Source: Ancylonema sp. (taxonomy: Eukaryota). Taken from it: a stretch of 64,000 nucleotides of DNA. A program made the position numbers and the translations under genes. The stretch covers positions 1 to 64,000 of the forward strand of contig JBFLGF010000077.1 of NCBI GenBank assembly GCA_050230475.1, written 5' to 3'. Of the stretch, positions 1 to 64,000 are shown piece by piece (the stretch's first letter is position 1; the number at the start of each line of letters is the position of its first letter). Under the pieces are notes generated by a model. It made no database searches, was not told the origin of the DNA, and saw nothing but the letters and a program-made list of their open reading frames with translations.

Positions 1-915
1 CATATGGCTATCCAAAATATTCTAACACGTTTCAACATGAAAGACCTAGGAGAGGTCACTTTCCTCCCCGGTTTGGAGATCCGTCGACAAGACAACGGTG
101 ATGTGTTTTTGTGCCAGGAGAAGTACGCACGTAAGGTGTTGGTCAACTTTGTTACGGAGGAGAGCAAGGCTGCTGCAACACCTTTTGAGCTGGGAAGTCA
201 TTTCATTGTAGATCAGTGTGAGGATGGAGGAGAGTTGGGGAATGTGCCGTAAAAATCAGCAATGGGAAGCTTGGTGTATCTTACATCTCGCACAATACCT
301 TATCTGGCTACTGCAGTCAACACTTTGTGTAGGTTTAGTCAGAACTCAAGACGTGAGCATTGGGAGGGGGTAAAGCGGGTTCTGCGCTATCTGAAAGGAA
401 CTCAGGGGCTAGGTCAAATGTACAAGAAAGGAGGGGTTTTGTCCGTTTGGGGATATAGCGATGCAAGTCGTGCTGGGGATACTGACACTCGCAATGGTAG
501 GGGTAGGTATGTGGTCATGAGTGGAGGGGCTGCTGTTAGCTAGCGCAGTAGTCTTTTGGAGACAGTCACCCACAGCAGTTGTGAGAGTGAGTATGTGGCG
601 TTCAGCAATGCAGGGAATGAGGCCATGTATCTCAGTCAAATGCAGCAAGAGATGGGAATTTATGGGTGTGGTGGGGTGTTGTTGTTGGGAGACAATGAGT
701 CATCGATGAAACTGACTAAAAATCCAGTCATTCATCGACGATCCAAGCATATTGAGATTAAGTACCATTATATTCGAGACAGTGTGGCTAAGAAGCAAAT
801 TCGTTTGCAGTTTGTGAAGAGTGAGCAACAAGCTACTGACATGCTGACCAAGCCAGTCAGCCAAAAGATTCTGAGGGACGACTGTGCTTTGATTGGGTTG
901 ATGTTCGAGAAGTAA
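1..915 (+). mobile_element. Ty1/Copia retrotransposon 3' remnant (RT C-terminus + RNase H), degenerate
   Basis: Three consecutive same-frame ORFs separated by stops: FNMKDLGE, MGSLVYLTSRTIPYLATAV, WGYSDAS, SSCESEYVA, LLGDNES, HRRSKHIEIKYHYIRD, QATDMLTKP. Followed by polypurine tract GGAGGGGG (~1010-1017) and a TGTT LTR start at 1018. LTR end not determined. Confidence 0.9.
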
Positions 916-1435
916 ATGTTGGTGTTTGTGTTGATGTTACGTGGTGTTGGTGTAGATGTTTGTGTTTTTGAAAAAGCGATATTTTTGGAGGGGGGAGTGT
1001 AGTTCCCAAGGAGGGGGTGTTAAGTTTGGATACTGGGATTTTGTTTTGTCGTTATATTGATTTTTGAGGAGCGTCGATTTAACGACTTATTTTTTCGATA
1101 TGTTTTCTTTTGTTTCGGCAAGTGTCGATTGTTATATCGAATTAGATTTGATTAATTCTGATGTGACATATCTTGTTGTTTTGCACTTTTAGCCACGTGT
1201 CGACACTTGTCGATAAGTTGTCGATAAGATTGAGGTTTAGCCTTATCACTTGTGCGGCGCGAGCAGCGGCTTGTGCTGTCTGGTTAAAAAAGCAGACTTT
1301 ACGCTCAAAAGGGTAATCAAAGTTGTGAGATCTCAAGTGGCTATTGTGTTGAATCATTCTTGTGTCTTGCTAAGTTAATTGATTCATGAGAGAGTAATTA
1401 CGACATCGATCTATAAAGATGGCAGAATCAAGTAG

Positions 1436-1725
1436 TCACAAGTTACTGATAAAAAATTCCGCCAATGGCAACCAATCTTCCCAATTAGACATGTCGTCAT
1501 CGATGAAGCAACGCAAATATTGCTCCGAAGTGCGGTTAGTCCTTTCGGTTTGTTCATCCGTCTGTGGGTGAAAAGATGTGCCCATCTTTAAAACCACATC
1601 CATACCCGCACAGAACGTTTGCGTGAAGTTGGACCGAAACTTTGGATCACGATCACATATTATCTCGCGCGGGAGTTCATGAGGGCGGAAAACCGTTTCC
1701 ATGAAATTCCGACTAAAATCCGACC
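1436..1725 (-). mobile_element. Isolated Ty3/Gypsy integrase core fragment
   Basis: LPREIICDRDPKF...TSFHPQTDEQTERTNRTSEQYLRCF...WEDWLPLAEF. A diverged paralog of the integrase at ~3150-3480. Confidence 0.8.
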
Positions 1726-1755
1726 AAACTATGGCGTGCCTTTATGGACGGTGTG

Positions 1756-2377
1756 TGTAATGTATCGCCACAGGGCGATATAAATGACGTTATTTGCAAA
1801 TAACCAACACATACGACTTGAACGTAATCGACACGCTTTGTCCGCAATCTGCACCAGCTAGAGCTTGTTCAATTATCGAATGCTCTCCAGGCTGCGGCGT
1901 GTATTGAAGGCGGAGCTCACGATCGAATCGTGCACAGGATCGTGTTCAGTTGAGGGAAAGCTCCCTCAGCTGACAGCGGTTCGCCCAGGCCACTTGAAAG
2001 CTCTACGAGCTCGAACTGTCGATGCGGGATTGAATCCGCAAACGACGGTTGACTTGCGTCATGTACGGCTGAATCCGTACGAACGGACGGGGACTTTGAC
2101 CCGTCAAAGGACCCGTCGACATAATAGACAGTTATTACCGGCTCGGGACGGGAACGGGGACGGGAACGGGAACGGGAACGGGGACGGGAATATCTTATAT
2201 TAAACAAGTATTAATTGGCGCAACATTGCGCCATATATAAATAATACTTAGGCGAGGCGCAGACCCGAGGCCGGCGTCCCTCTCTATAAGCAACTTTGCT
2301 TATAGGCGCAATCGATAATTAACTTAATTATCGACAAAACAAGAGTACTGCACAAGAGCACACGTCACTCCGTTACA
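1756..2377 (-). repeat. Gypsy 3' LTR (TG...CA on minus strand)
   Basis: Reverse-complement homolog of 58471-59062 (~90% by eye). Preceded on the minus strand by PPT AAGGGGGGGCGAG (2378-2390) and followed by CACAC. Confidence 0.9.
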
Positions 2378-4803
2378 CTCGCCCCCCCTTAAGTGGCAAT
2401 GTCCGCATTGACCACAAAAGAAGTTACTATGTCTTTTTCCGTTTCCGCAGTCCTGAACTGGACTAATCCGTCGGAAAATTCTCAAATTCTGACTGGACTA
2501 ATTCGTGTGCGCTTGACACTCTTCGCACTGTTGTCCTTCGCTTTTGACAAAGACTTTTGTCGAGCCACGAATTTAGTTACCATCAGTGGCGCTGATTTTT
2601 CAATAACTATCGCTGGGTCCCAAGTGTTATGTTCAGGTCTATGATCCAACCACTTGACCAGAAATTCACGTCGTGTGCCACGGCCGACTTTCAGATATTG
2701 GAAATCGAGGAGTTTTTCGATTTCATATTCTACATTAGCTTCCACGGCAACCGAATCGACGATTTACCCAGTACAAAACGCCGCAACAAACTCACATGAA
2801 ACACGCAACAAACTCACTTGAAACACATTGTGACTTTTCAGATGCACGGGCCACTCCAATCGGTAGGCAACCTCACCGATGCTGGCCAACACCTTAAACG
2901 GACCAATGAACTTAGGCCAGAGTTTACTAGGCCCGGGTGTTGATAGAGTGATCCTCCTCCAACAGAAGATGGTTCCACCAATTTTATGCGGTTGTCAGCA
3001 TTCATTTTCTGCCTTGCTTGAGCCTCTTGATAACTCTTCCGAGCCTTCTTTAAGAGTGTGTCAATCTTGGCACGAAAACGTTCAGCGGCAGGGTCCCAAT
3101 CTCTTGGCTGCCCCGTTTGCAAACGAGCACTTGCCCGAAGGGTTAACGGTGTCTTTGGGTGCTGACCGCCATTCATCTCGAATGGAGTACAGTGGATGGT
3201 TTCTTGACAAGCATTGTTTATCGAAAACTCAGCCAATGGCAACCAATCCTCCCAATCGGACATGTCGACATCGATGAAGCAAAGATAATGCTCCAAAGTT
3301 CGATTAGTCCTCTCGGTTTGCCCGTCGGTCTGAGGATGAAAAGAAGTACTCATCTTCAAATCGACACCCAATCCAGCAAATAACGGATGTTTGCGTGACC
3401 GCGGCACGAAATTTAGGATCTCGATCACAAATAATTTCGTCGGGAAAGGCCATGGAGTCTTACAACTCCATCGAGATGAAATAACGGGCAACAAAATTCT
3501 TTGCCGTCATCGATTCCTCAACCGCGATGAGATGAACCATCTTCGAAAACCTATCGACAAACACAAGAATCGAATTCTTTCGTGCGGTAGTCACAAGACT
3601 TGTGATAAAGTCCATCGATAACGATGACCAACGGCGTTCCGGGATTGGCAAAGGTTGCAACAACCCTTGTGGCCTACTATCGTTGACAAAAAAGACAGCC
3701 CCGGACAAAGTTGGAAACATCCACCAACACTGTCGGCCACCAATAAGTACGTTTGATGAACTCAATCGACTTCTTGGCGCCAAAATGACCACTTCTTGGC
3801 GCCAAAATGACCCGCAACCGCACTTGCGTGCCCAAGTTGCATGATTGTGTCTCGAGCCGCCGCGGGCACGACTACACGGTCATCTTTATACCATAATCCT
3901 GTGGTATAGTTTAGGTGGTATACCCCTGTTTGGCAAGATGGGGAGCCCTCACACTCAGTGCCGACGACATATCCTTCCGCGATCGTCTTAGCCAAATCTA
4001 TGGCTGAATCTGGGAAACCAATTGCATCGTGGTGGGGTCCGGAAAAGTAGCTATCCCTTCCTCGCTCCCTTGCCGTGGTTCAGGTGCCGTTGTGACACTA
4101 GGAGGCAAGGGCACCTTCCTACCGATACGACTTAGAGAGTCGGCCAGATTTGTGCGTCCAGGCCGATATTCCCATCGAAAATCGTACGACTGTAACAGCT
4201 CAGACCATCGTGCTTGCCGCCTTAACAACTCAGTCTTAGTACTTAGGAAGACATTCGGATTATGATCGGTTACGACCACAAAAGAATGGGCACCTTCCAA
4301 ACAGCACCGCCACTTACGCAAGCAATGGACGGTGGCGAGCAACTCTTGCTCACCAACACCATAGCGTTGTTTTGCGTGGTTCACGGTTCGTGACTCATAT
4401 GCAATGGCTCTTGAACCCTGGAATAAAACTCCTCCTAACGAATGCATGGACGCATCCGTTACAACTTCACAAGGAAGATTCGGATCAAACAACGCCAACG
4501 TTGGCGCGTGGGTTAAACACCACTTAAGTCAATCAAATGACTTTTGGCAATTGATGGTACACTCAAAGTGTGTCGACGCCCTAGTCAAATTCGTCATTGG
4601 TTTAGCAATCTCCGCAAATCTATAAATGAATTTTCGGAAGTAATTCGCCAATCCAAGAAACGGAATTACGTCCTTGACATCCGCCGGAATAGGCCAATCC
4701 GGGATGACACTTTTGAGCATCGGGTCGAATACCTTCGGGCCCAACCTCATGCCCTAAGTAAAGAAGTTTTTCTTGCATAAACGTGCATTTTTTTGTCTAT
4801 TGC
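1756..4803 (-). mobile_element. 3' half of a chromodomain-bearing Ty3/Gypsy element (RT C-term, RNase H, integrase, chromodomain, PPT, 3' LTR), frameshifted
   Basis: KKCTFMQEKLLYLGHEV...FLGLANYFRKFI (RT); VVTDAS...EQELLA...TDHNPN (RNase H); GHFG, LSMDFITSL, FVDRFSKMVH, HPQTDGQTERTNR (INT); EYEIEKLLD...FLVKW...HNTW (chromodomain, 2482-2745). Confidence 0.9.
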
Positions 4804-5244
4804 TATTATGGCTCACTAAAAAACGAAGAGGATCAATAATTACTAGTGTTTTTTACAGTACGTGCGTCGTACTTGCTAACATAGTCGTAGCAACTAACAC
4901 GGCTATAAAAAAAATTATACTTGTCCTATTCAACACAGTTGGTCCTTGTTGCATCACCGATGGTCCATGATGTCAATCACTATCCCCCGTGCTACTGTAA
5001 ACCGCCACTTCCACACAAATACAAAAGGCAACATTATCCCGACACGATTGCTGGTACTCATCTCTAATTTGTTTTCTCTCTGTCATGGGAGCAAAGCTAG
5101 GATGCCAAGCAACGTGACTATTCCGAAGCACACACAAGTGCAAATTTGAAAATTTGCAAATTCGCATATTTGCTTCATACACCCGTATGCAAATTTCTCA
5201 CCCGCGCCTCATCAAACTCACATTTCCCCGAGGTTCTCTACAAC

Positions 5245-8200
5245 CTACCAACCCATGGCACACCCATCTGCCCGCCCTTCCGACCCCCCCCATAGTACCC
5301 CCGTCTTCGGATCCCTCATAATCATTTGTCCTCGACCGAACACCTCCCGCCCCCACCCCGTCACGAGCGTGATGTTATGTCCCATCTTCCTTAACTCCTC
5401 TGCCATCTCCTCCCTCCCTGGCCCCGCCTCAAAATCCACGTGGCTCATCTCTACCAAGTGCGGCCCGTGCCCTTTGGAGGAGTTAGGGACAGCGGTGATG
5501 CAGAACCGCAGGCGGTCAATGGCTGCCTGTGGGTTTGCGCCGTAGTCTAACACGGCGCTCATCACCTGGAGGTGGCCTTGGGGCTGCATGAAGCCGCCTG
5601 GAGAAGCAGGGGTGGGGGGGGGGAAGAGACAACTTTGAGATCTGTCGTAGGTCATACGTGCATCGTGGAAAAGTAGTTGTCATGGGATTCCATACGAATC
5701 CTCGTGAGCAATGAGGTGATGTCAAGTTGAGGTTGTTTATTGTGCGTGTCTTCATTTCTAGCACAATATCTCGTACAGTGCCTTATTGAGGTCAGCTGTC
5801 AGCTCAAAGATTTCCGTCGCGTCTGCGTCCAAGTGCCTAACCGCATAACCGTGGATAGGATTGAGACAGTTACCCATGACTCCAAACACGCAGTGAAGTG
5901 GCCCCGCTTCCAACCCTTCCTTCTCTGGTGGCCAGGTGGCAAGCCCAGGGATGATGGTGTGGTAGGGACGCTTGCGGGGCCCCACGCAGTTGGGGTGGTT
6001 GGGGTCGAGGGAGAAGTTCTGACCGCGACTCTGGAGGGAAAATCCGCAGCCCTGAGGCACGATGCCTGTTCCGAAACCGCTGCATAAAAAAAATAAAAAA
6101 AATAAAAAGAGGAGAGGCATTTGGAGGTTGGAATTCAGGGTTCAGGGCAGAAGAGTTGGGGGTTTGGCGGGGGGATGAGGAGACCCCTTACGTGTAGTTG
6201 CTGTTGATCATGCTGCACCCGTTCCCCTCCCCATCCACGCAGCAGAAGTAGACCGTATCCGACCCCCCCCCCCTGGGCCCCGCCTTCACTGAGATGGCGA
6301 CATCTGGCTTGATCTCCTTGGCCCGAGCGGCAGCAAACTTTTTGGACAGCATTTCCTCGTACGGATTTTCGGTGTGGTGCAGGGGATCGGCCACGTGGGT
6401 CAGAGAATCCGCAAACGCCAATCTCATGGCCTCAATCGCCACGTGTTGGTACGCGGCTCCCCCCTTCTCCACCACCCCGGGATGGGAGGACTCGTAGGCC
6501 TCCAGGATGTTGAGAGCCAGGAGGGCGGTTATCCCCTGGGTGGGCGGGGGTACCTCCCATATGGTTATCCCCTTGTAGGTGGAGCAGATGGGGTTGGCCA
6601 GGGCGGATTCGTGGGAGGAGAGGTCTTCCAGACTCATCACCCCCCCCAGGTCCCCTAAGACCTTCACAATAGCTTCTGCTACAGGGCCTTCGTAGAAACC
6701 CTTCTTGCCATGGGCTGGGGGGGGGGAGAGGATTGCGGTGTTAGTGTTGGTATTATTATAATCGTTGAGACTATCATGATGGACAAAAATGGACAAAGAG
6801 TTTTTCTTCTTTTTTCTTTCTCTTGAGATGTGGGGGGTGGTGATGGGTGTTTACATGTCTGTTTTAGAAAATCGTACGAACATGAGTGTGTACTGTTGTG
6901 CTCAGAGTGGAGATCTTCTGAGAAACTAGTCACTACCCGCATAGCCTGCCTCTCCCCCCCGTCCCTCTCCACCTGCCAGCAACTTGAAGGTGTTGGCCAA
7001 CGTCTTGTTGTGCATTATTTCTCCCGCCCTAGGAGCACGCTTCCCCTCATACATCAACTCCGCCCCATGAGGCCCATTGCTGAGCTGGCACCCAACCCCG
7101 CCTCCAACCCGACTCAGCCCCCCCCCCCCCAACCGTATTTCTCGGTTGTCCAATCATGGCTTGCCAGCTCACCTGCCACTCACTGCCTGCCCACTGGTTG
7201 GCCGTGACGGGCCCCACGGGCCAACCGTCGTCCGCCAGCTGGATAGCTGGCTCCAAGACTTTGGCCAATGGCAGCTTGCCATATCGGTGGTTGGTGTCCA
7301 CCCATGCAGCAGCCGCGCCCGGGACTACAACCGTGAGGGCATCAGAGTTGGGGATGAGCCCGGTGTGCCCGCGCTGAGTCACCAGGTCCAGGGTGAGACC
7401 AGCTGGACTGCACAGGGGAGGTCACATTCAATGTATCTGGAGGGGGGGATGCCACGGATTCATGGCATAGACTCACAGCCTTCTTTTGAATGGGCTGGGA
7501 TCACAGGACAGTTCTCTACTTCACTACTGTTACTAGTACTGCACTCTTTCTATAATAACTACAAGTAACAGTACACGGAAAAGTATTGAAAATGTGAAAG
7601 AGTGCTATAATTGGTACTATTGTCTGGCCATGCATCTCTTCGCAGCTGCATATCCGTTCCGTTCCGGGTAGTCCCGGTTCTCCTTTAACATATTTTTTCT
7701 ATATTTGATGTACACTGGCAGAGCATCCAAAGACAAATTATGCATGCACAATGTAGAAACACAAGTGGCAAAAACGAAGCTCTGCGATCCAAAATGGCGC
7801 AATTGCAGGATGATGGCAGTCGTTTGGATGTTCTCAATCATGTCGGGCAGCACCACACCTTTTCCCATTCCCTTGTAAGCTCTCCACGACCTTTATCTTA
7901 GCATCATACCACAACACGAAGGCATCACCGCCAGCTCCGGACAAACGACTTCCTATTAAGATCCTGCATGACAACTTGGGGTGCGACACACCGGCATGCT
8001 AATCTTTTCAACAGTTCGATGCAGGAAAGCAGTTCTGACAAACTCGGATGTGACCTTCAGCGCCATGACATGGCAAGACGACATGATATGTACGGGCAGT
8101 AGAGATCTGATCGGCAGAAGGGAAACAAAAACAACGAGCAAAAATCCGAACAATAGTGGCTGCCGCACCTATCCCTGTCGAGCAAGGGTCGCACACATTG

Positions 8201-8355
8201 AGTGCTGCGGCCATGGCTACGGCCGCATCCGCAGCTGTTCCGCCTGCCTGTAGCGTCCGAAGGCCAGCCTCAGTGGCCAGCGGCTGAGAGGACGCGCACA
8301 TACCCCGCCGAGCTACCGTGACCGACCGCCGTGAAAAATACTCGCTTTCAGCCAT
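5245..8355 (-). CDS. Gamma-glutamyltranspeptidase / glutathione hydrolase (T3 Ntn-hydrolase), ~7 exons
   Basis: Approximate exons 8355-8169 ([16 protein letters not shown]...[14 protein letters not shown]), ~7935-7859 ([10 protein letters not shown]), 7407-7172 ([10 protein letters not shown]), 7085-6976, 6714-6192 (WEVPPPTQG; catalytic Thr in [23 protein letters not shown]), 6082-5873 (GFGTGIVP...[10 protein letters not shown]), 5598-5245 (GGFMQPQGH...GRGQ...[11 protein letters not shown]). Confidence 0.92.
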
Positions 8356-8978
8356 CGCTTCTGACAGATTGCTACCCACCCCGATTCCCCTTTCAGCTGT
8401 CGGGTTCGCAACTACGTAATTCAAGACGATTTCTGGTGCCGAGGAATTCTGTTCGCTCTATCCTCGCGCTGTAGAACTTCAAAGCTTCAGTAGTACGCGA
8501 TGTCTCCCTCTTTGGTCAAGTCAAACGACCGGAGAAGATTCTCGTCGATCCGGGTATTGTTTTGGATTACGCCACATTTGCGCCGAACTTGCGTCACCTG
8601 CGGACATTTTTCAGTGCGCGCCAGAAAAAATGCATCGGAGATTCGGAGGCGGTCCGCTAAAAAGTAAAGCCACGTGGGCTTCTGTGGTTGTCCAACCGAC
8701 AGAGACACATGGCATTCTTGCTACACGTGGCAAAGCATCGCACCTAGCATCGCACCAAAAACCTTCTGAACTGGACTACCACCATCCAGGGAAGACATGG
8801 CTGGCTTCTTCGTATCAAAAAACACAAGTCTCCGATAAGCTACATTAGACGTTGCTCTCACGCCATTCACTCTGCGTATTCGCGTCAGAAAGACAAAGAG
8901 CTGTGCGGGAGCAAGTTTTCGAAAGGAAACCTGCTGCCATTTTCCCGAAAAAAAACTTTGTCGTTTTCTACCCGGTAA
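8356..8978. promoter_or_regulatory. Putative bidirectional promoter between GGT and TauE genes
   Basis: Divergent ATGs 623 bp apart. G-box cores CACGTG in GCCACGTGG (~8668) and ACACGTGGC (~8723). Confidence 0.45.
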
Positions 8979-11900
8979 ATGATGACCTCTTCTGCGCGAA
9001 GGCTCCTCATCTTCGGCGCCTTTTTGGTCCTGTTTGGACTCCTGCACACATGCGAGGCAGCGTCCGCCAGATTTTCGTTCCATCAGTTGACTGCCCTTCG
9101 AACAAAGAGTTCTTCAGGAGAAATTATCTCCGATTCTAAAGCAAACTTACTTGAACAACACGCGGGCCTGGGGGATGTCGTCGGACCCAGCACATCGTTT
9201 CAACTGAATGCTTACACTGGAGGAGCGCTCCTGCTAGCTTGCCTTGTAAGTACTCACCTCGACTACGTGGTTGCATTCATCCTTACTGCTTCGTCAGGGG
9301 TACGACCGATTTTCAAATCTCCGACCTTTTTTCGTTGATCCGTGGATGTACGGAACTTGTCTATGGTTATGCTATGGTTATGCTATGGTTATGCTATGGT
9401 TATGCTGGATGGGGAGAAACCATCACCACAAGAAATTCCCGAATCAAGTCTCGTCCCTGTTCGAATTTCCTATTCTACTCGAGTGTACTCAAAGCTCGTA
9501 CATCTCTTTCTTTTCAAACTGTTCACACCCTTCACTATAATCAAGGTATCTTTGAGTTATCTTGGGCAGTCTGCGGAGATGATGGAGGTTATTGCAAACT
9601 TGCCAGATTGTCGATCAAATGGTCATTTCGACATGAAGTACTAAAATTTTGTCAGAATTTCATCATGATGTACGAAAACACACACATCAAACTCGTGGAC
9701 TACTCCCACACACTCTTTAATTCCCGTGGGCCCCATGGTGGGCTCATCCCACCCACGTGTTCAGCAGGTGGAGTTAGTAACCTTTATTGTAACCTTCATC
9801 GTGACCTTTATCGTAACCTTAATCGTAACCTTCATCGTAACCTTCATCGTAACCTTCGTCGTAACCTTTATGGTACCCTCGATAGTACGTTCTTAACCGG
9901 TTCGTGTTCTTGGTGCCCCAGTGCGCCCTCTTAGCCAACTCCGCCGGTATCGGAGGCGGTCCCTTCTACATGCCGCTATTCGTTGCGGTGCTGGGCTTCA
10001 ACATGAATGCAGCAACCGCACTATCCCACACTGTGGTGGCCTCAGGGTATACTCCTCACCCCCACTTCACAGGTGGCCCCCACCTTCCACGGCTGGAGGA
10101 TTGGAGGAGCGGCTGGGGGCGGGTTCACGGAGGAAGCAAATATTAGAGTACACAGTAACACTGTTAATTTAAATACTGCCTAGTACAACGGCTGAGTCAT
10201 CAGACACACCGCATGCCTGCTCCGTTTGCTGGTGGTAAAACACAACATTACTTTCTCCGGCAGCTCCTCCTGAAGTCCCATCCATGACCACTCGTCCTTC
10301 TCGTTTTGTATCACTCCAATGAGACTTGTCTCCTTTGGCTTCCCTTGTCTTACCCCCTCCCGCTCACGTGCCTCCTCCAGTGCTATCGCCAGCACGGTCT
10401 ACGGCATATGGCAGCGCAGCCCTGTGGATCCAACCAAGTCTTTGGTGGATTTCAGTTTGGCGCTCACGTTTGTGCCTGCACTCCTGGTGGGGGCGGGGAT
10501 CGGAGGTACGACCACATAGCTAAAGTAGATTGAATTCTTGAACAGTGACAGGTTGCTTATGATGCAAGGTTAATCAAAGGGAACAGGTGGCGGCGTTTGG
10601 AGTGGGAAAACATTTTGCATCTCTGTATGGTGCATTGGAAAGTCTTTCATTCTGACTGGTATCAAACACGATTTTGTAGATTAAAACTAAACGATATGGC
10701 AAATGAAGGCTAGAATCGGCCTTCTCCTCCATGCAATGACCTCAAACGCGCATCTGTGTCTTCCCGTTATGGCATCCTTTTTTGCAACCAAACGAAAATA
10801 GACATGGCGCATGTTGGAATTCCATTCCAAAAGAGTATTACGAACCACCATGATGAACGAATTCTCCATAACACTCTAGCGCTCCGTGAGGGGTCCTGCT
10901 ACAATACAAAAAAAAGTTGTTCTTCGACCATCTGACCATGGGGCTGGGGGTGGAGCAGTGATCTTCAACACGTTGGTTCCGCGATGGCTCCAAGTCTCGG
11001 GCCTCACTCTCCTGCTGCTCTTTGTCATACGCAAGACGGGCGCAAAGGCGCGAAGTGCGTGGGTGAAAGAAACCAAGGGCAGGCAAGGGGGGCAGGTGAG
11101 AAACACATCCATCCATCCACACTCCTCCTCCTACGCCTGCCTTCCCCTCAGTGGTGGCAGAAGCCCACCATACTTTTAAACCAACAAGCAGGTGTGAAAC
11201 GAACGAACGATGGTTTGTTTTCAGGTGGAGGTTGAGTCAGAGGAGAGGCAAGGGGTGACCTCAGAATGGGGCCCCCTTCCCCCTCCCCCCCCCCCTGCGG
11301 TGAAACATGGGGACGGCCTGGTGGGCCAGCTGAAGGAGTGGGGGGACCACGTGGTGGAGGAGATTTGCCACGTCATCCACTACCAGGAAGTGAGGAGGGA
11401 GTGGTCGGTGGGGAGGAGACGGTTTGAGGATGTGGCCGCGCCGATGGGGATACTTGTGGGTAAGGGGAGGACAAGGAAGGCATGTTTTTTTCAGTACTTG
11501 TATCAATATTTTCTGGTTGGTTTGTCGACTCGTACTCGGAAGTTGGAAGCGAAATGTTGTTCTACTTTGCATCTACCAGCATTCTTACAGGCTCCATACC
11601 ACTACCGACTTTGAACCGAATGAAAGTTGTCCATGCTGTCGGTGTTCCTCTGTTACTCATCTTGCCATTGGGGGGTGTATGCCGTCCTCTTCTCCTCCTT
11701 ATCCTTCCAGTGGTGTGGGCGGTGTTTCTAGCATTCAAGCTGGGAATGGCCAAATCCGAAAAATGTTCCCTTTGGTTCTTCCTTCTGTGGGGCGGGCAGA
11801 CCGCCTTCTGCGCCACTGTCACTGCCCTTGTAGTACTCCACCAGGTAAGCAGGGAGAGGGGAGCCGTGTATTCTCGTCAGGAAAGGCTCCAAAGGTCCAT

Positions 11901-13478
11901 TTCTTCCTCGTCTCTTTTGTTGTGGTCGAGTTTGTTTCGATTTCGGGTTTCCAATTCTGTCTTGAGTTTATCAAAAGGAAACAACCGTCTGCCTCAAGTC
12001 GGCCTCCATCATTCCCTCAGCGCCAACGGCTGGAGCCAGCTGCCTGTCCTCAACCTCCCACCCTCCCACCCTCCCACCCTCCCACCCTCCCACCCTCCCA
12101 CCCTCCCATCCTCCTGGGACAGGTGCGAAAGGTGGAGAGTGATTCGGTAGACCTGGACGTGAGTATGCAGCAGCTGCTGCTGGGGGCGGACGGGACGAAG
12201 TCCAACACCGCGGCGGTGGGCCAACTGCTCAAGGCGGTTGGCATCATGGTGGTGGCGGGCGCTACTGCGGGACTGCTGGGGATTGGAGGTACTTTCACCT
12301 GTGCACCCTTGCAGCCACATGAGACTCTGTTGTAAACCCCTGGAGCCTATCTCAGCAGTGGCATCGTATTGTTGGCGTCTATTTTTGCATTCCGTTTGAG
12401 TCGACACCTATCTGTTTGGGCAATTTTGGCGCAGGAGCCCTCATCTTCAACCCCTTTCTTCTGGCCATGGGGGTGCATCCGCAGGTGCGTTGGGGACAGG
12501 TGTCACCTTTTTTTAGGAATACAGGAATGCAGAATGAGCAAATGTTATGGCCGCAGCTGGATAGGGCATGGGGAGCTCTGGAAGTATAATCGTGAGTGGG
12601 TTGATTGCGTAACCGATTATTTTCTCGATGGTGGTTCACTCGTTACTATCACACACCTTGAGGAACAGTTAAGATTTGGGTAGTGAGAAAGAGCAACACG
12701 AGGTGCTAAGTGTGGCAAAAACTATCGCCCTCCTAATGTCAACTGCTGGTGGACCAAAAGTTAAAGAAAGGAAAAAAGGAGAAGTTATATCAAAGCTACG
12801 GAACCTGGAGTGGAACGAGCTGCAGTGTAAAACGACATCTCTTCTCACGGCAACAGTTTCGTGACCTTGTACACCCCTTGGCTCCACGTGCAGGTCACCG
12901 CTGCAACTGCGGTGATTATGATACTGTTCAGCAGCAGCACCATTTCCATATCTCTCGATTTCCAAGGCCTACTAAACGAGAGCTACGCGGTTGCCTTTGC
13001 TCCCGCTTGTGCCTTCGCTGCTCTTCTGGGGGTCACTCTCGTAGGGCGGATTGTGAAACAGACTGGTAAGGCAAAGCACGGATCTCCCTTGTCAGTGTGC
13101 ACCAAGAAGCGTTGCAGAGATGAAAGATTGATTCCCTTTTGTGGGATTACAAGGGAGGCAATGCTCGTTTCGTGAAACAGAGCCGACATACGTAGCCATA
13201 CGCGTAGCCGTACGCTTTTGTTACCATTCCAGATGGGCATTGTTATTCGTCTGATTCACGGGCTCTTTGAAGTCACGTGTTCTTCACCGTCTTGCGAGAG
13301 GGCAATGGATGATAAATGTGTATTCGCTGACTCTGCAGGTCGTGCTTCCATCATCATCATCATCCTCACCAGCCTCATGGCTGTTGGCACCGTTTTAACG
13401 GTTGTGTTTGAAGGTTCTTCGGCATATAATGACATTAGAATCGGGGAGAATGTTGGTGTCCAACCGTTTTGCTCTTAG
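8979..13478 (+). CDS. Sulfite exporter TauE/SafE family membrane protein, ~10 exons
   Basis: Signal-like N-terminus, then ANSAGIGGGPFYMPL, LVDFSLALTFVPALLVGAGIG, and second repeat AGATAGLLGIGG..ALIFNPFLLAMGVHPQ-VTAATAVIMILFSSS, GRASIIIIIL. Approximate exons 8979-9245, 9921-10048, 10381-10505, ~10957-11095, 11225-11388, ~11708-11844, 12123-12288, 12434-12484, 12893-13065, 13339-13478. Confidence 0.88.
9776..9876. repeat. Intronic 12-bp minisatellite (AACCTTCATCGT-like, ~8 copies)
   Basis: Visible tandem array. The TauE introns also contain (GCTATGGTTAT)x4 at ~9361-9404 and (CCCTCCCA)n at ~12054-12108. Confidence 0.85.
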
Positions 13479-14678
13479 AAATGCGACGTGTGGAAAGGTG
13501 TCAGTGTATTCTCGTTCGCCTTTTTTTGCCACCCACTGTAAAATGACACCGATGCCATCTCGTTTGCGACCGGCGATCAGACGTTGCGGTCTTTGTTGTA
13601 TATTATGTATTTCTTTTGGTCTCTACTTCTAAGAGGAGGAAAGGTTTGTATGTAAAGTTGGTTGTTCACGTGCCCCGAGTGTGGCACATGGTAGTGCGGG
13701 ACTTATTCTACTATACGGTTGATATTGGGCGTGGAAAAGCTTGCGGACACAACTTATTTTTGAGCTTTACACTATCTAGACAAAGAAGGACATGTATTTT
13801 CATGGTAATATTATGCCTTCTTGGTACTACTGCTTCATCTTTACCACTTCCCCAAAAATGGAACGATAACATCACGCTTCACGAATGCTGCAAATTATGA
13901 TATTGTAATAATGTGACTTTTTTCCCACCTACTTTCCATGTTTAGGCGTACACTACGGAGTGATAACCAAGGCCTTCTAAGATCGAACAGACGTGCACTT
14001 TTTCGGGGTCAAAATACCCCCAATGAGGGCCGATACTAACTCGTTGTAGCCCGAGTGTGCGTTTTCGAGTGTCGTTTGTGCTGTTATGGGTGACTAACTA
14101 AGGGTGGGTAATCAGAAAGCCTCTGGTATCCTCCGTCTAGAGCTCTCGTCTTCCTTTTTGAGCTCCCACCCTCAGCCGACGGTCCTTCCACCGCAAGCAG
14201 TCGGCCGCAAAGCATCAAATCTTCTTCGATTTTAAAGCGGAGATGTGCACAGTGTTCCTATTTACGTGTGATTTCGGGATAAATTAGTTGATTTCCATTT
14301 GCAACGTGAAATAATACTAATACTGGTAACATAAACATGACCCCAAAATTCTCGCGACGGAGAAAAGTCGCGAAGAACCCACTCGTAGCGGGCATATTGT
14401 GTCAGCGAGTGGGGTCTCTATGCAAGCGGATGTTCTAGCAAGCGGAATTGCTAATGGGCTTTCTAGCCAACGGTCCAAGGTTGGATGACTGGGCGTAGAT
14501 GTATTTTTTGATTCTTTCCGGGTCCTCGTGTGCCACGTCGAGAGACTTAGATAGTTTTAAGCCGCTTCTAAAATTAGGCGGGAGTAAGAAGGAATTTCAG
14601 GTCTAAATTTTGGAGCTTAGAACGGAGTATGAACTTGTCATAACATCGGTTCTAAACTATATTCGTAACGTTCAAGTA

Positions 14679-15609
14679 CAGTGCTCCCTCGATATGAGGA
14701 CAAAAACAAAATTCAAAAAAACGTCCTTATATCGAGGTGTTTCTATACACTGTATATAGACGTTTAGTACCGGATTGCAGAATTTGCGTCCTTGTATAGA
14801 AGGACTTCGTGAATGAAGCAAAGTAAATAAGCAAATATGGTGTTACATGTTGCCTAGTGTAATTTGCCTTGGCATCATCATCCAATTCATTGTGCGTGTT
14901 GTGATGAAAGCCACACGAGTGCGTAATGAGACCAGTAAATTGTTACTAGCAACACATATTTAACCAATTTGCGAGGAGAGTTGGGGAGTATTAAGGTCGC
15001 ACTAAGCAACAACTTACTCGCATATTTGTTTGGACATGGAGTAAACACTATGGTCATGAGTAACAAGTGCAATTGTTGGAAGGCAAGACAAACTACTGAT
15101 ACTTTTCATGAAGGCAACGTAAACACTTCCGAATTGTGAACCACAATCAAAATACACAATTATTATACATTCCAACAAACCAAATTTATCCAAATCCTTG
15201 GTGTACGTTTTCGTGATTTGAAAAATATTACAAGATTGTAAGCAACAACATACAATATGGCATAACAAACGGACACACATACTAATACCGACATCATTTG
15301 ACTTCAAGTTGCATGAATAAAAAGTTGAACACTAGTATACACCTATACTTTTTATCACTTGCATCGACATTATTTTGTTTTATATTTTTCGTTTTTCGAT
15401 TTCCATACATCGTCACATGCGAGAAACATCGTTTTATATCACAGTAGAAGGACATTCAGTAACAAATTCCTGAAATAATTTGTCCTTATACAGAGCGTCG
15501 TTATGCTTCTATCGAGAGCGATTTTGTATTGATTTTAAAATAAATCAAAAATCTGTCCTTCTATCGAGGTTGTACTTATAAAGAGGTTCCTTATATCGAG
15601 GGAGCACTG
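14679..15609. mobile_element. Tc1/mariner-pogo-like non-autonomous element (931 bp)
   Basis: TIR CAGTGCTCCCTCGATAT(G/A)AGGA (21/22 match) at both ends, flanked by TA on both sides. Confidence 0.85.
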
Positions 15610-16346
15610 TAACTATGGCATCGCTACATGTCTTTCCTATAAGAGAAAGGGTATGACTCATACCCTTACCCCATTTTTTTATGTTGACTTGCGCCCCCAC
15701 AATGGAATTGTTCATTTTTGGTAGTAGAGATGCCTGCAATTAAACTTTTTGACAAGTTTTCACTCGTCCTTTCGATATCATCGGTGATTTTCAATAATGT
15801 TTACCGAATATAGACATTTGTACGTGCAAGTTGTCGCAAAACCAATGTTAGCCGATAGGCGCGAGCACCAATACCGCAGCCGCTCAATGTTGGTCATAGT
15901 AGCACCCAAACGGCAAAAATCGGCCCAAACGGCGTTTTCCAAACGCGGACGTCCGGCAAACGCCCAAACGTCCAAAAAAATACTTCCAAAAATATTGGTG
16001 CCCCTCAAAATTGCTCGATGCGGGGCTGGCCAAAAAATGTCGGCCGGGTTTTTCGGGTCGGGTCGGGGGGTGGGGGTACGACATTAACAAGACATGAGGA
16101 CCGCGGAACCTTACTACGAAGTCTCGCATCCGGATGAAAATCCCATGAAGCATATCAAAACGATAAGTCAACATTAGATCTACCTATCAAAAGGCATAGA
16201 AGGCATATTTTACATGCTCACTTCTCGTATCATCTTCTACACATGCAAACTCTGGCAGCGCTAGCAAGACTATACAATAATTAAGTATTTATCCGATGCG
16301 ATGCACGTTGTTGCCGCTCGTCAAATTTGTTTCACTTTAGGTACTC

Positions 16347-16813
16347 TGTTAGGATCCTCGCTACAGTCACTAGGGCTCCCTAGCGAGGTCCCCGAACTTA
16401 GTGCTAGAGCGCTACTAGCCCAGATTTCCCGATACCAAGTTCTCCCCCTTTATAGTGAGATTTGGGTCCCTAGCGGCCGCCTGGCCCCTAGGTAGTAGTT
16501 TGTTGTGTCCCTAGCTCAAGTAGTTGTGCCTTTAGCCAAATTATGTTGCGTCAGTAGCATACTTTGAGTCAGTTATCCCACATTGTTCCTAGAGTCGGAT
16601 AGGGCCGACTTTCCTATATCTAGGAGATAGGAATACCTCTAGAGCATTCCTATCAACTCATGTATTTGCACCACTCTTGAGTTTACCACTATTATTCCAA
16701 ACCAAAACCATTTCTCTTCGGCTTAGGCTATGATTGCATTCCGGCCTTGCGCCACCATACCATTTGTGCATTTGCAACTTGCTTGCTAGGGACTCTTGCA
16801 TCCGCCCCTAACA
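16347..16813. mobile_element. Possible solo LTR
   Basis: Termini TGTTAGG...CCTAACA and an internal TATAAA on the minus strand. The flanking 5-mers (TACTC/CTTTG) do not match. Confidence 0.35.
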
Positions 16814-18909
16814 CTTTGATAGGAATTAAAACTTGGGTTTATCATTTTTTGTAATCCTTGGCTCTAGGCTCTAGGCTCGCAGCACACGCCTGGTTTCTCC
16901 AACGTCTCAATGACCGAGGCAGACTTCCTCCTGGCTACAATCTAGAGCGCATGTTGGCTGGCCTCACGGAGTCCTGATGGGTGCCATCGATCTCTATGGG
17001 GACAGCATGGAGGTGAGAGGGAATATGTTGGTCACCAGATCTAGCCTGGGGGGGGATACATGGAGGGCGGGAGGGCTTGTCTAGACGAGCAGCAACCGGG
17101 TTGTTCTCAATGCTCTTGACAAAGGTAATGTACTCCGACCATATATTGGGGGGGTACCGGACTTCCAATATCTCTTGCCTGTATTTCTGGTTTGAGCTTG
17201 TCGAAGTAGGTGAAGACCGAGGTAGGTCCCCCCACCCCTCAAAAGCTCGAACCAGAGTGGTGACCTTGGTTGGAAAGTCCTCAGCTAAACGTGTGAGCTT
17301 GAGCTCTCGCAGGTGGCGTTCATTGGTCAGGCCGGAGTCCGCCTCAACGAAGCTTTCTATGGGACCGTCAAATAGAGCCTCCAGGTCATAACCGTGGGGG
17401 AGTTTGCCCCGATCATCCAAGAGCTGGCAACAACTGCCACAGGGCCCCAAAGTAGATGACAATCTTAGACCGGTCAGAAAACTTTTTAAGAGCTAGCTGA
17501 ACCATCAGGCGCACGCCAGTCACGAAGGTTGACACCTTACGAGACTCCTCAAACAACTTGTCAGGATCACGTTCAAGCATGCCAATAGAGGCTGGCTGCG
17601 GGATCGTCATAGGGGGGGGAGCTAGAGCCTGAATGTAGGCTGGTTTAGATCGGAGATGCTCCTCCATACCCTTTTGTTACACATGAAGTTTTTTTATAAG
17701 CAAATAAGAAAGCAACGTTTTCATCCGCCTTGTGAGATCTTTCGGCCCCTTCTAACTGTATGGGTTGTTAAGTGTTTAGAATGGTATCCATGGTGTGGTG
17801 TATAAAAAGGGTTTAACACAAGAAATCTTTGAAAAATAAAAGCCGAAAAGTTTTTTTCTCATTGAAGTGTTAGGGGCATGAAATGCGACTCTAGCAATAT
17901 ATATTGCAAAATGCATCAAGGAATGATGTCAAATGAGCCGGATGGATAGCGAAGGCGAAATGACCAAACGGTTGGTTTGAAATGAACTCACTATGAATAG
18001 TGCAACTACATGAGTTGATAGGAACGCTCTCAATATATTTCGATCGGCTAGGTATAGGAAACTCGACTCAAGTCATCTTAACTACAAATGTGGGATATCT
18101 CAAAACACAATGCTAGTGGCACAACACACCAAAGCTAAAGATGGCACATATGTCCTCAACCAATAACACATTAAAACTCAACACGGACACACAACTCACT
18201 CGAGAAACAACGGTACTAGTAACGCTCCAGTGCTAATTGTGGAAGCCTCGTTAGGGAACCCTGGTGATAATACTGCGGACTTAAGGGGAAAACACTTTTT
18301 CGACATTGCAAATGTAATAGATATTGTTTTCATACCATCCCTGAATGTAAAGTCAACGTGATATGAGGGGTATGCGACTGGCACATATTCGATCCCAGCG
18401 GATGATCCATGAAGAATCGAAAATGTTCCACACATGATTGTGAGTCGCGTTGCCATAATCTTCCGGTAACTCATATTTACTATAAAGTTGGGTGGAAAGT
18501 TTGTGCGGAGTTTGCCATGTAAAATGTCACTATGTCATATTGAATATTGTAAGGGGCCTTTTATTTCTCTCTATGATCCCGTATGACATAATATTTCGAC
18601 TATGTGAAGCAAGTCAGAGCTACGGACGCAGGAAGATGGTTGAGAGCCACACGCCTCAAATGAAGCAAACATAAATGATTTGAAATTTTGAGCGACATTA
18701 TTACGGAAATTATTAACGTATTATTAGGATTGATTGGTCTAATCCAATTATTTTAAAATTGGGTTGTCGTCGAACCACTAGATTATTATTTATTATAATT
18801 TGGCGTCACCAAAAATTCAAATATTATGTGTATCTTTGCTTCAATGAACAACTTCCCATTAATCATAGCGTGGGGCGGAGGGGCTATATGATTCCATGAT
18901 ACGGAACAA

Positions 18910-19452
18910 CTTTGGAAACCTCAGGACTAACATGGCCTCTCCAAAGTCTAGGATCAAGAAGGAGATCTCGGCCAATTCGGTCTCCGGGAAGCAGGGTGAT
19001 ACGTCTATAAATTCCGACTTCAAGAATGAAGTATCCTTCTTTGAGGCCGAAGTGGCTTCTCTGTAATATGATTGTTCTAACTCCGATTGTTCCAACAACT
19101 GTGTTTTTGTGGTGACAGATCAAACCCAATACATTTTGTCGCCATCACTGTGAAGATGTTACCAGGATGATAAATCGACGGCAAATTACACGACGATTTT
19201 AGTCCAACGAGGATTTTGATGTAATCCTCACAGTGATGGTGACAAATATGTTGGGTTTTACGTTATCTTAAAAACATAGACGCGGGAATAGTTAGACTAC
19301 ACAAAGGCCACCTCGACTTTGAAGGAGGATAGTTCATCTTTGAAGTCGGTATTCAGAGATGCCTCATCCTCATTGCCGGGCGCCGCATTGGCCGAGATCT
19401 CCAACTTGATCTCGGCTTTAGAGACGCCATGTCGATTTTGAGGTCTCCAAAG
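18910..19452. repeat. Long diverged inverted repeat (fold-back, ~265-bp arms, tiny loop)
   Basis: 18961-18976 GGAGATCTCGGCCAAT pairs exactly with 19387-19402. Pairing continues inward (TTTGTCGCCATCACTGTGA / TCACAGTGATGGTGACAAA) to a loop near 19180-19190. Confidence 0.8.
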
Positions 19453-20815
19453 CTACTCATAATCGTGAATGCCATATCGCCCCTTCGTCCCAAGCTGTTA
19501 TCGCTCGGAAGTTGCCCATCGAAAATAGTTTGGGGCGGAGAGGCAATATGGCATTAAATGAAACAAAAAGACACGTGACATTACGATTCTTAGCAAGGAC
19601 AGCCCCAACTTTTTTTTTTTTTTTTTTTAAAGAATTGGTTCGACGACACCCATTTATAAACAATTGGATCAAACCAATAAATCATACAAATGCCTTCTGA
19701 TTTTTTTTCGTATGAATTTTCAAATTACTTACGGTCCCTGCATTTGGGGCGCGTCGCCCTCTACCATCTTGCTATGTGCGTAACTTTGACCTGCTCTACA
19801 TACTGAAAACAAGATGTCATACGGATTCAAATAATCTATCAATATGGGCATCTAACATTATATGCATCACAACACACTGGAATTTTACGCACCAAACTCC
19901 GCACAATATTCTTAATCATATGTACATTAACTAAGAGTTATAGGGCGATTATCGCGATGTGATTCACAATCATGCGTGGAATATCTTCGATTCTACTCTG
20001 ATTATCTGATGGGATCGATTATGCGTCAGTCGCATGCCCCACCTACCATGCAAACTCACTCTACACTCGGGGATAGTACGGGAGCAGTATCCATTACATT
20101 CAAATATTTAAGGAAGCGTTTGCACAGATGCCCACATATTCGCTTTACGTGTATCCGTGTGTCTGAAAACCCGGATATAAACAGAATACCACCCAATGAC
20201 AACAAAACCTGCATACCATAAAATTTTGATTCAATGAACTAGAATAAATAAAAATGAACATTTTTTTGGTTTTTATTTAACGGTTCTTTCATACGAGTTT
20301 AAATCATTTGAGTCGATTATCTGAAATAATTTCGAGAACTTAAAACATTTTTTCTCTAAACTTGATATCATTATAAACCCACTCCAATATAGAATGACAT
20401 GACACCTCAAAAAGGGTTTCACCATGTATCCACATACCCAAGTATTAGTACAAAAAAAAAAATGGATACCATAACTATTCAACACATTAATGTGGTCAAC
20501 CATAACTCAATAATGATTTATAACAAAATGTGTCGACGAAAATTAAAAACTAATTCAGAGAAAAGTGTGACGTGCTGTTTGGAGTCGGCCGCCCGGAATG
20601 ATATTCGCAACACTTGAACTTCTCTCTTAAACTGGAGTTCTCTCTTTTGATGTCCTCACAATTATTTTTTCTCTAAATTCTGAATGTTGGTGATCTCATA
20701 TAGTCACAATCTTGTATCGATGAATGTTGGTAATATCTCATAAAGTCACAATGTGGTATTGTGATGCTTTCACTCCCCCCCCCCAGTTGCGAAATGGTAG
20801 TAAAGGAACTGGGTC

Positions 20816-20990
20816 TTAGGAGCAGCGTTCTCCCTTGTGGTCGGGGCAGAACCATGCACCTTCGAGTATTGATTTGAGCCGGGGTGTGAGACAATAGATG
20901 TGATAGCCATCATTACAGTCATCACACAATATAAGATATTTCTCATCGTTACGTGAACCGCATTGTCTGCAGAATGTGGGGTCAGAATTG
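20816..20990 (-). pseudogene. PHD finger at the C-terminus of the Gypsy integrase
   Basis: CRQC...LILCDDCNDGYHIYCLTPRL...GAWFCPDH (C4HC3 pattern with last ligand His). Directly follows the integrase C-terminal region 21015-21305 (AMRNLAIAQQRD...VYVKRQ...VQLQGKDG). Confidence 0.88.
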
Positions 20991-21418
20991 TTGAACAGAC
21001 CTGTGTCAATCTGGTCATCTTTGATGGAAAGACTGCAGGGTGAAACATTTTTCATCTGTTCCCAAGATGCGGCGTCCATCTTTGCCCTGTAACTGCACAT
21101 TTCCAGAAGGTCGGATTTGTGTAATCCGGAGGATTTGTGGATGTGTTTTGATGTCAAGTGTGCCTTTGGTTTGACGTTTAACGTAAACAGATTGATGTTT
21201 GAGGAGACGAGGGCGAGGTCGTGCCCATGCGCCTCTGTGTACACGGAAGTATTGATGTCTGTCTCGTTGTTGTGCAATGGCAAGGTTGCGCATTGCTAGA
21301 GGCATGACCTCTTCAAAAAAAAAATTGCGTTCCAGAATGAATTTTGGTAATTCTTTGAGTGCCTCAGGTAAGGGGTCATGTTCAGCTGCTTGTATATGTG
21401 CCTGAAAGATAGGATGTC

Positions 21419-21876
21419 TGTTAGAATATTTTGGATAGCCATATGTTATGCTTGCTAGTCCAGTTGTAACCGGTTACTCTAACCGGGAGCAATAGTCTAG
21501 ATGTGCCTGTATGCGGGGCCGGGCAAGTTTTGTCCCGGGCACCTGACATGTTTCCGACGCTTAGAGACGTTATTTGTTTGACGCGTCGCGATTGGTTTGT
21601 TTAGTCGTGTCAGAAATGTCCGGCATGTGCCCCGTTGACATGTAGAAGAGTTGTCAGTCAATGATAGGCCGACGGTCAATTGTGCCGACCGTCGGCACAC
21701 AACAATCTGTAAAGCGCATCGGGTATTACCATCCCCGATGCAATCACAATATTAATTCGTTCCACACACGCAACTCCTGTCTCGTTGATCATCTCAGTGA
21801 AAGAGATCCTTTTGCGTAGTTCGTTTTGTCGCCCACCTAATTATTCCGGCCAAGTCTAATCACTCAAAAGCTTATA
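21419..21876 (+). repeat. Copia 5' LTR (TG...TA)
   Basis: Direct repeat of 27543-28014. Ends ...AAAAGCTTATA. Confidence 0.93.
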
Positions 21877-21890
21877 GGTTATGGGCCCAC
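21877..21890 (+). promoter_or_regulatory. Primer-binding site GGTTATGGGCCC (half-tRNAiMet type)
   Basis: Abuts the 5' LTR and matches the internal tRNAiMet anticodon-arm PBS known from Drosophila copia/Ty5/Osser-type elements. Confidence 0.8.
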
Positions 21891-24800
21891 GTGCGGTCTA
21901 GTTCAGACGCCGTGTTGGTTAAATACTAAAGGCTCCACGCGATTTCGCTGCGGTAATCTCTGTGAACGGTATATTCTGCTGAGCGCAAATATATTCGTGG
22001 TTGTTAAGGTCTGCACGTAATTCTGTTGACATTGCGCTGCAAGCTTTCGAGCTGAGTGCTGCAGTGCAGGAATTGCACTGAGAACTCGAGCTGAGCGAGA
22101 AATTTTGTAAAATCCTAAACAATAGCTGCCACAATGACGGATAGGTCGCAAATCCCTCAGTTTACTAGAGCTGATTATACAGGATGGGCCAAGGTCAAGT
22201 ATGGGCTGGCGGACAAGAAACTGCATCGTCGTTTGGTGATGGATTGGGACAGCTTGCCGCGAAAGTGTCGCCCAGACGTTATCCTTCCATTGACACCTGA
22301 CAACGAGCTGCAATTTGCCGCCAGGGGGATCGACGTTGATGTCGAAATATTGGTCAGGGAGCAGCAGATTTCCCAGCAGCTGCTGGAGCTGGAGAAATGG
22401 GATGAAGGCAATCTGGCTGCTATGTCATACATTGTGAAGCACCTAGGTCCTTCGGAGCTGACGCACGTCACGGACTGACATAGCTGCCGGAATGTGGGAT
22501 GCCTTGAGGACATTCTACCAGGTGCAAGGTGCGATCGAGATCGCAAATACGGAAGCACTGCTGAGCGCGATCATATAGACAGAGGCGGAGGACCTCAACG
22601 TGTACGTCAAGCGTCTGCAGCAGCTGCATCAGGACATGAAGAATCTGGGGGCGCCAGTATCTCCGACGACGCAGGCGATCAACCTGCTGAACTCTTTAAA
22701 CACGCATTACAGCCCGATGGTCTCAACGCTGATGCCGTGGTCCGAGTCGTCACCACACCTCTTCACGATTCCCCACATCGTGAGTGCGCTGCTGCGCGAC
22801 GACGTGAGGAAGGAGCTGAACGAGCGTAAAAGGGGGGCGCTGCCAGGAGGTCACCAAGCGCATGGTGGACCTCGTGGGGGGGGAAATGGAGCTGGAGGTA
22901 GCGGCAGATCTGGTGGTGCACTGGAGCTGGTCGCAGAGACGCTGCAGGCGTCGAATGCTTCGGCTGCCACAAATTCGGCCACATCAGAGCGACATGCCCT
23001 TCACCAGCTCTTGGCGGAGGCCATGCCGGAGCCTGGAAATGTCACAGGTGCCACCAGGCAGGCCACCGAGCTGCTCAGTGCCCTGCGACATCCCGCCAGC
23101 AGCTGGAAATGTTGCGCACGCTACTCAGGGAAGTTCAGGGGGGAGGCAGAAGTGCAGATATTGCAACATTGTAGGGCATACGATTGAACAATGTAGAAAA
23201 AGAACATCTGACATGGCTCTAATGAATCCAGAAGCTGCTCGAAGGGCTGATGCACAAGCTAGACTTGCACGCTTTGCTGACAAACCTTTCGACGCTAATG
23301 TGGATTATTTAGCTTTCGGGTGCTTTCTCGTTCGATGTTGCTCGGGCATTCTGCTGTCTCACACAGACTCCCTGATTCTGGATTCAGGTGCTACCGACCA
23401 CATTTTCACGGAACGTGAACATTTTGTGGAGTACACACCTACCCTGAGCACGCGAAGGCCTACATCACCACTGCCGACGGCTCGTCACACAAGGTGGAGG
23501 GCACTGGTTTCGTGCACATCCGAGTGAGGACGAATGGCGACGCATTTTTTGTGCAGCCACTCAGCTCGATCCACGTCCCTACCTTTGCCTGAACCCTCGT
23601 GTCGACATCGTGCCTCGTCAGAAGAGGTGGGCTGAGCTTTCTACAGCTGCCCACGGGTCCACAATTAAAAAAGGGAAATGTGAAATGGGCTGATGTGCTG
23701 CAGCAGCCTAGTGGTCTGACACTTTGCTTGCTGCCACAGTCATGGCTGGATCTCATGATACGAGAGCAAATTTGTCCACAGGCATGGTCTGGCATCACAA
23801 ACTAGGTCACCCCAGTTCTGATGTGATGACAGATTTTGTCAGACGTGGTGACATCCCAGAGTTAAGTCAGGAAGAATTAACTGAAGTCAGGGGATGTCAG
23901 GTTTGTTGTCAGGGGAAGATGATTCAGCTCAGTCATGCTAAGGTCAGTGAGGATCTGGGGACATGCCCCAAGATGGGTCGCATTCACCTGGATCTCATTG
24001 GACCATTGTCTGTCAGTTCTGCTAACGGAGGATATACATATGCTCAGACAGGGATTGAGGTATCCACACGTCTGTCATTTGTCAGCTTGCTAAAAACAAA
24101 GGATGAAGCACTGAACCGAGCAAAAGTCACTATACAATTGCTCGAGGTCCAGTCAGGGTTGCCCCTACAGTCTATACGGACAGACAAGGGTGGGGAGTAT
24201 GTGTCTCAGGACTGGATAAACTACTGTGGGGGGAAGGGTATTGACAAGCAAACCACAGAAGCATATAGTCCTGAACAAAACGGAATCTGTGAAAGACTGA
24301 ATAGAACATTGACAGAAACGTGGCATATTAATCTGGTCAGGTCTACCGAAGTCTTATTGGGATGTGGCATTATTACATGCAAACTGGTTAAGGAACAGAA
24401 CACCCACAAAGTCGCTTTCTGTCGCTTGCTGGCAGAATCCCAATTGAAGTCTGGGAGGGAAACAACATGAAAATGAACAAAAGTCATAATTTTGGGTCCA
24501 ATACTTGAAGGTTTGGGGGGAAAAGAACAGTCAAGGGGACAAGTTTGCCCCTCGCACTTGCTTTGGGTTTCTGTTGGGGATGGCTGCGGGGAGTGCAGGC
24601 TACCAACGTCTTCGACCCCCATAGGGTGGGGTGATATCACGCATGGACGTGCGGTTCTTCGAGGAGGTGCCGGGGTACCCGAAGCTCATGGGGGGGAGAG
24701 CTCCCCAGGTTCAGGCGGCAGCAGAAAAGTACTTTTTCTACCTTTTTCCCAACCCCGAAGATGAGATGAACCAGCAGCATTCCAGCAGCAGCAGTCCACC

Positions 24801-27542
24801 CCACAGCCAGCAGCAGCAGTCCACCCCAACATGCCAGCTTCTGCAGCCGATGCCAGCAGTTCTCCAGCCAATCCCAGCACCAGCACAACCAGCAGTCCCT
24901 GAGCCAGCAGCTGCCATCGACTATCCGCACGACAACTTCCAGCCACAAGCTGCTAAGGTCCCTAACGCCACGATTGAGCTGTCCGCGACAGCCAGTCAGG
25001 GATCAACAACGCAGGAGGTGGAGATGCAGGGGAGGAGGAGGTGTGCAAGGAGGGGGTGCAAACCCAGGAGTGGGGGAGCCAGGCAGCATAGCTGATCGGG
25101 TGATGGCCAGAAGGCGAGCCAACTTTGCCGAGTATGGGGATCTCATGTGATGTGATGGGGAGGAGTTCGATGACGCACAGCTCACGCCAACTACTCAGCG
25201 ACTGGAGTGGGAGCCCAGCAGTTTCTACAGGCTTCAACGGTCCTGTGGATCCCTGGCTACCGGCAATGCGTAGCATCAAACAAGCAACCTCCTCCGAGCC
25301 ACTCACCCTCAACCATGCGGATGAGTGAGGCCAGACTGGGGGACCAGTGGGACAGGGCCATTGTGGAAGAGCCTCGCTGCCCTGGAGGACGTTCAACACC
25401 TTTGAGGGTGTGTGTACTTCCTCCAAGTAAAAAAGGTTGTGGGGTGCAGATATGTTTTTAAGGTCAAAACAACAAGGGGTTGAAAGATATAAAGTCAGAC
25501 TGGTCGCACAGGGATTCTTACAGCAAGAGGGTCTTGACTATAACGAAGTATTTGCACCAGTAATCGACAGTACATCTCTCACCCTACTCCTATCTATAGC
25601 CAACCAATCTAACTGGGAACTGGAACAGATGGACGTAATCACAGCGTTCCTGCATGGACGTCTGGAAGAAGAAGTATATATGAAAATACCACCACGTATG
25701 CATATCAAGGGGGGTGCTGAGGGAAAGGTCTTACGACTGAAGGGGGCTTTATACGGTCTATAACAGAGTAGCCACGTGTGGCAAGAGATGTTCAGAAAGT
25801 TTATGATATCTGAAGGGTTTACACAATGCGTAATGGACACATGTATATATATGAGGGGGGAAGCAGACAGTCATTCTGGGCATACATGTAGATGATCAGG
25901 TGATCACAGGTCCTAACTCAATGGTCGTCAAAACTTTTAAAGAAGATATGGGTAAAAAGTTCAAAGTCAAGGATCTGGGTCCCCTAACCCATATCCTGGG
26001 GGTGGAAGTGAAGAGGGATAGACAGAGAAGACTGCTCACACTGGGAACGACAGTCAGGTTTCTTAAGAGGGGAGTGCTTGAACGCTATGGGATGCATGAG
26101 TGTAATCCAACCAAACTCCCCCTCGCCCCTGGAACTCAATTTACACAAAATGATGAACCAACTCTTTCCCCTACCCCTGAAGAAATAACAGACTTTCGAG
26201 GGAAAGTGGGATCTCTCATATATGCCATGAAACAAACCAGACTGGACATCGGGTATGCACTTGGGGTACTGGCTAAACACATGGGAAATCCTGGGGTCGC
26301 ACACATAAGGGCGTTACATCAACTATTCAGATATCTTACAGGGACGTGAACCACGGACTGACGTTTGTGGGTAAAGACAGCTTTGAAGTAAAGGGTTACT
26401 GCGATGCATCATGGAACAGTTGCAGCATGACAGGCAAGTCAGTCACAGGATGGGTAACCACGGTTGGGGGGACAGCACTGAGTTGGAAGTCGCAGAAGCA
26501 GTCCATTGTTGCACAGAGCACTGCTGAGAGCACTGCTGAGGCTGACTGTAGTGTATCTAAAGATGCTGTTATGTCTCTCTTGAAAGAACTCGAGTTTCCA
26601 AACCAAATCACAATCCACACTGACTCCACCTCAGCGCTCTCCATGATCCAGAATCCTGTGCAAAGACAGAAAGCAAAACATTTTAATGTGGTATATCACT
26701 GGGTACGGGAATGCCATAGCACGGGGAGACTAATATATGTGTATCTTGCAGGCGCAAATCAACCAGCAGATATGCTAACTAAAGCTTTACCCCAAGTTTT
26801 ACTGGACAGACACATCAAAAGTCTAGGTTTTGGACGGTTATACTGAACTGGGGGTGTCAGTAGTTTTCTTTTATTTTTATGATCGAAGGTTTCGAATGCC
26901 ATGCATGTTGGCAGGGGGTGTGTTGTTATGTTTCTTTTCAGGCAAAGTAATGGGGAGGGTACATCAACTTCAGCTCATCCAGCTAAGTCACATCTTACCT
27001 TAATACCTTGAAAAGACACTTGAAAACGCTTAGGACACTTTAAAATCAGAAAGTGATCTGCTCAACTTTAAACTTGTCAGTTTAATGTTTTGAATTTTCG
27101 AATGTATGTCTTAATCATTGTTGCAAAACTTGTTTCAAAAGTTGGTGCTGATAAGACTGGTAATTTTGAAGTTATGCTGTTTTGAGATTTTTCTGACTGG
27201 AAAGTGGAAGTAAAGTAATCGTGAAGTTGAAAAAAATAAAAAATCAAACATATTTTCATAAGTTTTTTTGTTTTTCGCCTAACTTGTGGTATTTGTTTGT
27301 ATGTTCAGGGACTAAGGATCTGGAGCGATCGACTTCTGGAGTTCCGATCGGCTTCCGATCGTCTTCCGATCGTCTACGGCTGCATTTGTCGGATAGAATC
27401 CCCTAGCTAGCACGCTTGTATGCTAGGGAAGACCAAAACTGTTATATGTTATGCAATGGTTCTGCCATGATTTGGCAATGACTTGGGTACTTCTTTTGAT
27501 GTCTGCATCTATGCCAACTTTAGCATGGCATCCGAGGGGGTG

Positions 27543-28014
27543 TGTTAGACTCTATTGGATAGCCAGATGTTATGCTTGCTAGTCCAGTTGTAACCGGTTA
27601 CTCTAACCGCGAGCAATATTCTAGATGTGCCTGTATGCGGGGCCGGGCAAGTTTGTGCCCGGGCACCTGACATGTTTCCGACGCTTAGAGAAGAGACGAG
27701 ACGTTATTTGTTTTGTTTGACGCGTCGCGATTGGTTTGTTTAGTCGTGTCAGAAATGTCCGGCATGTCCGTTGACATGTAGAAGAGCTGTCAGTCAATGA
27801 TAGGCCGACGGTCAATTGTGCCGAGACCCGTCGGCACACAACAATCTGTAAAGCGCATCGGGTATTACCATCCCCGATGCAATCACAATATTAATTCGTT
27901 CCACACACGCAACTCCTGTCTCGTTGATCATCAGTGAAAGAGATCCTTTTGCGTACGGTTCGTTTTGTCGCCTACCTAATTATTCCGGCACGTCTAATCA
28001 CTCAAAAGCTTATA
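27543..28014 (+). repeat. Copia 3' LTR (TG...TA)
   Basis: Preceded by PPT GAGGGGG(TG) and homologous to 21419-21876 with several small indels. Confidence 0.93.
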
Positions 28015-30534
28015 ATGTCTTCCATACAGAAAATAGTATGGTGAATACCCGGTAGAGGCCTGTTTTGTCATGCGGTACCCCATGGCGACATAAGGTAGGT
28101 AAATGTCCCAATCCGTGCGATGTTCTTTTAGTAGGATTTTCCTTAATGATAGTTTCATCGTTTGAACCATGCGTTCTGCTAATCCATCAGATTGTGGGTG
28201 TTCTCGGGCTGCAGTACGATGTGTAACTCGATGTCCGACAAGTAAGTCGGTGAATGCCCCTTCAAATTTCGCGCCTTGGTCGGTGATGATTTCACCAGGG
28301 GCCCCAAAACGAGAAAGGACATGAGTGAGTAAAGCATGTACTGCTGATTTTGAAGATTTGTAAGGTAGGGCGATAAGTTCAACCGGTGAAATGTTCAATG
28401 CAGATCATAACGTATTGGTTTTTACGTGTACTTTCTGGCATAGGTCCAGCGGTGCGAAGTCAACTCCCCAACGGTAGAAGAGTCCCCGAATTGGTAATGG
28501 TTGTAGTTGGGTACGGCCATCAGCAAAGTTTGTTTTTGCTCGAGAATATGCTGGACATTCTTTAATGACCTTAATGACATGATTCCCCAGTCCATGCCAC
28601 CAGTAATCTTGTTGTAAAGCGTGGAGCACGCGTTTGACCCCAAAATGACCCAATCGTGTGTGCATGGTATTGATGTGAGGAGTTCGTTCTCGTGGTGGTG
28701 GAACAATTTTCATGTGTCCAGAGGTAGGGATTTTGTAAAAATATATCCCCATCCATCTGTATTTGAGAGCCCCTCGGTATGTACGGTCTCTTTGTTGTGG
28801 TGTCAAGTAAGGTAGGTATGCATGAGTTTTGAGAAGTGTCATTGTGGCATTATTATCCCAAATGTCCACTTTGACATCTTCTCGTGATGGTGTACCTTGG
28901 TAAAAACTCAGAAAGTATGATGGTGGATTTTGACCCGTGGATGAAGTTTGCATGTAGTAGCAAGGTGTTTTCTCCCCTAATGTTTCAATCTCATGGTTGT
29001 CAGTGGTTTTCTGTGGTAGTGGACAACGAGTGCACCCGTCGGCATTGGAGTTCGCAACACCGGGGCGATGAATCACTTCAAATTCATACTCGTGGAGTAG
29101 GAGTGCCCAACGCGCAAGTTTGCCGATGAGTTTGGTTGTAGTCATGATCCATTTGAGGGGTGCATGATAGGTAATGAGGGTAAATGGTTTACCAAACAGG
29201 AATTGACGAAAATGTTGCACCGCCTAAATTACAACAAGACACTCCCCGTGGAAGCTGCTGTAGTTCCGTTCCGCATTGTTACAGCTGCGACTAGCAAATG
29301 CGACTGCGTATTCGGTACCATCGTCATCTGTCTGACTCAAAACGGCACCTAAATCATGTGCACTCCAGTCGGTTGCTAATAAGTATGGTTTAGTAGTATT
29401 TGGTCTTCGGAGCACAGGCTCGGAACATAGTGCCTGCTTAAGTGCAATAAAGGTTGTTTCTTGCGTCTCGTCCCAATGCCATTTGACATCCCCTTTTTAA
29501 AGTCCGTTGAGTCGGGAAGCAATCGTGGAGAAATTTGGAACGAACTTGCGGTAATAGGAAAACAACCCTAGAGCAACACGAAGTTGATGAATATCCTGTG
29601 GTGTCGGCATATCCTTAATAGCTCTGGTTTTCTCATCTTGTGGTGCAATACTTTTCCCAGAGTTCTTATGGCATAAAAAATCCATTTCATCTGCAAAGAA
29701 AAAACACTTACTTGGATGACACTTCAATTTGAACTGCCGAAGGCGATGAAAGACTTGTCGAAGGTTTTGGAGGTGGTCCTCGAAATTATTGCTCCAGTTG
29801 CTGATGTCATCAATGTAGCATCGTGAGTTGCGGAGTCTTGCCAAAATTCGGTCCATGGTACGTTGGAAGAATGGTGGTGCATTCTTGAGTCCATATGGTA
29901 CGACATTCCATTCATAAAGTTGACGGTCAGCTCCCATAAACGCAGTTTTGCATTTGTCCGTTTCAGAGATATGGATCTGGTGGTATCCTTGTCGTAAATC
30001 CAATTTCGTAAAAAAAATCGCTTCTTTCATGTCTTGAAATATGTCCTCAATTCTTGGAAGATGATACTTGTCTTGTTGGGTGTGGTTGTTGATAGGTCGA
30101 TAATCACCACACCGGCGAAAGTCCGTTGGTTGTCCGTTCTCGTCCTTCTTTCGTACCACGACGGTTGCCGATGCGTAATTATTACTGTCACTTTTTCGAA
30201 TCATGCCTAGTTCTAGAAGTTTTTTACAGTTTTCTCGAACAAAACTCCGTTTGGTGTCAGAAAGACGATGGGAGTTTTGAAAAATTGGTTGAGCTGTTTG
30301 CGCCGGAATTTCCATAGGAGTATTGTTTGATGGGAGTAACTCTTACAGAGAAAATGCAAAGACAACGCGGTTTTCCTCCAGAAGGTCAATAACTTGGAGT
30401 TTTTGCTCCTCCGTAAGATTGTTGCCAATTTTCCATGTAATGGGTTTCACCTCAGTTTCTGGTGGTGGATCTGGGTTGGATGGACTCATGTTGTCATCGG
30501 TGACAGTTGTTGATTGATAATCGGTTTCACTCAA
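28015..30534 (-). pseudogene. Gypsy RT, RNase H and integrase of the DNMT-carrying element
   Basis: DYRPIN, KLDLRQGYHQI, YGLKNAP, CYIDD (RT); LATDWS, ASRSCNNAERNYSS, LARWALLL (RNase H); GHFG, WGVDF, ITDQG, HPQSDGLAERMVQ (INT). The reading frame resumes (LYGRH-PIFQ) at 21413 once the Copia and one TSD copy are removed. Confidence 0.93.
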
Positions 30535-30720
30535 TAGTGCTTGAGTGATCGGAATTGCATCCCGAGCAAGTTGTCGTTGCGCAGTTGAAGTGTGATGCTG
30601 GTGATTCCTATTGTTGTAAAATTCATTGGTCGTAGAATCGTAATGAAGTGTGTGGTATAATGGAGCAATAGAGTAGTTGCCTCCCCCCCTTTCCTTGGTT
30701 GGCCAGGTGGGGTGTGTACC

Positions 30721-31815
30721 CTATGCAAGGGTGTAAGATGGGAGTGCATGTATAGCCATGAGAATGCCTCCGAACCATTTAGCCATGTTGTGATCCATTG
30801 TGCGTCCCGACATTGCTTTCCGAGTATTCTCCGAAAAGCTTGGTGCACATGTATCTCCATTGTCAAAACCCATGAGTCGCTCACGTTCCCAGACATTTGC
30901 TTCCTCCCAGTCATGCTTTTTTGTGTTGTAAAGCATTCCAGGGCCTAGTTGATTGTACCCTTGCAACTTAAATTGGTAATTGCCTGGGTACGAGACAAGT
31001 GTCGGTAGTGCACGACGTAGTTCGCCAGTTTTGTTAACCGGAGTGAATGGTGGTTCATCATCTTTGAGTACCTTGTTAGGTCGATGATGTGGTTCAAGAA
31101 TGGTTGACAAAGGTGGTAATTCCGGGATGTCACGAATGGCCAGTTCCAATACATCTGGTGATATCCAGTTTGTCCATATGCATCGAACACGGTGGGCTGT
31201 ACTACCGAAACTGCATGCGTCGGCAACTGCTGGAAAGCCTAAAAAAGACTTGATGAGGGTATTTGTATTTCGAATTTCCTTCACCAGATCTCCAAATGGA
31301 TATGTGTTTTCCAAAATAAGTACTGGTGGGTATTTTTGAACTCTAATGAGATGGTTGATGGCTCGAATGAGGTCGAAGAAGTATGGAAATCGTCGATCAC
31401 AGTAGCCTTTGCCTTGTCCGGCTTTGCTGACCATTTGACATTCCCATCCAGCGAAGATGAAGTCAATAGGTCCTCGTTGTAAGATCAGTTCATCCAGATC
31501 GTTGTTTGATATTTTGGAAATATCATGAGAAAGTCGAGTGTCGAAACCTTTAATTGCACTGGTTGGCAATCGTCCTGGGTATCGAACTTGAAGTTTGGGT
31601 AATGTTGCACGAGTGATGTCGCGTGCGTCTTGGTCAATGTCACTGTGGGTATATGTACCAATGTTGTTTCCAGCTTCAAGGTGCATGATAGCGCCACTGC
31701 AACTCATGCCACCAAAAGGCTCCCAAATGTGTAAACCATATTGCAGCGCCTTAGGTTGTAACCGTGCTGTATAAGATGGGTCAATTGGTACAGCATCGCG
31801 AATCGGTATATACTT
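30721..31815 (-). CDS. Retrotransposon-encoded C5 cytosine DNA methyltransferase domain
   Basis: Motif I LHIWEPFGGMSC (just upstream of the listed ATG, same frame), motif IV IDFIFAGWECQ, motif VI LILENT, motif VIII DACSFGSTAHRVRCIWTN, motifs IX/X ERERLMGF...GDT and RKAMSGRTMD. No internal stop over ~364 codons. Confidence 0.85.
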   Translation of the reverse strand, partial: KYIPIRDAVPIDPSYTARLQPKALQYGLHIWEPFGGMSCSGAIMHLEAGNNIGTYTHSDIDQDARDITRATLPKLQVRYPGRLPTSAIKGFDTRLSHDISKISNNDLDELILQRGPIDFIFAGWECQMVSKAGQGKGYCDRRFPYFFDLIRAINHLIRVQKYPPVLILENTYPFGDLVKEIRNTNTLIKSFLGFPAVADACSFGSTAHRVRCIWTNWISPDVLELAIRDIPELPPLSTILEPHHRPNKVLKDDEPPFTPVNKTGELRRALPTLVSYPGNYQFKLQGYNQLGPGMLYNTKKHDWEEANVWERERLMGFDNGDTCAPSFSENTRKAMSGRTMDHNMAKWFGGILMAIHALPSYTLA

Positions 31816-32225
31816 CTATGCGTTCCATTGTGGTAATGGCTGGTTTTGTAGTTTGTCGATTGCCTTGCGCAAATACTGTGCGCTGTTGATACGCAAGGTT
31901 GTAAGTTTGTTGAGTGCATGGTGCTCATTTACTTGTGCCATTGTTCTGGCTGCCGCATTAAGTTGTGGTCGATGCGCTTGACGAATGTCTGTATGTTTGG
32001 TTGTAGCAAGGTAAACCATGGTATTGGTTTCCCATTCTTGCATCTGAGGTTGGTACTCATTGTCGATGGGTCCATCTGGAAAATGTTGTGGTTCGTGGTA
32101 TAATACACCTTCCATGATACGAAACTCAAATTCTGTCAAAAAGTCGGCTTCTTCTGTTGAATGTAACAAATCCTCGTTCGGAATTTGCATGAATGTGTCA
32201 GCAGAAGTGTACGTAACGCCTTCAT

Positions 32226-33527
32226 TCATGTATTGACAATGCACCGAATGCCGCGTGTGGCAAGGTAGATTTGACTTGAATTGAGGCACGGTGTGTACCT
32301 TGTTTCTGCCAGTCGACGCGACGAATGATGACTCCATGGATCTGTAATACCTCCTATTGGTCCCAGGAAAGTACTGCCCAACAAAACATCGTATTTGTCG
32401 GAAGGTGTCAAATGAAGTTTGGCGTTACCGAAGTTTGGTTTTTACCATGTCCACTGGTGATGGTATATGCTCTCTTGGTGGTCCCCAAAGATTGTTGATA
32501 TTTGCCATCTGAAGTTACGTATTCTTCTCCAGGATCAAGGTCTTGTGGTGTAGAGCTTGAGTTGTTTGGCAAATTTGATACCGATGGTAACATTCTCCGC
32601 ACCTGAATCAAATATTGGTAGTGAAGGTGTTTCTCCACCAATAGTGCGTATGGATTGACTAATGTCAGAGGTTGGTATATGCCAGTTGGTTGTCAATCTG
32701 GCGTTGCAAGGAATCACCGGCGGTTTGGTGTTTTTTGGTCCCATTATAGAGAGTGCCATTGGTGGTTGTGGCATCTCTACTTATCGAGGGTAATCATGTG
32801 GTGGTGGTATGTCTCCTTGAGGTGAGTCAAGTAACAAATTCCGTCGCCGTGGACAGTTGGTCATTGTATGTTCTGTTTATCCACAAAAATAACACCGTAA
32901 TTATTTTTCAATGACATCGTATGGTTCCTCAAATTCAGGTATGGTTGGTGCCTGATGTGGTGCAGACTCGAGTGGTGTCGAGGTACATGGAGGTGAAAAG
33001 TCTGGGTAGTTATCGATGGAATACCCCAGGTTATGTTCAATCTTCGTGACTGTTGTAGTCGTTCGAAGCTTTGTCATGAGTTTTTCTAGCACCCGTTCAA
33101 GTTGTTCATCAAAGATGTGAACAGATCCTATAGAAATGTCCGACTGAGGTGCCATAACCGTGTAAGCTGGTGGATCAACTTCTTTAGTCTTAGGCTGCGC
33201 GTATCGTGTGAAAGCCAATGTAGCTTTCCATACCTCCTTTGCTTGAAGCAACTGAATGGTGAGATGGCGAGGGATGTGCTCCTGCTGCCACTCCTGCTTC
33301 CTGTATGTTTGTATCATCTGGACGTGCGCCAATGTTTGTTCTCGCATATGAGGTGGCAATAGGTGTACCATTTGGTTTTGTTCCTCAATCTGACTCTGAA
33401 TGAGTCCCAGTTTGTAAAATCGAAAATCTTGTCCCAGATCTGTTGTTATGGAAAACATAGATTTCTCTGATGTTAATTTGTTCAACATGTATTCAATTTT
33501 TTGATGCTCTTTCGACCCAATGTCCAT
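32226..33527 (-). pseudogene. Gag (with CCHC knuckle) and aspartic protease of the DNMT-Gypsy element
   Basis: Gag-like ORF 32901-33527 continues past a stop into RCYFCG*TEHTMTNCP. Protease motif IFDSGAENVTIG (~32590-32620) and YDVLLGSTFL. Confidence 0.75.
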
Positions 33528-33919
33528 GATTGTAAACGTCTATCATTGAATTGTATGAGAAGTGTATATCGTCAATAAAGTAGTGGTCAGGAAAGACAAA
33601 TGATGTACAAGAAAAAAATTCTGGTCACAATGTTTGTTCCAAACTTTTAGTTATCGAAATCAACGTCTTCCACGGTCGGATTGAAGTAGTATTGCCGATT
33701 GAGTCTCTGCATAGATATCAATATTATATATATCACACGTCTGAGCGGTCTGCTGAAATTCACTACTTAACGCTGAGGGCAAGCTAACATATGGTTTACA
33801 GTTCAGAAGTCTGTGAAAATATTGTAAAGCAAACAATATAGTCTGGTGCAGACTATCGAGGTTAACAGCCGTAAGAGTTACTTTCGGTGCGAAAGCAAAG
33901 TATCGACGGCGCGTCGATA

Positions 33920-34155
33920 AAAGATGCTGGCTCAGAAAGAGCGTCAGCAGACAGGTGTAAACACGTGCTGGCTCGGAGCGAGCGGCAGCAAACACACACA
34001 CACAAATGAAATTTCCGTTTCGGAGCGAACGCGGGCAAATCGACAGATTCTTTACACACACACGCACGCTTGCTGGCTCAGAGAGAGCGTCAGCGAATCG
34101 ATGTAAGAAATTACAGTCGATCTCACGGCTGGCTCAGAAAGAGCGTCAGCAACAG
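33920..34155. repeat. Repeated GCTGGCTCAGAAAGAGCGTCAGC motif (4 copies) in the putative 5' leader of the DNMT-Gypsy
   Basis: Copies at ~33926, 33967, 34072, 34128. Confidence 0.7.
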
Positions 34156-36462
34156 ATTCAGATGAATCAGATTACACACACACAAATTGCAAAGAATGAT
34201 TTGCGAACTTACTGTCTGGCTGACGGATGTCAGGGTGAGATGAAAGACGAGCACATTGCGAAGTCGCGTAAGCGAAAGGATGCAATATTCACATAAGTGC
34301 AAGGATTCAAATAACACAGAAGATTGTTGGAAGAGATTTCTCAACAGCGCAATCTGACAACGGAAGCTGGCAGATCTGAAAGTACAAATTGTCTTTTATC
34401 AAAAAGTTGTTGCGCGGTGCCAACTGGCAGAGTTAACTAGAGTTAAACTGTCGAAGATAACGACAGGCTGGCTTCTAGAACATTACAAGTAATCTCGGCG
34501 CTACGATGAAACGGCGCGAGATATTACTCTAGTTCTACGGCTGGATTTAATCGCCGGAATGATCGACAAGTCGAAAGAGACTTGTGATTTTAACAAAATC
34601 GACACGCAACTATTTGTTGAAGACTGCTGGATTCTAGACTTCGGAAAATACGCCACGCGTTATTTTCGAGTCGTACAATTTTCGTATTTCACTATTTTTC
34701 TCGTAAAGTACTAATTCTAGGAGATCGTTATATCGAATACTCTCGTTATAGCACAATATTAATCTAGAGGGGTTTATGAACAATCTAGAGGGGTTTCGCC
34801 TTAGCGATCTCTAGCGTCATGACAAGTGTGTCGAGTTATTTAAATTTGGATCATCTTTCTTGTGGCTTCTGAGGGTAATTTTATATTCACCGAATTGAAA
34901 CTACAAATATTTGAGATCTCTCGTATTCAGGGTCATCCGTAAGTTACTTGAGTTTTCCCAAACCCGGGTCCTAATGTGTGTACCGTACTTTATCCGCTTA
35001 TCGTTTCTCCCAAGTCTGTTTCCAAAACCATGTGGATATTTCGATGGAGAAATCCGACCTGTGTCTCCTTGGGATTATGATTGAAATCATAAAAAAATAA
35101 CGACAAACATGTTGTAATAGTAAGGATTATCAATTGACAACTAGAATACAACCACTCCTCATGTTCCATTGTCAACCACGATGTTATACTACTAATCATG
35201 ATGTTGTACAACCATTGATGAAGTTATATTGCCGGCCATGTATGCAAAAGCATAATGGACGAGTAACTCAATGAGATGGCACCACAGTTGATGAGAAAAA
35301 GAACCTCGGGATTATCATATTTCTCCTATATCGAGGGTTCAGTGCTCCGGTACACCCGGAATTGAATTAAAACTTCGTCATTCGTTGTTGAGGCACTACT
35401 CTTCATAGCAAGGGGCCATCGCACACACGAACAACATAGAAATAATGGAATTCGTGTTGAAATTTTGTTACGGATTCATGTGGTAAAGTTTAGCTCAAGC
35501 ACAACTGAATTCCGAAACGATACGACTTATGACCAATCTCTTAGGCACCCCTCCCGGGAGATTTAGTATCCGAAAGGTGAATACAAAATAAAATACCGTC
35601 CACCTACACGTTACACATGACAACAATAAACAGTGAAGGCATGACTCATGTCAATGTGTCAGATTAGGGTACCGCTGGCGTGTCTCGAACTTCAGCAGGA
35701 TTTAGAGGATAGATTGAGCGAATGCCATGGTCGCAATTGTACAAACATCGAACTAACAAACGTAAAACCTACATAAATTTTCGCCACACACGACTCGGGA
35801 TGCATTTGAAATGTTTGGAAGACTTGATGAACCGAGAGGTTTTCATGAAGATGTGGTGGTTGATGAAGTGCGTGGGAAATTCCGAGTTCTTTCTTTAGGC
35901 AACAAAAACAAAATCGCGTTTCCGCGCGTTAATGACTCTTAGCGTTGACCTTCACACAGAGTGGTGTACGGTTTTGTACGAGAATCGTCTTGTACGGTAT
36001 TTATGACCTCGGAAACTGTACGGTCCCCACAAAAAGAAGGTTGCCCATAGGGAGGGTGGACCGTAGTCAACTTTGACCGGGACTGGTGTCCAAAGTTCCT
36101 CCACATCACTTAACTGACTCGATTGGCGGACGGTCGTAAATACAAAGAATTGAATCAATTATTTCTCACCACGTGGCTACTAACGTCGCTGCCAGTTGTG
36201 AAATCAGATACGCTACCATTCAGCGTCCAGAAAATTCAGGAAGGCCATGAATCAATCGTGGGAGACATGCCAAGAAATACTGCCAAGAGCGGGTACCGAC
36301 TCAGAGCTATTTCTTCCGTTATTGTGTTGTACCTTTTCCAGCTCGGGCTCTCTGTGCCACCTTGTTTTCCATCAGCACGTCCCGCTGCCTGTCATCTATC
36401 GGACACGGAACTTGACCCTGCTGGAGTGATATACAATTTTCCACCTTACCAGATCAACAATA

Positions 36463-36851
36463 ATGAAGGTCTGTCTACTCGTTGGCGTCATCCTTCTACT
36501 GTTTACTCCAACAGCTTCGTCAGAGAAAAATTATTACAAGGTAAGCTATTTTCGTTGTTCGGAAACTTGGGCATGGGGTTACAATTCTAGGAAACGTCTA
36601 GAGAAAATATCGTTTTCTTGGCAAATCGAATTCACCATTCAAATGTGCCGTGATAATCTTATTTTATTCGAACGACGGATCGTGCGTCTGTTATTAGAAC
36701 TTCGTCCCATACAAATCTGGACTGTGTGTACAATGGTATTAGTGCAATTTTGATTCCTTGGATTCGTACGCTGAATTGGAGCTCGTTTCAGGTATGCGAG
36801 CATGAAGGTCACCACCCACCTGGAAAACCACCGATGAGTAGGCTTCTTGTA

Positions 36852-36948
<97 letters not shown>

Positions 36949-39900
36949 GGCATCTCCTCTGCGTCATCACTAGATCATATATGATACTGCAGTTCTTGTG
37001 CTGAGTCTTCATCGTCGCCGATATGAGTGCAGACCCTCGGAGTGTCTCGCGACGCCAGCGATAGAGACATCAAGAAATCCTTTCACAAGTTGTCGTTAAA
37101 ATATCATCCTGATAAGAATCCATCTAAAAGCGCACAGGCTAAGTTTCAAGAAATATCCGCAGCGTATGATATTCTGTCTGACGGAGAGAAGAGAAAGAAG
37201 TATGACCTGTATGGCGCGGACGTCCCAGTGGCGCCTCCTGGTGGGGGGCCAGCTGGCAGCAGCTGGACGGGTTTCCCAGGTGGTGCAGCTGGGGGCCCTG
37301 GGGGAGGGAATTACAGACAAACATTTCAGTTTCAATCCGGTGGCATGCCATCTGGCGGGAACTTATTCGGTGACCTATTCGGTGGCATGGGGGGCTCACC
37401 GGGTGGGAAAAAGTTTGAATTCAACATGGGGGACATGGGGAGTATGTTCAGTGGGTTCGGTGGAGACGGTGGAATGGGTTCAGGGTTTGGCGGGCAACGT
37501 ACTAGCGATAGCACGGTATGGAAGGCGCTAAAGGGGGTCAAAAAATTAGGAACGAAGGACTTCACATCGAAGGTGGCGGATTCGGAGCAGCTGTGGCTGG
37601 TGGTGTTCTCGTCCTTGACAGGTTCGGAGCTACAGAATGCTAAGCCGATGTTGGAGGACGTGGCCAAGGACTTGTCGGGCATGATCATGGTAAATAACGG
37701 CGCACTGTGACGAAGTTCGATCGTTACATAGTTTGGTCGAAGTGCATGTTGGTACATGGTGGTGTGTTTTTGTGATGATGAGTTCAGAAACATACAGAAA
37801 CTGGTTTGCAGAGTGAAGCCTGTGGCTAACACACAAAGGGGAGAGGATGTATCTGTGACCAAAACCAGAAACAGAACGAGAGTTACTGCTGATGTTTCAA
37901 AACATATTACAAGCCTCCCTGTATTGCACCTTCTCTCTTCTTGGCCAATGAGAATGCAAACACTTTTTGAATCATCACAGTCCTCCACCTTATGGGCTCC
38001 GCTTGATCTTTATCTATTAGGGCAGTAGAGGCAACTGCGAAAAACCTCAGACATAGCACAGTACGTATTAGTATAAGTATAAGCATATTTCTAAACATAC
38101 CCATTTTTCAGCCGTAAGAATTTCATTTCTTTCCATTTTTCCATTTGTTCATTTCATTTTTCAGTAGTAATCGCTGCAGAGAGTTGTACATTCCACAGCT
38201 CGTCCCCCTTGCAGTTTGCAGTGTGAGCTGTGCAAATCGTCCCTCACCTCTGTATATCTGTCCCTGTATTCTCTTTCTATTCCAGGTTGGAGCAGTGAAC
38301 TGATTGGAGGAGAAGAAGCTCTGTGCAAAGTATAATGCACGAGGCCAAGCTGCAGCCCTTCTCTTTCCGTATGGAGTGAAGGAAAAGACGAAACCAGTTC
38401 CATACAGCGGTTCATTATCAAAGGGTTCTGTGGTGAAATGGGCCAAAGAGCACATCCCAGATCATTCCATACAACTCGATCCAAGCAAGTTCGAGGCACA
38501 ACTTGCTTCTTCCCCTCACTTGTCTCGAGCGATTCTTTTCACAGACAAGGAGAAGACTGGTGCGCTCTGGAAATCGCTGTTGCTGTCCCTCCAGGATCGC
38601 GTTGTGCTTTACAATGTAAGCATTCTGCACATGATGCTCTCTGTCAACACTGGCAGGGTTCGGCAGGGCAGGCAGGGTGGGTCACTGAACAAGTGGACTT
38701 ATTGAAGTACAAAGATTGGACAAATTTCAACTTGTAGTCGCAATCTTCCGCTCAGACACCACTTTCTTTGTTTGAGAGTCATTTATGAACATATGTTTGA
38801 CTCAAGCACTATGGCAACTCCTATTCGATATAATGTCCATCTGCATTGGTACACAGCAGGAGCACTGGCAGGGTCGGTCATATACATCTCTCAGCATATT
38901 AGTGCTACGTGCTACTGTACTCCAGGCTAATACTTTCACATTCATATAAAATCAGTACTCGTGTTCCCATTCTCTTCTTCTGTTACAGACTGACTTGTTT
39001 TCCTTTCTCAATTACACCTCTCTATTCCCGTTTGCTCAGAGCTGCAGCAGGCAACAGGAGCCTATTCTACGGAAGTTCAAGGTTACTTCTTTCCCAACCA
39101 TTATTGGAGTCGACGGCAGTGGGAAGGAGGAGACGTACACAGGAGAAAGCAAGCTAGAGCCCCTTACAGCCTGGTTACAAAAACTGGAGAAGAAGTCCAA
39201 GGGTGCGACTAGGAATTGGGGCTGGGGTTCGAACTCGGAGACAAAATCCGAGGTTGCATTGGAGAAGAATGGTATCGGTTTCCTGACGAAAGCCAATGAA
39301 GGACGGCTTTGTGGGCCCAATAGCGCTCTGTGCATCATTGCTCTAGCGTCAACTCCAGCTCAAAGTGAACAAGCAAGCAGTATTCTGCACGCGGTAAGCG
39401 TACCACCCGCTTTGTGTTTGTGTTTTATAAGGGAGCTGAAATATCACTGTAAAGCTTTATGCCGTGCTCATTTTGTTTATCTGTATGGGGGCACTGGTTG
39501 GGACTCGGGGAGAAGGACAGGGAGGTCGCTGGTATTTCACATATTCATTCAATACTAGCTCTTATACTTCACTTCTCTTCTGAAGCAGCACCTTCACTTC
39601 CTGCATGCTCGTCTAGACAGAAGGGGTGAGTTATAGCGTCATCTTACGGGAAAATGTAGTAATCAATTCGTATGTTCCATCCATGAGTGTAGGTGTCGCA
39701 AAAGACTTTGTTACTCTCACGGAGCCAAACATCTTCGGCTGGAGGAATATCTTACAGCTTACTGGACTTATCGACTCAGAAGGAGGCTCTAAAAACTTTT
39801 TCGGCACTTTCAACCCCTGGTAAAGGGCAATTAAGCATACTTGCATATAAACCAAAGAGGCAGAGTTACAAAGCCATGGTGGGGCATGTGGGGCTGGAGG

Positions 39901-39980
39901 AAGTGGAGTTGTTTATAATGAGATTGATTGATGGGGAGTTGAGATTTGATAAAAGCAATGGTCCCCTACTTTTGAAGTAA
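36463..39980 (+). CDS. ER-targeted DnaJ protein with thioredoxin-like folds (ERdj3A/TMS1-like), 5 exons
   Basis: Signal peptide [20 protein letters not shown], then [13 protein letters not shown]...KYHPDKN...YDLYG, a G/F-rich region and Trx-like folds without CXXC. Approximate exons 36463-36540, 37033-37689, 38286-38615, 39040-39392, 39693-39980. Confidence 0.85.
36856..36945. repeat. (GA)n microsatellite, ~45 units, in DnaJ intron 1
   Basis: Directly visible. Confidence 0.97.
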
Positions 39981-40993
39981 TGTGATAAGCCCAGTGTTAT
40001 TATAAGTGAGTTGTGTATTTTAAGATGATGCGGTGAAGGGCACTAGTAACGTTTAGGAGTTGAGCCTCTGTGCGTTTGGAACATTATTTGTCCAGGAAGA
40101 ATTTGTAGTGTAGAAAAAGGTAGTTGTAAATAATGAGAGGTACACAGGCGAAATGATGAGTGATAGAGCGCCATATTTTGGAGGAGGAGCACAGTCGGAA
40201 ATTGTTCAAACAGCCAAGTTACTTAGGTGTCTAATGGAAAAAGAGTTGTTGACAATTAGATGCACAAACATTGTCCATAACCAGTGATGTCGATTTCTAT
40301 CATTGCTTTGTTTTTACTTGTATGTAAGTGTTTCAACAAGCAAACCGAATAATGACTGTTATTGGGTTTGAAGTTTTATGCGATTGCTATTGAAGATCTG
40401 GCCAATTTTCTTTATCCCATTCTAGTTACGTGAGAACATTTGAATATAATTTTCTTTTGCAATTTGCTCACTTCCTTCTTTTAGTCATATATCTGACAAT
40501 TCTCTTCCTATACAACCTTGGGTACACACCAAATTGGGAACACACCAAATGGTGATTAAGATTTCATTACTCAGGGTCTACGAATCTTTTGTATAACCAA
40601 CAATGCCAGCTGCAGTAAAAGAACGGCTAGCATTTACAAATGGTCAAAATTGATGCTGGCAGCCATACACTTAACTCAACATTCGGTACAGGGGTGGAAC
40701 CACGCTGAGCTCCAGCCAACCTTGCAACAAAACAATTACAATGATATCACTGACGACTAGCTGGTATGTGGAGGCAGTTTTCATGGGGTGGGCAGGGACT
40801 ACCAACCTACAAACTACCTACAAGTACATTCAGATTCTCCCAACCCCAATTGCCCATGAGTGGTACTGTCGATTCGCACGGACAAAGACGTTCCACGCAA
40901 GACACTAGCCATATATCCCAATGCCGGATCTGAAAGTAGAGTTGCAAGCACTGCCAGACTTCCTCCCAACGCAGTTGCTGACGTGGTGCCACG

Positions 40994-43707
40994 TCAAGAC
41001 GATGCAATGCTCTTCAGCACCGTCTCCCTCATCACCTCCTTTGGGGCTGCGCACAACCACAAACCAAAAACCGCCTTGAACACCACTACATGTATGCTGC
41101 ATCCCCACCTAAAAAAAAAACAGAAGGCAGAGTTCGACTCTCACCTTTCCTCCCCGTAAACAGTTCAAACTGCTCTGCTGCCTGCCCAATGAACATCTCG
41201 AGTCCACTAACGATGGTGGAGCCCACCTGCCGCGCCTCCGTGAGCAGTCGGGTCTCCAGGGGGGTGTACACCGCGTCAAACACAACGCTGTACCCGCCCA
41301 ACCCGGACTGCAACCCCCAACCCCACGCCTGTCACTCTCTCCTCCCCTGCCACACACTGTTGGAGGTTGGGGGCTGGGATATGTACCGCTGGTACAGGTG
41401 TCTCGTCCACTCCGGGCTGCATCCCGACCGAGGTTGTGTTGGCGAGCACGGGAGCCCGCAGGGTGACGTCAGCACCACCCTCCTTCCCCAGGGCTGCCAC
41501 CTCACCCCACTCCGCCCGCTTGGCCAGAGGCACTGCCCAGGCCCCCACCGATGTTGCCAACTCCTGGGCTTTCTCTGCACAGGAGACAGCACCAGATGCC
41601 CACCAATCAGTCATCTGCTCGGGTTGGGGTCGGGGCTGGGGCTGGGGTGGGTGACTAAGGTCGTACCAAAGTTTCTGTTGGCAATAATGACCACCGCGCC
41701 CTTCTGTTTGGCTCCAAAAGCGATTGCTCTTCCCCCCCCGCCCGCCCCCACTACCACGCACAGCCGCCCTTCCAGCGGGCTCTTCAGCCCACTAGCCTCA
41801 TGCCCTTCCCGTTCCCGCAGCCCCTCTTCAATGGCGGAAATGGCGGCCCCCACGTCCGTGTTGTACCCGACAAGTTTGCCGTCGCTCGGGCGGCGCACAA
41901 TGGTGTTCACAGCGCCAATGGACTGAGAATAAGAGGACAGACTGTCAGCATAGGGGAGGTGTGACGTGGCGTAGTCCCCCCCCCGGTCACTCACTTTTGC
42001 CAGCGGGTCCACCTCGTCGCAGCTCTCCAGAGCTGTCTGCTTGTGGGGGATGGTGACGCTGCGTGAAAACGAACAAAGACAGCGTTATAACGGAAGCCGT
42101 CTTTGGGACGAAGTCCTCCCACACCTGAAGTCCTCTCCCTCACCTGAACCCGGCAAAGTCTGGCGAGTCGTAGGCTCTGAGGAACCCTCTGACGTCATCC
42201 ACCAGGAATGGCACATAGATTCCGTCCAGCTGGTACTCCAGCAGCCCCCGGTTATGCAGCACCGGTCCCTTGCTGTGCCCCACGGGGTTGCCGATGAGGC
42301 CGTACACTTTGGTGAAGCGGCCCACCCTCCCAATCCGGTACACGTGAGCCAGCTCCCCAACCGTGGGCTGCCCGGGGGCGGACTCCTTCCCTGACCCTAG
42401 GGACCCGAAGGTGAGGAACGCGCCGAACTTGGGTGCCAGAAGTCGGCTGATCTGACCCCGGAGCCCCATGACGAGTGCGATGGTGGGGATCTGGACGCGT
42501 CCGAGCAGCTGGAAGATCCGTGCCGTGTCGCACACGTCTGTGGCGAAAGTGGCGAATTTGACGATATCCGCACCCGTGGCCTGGATGCGCGCGATGAGGT
42601 CCGCCAGCTCCTCCGTGGAAGGGGTGGAGGTGTAGTTGTGGGAGGAAACGATGATTTGGGTAGGGGTGGGGTGGTGGCCGGCGGACGGCTTCGGGTTGGG
42701 GTTGGGGCTGCCCCCGCTGCCCTCCCGCTGGCGGGCAATGAACTCCTCCGCCACCTGAAGCTCCACGTCCACAAAATCTACCCCTAATTCGATGGCCTGG
42801 CGGAGGGTGTCCAGCCGCGCCTCCTCCTCGCCCTCATACTCGCCACCCTCCCACACAGGTCTGCCAGAACGACACAGAATAGCGGGTCAGGCGACTGCTG
42901 GACTACCAATGCCGGAAGAAAGGGAGGTGGACCTGGAAGCTTACAAGTAGATAGCCTACGGAGGATGTCCCCCACAACATTGTCACAACGCTGAAAGATT
43001 AGAAAAAGTGCGAGTGCGAAGACACCGCATATATGCAATACGAGCTCCTCGGAAACCTCTCGGCACGACTTTTGGATTCTGTGTCTGTTCCCGAAGTACG
43101 GTTCCACTATGCCGTGCTACTTTCCTCCCATGTTTAGGAGTGTGGAATATCCCCTGCTACCTCAGACGAGTCACCGGAATGAACCAAGAGCTTCAACGTT
43201 TCCGAGCGCCTTTCAGTTTTCCAGCTACTTCTGGGTACAAGGTTGGAAGAGAGGTGTCTGACCGTCACTCACTTGGTGGCCAATGCACTGCCAGCAACGC
43301 GTCTTTTTTTCAGCTCAGTAGTCTTAAATTTTGCAGCTCAGTAGTCAAAACTGTCAGCTTTTGTTTTATGGGATCGAACAGGAATCGCCGTATATTTCTC
43401 AGATTCCGTCCTGAGAGACGTTGTCTCGTAGAATTGCGACCTCACACCTGTATGTGACGATGGCGGGCAGGGACCGTGCACTCATGAGACGCGGAAGGTC
43501 CCTCTTTGCGTCGAAATCGTTGATAAGGTCTAGCCGAATTTCCATAACGTCAGCTCCCGTCTCCTTCGCCTCCACCTCCTGCGCCAACATTCCTTCGACA
43601 GTGTTTGCAGACAGAGCCGCGCAAATGTAGCAACCATTGCGCGCCATGGATGTCACTGAAACTGCTGGTAACCCTCGAGGTGGCTGACCCATGTTGACTC
43701 CTGTCAT
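40994..43707 (-). CDS. Bifunctional 3-dehydroquinate dehydratase / shikimate dehydrogenase (plant-type DHQ-SDH), 7 exons
   Basis: GADVMEIRLD, IVTYR|PVWEGGEYEG, IIVSSHNY, GADIVK, SAPGQP (type I DHQase); GNPVGHSKGP, GFSVTIPHK, IGAVNT, GYNTD, GAGGGGRA, VFDAVYTP, GLEMFIGQA (SDH). Last exon APKEVMRETVLKSIASS*. Start ATG uncertain (43707 or 43647). Confidence 0.92.
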
Positions 43708-44096
43708 CGTTGCGTTTGCGAACCTCAGGTAATCGCAATTGCTACAATGGCGGCAGGTAGGCCGCCGAGGATTCAAAAGTTATCTAAGGAGAGCCAGAAC
43801 ACTCGCTGATGGAATTTAGGCAGCGAACGGGCTTGCGACGTGGCACGCTGGTGACTCATTAGCGCGTGTGTTTTTTGGTCGTGTCGGTCACCGCCAGGTG
43901 GCATTTTCGTCGTTAACTCAAGGCTCCATGTCAGAATTTTGCTGCGACCCTCACCGAGATGCCTGTCGGATCCACCCAATTGGTCAAACCGTCCCAGCCT
44001 CTGGGAAAAGTTCCTCTCAAAGATTGCCACAACATCCCCAAGTCGGACGGATCCGCAGACGTCCACGAGGCCGACAGAAGGAGAAACACGCTCGTG

Positions 44097-45708
44097 CAGG
44101 GATGGCAATTTAGGCCCTAAATTTCCCCCTGGGAGGTTATTAACTTAAAAACCCTAATTAGGGGCTGGACCTAAATTGCTAAATTGCTAAGGTAGACATG
44201 TTTTTTGGGTCCTTCGATAGTACTGAACACAATGGTGCCCCTAACAATTAGCCATTCCAATAAATTAATGTGTTTAAAGCATTGATTCCAAATTATTAGA
44301 CAAAACAGTACTCTCCACGTTTGCAATAGCCCACATGGAACCACATTCACTATACAGTGCAGTCTTGATATAGTGACACACTGTACAGTGACAATCGCGA
44401 TATAGTGACATTTTTTTTGCCCTTTTTCTAATCCTACATAAAAACCTAATCTATATAGTGACAATCGCTATAGTGACACGCGTCATAGTGACCATAAATT
44501 CCCAGATTTTTGTATTGCGATGTCACTAAACGGTGAAACCTCTCTAAATTAATACTGTGAAAATTAATAACCTGTCTATTTTAGTGCATAGTATTCCGCC
44601 CTAGATTGTTTTTAGCCAAAAAGTGACGCGTAAATTAATCACCACTCTAATTTCATTTTTTTTTTATGGTTCCAATATTAGTAATGTAGACAGGTTTTAC
44701 TATAGCGAAAGGACGTTATATCGAAAGCCGTTTAGATGAGCCACCTCCGTTAAAAATATCGACTTGAATTTCACTTTCTCTCGATATGGTGACATTTGCC
44801 TATTGTCGCCCTATCAAATGTCATTATACAGTGTATAGTGACAGCCCTAGCATTCGATATAGTGACATTAAATCCCCATGTCTATAAAATTTTCACTATA
44901 TCGAGACTGCACAATATCATGCATGTTTTATCTCCCACATCACACGGGTAAATAGAAACGTTTTGTTTTCCCAATACATATTTGAGCGTGTTTGTGGGCG
45001 TGTATGGAGAAATCAATATTGTTGTCTAAAACTTAAAAAAAAAACAAAGTTGAAGCGACTAACAAAGACACTCGCTCGTTGCGAAGTCACTTTACAATTG
45101 ATCCATTGCCGCATTATCTTTTCAATATTGGCACTTCCTTTCTAGTCTACCCCGTTGCGCCTTGCGAAACCCCTTGCGAAGTGCCCCCATAGAGGGCCTA
45201 GAGCCCTCCCACCCGTTCGAGGCTTCTCGGGAAGGGGGCGAAGGACAGGCAGTATAGTATATTTCCTCCGAAGAGCCTCAATTCCGAGTTCCCTAGCCGA
45301 CTTAGATCCGTACGCCCTGGAGAGTGGTCACCGTCGCTCAGATCCACAGTCTCAAAGTCCATTGCAGACCGTACCCAATAAGACTTCAAATAATCCTAAC
45401 AGATCGTTATCTGGCTTCTAATGTCCACTCAAAGTATCCGCAATAGCGACACGTCACTTGCCAGTGACTATCTGTCAGTAAGTTTTGGTAGGAAGCCTCC
45501 AACATATTTTTTTTTTCCCCAGAGGAAGAGCAAATTAGGCCCTAAATTGATGATCTGGGGTGGAAAATGCCCCTAAAACGCCCCTAAATTGAGATGTTAT
45601 ATTTAGGGGTTTTTAGGGGTGCTCTCCTGATGTACCCTTATTATGATTTTGTTTTTATGGACTTAAAAACCCTATTTACGAATAGGGTTTTTAGACCTGC
45701 CATCCCTG
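44097..45708. mobile_element. Non-autonomous hAT element
   Basis: TIR CAGGGATGGCA / TGCCATCCCTG, 8-bp TSD CGCTCGTG / CTCTCGTG (7/8), subterminal CCCTAAA repeats. Confidence 0.8.
44355..44914. mobile_element. Tc1/pogo-like MITE nested in the hAT element (possibly with a smaller MITE at ~44531-44702 inside)
   Basis: TA-CAGTGCAGTCTTGATATAGTG ... CACTATATCGAGACTGCACAA-TA, with internal ATATAGTGACA repeats. Confidence 0.65.
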
Positions 45709-45800
45709 CTCTCGTGCACATGGATCAATAATTTTCAAGACGCGATCACACGATTCAAGACGCGTGCACAACGGTCCGTCACAACGGTCCGTTTCAAGAG

Positions 45801-46447
45801 GGGAATTGTTAGGGACAAGGCAAGAAGTGTTAGGGACAAGGCAAGGTCGTATTCAACCGAATCTTGATTTCTGCGCAACGCAACCCAATTCTGGGCCGTG
45901 CGATTCTGAATCCTGGCCATCGGCGACGCCTTACGCCTGACGCCGAACCTGACGTTTCAAAATAATTTGCGTACAAGTTGGCTAGTCTGACGGCCGTCGG
46001 CCTTGGAGATCTGCGAGCTATACTGGTTATTTCAGAGTTATGGGCACGGGAGTGACCCCTGTACCGTACACGCCACGTGCTCCGTAACCCGCTACCCAAC
46101 AGTCTTGGATCTCGAGGGTTGACAGCCATAACCCGTATCCGTATTCGATCGTAGCCCATAACTCACAGATCTGGCAGGTGGACCCGCCGTGACGCATAGC
46201 CCTCAAATTAATAACCAAATGACCGGATTCCGGCCGTCCAACTGTCGTCTATTTCGACCGTGTCGCGCCGAAAATATAGTTTCTTCGTCAGACGACAGTT
46301 TGTCCTTGTCAGTCAGTTTGTCCTTGTCGTTTTGTTCAAAACGTGCGGCCCAGAATTGTTTGAGTTGCGTCGCGCAGATATTGAGATTCGGTCGAATACG
46401 ACCTTGCCTTGTCCCTAACACTTCTTGCCTTGTCCCTAACAATTCCC
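45801..46447. mobile_element. Mutator-like MITE (647 bp)
   Basis: ~100-bp TIRs starting GGGAATTGTTAGGGACAAGGCAAG and a perfect 9-bp TSD TTTCAAGAG (45792-45800, 46448-46456). Confidence 0.9.
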
Positions 46448-48489
46448 TTTCAAGAGACCTGAGTTTCATCAGTTCCTTTCGGCTGGTTGAAATAATCTGA
46501 CATGGACCGAACATCTGTACCATTCTGTCCACGTCAGACCCTGCCGTGTTCGTGATTGACTGATTTTGCCGGATTAGACGATTTTAATGTTTTTTGAAGT
46601 CTGGATGACATGTCCGCGGTGACATGTCGTCATGTGATTGGCTTACTTTCACGTTTTCTTGAAAATTTGCGTGAAAATTTTGCGTGAGATTCTTTCTGTG
46701 TTTCGGGGGTTGGAGGTTGTAAGGGCATTCACTATCACCTCCGACTTAAGCCCCGTTCGACTTGGCTTCCGTACTTGCGCCCGAAATTAGTCAACAGTAA
46801 GTCTTTCCGACCCAAAATGGGCATTCGTCATCGCCCGACAAGACTTAGAATTAAGAATCGCCATGCTAAGTCTTTCACCGAAAGACTTGAAGTCCTTGCG
46901 ACGCTGCTAAGTCGAAAGTCCACACGTGTGCGGGACTTAGCGCCGCACGCGTATGGCTTAGCTGCGCCAATAAGAATGCGAACAGCTGAAGTCAATCGCT
47001 CGTGTATGTCGCGTCATGAAAATTCTTGGGAACGGGGAGCCGCCCCGGGCACAGGGCGCAGAAGACCTCCTCACTCACTGTCCACACACTCAGGCGCTGA
47101 CACGATTTGCCCGCATCAAGTGTATTTTTCGCCAAATTCCATGTTTTTTTGACAAGTCGATAGCTGCAGACATCTTCTAGTTTGTTTTATAGTTTTTGAC
47201 AAAAAATTAAGAGAAACTGACGTCTATTTTTTGAACTATCACATTTCGCGCGTTCTGGGGCTGATATTTCTATTTCTGGCACTGTGCAATATTTAAAATA
47301 CAGAATTTGATTTTGTAAATGAATTCTGGAAGAAGAGAAGATAAGAATTTGTATGCATGTTTCCGATCTTCAAGCACAAATGAATCGGTGAATAGCGGAT
47401 AAGTCGTATAGGTAGTAGGAACGCTGGCCGGAAGAGGAGAGGAGGCTACCAGCCGCGAAATTTTGTTTCGCTGATGTGGCAGCCACACGTGCCGCTGCAT
47501 GCGGCATTATTTTAAGTATTAAGTGCCAGTACCCGACGGACGATAGCGACCCCGTCCTGGCTTGGCTTAAGTTCATGAAATCCCGGGGCTACCCCCACCC
47601 GCAAGTCTAAGCTAAGCGAAACAGGCAAAAGACGGGGTAATGATTATTTTCGTTTAAGCCAAGTCGAACGGGCTAAGTCGGCGGTGATAGTGAATGCCCA
47701 TTCACTATCACCTCCGACTTAAGCCCCGTTCGACTTGGCTTCCGTACTTGCGCCCGAAATTAGTCAACAGAGTCATTCCGACCCAAAATGGGCATTCGTT
47801 ATCGCCCGACAAGACTTAGACTTAAGAAGCGCCACGCTTAGTCTTTCACCGTCAGTTTCAGTCTTGCAAACATATTCTAGTTTCTGAAAAAAAAATCAAG
47901 AGAAACTGACGTCTATTTTTTGAACTATCACATTTCGCGCGTGCTGGGAATGATGTTTCTATTTCCGGCACTGTGCATTATTTAAACGACAGAATTTCAT
48001 ATTGTAAATGAATTCTGGAAGAAGAGAAGATAAGGATTCGTATGCGTGTTTCCGCTCTTCAAGCAGAAATAAATCGGTGTAGAGCGGATAAGTCGTAGAT
48101 GAGGTAGGAACGCTGGCCGGAAGAGGAGAGGAGGCTTCCAGCCGCGAAATTATGTTTCGCTGATGTGGCAGCCACACGTGCCGCTGTATGCGGCATTATT
48201 TAAGTAGGGAAAACTTAACAGCATGCAGTTTTCCTTAACAGCACGCAGACGTCAAATCGGGTACCGGCTGGCGGTCTGGCCGTTCGAAACTTGCCGTCAA
48301 ATTCCCCGGAGTTAACAGCATGCAGTTTTCCTTTTTGGCATGCGGTCGTCAAATGAACCGGGATCCCAATTCCACGGCTTCAGCTTGCTGTAATCGTCTG
48401 CTGCACGACGCTCCAGGTCTCTTTCCCTCTCTCCCTTGAATCGTACGCTCTCCAGTCCGCATGCCCCATGTCATTTCGCGGTCATCGCT

Positions 48490-49320
48490 TCTCGGCGTTA
48501 TTTGAGAATCACATCTTTCATGGTAAGAATCCAATTACCGCCTGGCACTATTGATTTTCTTGTATATGTGATGTTTCACCGTCTTGTGGACGTGTGAGGA
48601 TCAGTACTCCTGATTTCAATTTCCTGGTGATGATGATTGGTAATTGTCTTCTTGCCCCGTAGCTGTCTCTCTCCTAAACCGTGCGGCCTTCATTCCGTTG
48701 CCACTGCCACGATTCTAAGCGTCATCACAGATTCACAATTGTCATGGTGAGTAATATATTGCCGCTCTAAAGTACACTGCTGTTACCCTGTGGTGGACGT
48801 ATGACTCATATTATTGGTGGAGTTGCGCTGATGATAGCGGATTACTGAATTGTTATGTGATTCTGTACCGCTTTCTTCCCCCCCCCCCCGTGAATAGTGC
48901 GCCCATCATTTCGCATGCCAGTTCCACAATTCTTGGAGTATTATTACATTCATAAATGTCATGGTTAGCATTCAAATATCGCCTTAAAGTCGATTTGAGT
49001 TTTGTGCAAGTGATGTTTTATCCTGTGGTGCTCATGTGAGGATCATGACCTACAATTCAGTGTGTTGGTGGAGTGGCGCAGGTGATAGTGTGAAGTCGCT
49101 CCGAAACTCACTATATCCCCCTGAATTGTGGGCCTTTCGCCACCTCCATGATACAATAAAACTTGGCGTCATCTGAGATTCACAATTGTCATGGTATAGG
49201 CTCTAACCGTCTTGTTTTGTCATGCTCTACTTTTATCCGAGAGATGTGATGATCACGTTGATTTGAAATTGTGATGCAATTAAGGAGATGGTGAGGCAAC
49301 TACATGTAATTATTATCATA
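48490..49320. repeat. Diverged ~225-bp subterminal tandem repeats (~4 copies) in the MULE
   Basis: Anchor GCGTCATC..AGATTCACAATTGTCATGGT recurs at ~48494, 48720, 48936, 49166. Confidence 0.6.
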
Positions 49321-49494
49321 GCATGTAGGGTCGCTCTACATTCAGATTCATTTCACCACCTTATTGCATTTTTTTTTCTTTTCCTTATAAATGGTGTACC
49401 TATTGTAAACCAATTTTGTGAAGTACACCTATTTTCCTTCATAAAAAATTGATCAACTCTCTCTATACTCCTTATATGTCATTCCATATAGGCT

Positions 49495-49785
49495 TGCCTC
49501 AAACCACCCCCGGAGAATGTGGTGTATGAATCTCGAAAACTTATGCAGGAGGGACTGCATAAACATGCGTTCAGCCAGGGCTACGCGATCACCACATTGT
49601 ACTCGCACCCATCCTGCATTGTCTTCCAGTGTGACCGAGGTGGTGCTAAAAGATTGACCCCCTTGGGTTGACCCCTCAAACGTGACCCCTCTGGGTTCGA
49701 GTACCATGAAGAGCTCCCAAAGAAAAAACAACGGGTGTTCAACTTGTGCGGACATAATCGTCTCAAGTGTCCAAAAGTGGTAAGG
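49495..49785 (+). pseudogene. Internally deleted MULE transposase remnant
   Basis: N-terminal FAR1-like KPPPENVVYESR...HAFSQGYAITT...FQCDRGG joined almost directly to C-terminal-type RDPSGFEY...CGHNRLKCP. No DDE core. Confidence 0.6.
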
Positions 49786-50126
49786 TTTTACAATCGCATT
49801 AATAATTATACTTTTAGCAGGGTGACTCAATTAAATCGCTTGGAAATTACTTTTGGGTTTTGACTTCATTGAATTGTGTTCAATCATAATAATTGATGTA
49901 ACTTCGTATACGTTTGTATTGTGTGAAGATGGACCCGGACCACGCAAACGCCGACCCGCCAGGTGGTGCGGAAGTTCCTAGAGAGAGTGTTAATAGACGA
50001 GGAGGTAAAGCATTCACACATTTTTACCCAAATCCACATTTCAATATGGGAAGAAGTTTACGGTTTCATGTAGGTTCATGGTTGGTGCAGATTTGAAGAA
50101 CCTACGACCAAGCTCTACCTCTGGGC

Positions 50127-50369
50127 GTGTTGCTGAGGAGTACAAGGAATGTACACCCGGATGGAAATTGTGGATTTAGGGCCCTCGCGTTGGCAGTTAG
50201 AGGAAACGAAGACGAGTGGGTCCATGTTCGGCAAAACATGACACTTCATTTGAGTGAGAACGCGTATTTATTCGGGGAACTTTTCCAAACAGAGTTCGAC
50301 TCGATATTTGAAGCGGTGGAGTGCATAGACATCCCGGTCCCGTTGTCCACTTGGATCCGCAATGGCTAG
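50127..50369 (+). pseudogene. OTU-like cysteine protease fragment (MULE-associated type)
   Basis: NVHPDGNCGFRALALAVRGNEDEWVHVRQNM. Confidence 0.7.
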
Positions 50370-51255
50370 GTGTGATGTGTGGTCGGCGGAGTAGCCGACC
50401 CGGCCTAGAACACATACATGACCTCATCAAAGACGGTTTGATGGCTTGGAACGATATGTTTGACATGATTGAATAGGAGCAAGCGTCGATGTTGAAAGCA
50501 AGAGTTCAAATTGTACGTATATGATAGTGGAATGCACCCTTTATTTGTTTAATGGAAATGAAGTTTGGGGTCATTGAATGCGATTTGAATTATAACTTCA
50601 TATTCACTTGATACAATAACTCATCAATACACCTCGCCATTTGTTGTATATTGTTCAACACATGAATGAATTGATATTTGGTTAACATTCAAGCATTGAG
50701 TTCCATGGCATAATACTAATCACAATCGATGTTTCTCGCAAACTCTCGACACTAAAATGTGATTCATTAATAGACTTGCACCTAAAGTGTCGCCAGTACA
50801 GGACAACTGTGATTGCAGTACATATCACATCATGAAGACACCAAATTGCAATCGGCTATTTCTTGTGTAAAGACTAACTATAATCCGGATCCAACACCTC
50901 GGGACCCCGGGTGTCCGTCCGTGTAATTATGAGGATGGGATACTATTCATATACCCAATTGAAACAATTTGTAATTTTTGGCAACAAACATCATGCACTA
51001 TGGTACACATCATTGAGATACGAAATTTACCGCGTCCATTCGCTTTATCTCATGCGCAAAAGTATGCTAACATAAGAATGCAAATACAAAAGAGCATAGC
51101 ACTCGGCTATCCAACGTGAAATATAGCCTTCCATGCTATCAAAGCTTCTTTAATAAGGTCATAAATATGAGTAAGATCAGGTCAACTACCACGCTGACGA
51201 CACATTACACCTAGCAAATTATAGCCCGGCAGGCTCTTCATAGAAATTCACCCCC

Positions 51256-51490
51256 TTACATACAGACTCGAACTCCGTTTCGAAGAAAAACGTCCCGGAA
51301 TAGGGACTCGTTGTCCACAAGGTATAGCGTCATGCTCCCGAGAACAACCTTCCAGTTGTCTTCACTACCCGTCGCTGAAAGCGAGAGTGCACGAAATCCA
51401 CAATGTCCATCAGGATTGACATCCCTAGGTGCATTAACAAAAGTCTCCAATGGCAGAGCGGCCTCATGATATCCCAGAATCTGCGCCATC
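51256..51490 (-). pseudogene. Second OTU-like cysteine protease fragment, opposite orientation
   Basis: DVNPDGHCGFRALSLSATGSEDNWKVVLGSM. Confidence 0.7.
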
Positions 51491-51502
51491 CCGTATTTCA
51501 TT

Positions 51503-52392
51503 AACCCGATGTATGTGGGAAAATAATAATAAAAAATCTTAAAACACATGAAGTGAGTTGATGAATGATGAAAAACATGAGATTGAAAGGCATTAATGAG
51601 AAAAGAAGGATAAGATACTGTTTTCCAATATTTTGGACCGGCATTTTTGCATTCATCATAGTGTTCAATACAAGAAACAAAAAAAAAGGGAGAAAATTTG
51701 TCGTCGTGTTTACTCATGTGTGTATGCTAGTACTAGTGGCGGAGATAATGTGTAAAAAATAATGTGAAAATATGATTGGACGTGTTTCGCGAGAGCGGGG
51801 GAAAAATATAAAAATTCAAGTAAAAAATAGAACACATCATCAACACCATAGGATGGTAGACCATAACATGAACCCGATGTATGTGGGAAAATAATAATAA
51901 AAATCTTAAAACCCATGAAGTGAGTTGATGAATTATGAAAAACATGAGATTGAAAGGCTTTTATGAGAAAAGAAGGATAAGATACTGTTTTCCAATATTT
52001 TGGACCGGCATTTTTGCATTCATCATAGTGTTCAATACAAGAAAATTTGTCGTCGTGTTTACTCATGTGTGTATGCTAGTACTAGTGGCGGAGATAATGT
52101 GTAAAAAATAATGTGAAAATATGATTGGACGTGTTTCGCGAGAGCGGGGGAAAAATATAAAAATTCAAGTAAAAAATAGAACACATCATCAACACCATAG
52201 GATGGTAGACCATAACATGAACCCGATGTATGTGGGAAAATAATAATAAAAATCTTAAAACCCATGAAGTGAGTTGATGAATTATGAAAAACATGAGATT
52301 GAAAGGCTTTTATGAGAAAAGAAGGATAAGATACTGTTTTCCAATATTTTGGACCGGCATTTTTGCATTCATCATAGTGTTCAATACAAGAA
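51503..52392. repeat. ~349-bp tandem repeat, ~2.5 near-identical copies
   Basis: AACCCGATGTATGTGGGAAAATAAT restarts at ~51503, 51871, 52220. Confidence 0.9.
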
Positions 52393-52595
52393 AAGGGGCG
52401 CACCATGATAACGAGTTTTTCTCGCGGTGAGACAATCCGTATGGCACGACCCAAAATCACCAGGCGATCAGTTCGCAATTGCGCGAAGATACTGCCTGCA
52501 TTGGTACCAAGCATTGTATGGCCAATTAGGAAGACAACGAGATAAAACGTTGAAACAGAAACCTTTTTCGGATTACACATCATGATACAAACATT

Positions 52596-54039
52596 AGGAG
52601 GAGCTGCCGGAGAAAGTAATGTTGTGTTTTACCACCAGCAAACGGAGCAGGCATGCGGTGTGTCTGATGACTCAGCCGTTGTACTAGGCAGTATTTAAAT
52701 TAACAGTGTTACAGTGTACTCTAATTTTTGCTTCCTCCGTGAACCCGCCCCCAGCCGCTCCTCCACTCCTCCAGCCCCTCTAGATCTGCACCCCCCCAGC
52801 CGTGGAAGGTGGGGGCCACCTGTGAAGTGGGGGTGAGGAGTATACCCTGAGGCCACCACAGTGTGGGATAGTGCGGTTGCTGCATTCATGTTGAAGCCCA
52901 GCACCGCAACGAATAGCGGCATGTAGAAGGGACCGCCTCCGATACCGGCGGAGTTGGCTAAGAGGGCGCACTGGGGCACCAAGAACACGAATCGGTTAAG
53001 AACTTACTATCGAGGGTACCATAAATGTTACGACGAAGGTTACGATGAAGGTTACGATGAAGGTTACGATTAAGGTTACGATAAAGGTTACGATAAAGGT
53101 CACGATGAAGGTTACAATAAAGGTTACTAACTCCACCTGCAGAACACGTGGGTGGGAAGAGCCCACCATGGGGCCCACGGGAGTGTGTGGGAGTAGTCCA
53201 CGAGTTTGATGTGTGTGTTTTCGTACATCATGATGAAATTCTGACAAAATTTTAGTAAATTTTAGTACTTCATGTCGAAATGACCATTTGATCGACAATC
53301 TGGCAAGTTTGCAATAACCTCCATCATCTCCGCAGACTGCCCAAGATAACTCAAAGATACCTTGATTATAGTGAAGGGTGTGAACAGTTTGAAAAGAAAG
53401 AGATGTACGAGCTTTGAGTACACTCGAGTAGAATAGGAAATTCGAACAGGGACGAGACTTGATTCGGGAATTTCTTGTGGTGATGGTCTCCCCATCCAGC
53501 ATAACCATAGACAAGTTCCGTACATCCACGGATCAACGAACAAAGGTCGGAGATTTGAAAATCGGTCGTACCCCTGACGAAGCAGTAAGGATGAATGCAA
53601 CCACGTAGTCGAGGTGAGTACTTACAAGGCAAGCTAGCAGGAGCGCTCCTCCAGTGTAAGCATTCAGTTGAAACGATGTGCTGGGTCCGACGACATCCCC
53701 CAGGCCCGCGTGTTGTTCAAGTAAGTTTGCTTTAGAATCGGAGATAATTTCTCCTGAAGAACTCTTTGTTCGAAGGGCAGTCAACTGATGGAACGAAAAT
53801 CTGGCGGACGCTGCCTCGCATGTGTGCAGGAGTCCAAACAGGACCAAAAAGGCGCCGAAGATGAGGAGCCTTCGCGCAGAAGAGGTCATCATTTACCGGG
53901 TAGAAAACGACAAAGTTTTTTTTCGGGAAAATGGCAGCAGGTTTCCTTTCGAAAACTTGCTCCCGCACAGCTCTTTGTCTTTCTGACGCGAATACGCAGA
54001 GTGAATGGCGTGAGAGCAACGTCTAATGTAGCTTATCGG
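52596..54039 (-). pseudogene. Captured genomic copy of the TauE gene 5' region (source 8832-10271)
   Basis: Near-identical inverted copy including upstream sequence, exon 1, intron 1, exon 2 and part of intron 2. Confidence 0.95.
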
Positions 54040-57000
54040 GTGTCTAGAATCAGGGAACACGAAACATTGAAAGAAATACAACTGTTGTTTTACATCAGGG
54101 AATGGAATAGAGCGAATGGAATCGAGCGTACCCAAGTGACGCTCACTCCGGGAGAGCGATCTTCGAAGATATCCTCCTCCGACGCTGACCCGAGTCACAC
54201 ACTCACAGGCCGATATCTTTCTCTCGTTATGACAGAAATAGCAAGTGGAAGCCCCACAGGTTGCGCGACATTGCTCGTCGTCACAGCAGCTCTGTGCAGC
54301 AGCAGCAGCAGACATATATCGAGAGGGGATGCGTAAGCACAGGCACTCGGGTTAAAATAAACGCGATAATACGAACGGGATCGGGATCCCGGTTCATTTG
54401 ACGACTGCATGCCAATAAGGACGACTGCATGCTGTGAAGGTTTCCCGCCGGGTAATTTGACGGCAAGTTTCGAACGGCCAGACCGCCAGCCGGTACCCGA
54501 TTTGACGTCTGCGTGCTGTTAAGGAAAACGTGCTGTTAAGTTTTTCCATTTAAGTATTAAGTGCCAGTTCGACGGGCGATAACGACCCCGTCCTGGCTTG
54601 GCTTAATTTCAGGAAATCCCGGGGATACCCCCATTTGCAAGTCTAAGCTAAGCAAAACAGGCGAAAAACGGGGTAATGATTACTTTCGTTTAAGCCAAGT
54701 CGAACGGGCTAAGTCGGCGGTGATAGTGAATGCCCTAAGTAGGGGGCCAGCACTTACACCACCACCTGCTCAATAATTTCGCGTTCGTTTTAGCATGCGA
54801 TTTCATGTGTTAGGCCCCCTACTACAACCCTGCATGATGTTGATTTTGCTATATCTACCCTCATCCCTGTGGGATGTGCGATATGTGGCGAGAGGGGTCT
54901 GGCGAACCGGATGCTCGGTAACACTTGGACCCTCGCGTCACACAGAGTACATGTTTTGAAGGCGAGAGAGCGCGTGTGTTAATTTGTTTTTTTGAGTCAA
55001 GCGCTCAAGCTCTAGTTTTTTAATATATAAAAACAGTTATTTATAAATTTATGAAGTGTATATATTCACGCATAAGAAAATGTCTATGCTTAAGAGGCCA
55101 GGCATAGGGCGAGGCCAGGTGGCTCATTGATTGGGTGGTTATCTAGCTGGGTGGGTGGGTGGGTGGCTGGCTGGCTGGCTCGCTGGCTGGCTCGCTGGCT
55201 GCTGGATCAGACATCAGAAATCTGCAAGCGCTGCACCAGAATGAAATCGGTCATTACGTTGGATGATGTATGACTTCGAGATTACAGATTTCCGATATTC
55301 GCGCAGATAAAAATACTCATGCATTACACTCTACGGAGGCAAAAAACGATATATTTGATATTATTGTGGCTTGTCGAAATGCTCACGCATGCCTCGCTGG
55401 CTGGTCGTGGTCGCAAATCGAAAGTCGAAAGTCGAAAGTCGAAAGTCGCAAATTGCAGAAGCAAATTCCTCTCCGCTCGTCTTGCTGGTTGGCTGGCTAG
55501 CTGGCTGGCTATCTTGCTGGTTGAAGCAGGCACCTGCAAGAAAATTCCCGCTGCACAGAATCAAATTGAATTCGGGCTGCGAGCGAGTCGACATCGGGTA
55601 GCGAGCGAGTCTAGGTCAGTGAGCGAGAGTTGACTGTTAGTCTACAAATTTCGGAAATAAAAAAGCGATAGCTGGTCGACTGGCTGGATGGCTAGCTGGC
55701 TGGTTGGCCGCAGTCACATATCGCAGTAGCTGTCGCAGGCGCAGTTGCAAACCGCAATTTACAGTCGCAAAATCCGTTCCGTTCGCTTTGCGCTTACCTT
55801 AATTCGCTGGCTGACTGGGTGCATGGCTGGCTGGCTGGCTGTAAGTCGCAGTAGCAGTTGCAGGCGCAGTCGCAGGAGAGAGGATGACAACTGGCTGGCT
55901 GGCTTACTAGTGGTGGCTGACAGGCTGGTGGTCGCAGTCGAAAGATACAGTTGCAAGAGAAGAGACGAGCGCATATGGTAGGGAGTAGGGTGGCGGTCTA
56001 CCCTTAACCCGGAAAACCCAGTAACAATGAGGTATTATTAGCCCGCAAATAACCCGGCAGCCAAAAGCCGGGTCAAAAACCCGCAAAAACCTGGAATAAC
56101 CCTCGTACATAATAGCAAAATAACCGGTCTTCACAATCATAAACAACTCAAACAAAAAAAAAAACAACTCAAACCCTTCAGACCTAAGTTTGACGGTCAC
56201 GACCGGCTCTAGTTCAAAATCGAGATGGAAATTTTGCAAAAAGCAAACCAATGACAATCGATTTGGCCGCTACCGGATATATCTTGGGCAATCGGTGCCC
56301 AACCACATGAGTTACACATGAGTACATGTGTATAAGTACATGAGTACATGAGCACATAAGTACACTTGAGATACACACATGAACCACTTGAGTTGAAAAA
56401 CCCCAAAAAAAACCCGAATAAAACCAGTGTTGTGATGTAGAACCACCACCGGGCGAAAACAGTTTCGGAACAGGGCGTGAAAGCCAAGGGCCCTGGCCCA
56501 AGGGCGCCCCCTCAAAAATAGCCAAGCTTAAAAAATGATAGCTTCTAAACGTTATGCGATATTCAAAATGTTTTTTCTTGGTATCTTAGAGGATACAATA
56601 CAGTTGTTATGAGCACCTTTTTTTTTCCCCCGATCAATGTGGATTTCAAAAAAACGGGAGAGACTTCGGGCTGTCGAAGGGGGGTGCCTGCAGTCGCTTT
56701 GCGGGGTGCATGCAGTCTCTCCCTTGTTGTGAAATGATCCCAAGACCACGTAGATCATGTACATCTTTTAAAAACCGAAATCCGTAAATTATTCGAGATC
56801 TTACAACACTAATTACGCCTGCCATCTTTACGCGTGTAATATTCTTTTGTATACCACGCCACAGCACGGAGTCGGACTCATGGGTGACATTAGATGATGT
56901 CGGATGTGTGTCGTATGGCGTACACTCTTCAATAAGTCATTTTTGAACAAAACCGACCATCTCTCCTCAGTGTGGCATTTTTTTTGTTTTTTTGTTATTA

Positions 57001-58470
57001 GGCCTATGGCTCCGCCCCACAAATTTCGCCCCGCTTTCCACCCCAGGCGGGCCCGACCCAGGCGGCGCCCTGGGCGGAAAATCTTCCGTCCGGTGGGGAG
57101 CCATCTAAGATTCATCATGTAGTGGGGTACACGGAAAATGGGGCGTAAAAACGGATACGGGGCCGTATCCGACGGGCTTTCTGTACCAAAACCGCCGGCA
57201 GAATCGGCCGCGCCTATCGCCAACGGCGCAAACTGTAGCAAGAGGTAGCAACGACCAGCACGTTAAACCAGAAATATAAGTTCGTTAACGCAAACCTCCA
57301 ATATAATAAATTAACCTTGAATAATCAATGCCGAATAATAATATTCAAGATTATGGAGAGGCTTAGCTCTCTGGGAGAGCGAAGTCCGGTAATGCAATCA
57401 CATCTTGTTTATTTTGTATGCTCTTCTTTTTTTATTTGCTTTTTGTTTTTCTTTTTTGTTTTACATTTTTGTTTTTTTAATATTTATAATGATGTTGCAG
57501 CGATAGAGCTCGTTCTAACTAATGTGCTTTTACCAGCTCGCCGCTGACTCGCCTAAAAATGGCGGTTGACATTTTTTTTTACTACAACCGGGGCTGGACC
57601 GCCAACCGCCTACCGCCTTCGACCTCTGGAGGCCCGGAACGGCCAGGAATTCATTTCAGCGGTGAGTTTCAAACGGCCCCGGCAAAAGCCAATACGGAAT
57701 TAATTTGCGTCGTGGGGATATTTATTACGAGATGCTCTAACGGGGGTTCACCTTTAGCCCCCGTTACTCCGCCACCTCCAACTGCCAGCGAACAGCTAGC
57801 GATTTCTAGCGAAGACCCCTCGTCAATTGCCAAGCAACAGATACAGAACATACCGATAAGGGGTAGGTGACTATTTCGCGGCAACTATATTTTGCATTTT
57901 AGTTAGGGATAACGCTACGACATTTACAAATTCCCGCAAGAGCGGACAGGCAGTTCAATAGCTTAGCAGCCTGCCGAAATCTCGTGATGGATGCCTTTAT
58001 GACCTTACTCTTGTGGCTGCCTCCTTTCATGCTCACTATTGCTTAACTGCATGAATAATTTTTCGGGTTTGTATAATCGGCATTGAAGCTCATGTGGGCA
58101 AGGCGCTTGTTCGCTCGCTCCTCTCTCGAGGTTTCATGTTCTGTATTCATGTCGAAAGGTAAGCAGGCCTAGATTTGGGTGCACGGTCATTCTCACATTT
58201 TCATTATAGAGACGGAACATATGTTTTTTTTTTCCTTTCGTATTGGGTACATATACGCTACATATGTTCAGAAGGTTGTCTGGTTTAGCCATGATGCAAG
58301 TTTGGTTACATATCACTTGATCATCCACCGTGCCACGGTGTTGTTGTTGTGATGTACAAGCGACCCTTTCCATATACGAACCCTTTGAAGGCACATCTGC
58401 GATAGAAGCACCGGATTATTGCGACCGCAAATCTATTGCACCACCAAAAGTTACCCTTCTGAAGGCACAC

Positions 58471-59062
58471 TGTAACGGAGTGACGTGCACGTTTGTGCAT
58501 TACTCTTGTTTTGTCGATAATTAAGTTAATTATCGATTGCATAATTAAGTTAATTATCGATTGCGCATATAAGCAGAGTTGCTTATAGAGAGGGACGCCG
58601 GCCTCGGGCCTGCGCCCCGCCTACGTATTATAAATACTTGGCGCAAGGTTGCGCCAATTAATACTTGTTTAATATTAGATATTACCGCCCCCGCATGGAG
58701 CCGGTAATTGACGGGTCAAAATCCCCGTCCGTTTGTACGGATTCAGCCGTACATGACGTAAGTCAACCGTCGTTTGCGGATTCCGTCCCGCATCGATAGT
58801 TCGAGCTCGTAGAGCTTTCCAATAGCCAGGACGAACCGCTGTCAGCTGAGGGAGCTTTCCTTCAACTGAACACGAGCTTGTGCACGATTCGATCGTAAGC
58901 TCCGCCTTCAAACATACACGCCGCAGCCTCTAGAGCATTCACTAATTGAACAAGCTCTAGTTGGTGCTGACTGCGGACACAGCGTGTCGATTACGTTCAA
59001 GTCGTATTTGTTTGTTATTTACAAATAACGTCATTTATATCGCCCTGTGGCGATACATTGCA
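58471..59062 (+). repeat. Gypsy 5' LTR (TG...CA) followed by tRNAiMet PBS TGGTATCAGAGC (59064-59075)
   Basis: Homologous to 1756-2377 (reverse complement) and preceded by CACAC. Confidence 0.92.
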
Positions 59063-62000
59063 TTGGTATCAGAGCAGGACTTAGATCCTGGCAGATTCTT
59101 CGGTACTATAGTAGTGTGCATGAGTTTCGAAGCAGCACTTGTAGCTTTTATCAAAACATATTAAGAAATGTCTTTGAATGTGCCTCCGGCGAATGCGCCC
59201 CGCGGTCAGACGACATCCGCCCCTCAAGTAGTTGAGACTGTGGCCGGATCCGCAATGCATTCGGCTACTCAGCAGGCTGCAGTCACTTCGCCGAGGCAGT
59301 CTCCAATGCGTGTGGTCAGCGGATCTCCGATAGGAGGCACTCTCAAGCGTCCGGCGCCTGTGATATTTCCCGCCCCGCGAAATTTCATCGCAGGAAATTT
59401 CCGCCCCGTTCGCCAGCCCGCCTACGCTGCAGTCGTCTAGCCAGCAATTCCTGTTGTTGCCTCTGCTCAGAGCGTCAGCGCGCCGATCGACGCGCTCGGT
59501 GGAATGCGAACCTACCACGAGAATCGTGGGAAGCTCTCCAACAAAGAGGAGTTGCTGCGCCAGGCGGAGAAGGCGCTCCAAGACCAGCGCGTGAGGGTCG
59601 CTGGGCTCGCCGTACAGCTCAATGTACAGGGGCGCGAATTGGGACAAGGAGAAGTCCGCCCCGCTACGATCGAGACTGCAGAAATCTCTAGCGAGCGCCT
59701 GATCAATCAGGGACGTTCGAAGTTGGAGCGATCGGAGAGTTCGAAGCAAGACAGGGACCTGTACTTCAAGGCATTGACTAAATTTGGTGCGCTTCTCATG
59801 TGGGATGCAAACGGAAAAGTTCAATTTCGCGACTGGTTCCAGGATTTCAAGGGAATGATCGTCGACATGAGCTGCACGGAGGAGATGGGCATGCGTCTGA
59901 TCATGACGCGCTTGAAGGAGGGGCCCAATTCCTACTGGCGGGATTGTAAATCCTCGCTGCTCAGGACGGGCGGCAACCCGTGTTCCTACGAGGTGTTTGA
60001 GCGGCAAATGATGGTCTCGTACTGAGCGTTGAAGCAGAATGGCCCGTTGCGACCTCTCCTGGCGGAGATGAAGCTGCACCTGTCGCGCATGGATCCGGGG
60101 ATTCGTCCATCGCGTGATGCGCAGATCCAGCATCTGCTAGACATCATGAACCTTGAGTTGTTCACAGCGGTGAAGCGCAGAGGACCGGGGAAGGGTGGGT
60201 CGTGAACCAGCCTCTAGGAACTCATGGCGTTCGCTGTGAAGGAGGACGACGACCAACATAAGTTGCGGATCATGATTCCGAACTCTGCGGAGGAGCGTGA
60301 GCTGCCGTTTACCCAGCTCATGAAGAAACGCAAGGCCGATGCCTTGGAGCGTCGTGGAGGTGGATCCTCAATCCCAGTGAAGAAGGGGACGACGTTTGGC
60401 AGCGCCGAGAAGGGAGGGAGTTCTTCCCGCTTCCTGGGTCAGGGCCAAAACCAGGGCAAGGCCCAGGGCCAAGGCCAGAACCAGGGGCATGCCAAGGGTC
60501 AGGGCCCGAAACAGAACCCGGGTAGGGTCCAGCTTAGCAATAAGGCTAGGATGGCACTGTATACTAACGGGAAATGTTTCACGTGTCAGAAGTCTCGACA
60601 CGTGGCCCGTGATTTTCCCACTCGGGTGGTAGTTAAGGACAAGGGTGATGACACCGATGGAAAGAAGTCCTATAGCCGTGTGGTAAAAGGATAGCTCGTT
60701 CCGACTTGGAGTCGCGGAGCGAGTAGGATTTGACAAATTTTGTTTTCGTCGATAAAAATGATTTGGCGGCAATATGTGGGGAGAGTCTCCTAATAATTGT
60801 TTGTTTGGAAAATCATAAAGATTGTATTGCAATGGAATACAAATGCAATGTCATGACTCCGATGAAATTCTTTTCATGTGTCGATTTGCCATACAATGTG
60901 TATTTGTGCTTACCAAGTGGTAAAGTACTCGATGATTGTATAGAATATTTTCACACATGGCCTGTGCCATTTACAATCTACAAGCAAACCCATCGACTTG
61001 AAAATGTCAATCACGTGCATGCGTCAGGGATTTCCCTCGCTAACTGCCGTGAAAAATAATGTCTTATGGTGAGTAGTACAAATTCCACAATGACTGCACT
61101 TTCAGCACATGACAACAATTTGTCATTTGAGGCGCAAGTTGCAGGGATTCCGATATCGATATCGTTGGATACCCTCGCTAGCGAGAACTTCATAAGTGCG
61201 GAATTCGTACGCCTACACAATATCGCCATCGATACCAGTAACAAAGTGAGTGTCACTTTGGGCGATGGTAGTGAAAGTGATATAGTGGGGAAAGTAAATA
61301 TTCACATGAAATTGGGAGCCTATCATGGCAAAGTCGTTTTCAATGTGCTAAAGTTAGCACCGTATATCGACTCCATTCTTGGATTAGAATGGAATCGACA
61401 TAATGTTATTTTAGACTTTGGAACCAAAACATGTCGAATAAACAACAAAGGATTGCGCTTTATCAGATTGTTTGCAAGTCAGCAACAAAAATAAAAGCCA
61501 GTCTCTCCTTTATTATTATCGATGCAACTTTCCAAGGCATTAAGGAAAGGAGCTCAGGCATTTTTTGTACAGTTACGCTCGAAAACTCTTGAAGAAGAGT
61601 TAGCGGATACTCAAGAGTGGCCTTTGCAAACTGAGGAGAAGATGCCAGGCATCCCAACTCAAATGGTGGAGTTACTCGACGAGTTTGTCGATGTATTTCC
61701 GGACGATCTTCCGAACGGACTTCCACCCGATCGGGGAACCGAGCACACGATTCCATTGGAACCGGGTGCAAAACCTGTTTTTCGACCGATGTATCGGTTA
61801 AGTCCTCTTGAGCACGAAGAGGCAAAGAAACAAATCACTGAGTACTTAGTGAAAGGGTGGATTACACCGAGTTCTTCGCCGTACGGTCAGCCGATTTTGT
61901 TTGTGTCAAATAAAGGGGGGAGTTTGCGAATGTGTATCGATTTTCGAGCACTTAACAAACAAACCGTCAAAAACGATATGCCTTGCCACGTATCGATGAT

Positions 62001-62325
62001 CTGTTGGATCAAATGAATGGCGCGAAGGTATTTACGGCATTAGATTTGGCTCAAAGATATCATCAAATTCGGATAACGCCGGAAGATTTTCCAAAGACCG
62101 CGTTTAGAACGCCGATGGGTCATTATGAGTTTAAAGTGTTGCCTTTCGGATTGACTAATGCCCCGGCAACCTTTCAAGCGACGATGAATGATATTTTTCG
62201 TCCGTTACTCGGAAAGTTTGTAGTAGTCTATCTGGATGATATTTTGATATACTCTAAAACCGAAGAAGAACATATTGAGCATGTTCGACAAGCGTTGTCG
62301 ATTTTACGAAAGTATAAGTTCTATG
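58471..62325 (+). mobile_element. 5' half of a Ty3/Gypsy element (LTR, PBS, Gag, PR, RT N-terminal part), truncated within RT
   Basis: Gag 59168-60694 (CFTCQKSRHVARDFP knuckle remnant), PR SLDTLASENF/ILGLEW, RT EHTIPLEPG, RMCIDFRALN, LDLAQRYHQI, FGLTNAP, VYLDDILIYS. Homology ends at LRKYKFY. Confidence 0.9.
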
Positions 62326-64000
62326 ATATGTGCTCTACTTCAGAACATCATGGGTAAGAAATGATTATTGTACCCGCCAGAGGAGACGATCCGCAATGAT
62401 TCTGATAAAGGTGGCTTAAATCGTTATTATAAATCGGACTTTGGCTATCGGCATTACGGGACGAAAATTTTTCCTTCTGGCTAGAAGTGGGTCATCATCA
62501 CAAAATTCGCCTCTCGACCTTCCCAACAAGGTTATCACTGCCCATTCGTTGTTAGGTCTAATTGCGTTTTGAATGGTTATCTCCGTTTGTCAATGTCAAT
62601 GTCAATGTCATGATCACGTTCAGATGTGCACATGGGAAAGGTTCTACTTCCACAAGTAGATGTCATGTGTGTAGCTCTTCGGTTGCAATTCGAATCATCA
62701 TAATTTGTCTTGGAATTCGGTTCATCCGTTTTGTCATAAGCTTAGAACTCACTTCGATGCTCACGACCGCTCGGTATGTCATACGTCTTCGTATGCTATT
62801 TTGCCCATGTGACACCGAATTCTATGACAACAAAACATAACACGAATAATATCTTCCGTATCACAAATTCGATTCATGCATATGACGATGCCTACGGATC
62901 CCATATTGATCGGAGTTAAGGTGTAGCATTAGAGAATTGGTAGGTACGATATGTCATACGCTATTGGTACCTCAGCAACAGTTTCTATGTACTTTTGAAG
63001 TAAATGCTGATCTCATTTTGTACCATTAAAAAGTTCCAAATTCTTGTATCAAGGGCTTTGTATCATAGAGAACGATTCCGAAATGCATGGATACATTGTT
63101 CAACCAATTTGTCTAGTATTTACGATTTGAAAAGTTGGAATATCACCGCTGGCACGTACTGTAAATTTACACAAAAGGATTTGGAAAAAAATGCGAACTT
63201 AATATGATAGCTTAAACTACCAATCAACCAACTTGGAATCTTACATAGAGAATAGCGTGAAGGCGCTTGTGGCATCCACTTGAGGTGTACTTGTGATGTT
63301 GTCGCATGTGGGTACTGTTGTTAGGTAAAATCGTATTTATGCAAAGTGGTCATTGCAATGCGATCAAGTGGTATTGCAAGATCGGTTTTGAGAGTCTGCA
63401 CTTCTTGGTAATAGAAAGGTGAGGTGCCCCGTACAGGTGAGGTTGATAAGTACGGGAGATACTCGATACGGTGGCATACCCAAATGTCACTATATAGTAT
63501 ATACTGATAGCCCCAACGATTGCCATAGAGACACTGAACCGCCACTCCCCGTGATCATGTCACTAAATAGAGTGTTCACTTCAGTATGCGCAATCAGCTT
63601 TCACTTCAATAGTTCGTTGGAGTCCTTTTGAGTTCGACAGTTGTCGTCTCTGGAAGAAAGGGCGCATTGGTAATGGACCAACTACTCGGGGATTGGTCTA
63701 TTAGATACTAGACGGTTTGAGCCGATAGGTGAGGGGGGGGGGAGTCTCAAATCCATTTGTTTAAACTTCTTGTATATAATGAGGCATACGGTACGCATTC
63801 CAAATTGCCTTGAAAGAGGAAAACTTAAGGTTATCAACAACATTATATCGTAGACTTCTAGCAAATAGTACTTGACATTTACTACATTTTTGTTTGTTTG
63901 TTTATTTGCATCGTTATGCACATACATGTGTACGAGCACGTTTCAAACGAGAACGTATACAAAAGTAAGCGCACCCACACATCATCATCACCATCTTTCG

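Follow-up and report, generated by a model that had tools for sequence, protein, structure and literature searches.

A PHD finger behind the integrase in a DNMT3-bearing Ty3/Gypsy retrotransposon family: a decayed copy from Ancylonema sp. and its relatives

The window (the whole stretch of DNA analysed here, 64,000 nucleotides of the Ancylonema sp. contig JBFLGF010000077.1) contains the decayed remains of a Ty3/Gypsy element (minus strand, 20568..34824), which is about 7.7 kb long without the Copia element nested in it. Read from 34824 to 20568, it opens with TG and closes with CA, and the 4-bp duplication AGTG adjoins it on either side (20564-20567 and 34825-34828). The chance of a 4-bp match is about 1/256 by itself; both element ends also agree with loose contig ends from public sequencing runs (62 at 20568; at 34824, 78 in run X1 and 59 in run X2). 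Single-copy DNA lies on both sides, and a DnaJ-domain reading frame is found about 2.2 kb away.

Other features of the window can be listed briefly. Pieces of host genes encode gamma-glutamyltranspeptidase (6191-6850), the DnaJ domain preceded by a (GA)n tract (37027-37707) and dehydroquinase/shikimate dehydrogenase (42143-42886). For the dehydroquinase/shikimate dehydrogenase frame, the top full-length, single-copy matches are EukProt SM0000... entries, presumably Spirogloea (63% identical), followed by Gb_ entries (62%) and Closterium (60%); among the 120 matches listed, 63% is the highest identity, which suggests a streptophyte and probably zygnematophycean alga as the host. The single-copy DNA beside the element includes nested decayed inverted repeats (16571-20100; 69-82% alike), in which 18311-18777 is paired with 19636-20100 and 16606-16671 with 18000-18065. 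A 1.45-kb repeat with an internal 12-bp tandem array occurs in two inverted copies (8832-10271 and 52596-54039; 93% alike). Further Gypsy remnants (1453-4790, 58471-59062 and 61771-62312) comprise pieces of RNase H, integrase and reverse transcriptase that are about 30-46% identical to the Gypsy-DNMT3 family.

According to Pfam and tblastn, the element consists of a reading frame in the Gag position, a protease, a DNMT3-like methyltransferase, reverse transcriptase (RT), RNase H, integrase and a PHD finger, and thus has the protease-RT-RNase H-integrase order of Ty3/Gypsy; all these parts lie on the minus strand. Behind the 5' terminal region (33556..34824, inner boundary approximate), where contig depth exceeds that over the coding region roughly tenfold, the open reading frame at 32904..33539 has no Pfam match and is assigned to Gag by its position. 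The aspartic protease remnant (32325..32657) retains the DSG motif among indels and stops and is matched in tblastn by the relatives P0020 (E 3.5e-4) and P0029 (E 1.6e-4); contigs of other copies place indels of this region at 32247-32553. The methyltransferase (30724..31815) and an in-frame TAG after it (30721..30723) precede the RT (29668..30153; Pfam RVT_1, E 2.3e-28) and an RNase H with an in-frame stop (29086..29496; RT_RNaseH_2, E 2e-26, and RT_RNaseH, E 2e-10). The zinc-binding domain and DDE core of the integrase (28015..28698; Integrase_H2C2, E 3.1e-13, and rve, E 0.002) extend up to the Copia element; the integrase C-terminal region (21066..21413) and the PHD finger (20837..20971) lie past it. 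A polypurine tract read from the sequence (20773..20784) and a 205-bp 3' terminal segment with TG...CA and raised contig depth (20568..20772) complete the element.

The TG...CA ends, the short target duplication and the polypurine tract are those of Ty3/Gypsy; the two matching LTRs are not present. No second copy of the 3' segment 20568-20772 was found in the window, the 5' terminal region is unlike this segment, and a local alignment of the 5' region with the 3' end scores 41 vs 37.8 +/- 5.9 for shuffles. Since there is no LTR pair, an ordinary LTR element is less likely, and the arrangement fits the repeat layout reported for KnitGypsy-Dnmt3. Unlike ends with a target duplication could represent this reported DIRS-like split-repeat layout, A1-ORFs-B-A2-B, in a collapsed form. 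The loose contig ends in front of 20568, which cover other copies incompletely, bear a partial likeness to the 5' end of the element (agreement 0.43). Some other copies appear to have 5'-end-like sequence joined to their 3' end. The summed contig depth in run X1 is about 125-230 over the single-copy flanks vs 70,000-120,000 over the coding part; contig depth, which is not a copy number, points to a family of many copies. The copy in the window is dead.

The nested Copia (21419..28014, plus strand) has two LTRs, a primer site and a polypurine tract, as follows from the LTR alignment and from matches to Retrotran_gag_2, gag_pre-integrs, rve and RVT_2. Its LTRs (21419-21876 and 27543-28014) align with 442 matching and 9 mismatching columns. 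They end in TA, not CA; the primer site begins GGTTATGGGCCC, and the contig depth over the Copia LTR is about a million in run X1. The target-site duplication ATGTC occupies 21414..21418 (plus strand), with the second copy at 28015-28019. As the original prediction had it, removal of the Copia rejoins the integrase: LYGRH stands before the insertion and PIFQ after it, with ATGTC on both sides. In tblastn, the end of the integrase core is 60-70% identical to relatives, and the C-terminal region past the insertion is 36-49% identical to 23 relatives.

The prediction also had two frameshifts behind the Copia; in a tblastn comparison, four intact relatives give only one, at about 21066-21061, between the integrase tail and the PHD finger (21061..21066, minus strand). 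The integrase core, farther upstream, has a separate pair of indels at about 28449 and 28384. Other copies have a one-base difference at 21064 (depth 15,145/21,446 in 12 contigs of run X1; 5 contigs of X3, 2 contigs of X4 and none of X5). Considering this difference together with the tblastn comparison, we conclude that the family reads from integrase into PHD finger without a change of frame and that the break belongs to the window copy. The proposed alignment with intact relatives, e.g., P0020 and P0029, agrees: integrase and PHD finger share one frame there. A chance reading frame, or a host PHD gene caught beside the element, is rejected because the relatives are colinear.

The methyltransferase is a C5 cytosine enzyme of the DNMT3 class. 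Its Pfam DNA_methylase match has E 2.7e-7, and it carries the catalytic Cys (GWECQ) and the EN and RVR motifs; a profile of 20 sequences matches DNMT3A at 1.4e-21, DRM at 3.7e-15 and HhaI at 2.4e-10. Cys126, Glu169, Arg209 and Arg211 are invariant in all 20 aligned methyltransferases. The domain is intronless, lies within the Gypsy Pol and is continuous with the RT in P0020, P0029 and the Closterium relatives; no second methyltransferase match was found in the window element. As for the TAG, the residue before it is also the last one of P0132 (86% identical), P0115, P0117, P0182 and P0236 end a few residues past the same motif, and 17 close relatives (966-1,091 aa) start just before the RT. 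Judging from these sequences, the TAG at 30721-30723 is likely a family feature and a possible recoding point, beyond decay alone, and a translational break between methyltransferase and RT is suggested for part of the clade. Given such a break, the reader and the writer would share a chain only in the recoded product, which the protease would then cut. A search behind the TAG at 30723 supported no RNA structure for readthrough (z -0.79 and -1.78). A G-rich run is found behind the TAG (window 30690-30723), and the reading frame around a Gly-Gly-Gly stretch at this junction is not the same in several relatives. The proposal that reader and writer belong to one polyprotein therefore holds for the relatives P0020, P0029 and P0090 but not for the window copy, where the TAG follows the methyltransferase.

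A search with the integrase tail returned 23 proteins. PF00628 is present in 18 of them (12 with the integrase core), and the remaining five end or break before the finger position. P0020 (1,946 aa) and P0029 (2,300 aa) contain methyltransferase, RT, RNase H, integrase and PHD finger in one frame; P0090 begins inside the methyltransferase and is continuous to the finger. A search with the methyltransferase gave 853 clusters at 50% identity. Among the best 150 of the 853, which were analysed, 44 have integrase and PHD finger by our own profiles, 61 have the methyltransferase only, and many others are cut short. We call a relative informative if it has a complete integrase tail followed by at least 70 further residues. 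In this sense, 44 of the 46 informative methyltransferase-bearing relatives among the best 150 of 853 carry the finger (43 by our own profile and P0246 by Pfam), in support of the pairing that the original prediction proposed; the sample was found through the methyltransferase, so this ratio says nothing of how frequent the finger is in elements lacking the enzyme.

Two layouts can be distinguished. In the first, protease-DNMT-RT, the window element is joined by P0020, P0029 and the Closterium proteins; the second, RT-RNase H-DNMT-integrase, is that of most other relatives, including Scenedesmus sp. PABB004. In the integrase tree (FastTree, 72 sequences, midpoint root), the first layout forms a single clade inside the second with a local support of 0.93. 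The methyltransferase is kept and the finger is absent in P0272 and P0277 (first layout) and in P0160 and P0188 (second layout); on this tree, the finger was lost at least twice in methyltransferase-bearing relatives.

Several side observations concern the relatives and the wider searches. A Tudor-like domain is present in 35 of the 44 PHD-bearing relatives (P0125-P0264), and 24 of the 44 have another domain, about 230 residues long and marked by the motifs DPWxGxG and SPxF; both are absent from the window element and its closest clade. The former gives a weak Pfam match (PTM_DIR17_Tudor, E 1.7e-4 in P0160), and the latter is like a SAM-dependent amino-methyltransferase, to judge from weak Pfam D12 matches (E 0.005 and 0.17). 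A G-patch motif occurs between methyltransferase and integrase in P0134 and P0170. We take P0259 to combine the same methyltransferase type with a following sequence like a non-LTR-type RNase H. The metagenome scan yielded two loci, both of them distant Gypsy fragments without PHD finger or methyltransferase, and the viral scan yielded none among 16 candidates. The histone H3 N-terminus is encoded on fifteen IMG/VR contigs (L003-L017), and the two that were translated give full H3-like proteins. A mollusc-dominated integrase-PHD cluster with an Atlas match score of 0.83 is a lead only.

The finger itself has a C4HC2H ligand set, with the Cys1 codon at 20971 and a stop at 20816-20818. Its predicted place at the C-terminus of the integrase is well founded: PF00628 matches with E 2.6e-11 and 43.8 bits vs a cut-off of 24, all eight zinc ligands are present, and in intact relatives it stands behind the integrase C-terminal module. 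The C4HC3-type ligands and the terminal Trp of PHD fingers are found, with ligands invariant in 18/18 aligned sequences and His as the last one. An AlphaFold model (mean pLDDT 62; finger 73-85) adds only that the PHD finger is predicted to fold.

The LILCD motif, acidic residues before Cys1 and the lack of an obvious aromatic cage were all predicted; the window finger has LILCD, an Asp four residues before Cys1 and a Gly at the position of the K4me3-cage Trp. The cage Trp of H3K4me3 readers stands two residues before the zinc-binding His. At this position, Trp occurs in 0 of the 60 fingers parsed (42 distant and 18 close; a further 2 and 5 proteins remained unparsed, the five having no finger). 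An H3K4me3 reader is rejected on this ground and because TAF3 is the weakest PDB match shown (E 1.1e-4). The top PDB matches are the ATXR5 PHD (E 2.9e-13), KDM5B PHD1 (2.9e-12) and KDM5A PHD1 (1.2e-11); DPF2/3, BAZ2 and UHRF1 are also matched.

In KDM5B PHD1, as described in part of PMC4225485, D308 contacts Lys4, D328 contacts Arg2 and E321 contacts Thr3, and L325, P347, G349 and W351 hold Ala1. In ungapped alignments, D308, E321, L326, D328, G349 and W351 have identical counterparts in the window finger; L325, P347 and Y310 are replaced by Ile, Leu and Thr, respectively. The Arg2/Ala1 pocket of the KDM5 PHD1 class can be recognised by its Asp, Gly and Trp, with Leu at the Pro position; this Leu and the Thr at Y310 count against the reading, preferred below, that the finger is a tether. 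The Asp after Cys3 is found in 55/60 fingers (40/42 distant and 15/18 close), and an acid before Cys1 in the window finger, in 30/42 distant fingers and in 1/18 close ones. Thus, the supposed likeness to readers of unmethylated H3K4 is supported by the PDB matches and the kept H3 contacts but not by the closest relatives, of which only one in 18 has the acid before Cys1. Recognition of the H3 N-terminus looks constant across these sequences, since the Asp is kept; sensing of Lys4 looks variable, since the acid before Cys1 is rare in the close fingers.

The closest clade invites another explanation, namely, a non-histone role in this sub-clade: the finger would bind nucleic acid or another protein, or only stabilise the integrase tail. 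The closest-clade fingers are net basic (mean +1.9), with Arg or Lys six residues before Cys1 in 18/18 and two or more first-loop acids in only 2/18; 17/18 lack the acid before Cys1. Basic charge and the missing acid make a poorer fit to H3-tail binding. However, the same relatives keep the Asp after Cys3, Pro (17/18) and the Trp of the Ala1 pocket, and the window finger has a net acidic charge (-2) and the full acidic loop, a type shared by 36/42 distant fingers. We consider a non-histone role improbable.

On the question of integrase or METHYLTRANSFERASE as the finger's partner, the spacer from the integrase tail to Cys1 is 17-24 residues (n=59), and the position of the methyltransferase shifts. 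Its spacing to the integrase ranges from 49 to 405 residues (66 proteins), and it is about 1,040 residues away from the finger in P0020 and P0029. In Mantel comparisons, the PHD distances correlate with those of the methyltransferase at r 0.36 and with those of the integrase core at 0.26; they follow the methyltransferase at least as closely as the integrase, and the history of the sequences thus gives the integrase no preference.

We presume, with somewhat better than even confidence, that the finger binds the unmodified H3 N-terminus and tethers the integration complex to nucleosomes and that the methyltransferase works separately on the DNA of the element. The protease of Ty3/Gypsy cuts Pol, so the finger would remain on the mature integrase and reach the nucleus with the cDNA. 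There it would grip the free, unmodified H3 N-terminus and hold the integration complex at nucleosomes; contacts with Ala1 and Arg2 of H3 would be the constant part of the recognition, as the Asp retained after Cys3 suggests. How sensitive the finger is to Lys4 methylation probably differs between sub-clades; at most, this would make insertion at promoters marked by H3K4me3 less frequent. For the methyltransferase, the simplest substrate would be cDNA, either in the particle or at integration, in line with the proposal made for related elements in part of PMC5890265. The intergenic bias described for Gypsy-7a_cRei in part of PMC9940879 counts for the tether.

The original prediction went further and drew a parallel to the ADD-methyltransferase logic of DNMT3, with the finger reading H3K4me0 and directing or activating the DNMT3-like domain, so that methylation would be laid down at the landing site or in silent chromatin generally. 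The enzyme is indeed of the DNMT3 class, the two domains occur together in the 44 of 46 relatives mentioned, and their distances correlate (r 0.36). In most relatives, the methyltransferase immediately precedes the integrase (median spacing 132 residues), and a DNMT-integrase-PHD product is therefore possible there. In DNMT3, the ADD domain adjoins the catalytic domain. The arrangement here is different: the finger keeps its place at the integrase tail, and the methyltransferase is found before the RT in the subtype of the window element but, in most relatives, between RNase H and integrase. In this subtype, finger and methyltransferase are about 1,040 residues apart, with RT, RNase H and integrase in between, and the methyltransferase is followed by a shared stop. 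As a PHD, the finger is single and canonical; neither ADD nor DNMT3 is among the 60 PDB matches listed of 62, and the finger was lost at least twice where the methyltransferase was kept. KnitGypsy-Dnmt3 had no activity in yeast, a result that its authors call inconclusive (part of PMC5890265). The ADD/DNMT3 parallel is the weaker reading, and we give it little credence.

In chromoviruses, a chromodomain is located at the integrase C-terminus. The finger occupies the same position, and it is tempting to propose that it steers insertion into silent chromatin, together with the Tudor-like domain that stands behind it in 35 of the 44 PHD-bearing relatives. However, a Tudor-like domain is lacking in the window copy and its closest clade, and the one site available, i.e., single-copy DNA on both sides with the DnaJ-domain frame nearby, is not what such targeting would favour. 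Unmodified H3K4 is not confined to heterochromatin, which also counts against this explanation; we regard it as quite unlikely.

A broader picture, which we consider rather unlikely, would be that of a chromatin-reading, DNA-writing integrase: a green-algal clade most members of which carry DNMT3, integrase, PHD, Tudor-like and second methyltransferase-like domains in one frame, sense H3K4me0 and mark their landing site, the window copy being a slimmed streptophyte form with the methyltransferase before a recoding stop. The wider clade with the Tudor-like and second methyltransferase-like domains is a better lead than the window copy, which is dead and adds little alone.

If the finger steers integration by the H3K4 state, this would be a second, chromodomain-independent way of chromatin choice for Gypsy elements, and the finger would be a small, directly assayable domain. 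Natural controls exist within the family, namely, members that have or lack the finger, either position of the methyltransferase, and acidic as well as basic fingers; why retrotransposons keep DNA methyltransferases thus becomes easier to test.

Elements of this general kind have been described. KnitGypsy-Dnmt3 of Klebsormidium nitens was reported, in part of PMC5890265, with DIRS-like repeats and with cDNA methylation proposed. Streptophyte elements are named 'Gypsy-DNMT3' in part of bioRxiv 10.64898/2026.05.21.726589, and the streptophyte report is repeated in part of PMC12344493. The full-text literature search returned no paper whose listing or consulted passages name a PHD finger on a DNMT3-bearing Gypsy integrase, Fig. 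4c of PMC5890265 lying outside its scope; 'PHD' does not occur in the text or three supplements of PMC5890265 (Fig. 4c and the main supplement excepted), and the portion of PMC4738411 consulted contains nothing on such elements. Selgy elements as PHD carriers were not borne out: PHD is unmentioned in PMC6317226, and no paper joining both terms was found.

PHD fingers in retrotransposons, as such, are called widespread (part of PMC6673714); PHD and chromo are named as the commonest chromatin-transposon fusions (part of bioRxiv 10.1101/2021.11.30.470311), and one Ginger1 transposase has a PHD (part of PMC2836005). The nearest cases are Gypsy-7a_cRei of Chlamydomonas reinhardtii and REM1, green-algal Gypsy elements with a PHD in Gag-Pol that is proposed to limit harmful insertions (parts of PMC9940879; for REM1 also PMC6673714). 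Gypsy-7a_cRei inserts into intergenic DNA 2.6 times as often as expected by chance, and the domains listed for it do not include a DNMT; its legend gives no methyltransferase and names PHD before INT, a comparison made by description (part of PMC9940879). The pairing had been called little-characterised; this is fair for PHD with DNMT3 but not for the parts and for the reader-plus-writer idea, which are already in print.

EpiLTRs (Cymbomonas, Euglena) are similar in that an LTR retrotransposon joins a histone reader and DNA methyltransferases; they differ in having a chromodomain instead of a PHD, a DNMT that is sister to DNMT4 rather than DNMT3, and a DAM domain (part of bioRxiv 10.64898/2026.05.21.726589). 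The window element combines PHD and DNMT3 class, has no chromodomain, DAM or DNMT4-like set, and is not an EpiLTR. It shares with chromoviruses a chromatin reader at the integrase C-terminus, but its reader is a PHD of the predicted unmodified-H3 class, and a chromovirus is rejected, since no Pfam chromodomain was found in the window copy or the 23 long relatives scanned. KDM5A/B PHD1, ATXR5, BAZ2 and UHRF1 belong to host chromatin enzymes, and the retrotransposon finger is likened to them by sequence alone. The likeness to DNMT3A is that one element encodes both a catalytic domain of the DNMT3 class and a putative reader of H3K4me0; the ADD-methyltransferase unit is absent, as a plain PHD lies about 1,040 residues downstream and no ADD is among the PDB matches listed.

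The closest counterpart is KnitGypsy-Dnmt3, which was compared by description (no K. nitens name appears among the 30 clusters looked up). Both have an intronless DNMT3-class domain with kept catalytic motifs in the Gypsy Pol of a streptophyte. In neither are the terminal repeats ordinary paired LTRs; they are DIRS-like in KnitGypsy-Dnmt3, according to the part of its description consulted, and the window element has no LTR pair. We believe that the pairing of PHD finger and methyltransferase is real, conserved and family-wide and that the element belongs to a described kind; unlike KnitGypsy-Dnmt3, the family here extends to chlorophytes (Scenedesmus), where the methyltransferase stands at another place.

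What the first reader, a model, noticed from the sequence alone, without database searches (positions are those of the whole stretch)
29497..32337. Gypsy retrotransposon with a cytosine DNA methyltransferase embedded in Pol between protease and RT
Seen: ORFs 31816-32337, 30721-31707, 30343-30534 and 29497-30315 are all in one minus-strand frame, separated only by single stop codons (TAG, TAG, TAA). The C5-MTase (motifs I, IV, VI, VIII, IX, X in canonical order) was therefore part of the Pol polyprotein, not a neighbouring host gene. The MTase segment is uninterrupted for ~364 codons. Known: DNMT-carrying retrotransposons have been reported in dinoflagellates and charophyte algae (de Mendoza et al. 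2018), so the class is not unprecedented, but it is rare and this family may be undescribed. Inference: the enzyme could be packaged in the particle and methylate the cDNA (self-silencing or camouflage) or the integration site.
Basis: partly seen in the sequence, partly recalled or inferred. Interest (0 to 1): 0.9.

Follow-up and report, generated by a model that had tools for sequence, protein, structure and literature searches.

The report
Algal retrotransposon carrying a DNA methyltransferase
This is a broken copy of a repeated jumping gene, likely from a green alga, that carries its own DNMT3-type DNA methyltransferase gene, a kind of element already described; the twist is a stop codon, shared by most related copies, between the methyltransferase and the copying enzymes, which is likely read through, so the enzyme would be made in excess and would likely mark the element's own new DNA copies.

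Summary
A decayed Ty3/Gypsy element (minus strand, 34824-20568, 4-bp target duplication, Copia insertion in integrase) carries a DNMT3-type cytosine methyltransferase between protease and RT (profile E 7e-22 and fold Z 27.5 to DNMT3A), plus a PHD finger after integrase. The kind is known (KnitGypsy-Dnmt3, de Mendoza 2018), and this scan noted it before in moss-like DNA.

Two of the three stops are lesions of this copy. The TAG ending the methyltransferase has no alternative at 25% or more of family depth in run X1, and 7 of 7 closest relatives end there. The 77-codon linker behind it shows synonymous bias (10 of 20 alleles, 4.7 expected). Best reading: Gag-protease-methyltransferase, then RT-RNaseH-integrase-PHD by UAG readthrough (inferred).

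Relatives have split repeats (A-coding-B-A-B) with a palindromic CAGCTG junction; this copy is a reduced A-coding-B form. The family is broad: 853 clusters, Closterium, Mesostigma, Scenedesmus and a land plant, with two domain orders. No activity or expression is shown. Verdict: new variant of a known kind.

The parts
20568..34824 (-). Whole Ty3/Gypsy element, TGTCATG...CACGTCA, reduced A-coding-B form, interrupted by a Copia element
   Evidence: Depth step at both ends and joints; termini and target duplication
34825..34828 (-). 4-bp target-site duplication CACT, 5' copy
20564..20567 (-). 4-bp target-site duplication CACT, 3' copy
33682..34824 (-). Terminal unit A (inner boundary approximate); about 10 times deeper than the coding region in the runs
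   Evidence: tables 2 and 5
32901..33539 (-). Gag-position ORF; assigned by position only, no Pfam hit and no hit to relatives
32325..32657 (-). Aspartic protease (DSG), in pieces in the gag frame, broken by stops
   Evidence: profile of relatives, E 2.4e-7 and 1.1e-4
31816..32232 (-). Spacer of unknown function, in frame with the methyltransferase; the TAG at 31816-18 is a lesion of this copy
   Evidence: P0002, P0003 and P0007 span it in one ORF, P0052 spans the stop position
30724..31815 (-). DNMT3-type C5 cytosine methyltransferase, uninterrupted; C126, E169, R209 and R211 kept; motif IV GWEC
30721..30723 (-). Conserved TAG that ends the methyltransferase frame (likely readthrough site)
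   Evidence: no difference at 25% or more in X1; relatives end here
30490..30720 (-). 77-codon in-frame linker with no AUG, under apparent coding constraint; first in-frame ATG at 30489-30487
29497..30489 (-). Reverse transcriptase; the TAA at 30343-45 is a lesion of this copy
   Evidence: RVT_1 E 2e-28; 99.7% of depth differs at 30345
29086..29496 (-). RNase H, split by a frame change and a stop
28020..28700 (-). Integrase zinc finger and core, up to the Copia insertion
21419..28014 (+). Later Ty1/Copia insertion, LTRs 92% alike, 5-bp duplication ATGTC
   Evidence: (joint 21414 to 28016 in 4 of 4 runs)
21018..21413 (-). Integrase C-terminal part, continuing after the Copia element
20843..20971 (-). 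PHD finger at the end of pol (frame-shifted in this copy)
   Evidence: Pfam PHD E 2.6e-11; best solved matches ATXR5 PHD and KDM5B PHD
20773..20784 (-). Polypurine tract (G run) directly before unit B
   Evidence: sequence
20568..20772 (-). Terminal unit B (TG...CA)

Best explanation
This is a dead copy of a repeated Ty3/Gypsy retrotransposon, likely of a zygnematophyte alga, that encodes a DNMT3-type cytosine methyltransferase after its protease, with a family-wide UAG behind it that is likely read through to make RT-RNaseH-integrase-PHD, so the enzyme would be made at Gag-like levels, would be packaged, and would likely methylate the element's own cDNA before the PHD-bearing integrase inserts it. 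Shown: domain content and order, DNMT3 kinship, kept catalytic residues, the shared stop, the 4-bp duplication, and purifying selection on the domain in relatives. Inferred: Gag-protease-methyltransferase as one product in intact copies, readthrough, packaging, the substrate (CG by analogy with SymbioDIRS-Dnmt3), and reading of unmethylated H3K4 by the PHD.
For: DNMT3 type: the family profile hits DNMT3A at E 6.7e-22, DRM-type enzymes at 3e-14 and HhaI at 1e-9. The model has pLDDT 92 and matches DNMT3A/B at Z 27.5, rmsd 2.7, against HhaI Z 23. Catalytic Cys is kept in 155 of 156 homologous domains, motif VI Glu in 155 and R209 in 156. dN/dS of the domain in relatives is 0.07-0.44 in the 8 of 13 pairs where dS was not saturated. 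Shared stop: all 29 places that differ at 25% or more in X1 over 30310-30790 are listed, and none is at 30721-23 (bin depth 93,700), while the TAA at 30343-45 differs in 99.7% of depth. 7 of 7 closest relatives that cover motif X end within 20 residues of it, against 7 of 118 others. Linker: 10 of 20 polymorphic alleles are synonymous (4.7 expected, P=0.008); the two other frames give 3 and 2; no indel reaches 25%. The linker is about as long as in a fused relative, L093. UAG followed by G resembles type III readthrough contexts (PMC2754532, passage).
Against: No RNA, protein or activity data. The hairpin 8 nt behind the UAG folds no better than shuffles (z -0.8 to -1.7). The TAG also sits in a pyrimidine-rich YAG|G context that could be a splice acceptor. 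The linker test rests on the alleles in the 40 of 60 rows shown, on contig depth, and treats neighbouring changes as independent. Ends of short metagenome proteins could be contig ends, which I could not check. In this copy the protease and methyltransferase are in different frames, so their fusion rests on relatives. The usual PC is EC here and in 90 of 156 homologues, with unknown effect. KnitGypsy-Dnmt3 gave no methylation in yeast (PMC5890265, called inconclusive there). There is no clear CpG footprint: o/e is 0.81 in this element, 0.60 in the Copia and 1.05-1.08 in two other Gypsies.
Confidence: 0.55

Rival explanations
1. Same element and same shared stop, but pol is made from a spliced RNA (the AG of the TAG as 3' splice site, removing the methyltransferase) or from an internal promoter or re-initiation at the ATG at 30489.
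For: The TAG ends a pyrimidine-rich run and is followed by G. The in-frame ATG just before the RT homology shows no listed variant. Tca2 has a junction promoter, and its flanks alone do not direct readthrough (PMC2194720, abstract). Splicing would also explain the coding constraint on the linker.
Against: Re-initiation at 30489 does not explain the synonymous bias upstream of that ATG. Position 30731, inside the pyrimidine run, is a purine on the coding strand in all X1 depth listed there. No donor site was identified.
Confidence: 0.22
2. The methyltransferase does not mark the cDNA but acts on the insertion site or host chromatin, guided by the PHD finger, or is kept mainly as a DNA-binding module.
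For: A PHD follows integrase in 44 of 57 homologues that have an integrase core, and its best matches are PHDs recalled as readers of unmethylated H3K4. The PC-to-EC change is common. There is no CpG footprint.
Against: In this lineage the enzyme lies upstream of the stop and far from the PHD. All catalytic residues are kept.
Confidence: 0.13
3. One reading: one Pol polyprotein, with all three stops being decay, or a stop inherited by a non-autonomous burst that other copies complemented in trans.
For: Fused methyltransferase-RT frames exist in Closterium, in ENA proteins and in L093. A burst from one defective ancestor would share a stop and show a coding-like linker.
Against: Relatives only about 40% identical (P0004, P0006) and two more of the same clade (P0070, P0124) end at the same place. 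X1 copies down to 80% identity keep the TAG.
Confidence: 0.1

Closest known systems
KnitGypsy-Dnmt3 of Klebsormidium nitens (de Mendoza et al. 2018, PMC5890265)
   Same: Gypsy domains, a DNMT3-related methyltransferase in the coding region, DIRS-like split repeats, a streptophyte algal host, and purifying selection on the domain.
   Different: There the domain is stated to share an ORF with RT and RNase H; here a conserved TAG separates them. Domain order, PHD and motif IV of KnitGypsy were not visible to me (Fig. 4c and the main supplement are not held). No K. nitens sequence was among the 30 clusters I looked up, so direct kinship is untested.
SymbioDIRS-Dnmt3 (same paper)
   Same: DNMT3-type domain in a retroelement and A-coding-B-A-B repeats; the only ones shown there to methylate CG de novo in yeast.
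   Different: DIRS elements with a tyrosine recombinase, in dinoflagellates; this element has a DDE-type integrase and a 4-bp target duplication.
EpiLTRs (bioRxiv 10.64898/2026.05.21.726589)
   Same: LTR elements that combine a cytosine methyltransferase with a chromatin reader.
   Different: Their DNMT is sister to DNMT4 and comes with a DAM and a chromodomain; this one is DNMT3-type with a PHD, and no DAM was seen in the ORFs scanned.
Gypsy-7a_cRei of Chlamydomonas (PMC9940879)
   Same: Green-algal Gypsy with a PHD finger in Gag-Pol.
   Different: No methyltransferase is listed among its domains in the figure legend.
Readthrough retroelements (MuLV gag-pol; Tca2, PMC2194720)
   Same: An in-frame stop between upstream proteins and pol.
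   Different: There the stop follows gag; here it follows protease and methyltransferase. No convincing downstream structure was found here.

Membership tests
Ty3/Gypsy retrotransposon | Order protease, RT, RNase H, integrase | tested here: met
Ty3/Gypsy retrotransposon | TG...CA ends, target-site duplication, polypurine tract | tested here: met
   CACT at both ends; G run before unit B
Ty3/Gypsy retrotransposon | Two matching LTRs at the ends | tested here: not met
   no terminal direct repeat in this copy; relatives have split repeats instead
Ty3/Gypsy retrotransposon | Recognisable Gag and primer-binding site | tested here: inconclusive
   the ORF at 32901-33539 has no hit; no TGG after the approximate end of unit A
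DNMT3-type C5 methyltransferase | Closer to DNMT3 than to DRM, DNMT1, DNMT2 or bacterial enzymes, with unrearranged motif order | tested here: met
   profile and fold rankings; no tree with reference DNMTs was built
DNMT3-type C5 methyltransferase | Catalytic Cys, EN of motif VI, RxR of motif VIII | tested here: met
DNMT3-type C5 methyltransferase | PC dipeptide in motif IV | tested here: not met
   EC here and in 90 of 156 homologues, PC in 53
DNMT3-type C5 methyltransferase | De novo methylation activity | not testable with these tools
   needs an assay
KnitGypsy-Dnmt3 kind | Dnmt3-related domain in a Gypsy coding region | tested here: met
KnitGypsy-Dnmt3 kind | Repeats arranged A-coding-B-A-B | tested here: met
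   met at family level: full form in L093, L096, L106, L116 and L120; joints B-to-A and A-to-B in runs of this family; the window copy itself is the reduced form
KnitGypsy-Dnmt3 kind | Methyltransferase in the same ORF as RT and RNase H | tested here: not met
   same frame but behind a conserved TAG; met only if the stop is read through
KnitGypsy-Dnmt3 kind | Sequence clade shared with the K. nitens elements | not tested
   no K. nitens sequence was recovered
Programmed stop readthrough | Conserved in-frame stop with coding constraint on both sides | tested here: met
Programmed stop readthrough | Stimulatory structure behind the stop | tested here: inconclusive
   weak hairpin, z -0.8 to -1.7
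Programmed stop readthrough | Fusion product made | not testable with these tools
   needs a reporter or proteomics

The most novel reading that the evidence does not exclude
A green-lineage-wide Gypsy group that (a) puts an active DNMT3-type enzyme on the Gag side of a readthrough stop, packaging it at structural-protein levels, and (b) replicates through a DIRS-like circular intermediate that its DDE integrase opens at the palindromic CA-GC-TG end-to-start junction. Cutting after CA on both strands would leave integrable ends, so single-junction circles would give A-coding-B copies like this one.
Probability: 0.2. Interest if true: 0.85.

Novelty: new variant of a known kind. Interest (0 to 1): 0.55.

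Why it matters
Why retrotransposons keep cytosine methyltransferases has been open since 2018. In this lineage a recoding stop likely sets the ratio of methyltransferase to RT, which gives a testable handle on that question: dose, packaging and substrate. The searches also show the DNMT3-carrying Gypsy group is much wider than the papers I read describe: zygnematophytes, Mesostigma, a land plant and a chlorophyte, with the domain at two positions in pol. Its split-repeat ends with a DDE integrase lack a described mechanism in my searches, and structure-based LTR finders that require two matching LTRs would likely miss such elements.

Tried and rejected
No whole genome is held for this window, so there was no direct copy census or dN/dS for this family. 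No RNA holder was listed, which is no evidence on expression. A scan of the JGI metagenome collection with the window protein found no relative among 150 pattern matches. The IMG/VR scan gave 44 loci with weak partial matches (E 1e-8 or worse) that I did not follow. The hairpin behind the UAG is not significant. CpG depletion shows no self-methylation footprint. Host gene or secondary insertion: rejected, because depth and the order in relatives tie the domain to the element. DNMT4-like EpiLTR origin: not favoured by profile and fold ranking, but no DNMT4 chain appeared among the listed hits, so it is not excluded. Split repeats in the RT-RNaseH-methyltransferase-integrase clade could not be scored, because those contigs are collapsed or short. 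The Atlas search with P0001 gave only DNA_methylase clusters, one of them streptophyte. My notebook entry 4 overstates the land-plant family as 33 of 80 loci; the count is 22 of 80 with the methyltransferase before RT, 43 with RT or RNase H before it, 8 followed by integrase or PHD with no RT seen, and 7 with the methyltransferase alone.
Full report
Observation. The 364-codon segment 30724-31815 hits Pfam DNA_methylase (E 2.7e-7), and RT, RNase H and the integrase zinc finger follow. The protease lies upstream in pieces in the gag frame. The element is larger than reported: depth of run contigs steps up at 20568 and 34824, where the sequence reads TGTCATG...CACGTCA between two CACT copies. A Copia element (21419-28014, 5-bp duplication; joint across it in 4 of 4 runs) splits the integrase. 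Beyond it the integrase continues into a PHD finger (E 2.6e-11). The copy is dead.

Host. A neighbouring dehydroquinase domain is 63% identical to two EukProt proteins (ids SM0000..., recalled as Spirogloea) and 59-69% to Closterium. It groups with them apart from Chara and land plants (support 88; one gene, 24 references plus Chara as root). A zygnematophyte alga is likely. Run X1 matches the flanks at 2 differences in 1095 and 3 in 1202 letters, so it is the same organism and may be the source sample. Ten contigs of a glacier metagenome (X6) fit at under 95%.

The enzyme. A profile of 58 family members ranks DNMT3A first (E 6.7e-22), then DRM-type enzymes (3e-14), HhaI (1e-9) and DNMT2 (2e-4). 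The model (pLDDT 92.3) matches DNMT3A/B at Z 27.5, rmsd 2.7 over 273 residues; HhaI gives Z 23. Among 156 homologous domains (near-duplicates included) the catalytic Cys is kept in 155, the motif VI Glu in 155, R209 in 156 and R211 in 150. The Pro before the Cys is Glu in 90 and Pro in 53. In 13 pairs of related loci, dN/dS of the domain was 0.07-0.44 in 8; in the other 5 dS was saturated, with dN 0.08-0.23. Activity is not shown.

It belongs to the element. In X1, summed depth is 82,000-99,000 over the methyltransferase, 82,000-85,000 over RT and 125-188 on the flanks. This is no copy number, but it shows a repeated family carrying both. None of the 15 joints shown (of 322) skips the domain. 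The representative search found 853 clusters at E 0.001 or better. Of the best 150, 58 have RT or RNase H before the methyltransferase, 17 have it before integrase with no RT seen, 6 have it before RT, and 69 are too short to tell; 44 of 57 with an integrase core have a PHD. I looked up 30 clusters; named members were Closterium (methyltransferase before RT), Mesostigma, and Scenedesmus sp. PABB004 (between RNase H and integrase); none was Klebsormidium. Of 80 loci kept (of 277 confirmed), 22 have the window's order; several are the same locus in different assemblies. Their flanks hold a DYW-type PPR, a NAC and a MYB-CC gene, pointing to a land plant. Trees place the window's methyltransferase in its own clade (aLRT 100) and its RT outside both other groups (aLRT 88 for their union; one outgroup; 62 and 38 chosen sequences). 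The order of events is not resolved.

The stops differ. The TAG at 31816-18 is spanned by P0007 (90% identical), P0002, P0003 and P0052. The TAA at 30343-45 differs in 99.7% of X1 depth. Both are lesions. At 30721-23 nothing differs at 25% or more: the tally for X1 counts 29 such places in 30310-30790 and the shown rows account for all 29 (for X3 two places stay hidden, and 20 rows were not shown). P0001, P0004, P0006, P0021, P0070, P0074 and P0124 all end within 20 residues of motif X; they are 7 of the 14 such cases among 125 proteins that cover it. Some ends may be contig ends. Behind the stop are 77 codons without AUG. Of 20 polymorphic alleles there, 10 are synonymous (4.7 expected, P=0.008), none makes a stop (not significant alone, P=0.39), and the other frames give 3 and 2. 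In L093 methyltransferase and RT share one ORF with a linker of similar length. I infer that pol is made through this stop, most likely by readthrough. Against this: the downstream hairpin is not significant, and the TAG could be a splice acceptor.

The ends. This copy has no terminal direct repeat, but runs join B to A (19 contigs in X1, mostly GC between) and A to B (2 contigs). L093, L096, L106, L116 and L120 show A1-coding-B1-A2-B2; L092, L104 and L123 end after a single B, like the window. Of 6 loci with both ends, 4 have an exact 4-bp duplication, 1 has one mismatch and 1 was not scored. All begin TGTCATG, as the window does. Ten internal junctions carry GC (4), GT (4) or AC (2) between the end of B and the start of A, duplicates included, i.e. 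a CAGCTG palindrome and its single transitions. The reduced form could arise by B-by-B recombination. More boldly, it could arise from a circle opened by integrase at the palindrome, as reported for foamy virus (PMC1180852, abstract only); this is speculation.

How it likely works. Shown: anatomy, DNMT3 kinship, kept catalytic residues, the shared stop, selection in relatives. Inferred: an upstream Gag-protease-methyltransferase product in excess, a rarer readthrough product with RT-RNaseH-integrase-PHD, packaging of the enzyme and methylation of the new cDNA. The PHD's best solved matches are ATXR5, KDM5B, DPF2 and KMT2C fingers, with BAZ2 and UHRF1 lower. Several of these I recall as readers of unmethylated H3K4, the mark also read by the DNMT3 ADD domain (recalled). 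CpG o/e gives no support for self-methylation.

Comparison with print. PMC5890265 (read parts 1-4 of 7, plus passages of the peer-review file; Fig. 4c and the main supplement not seen, and they may show the domain order, PHD or motif IV) describes KnitGypsy-Dnmt3 with DIRS-like repeats and the domain in the Pol ORF; the tested copy was inactive in yeast. bioRxiv 10.64898/2026.05.21.726589 (abstract and Results parts 1-2 of 3) names streptophyte Gypsy-DNMT3 and the separate EpiLTRs. I read passages of PMC12344493, PMC9940879, PMC13519894, PMC2754532 and PMC6317226, and the abstracts of PMC2194720 and PMC1180852. Nine searches, judged from listings and these readings, showed no report of a stop between methyltransferase and RT, of the EC motif, or of a chlorophyte Gypsy-DNMT3; the library lacks most subscription papers. 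This scan noted the same kind in two moss-like genomes.

Verdict. A real feature and a known kind, with a new variant in expression strategy and a wider family than the papers read describe. Interest 0.55.

Noticed in passing
proteins P0147, P0287, P0289, P0291: Retroelement polyproteins with (OTU)-RT-PHD-PCIF1_WW domain (recalled as adenine-methyltransferase-like)-DNMT3-type domain-RNase H and no integrase hit. They look like DIRS-type elements with two methyltransferases and a PHD instead of the chromodomain of EpiLTRs.
   Followed up: partly
P0043 and P0297 (Scenedesmus sp. PABB004); loci L045-L091: The commonest form puts the same methyltransferase between RNase H and integrase in long open frames, including in a chlorophyte; I did not find this in the papers read.
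   Followed up: partly
L092-L124 (22 loci with the methyltransferase before RT): A land-plant family with the window's domain order, split repeats and 4-bp duplications; methyltransferase and RT are fused in L093; strong CpG and CHG depletion.
   Followed up: yes
window 33682-34824 and 20568-20601: Unit A and, by estimate from bin means, the last 34 or so bases of B are about ten times deeper than the coding region, while most of B is about twice as deep. A more abundant non-autonomous partner sharing the termini is possible; unexplained.
   Followed up: no
window 21419-28014: Decayed Ty1/Copia element, roughly 20 times deeper in the runs than the Gypsy coding region.
   Followed up: partly
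window 8832-10271 and 52596-54039: Two inverted copies (93%) of a 1.4-kb repeat with a 12-bp tandem array; not identified.
   Followed up: no
window 1453-4528 (-) and 58471-62354 (+): Two further decayed Gypsy elements that share a 650-bp terminal-like repeat at 80%; no methyltransferase-sized ORF lies between protease and RT in the second.
   Followed up: partly
window 16571-20100: Nested imperfect inverted repeats (16571-16676/17995-18100, 18311-18777/19636-20100, 18952-19077/19286-19411), likely old DNA transposons.
   Followed up: no
window 5248-8457 (-), 37027-39555 (+), 41279-42886 (-): Host genes: gamma-glutamyltranspeptidase, a DnaJ protein and dehydroquinase/shikimate dehydrogenase.
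   Followed up: partly
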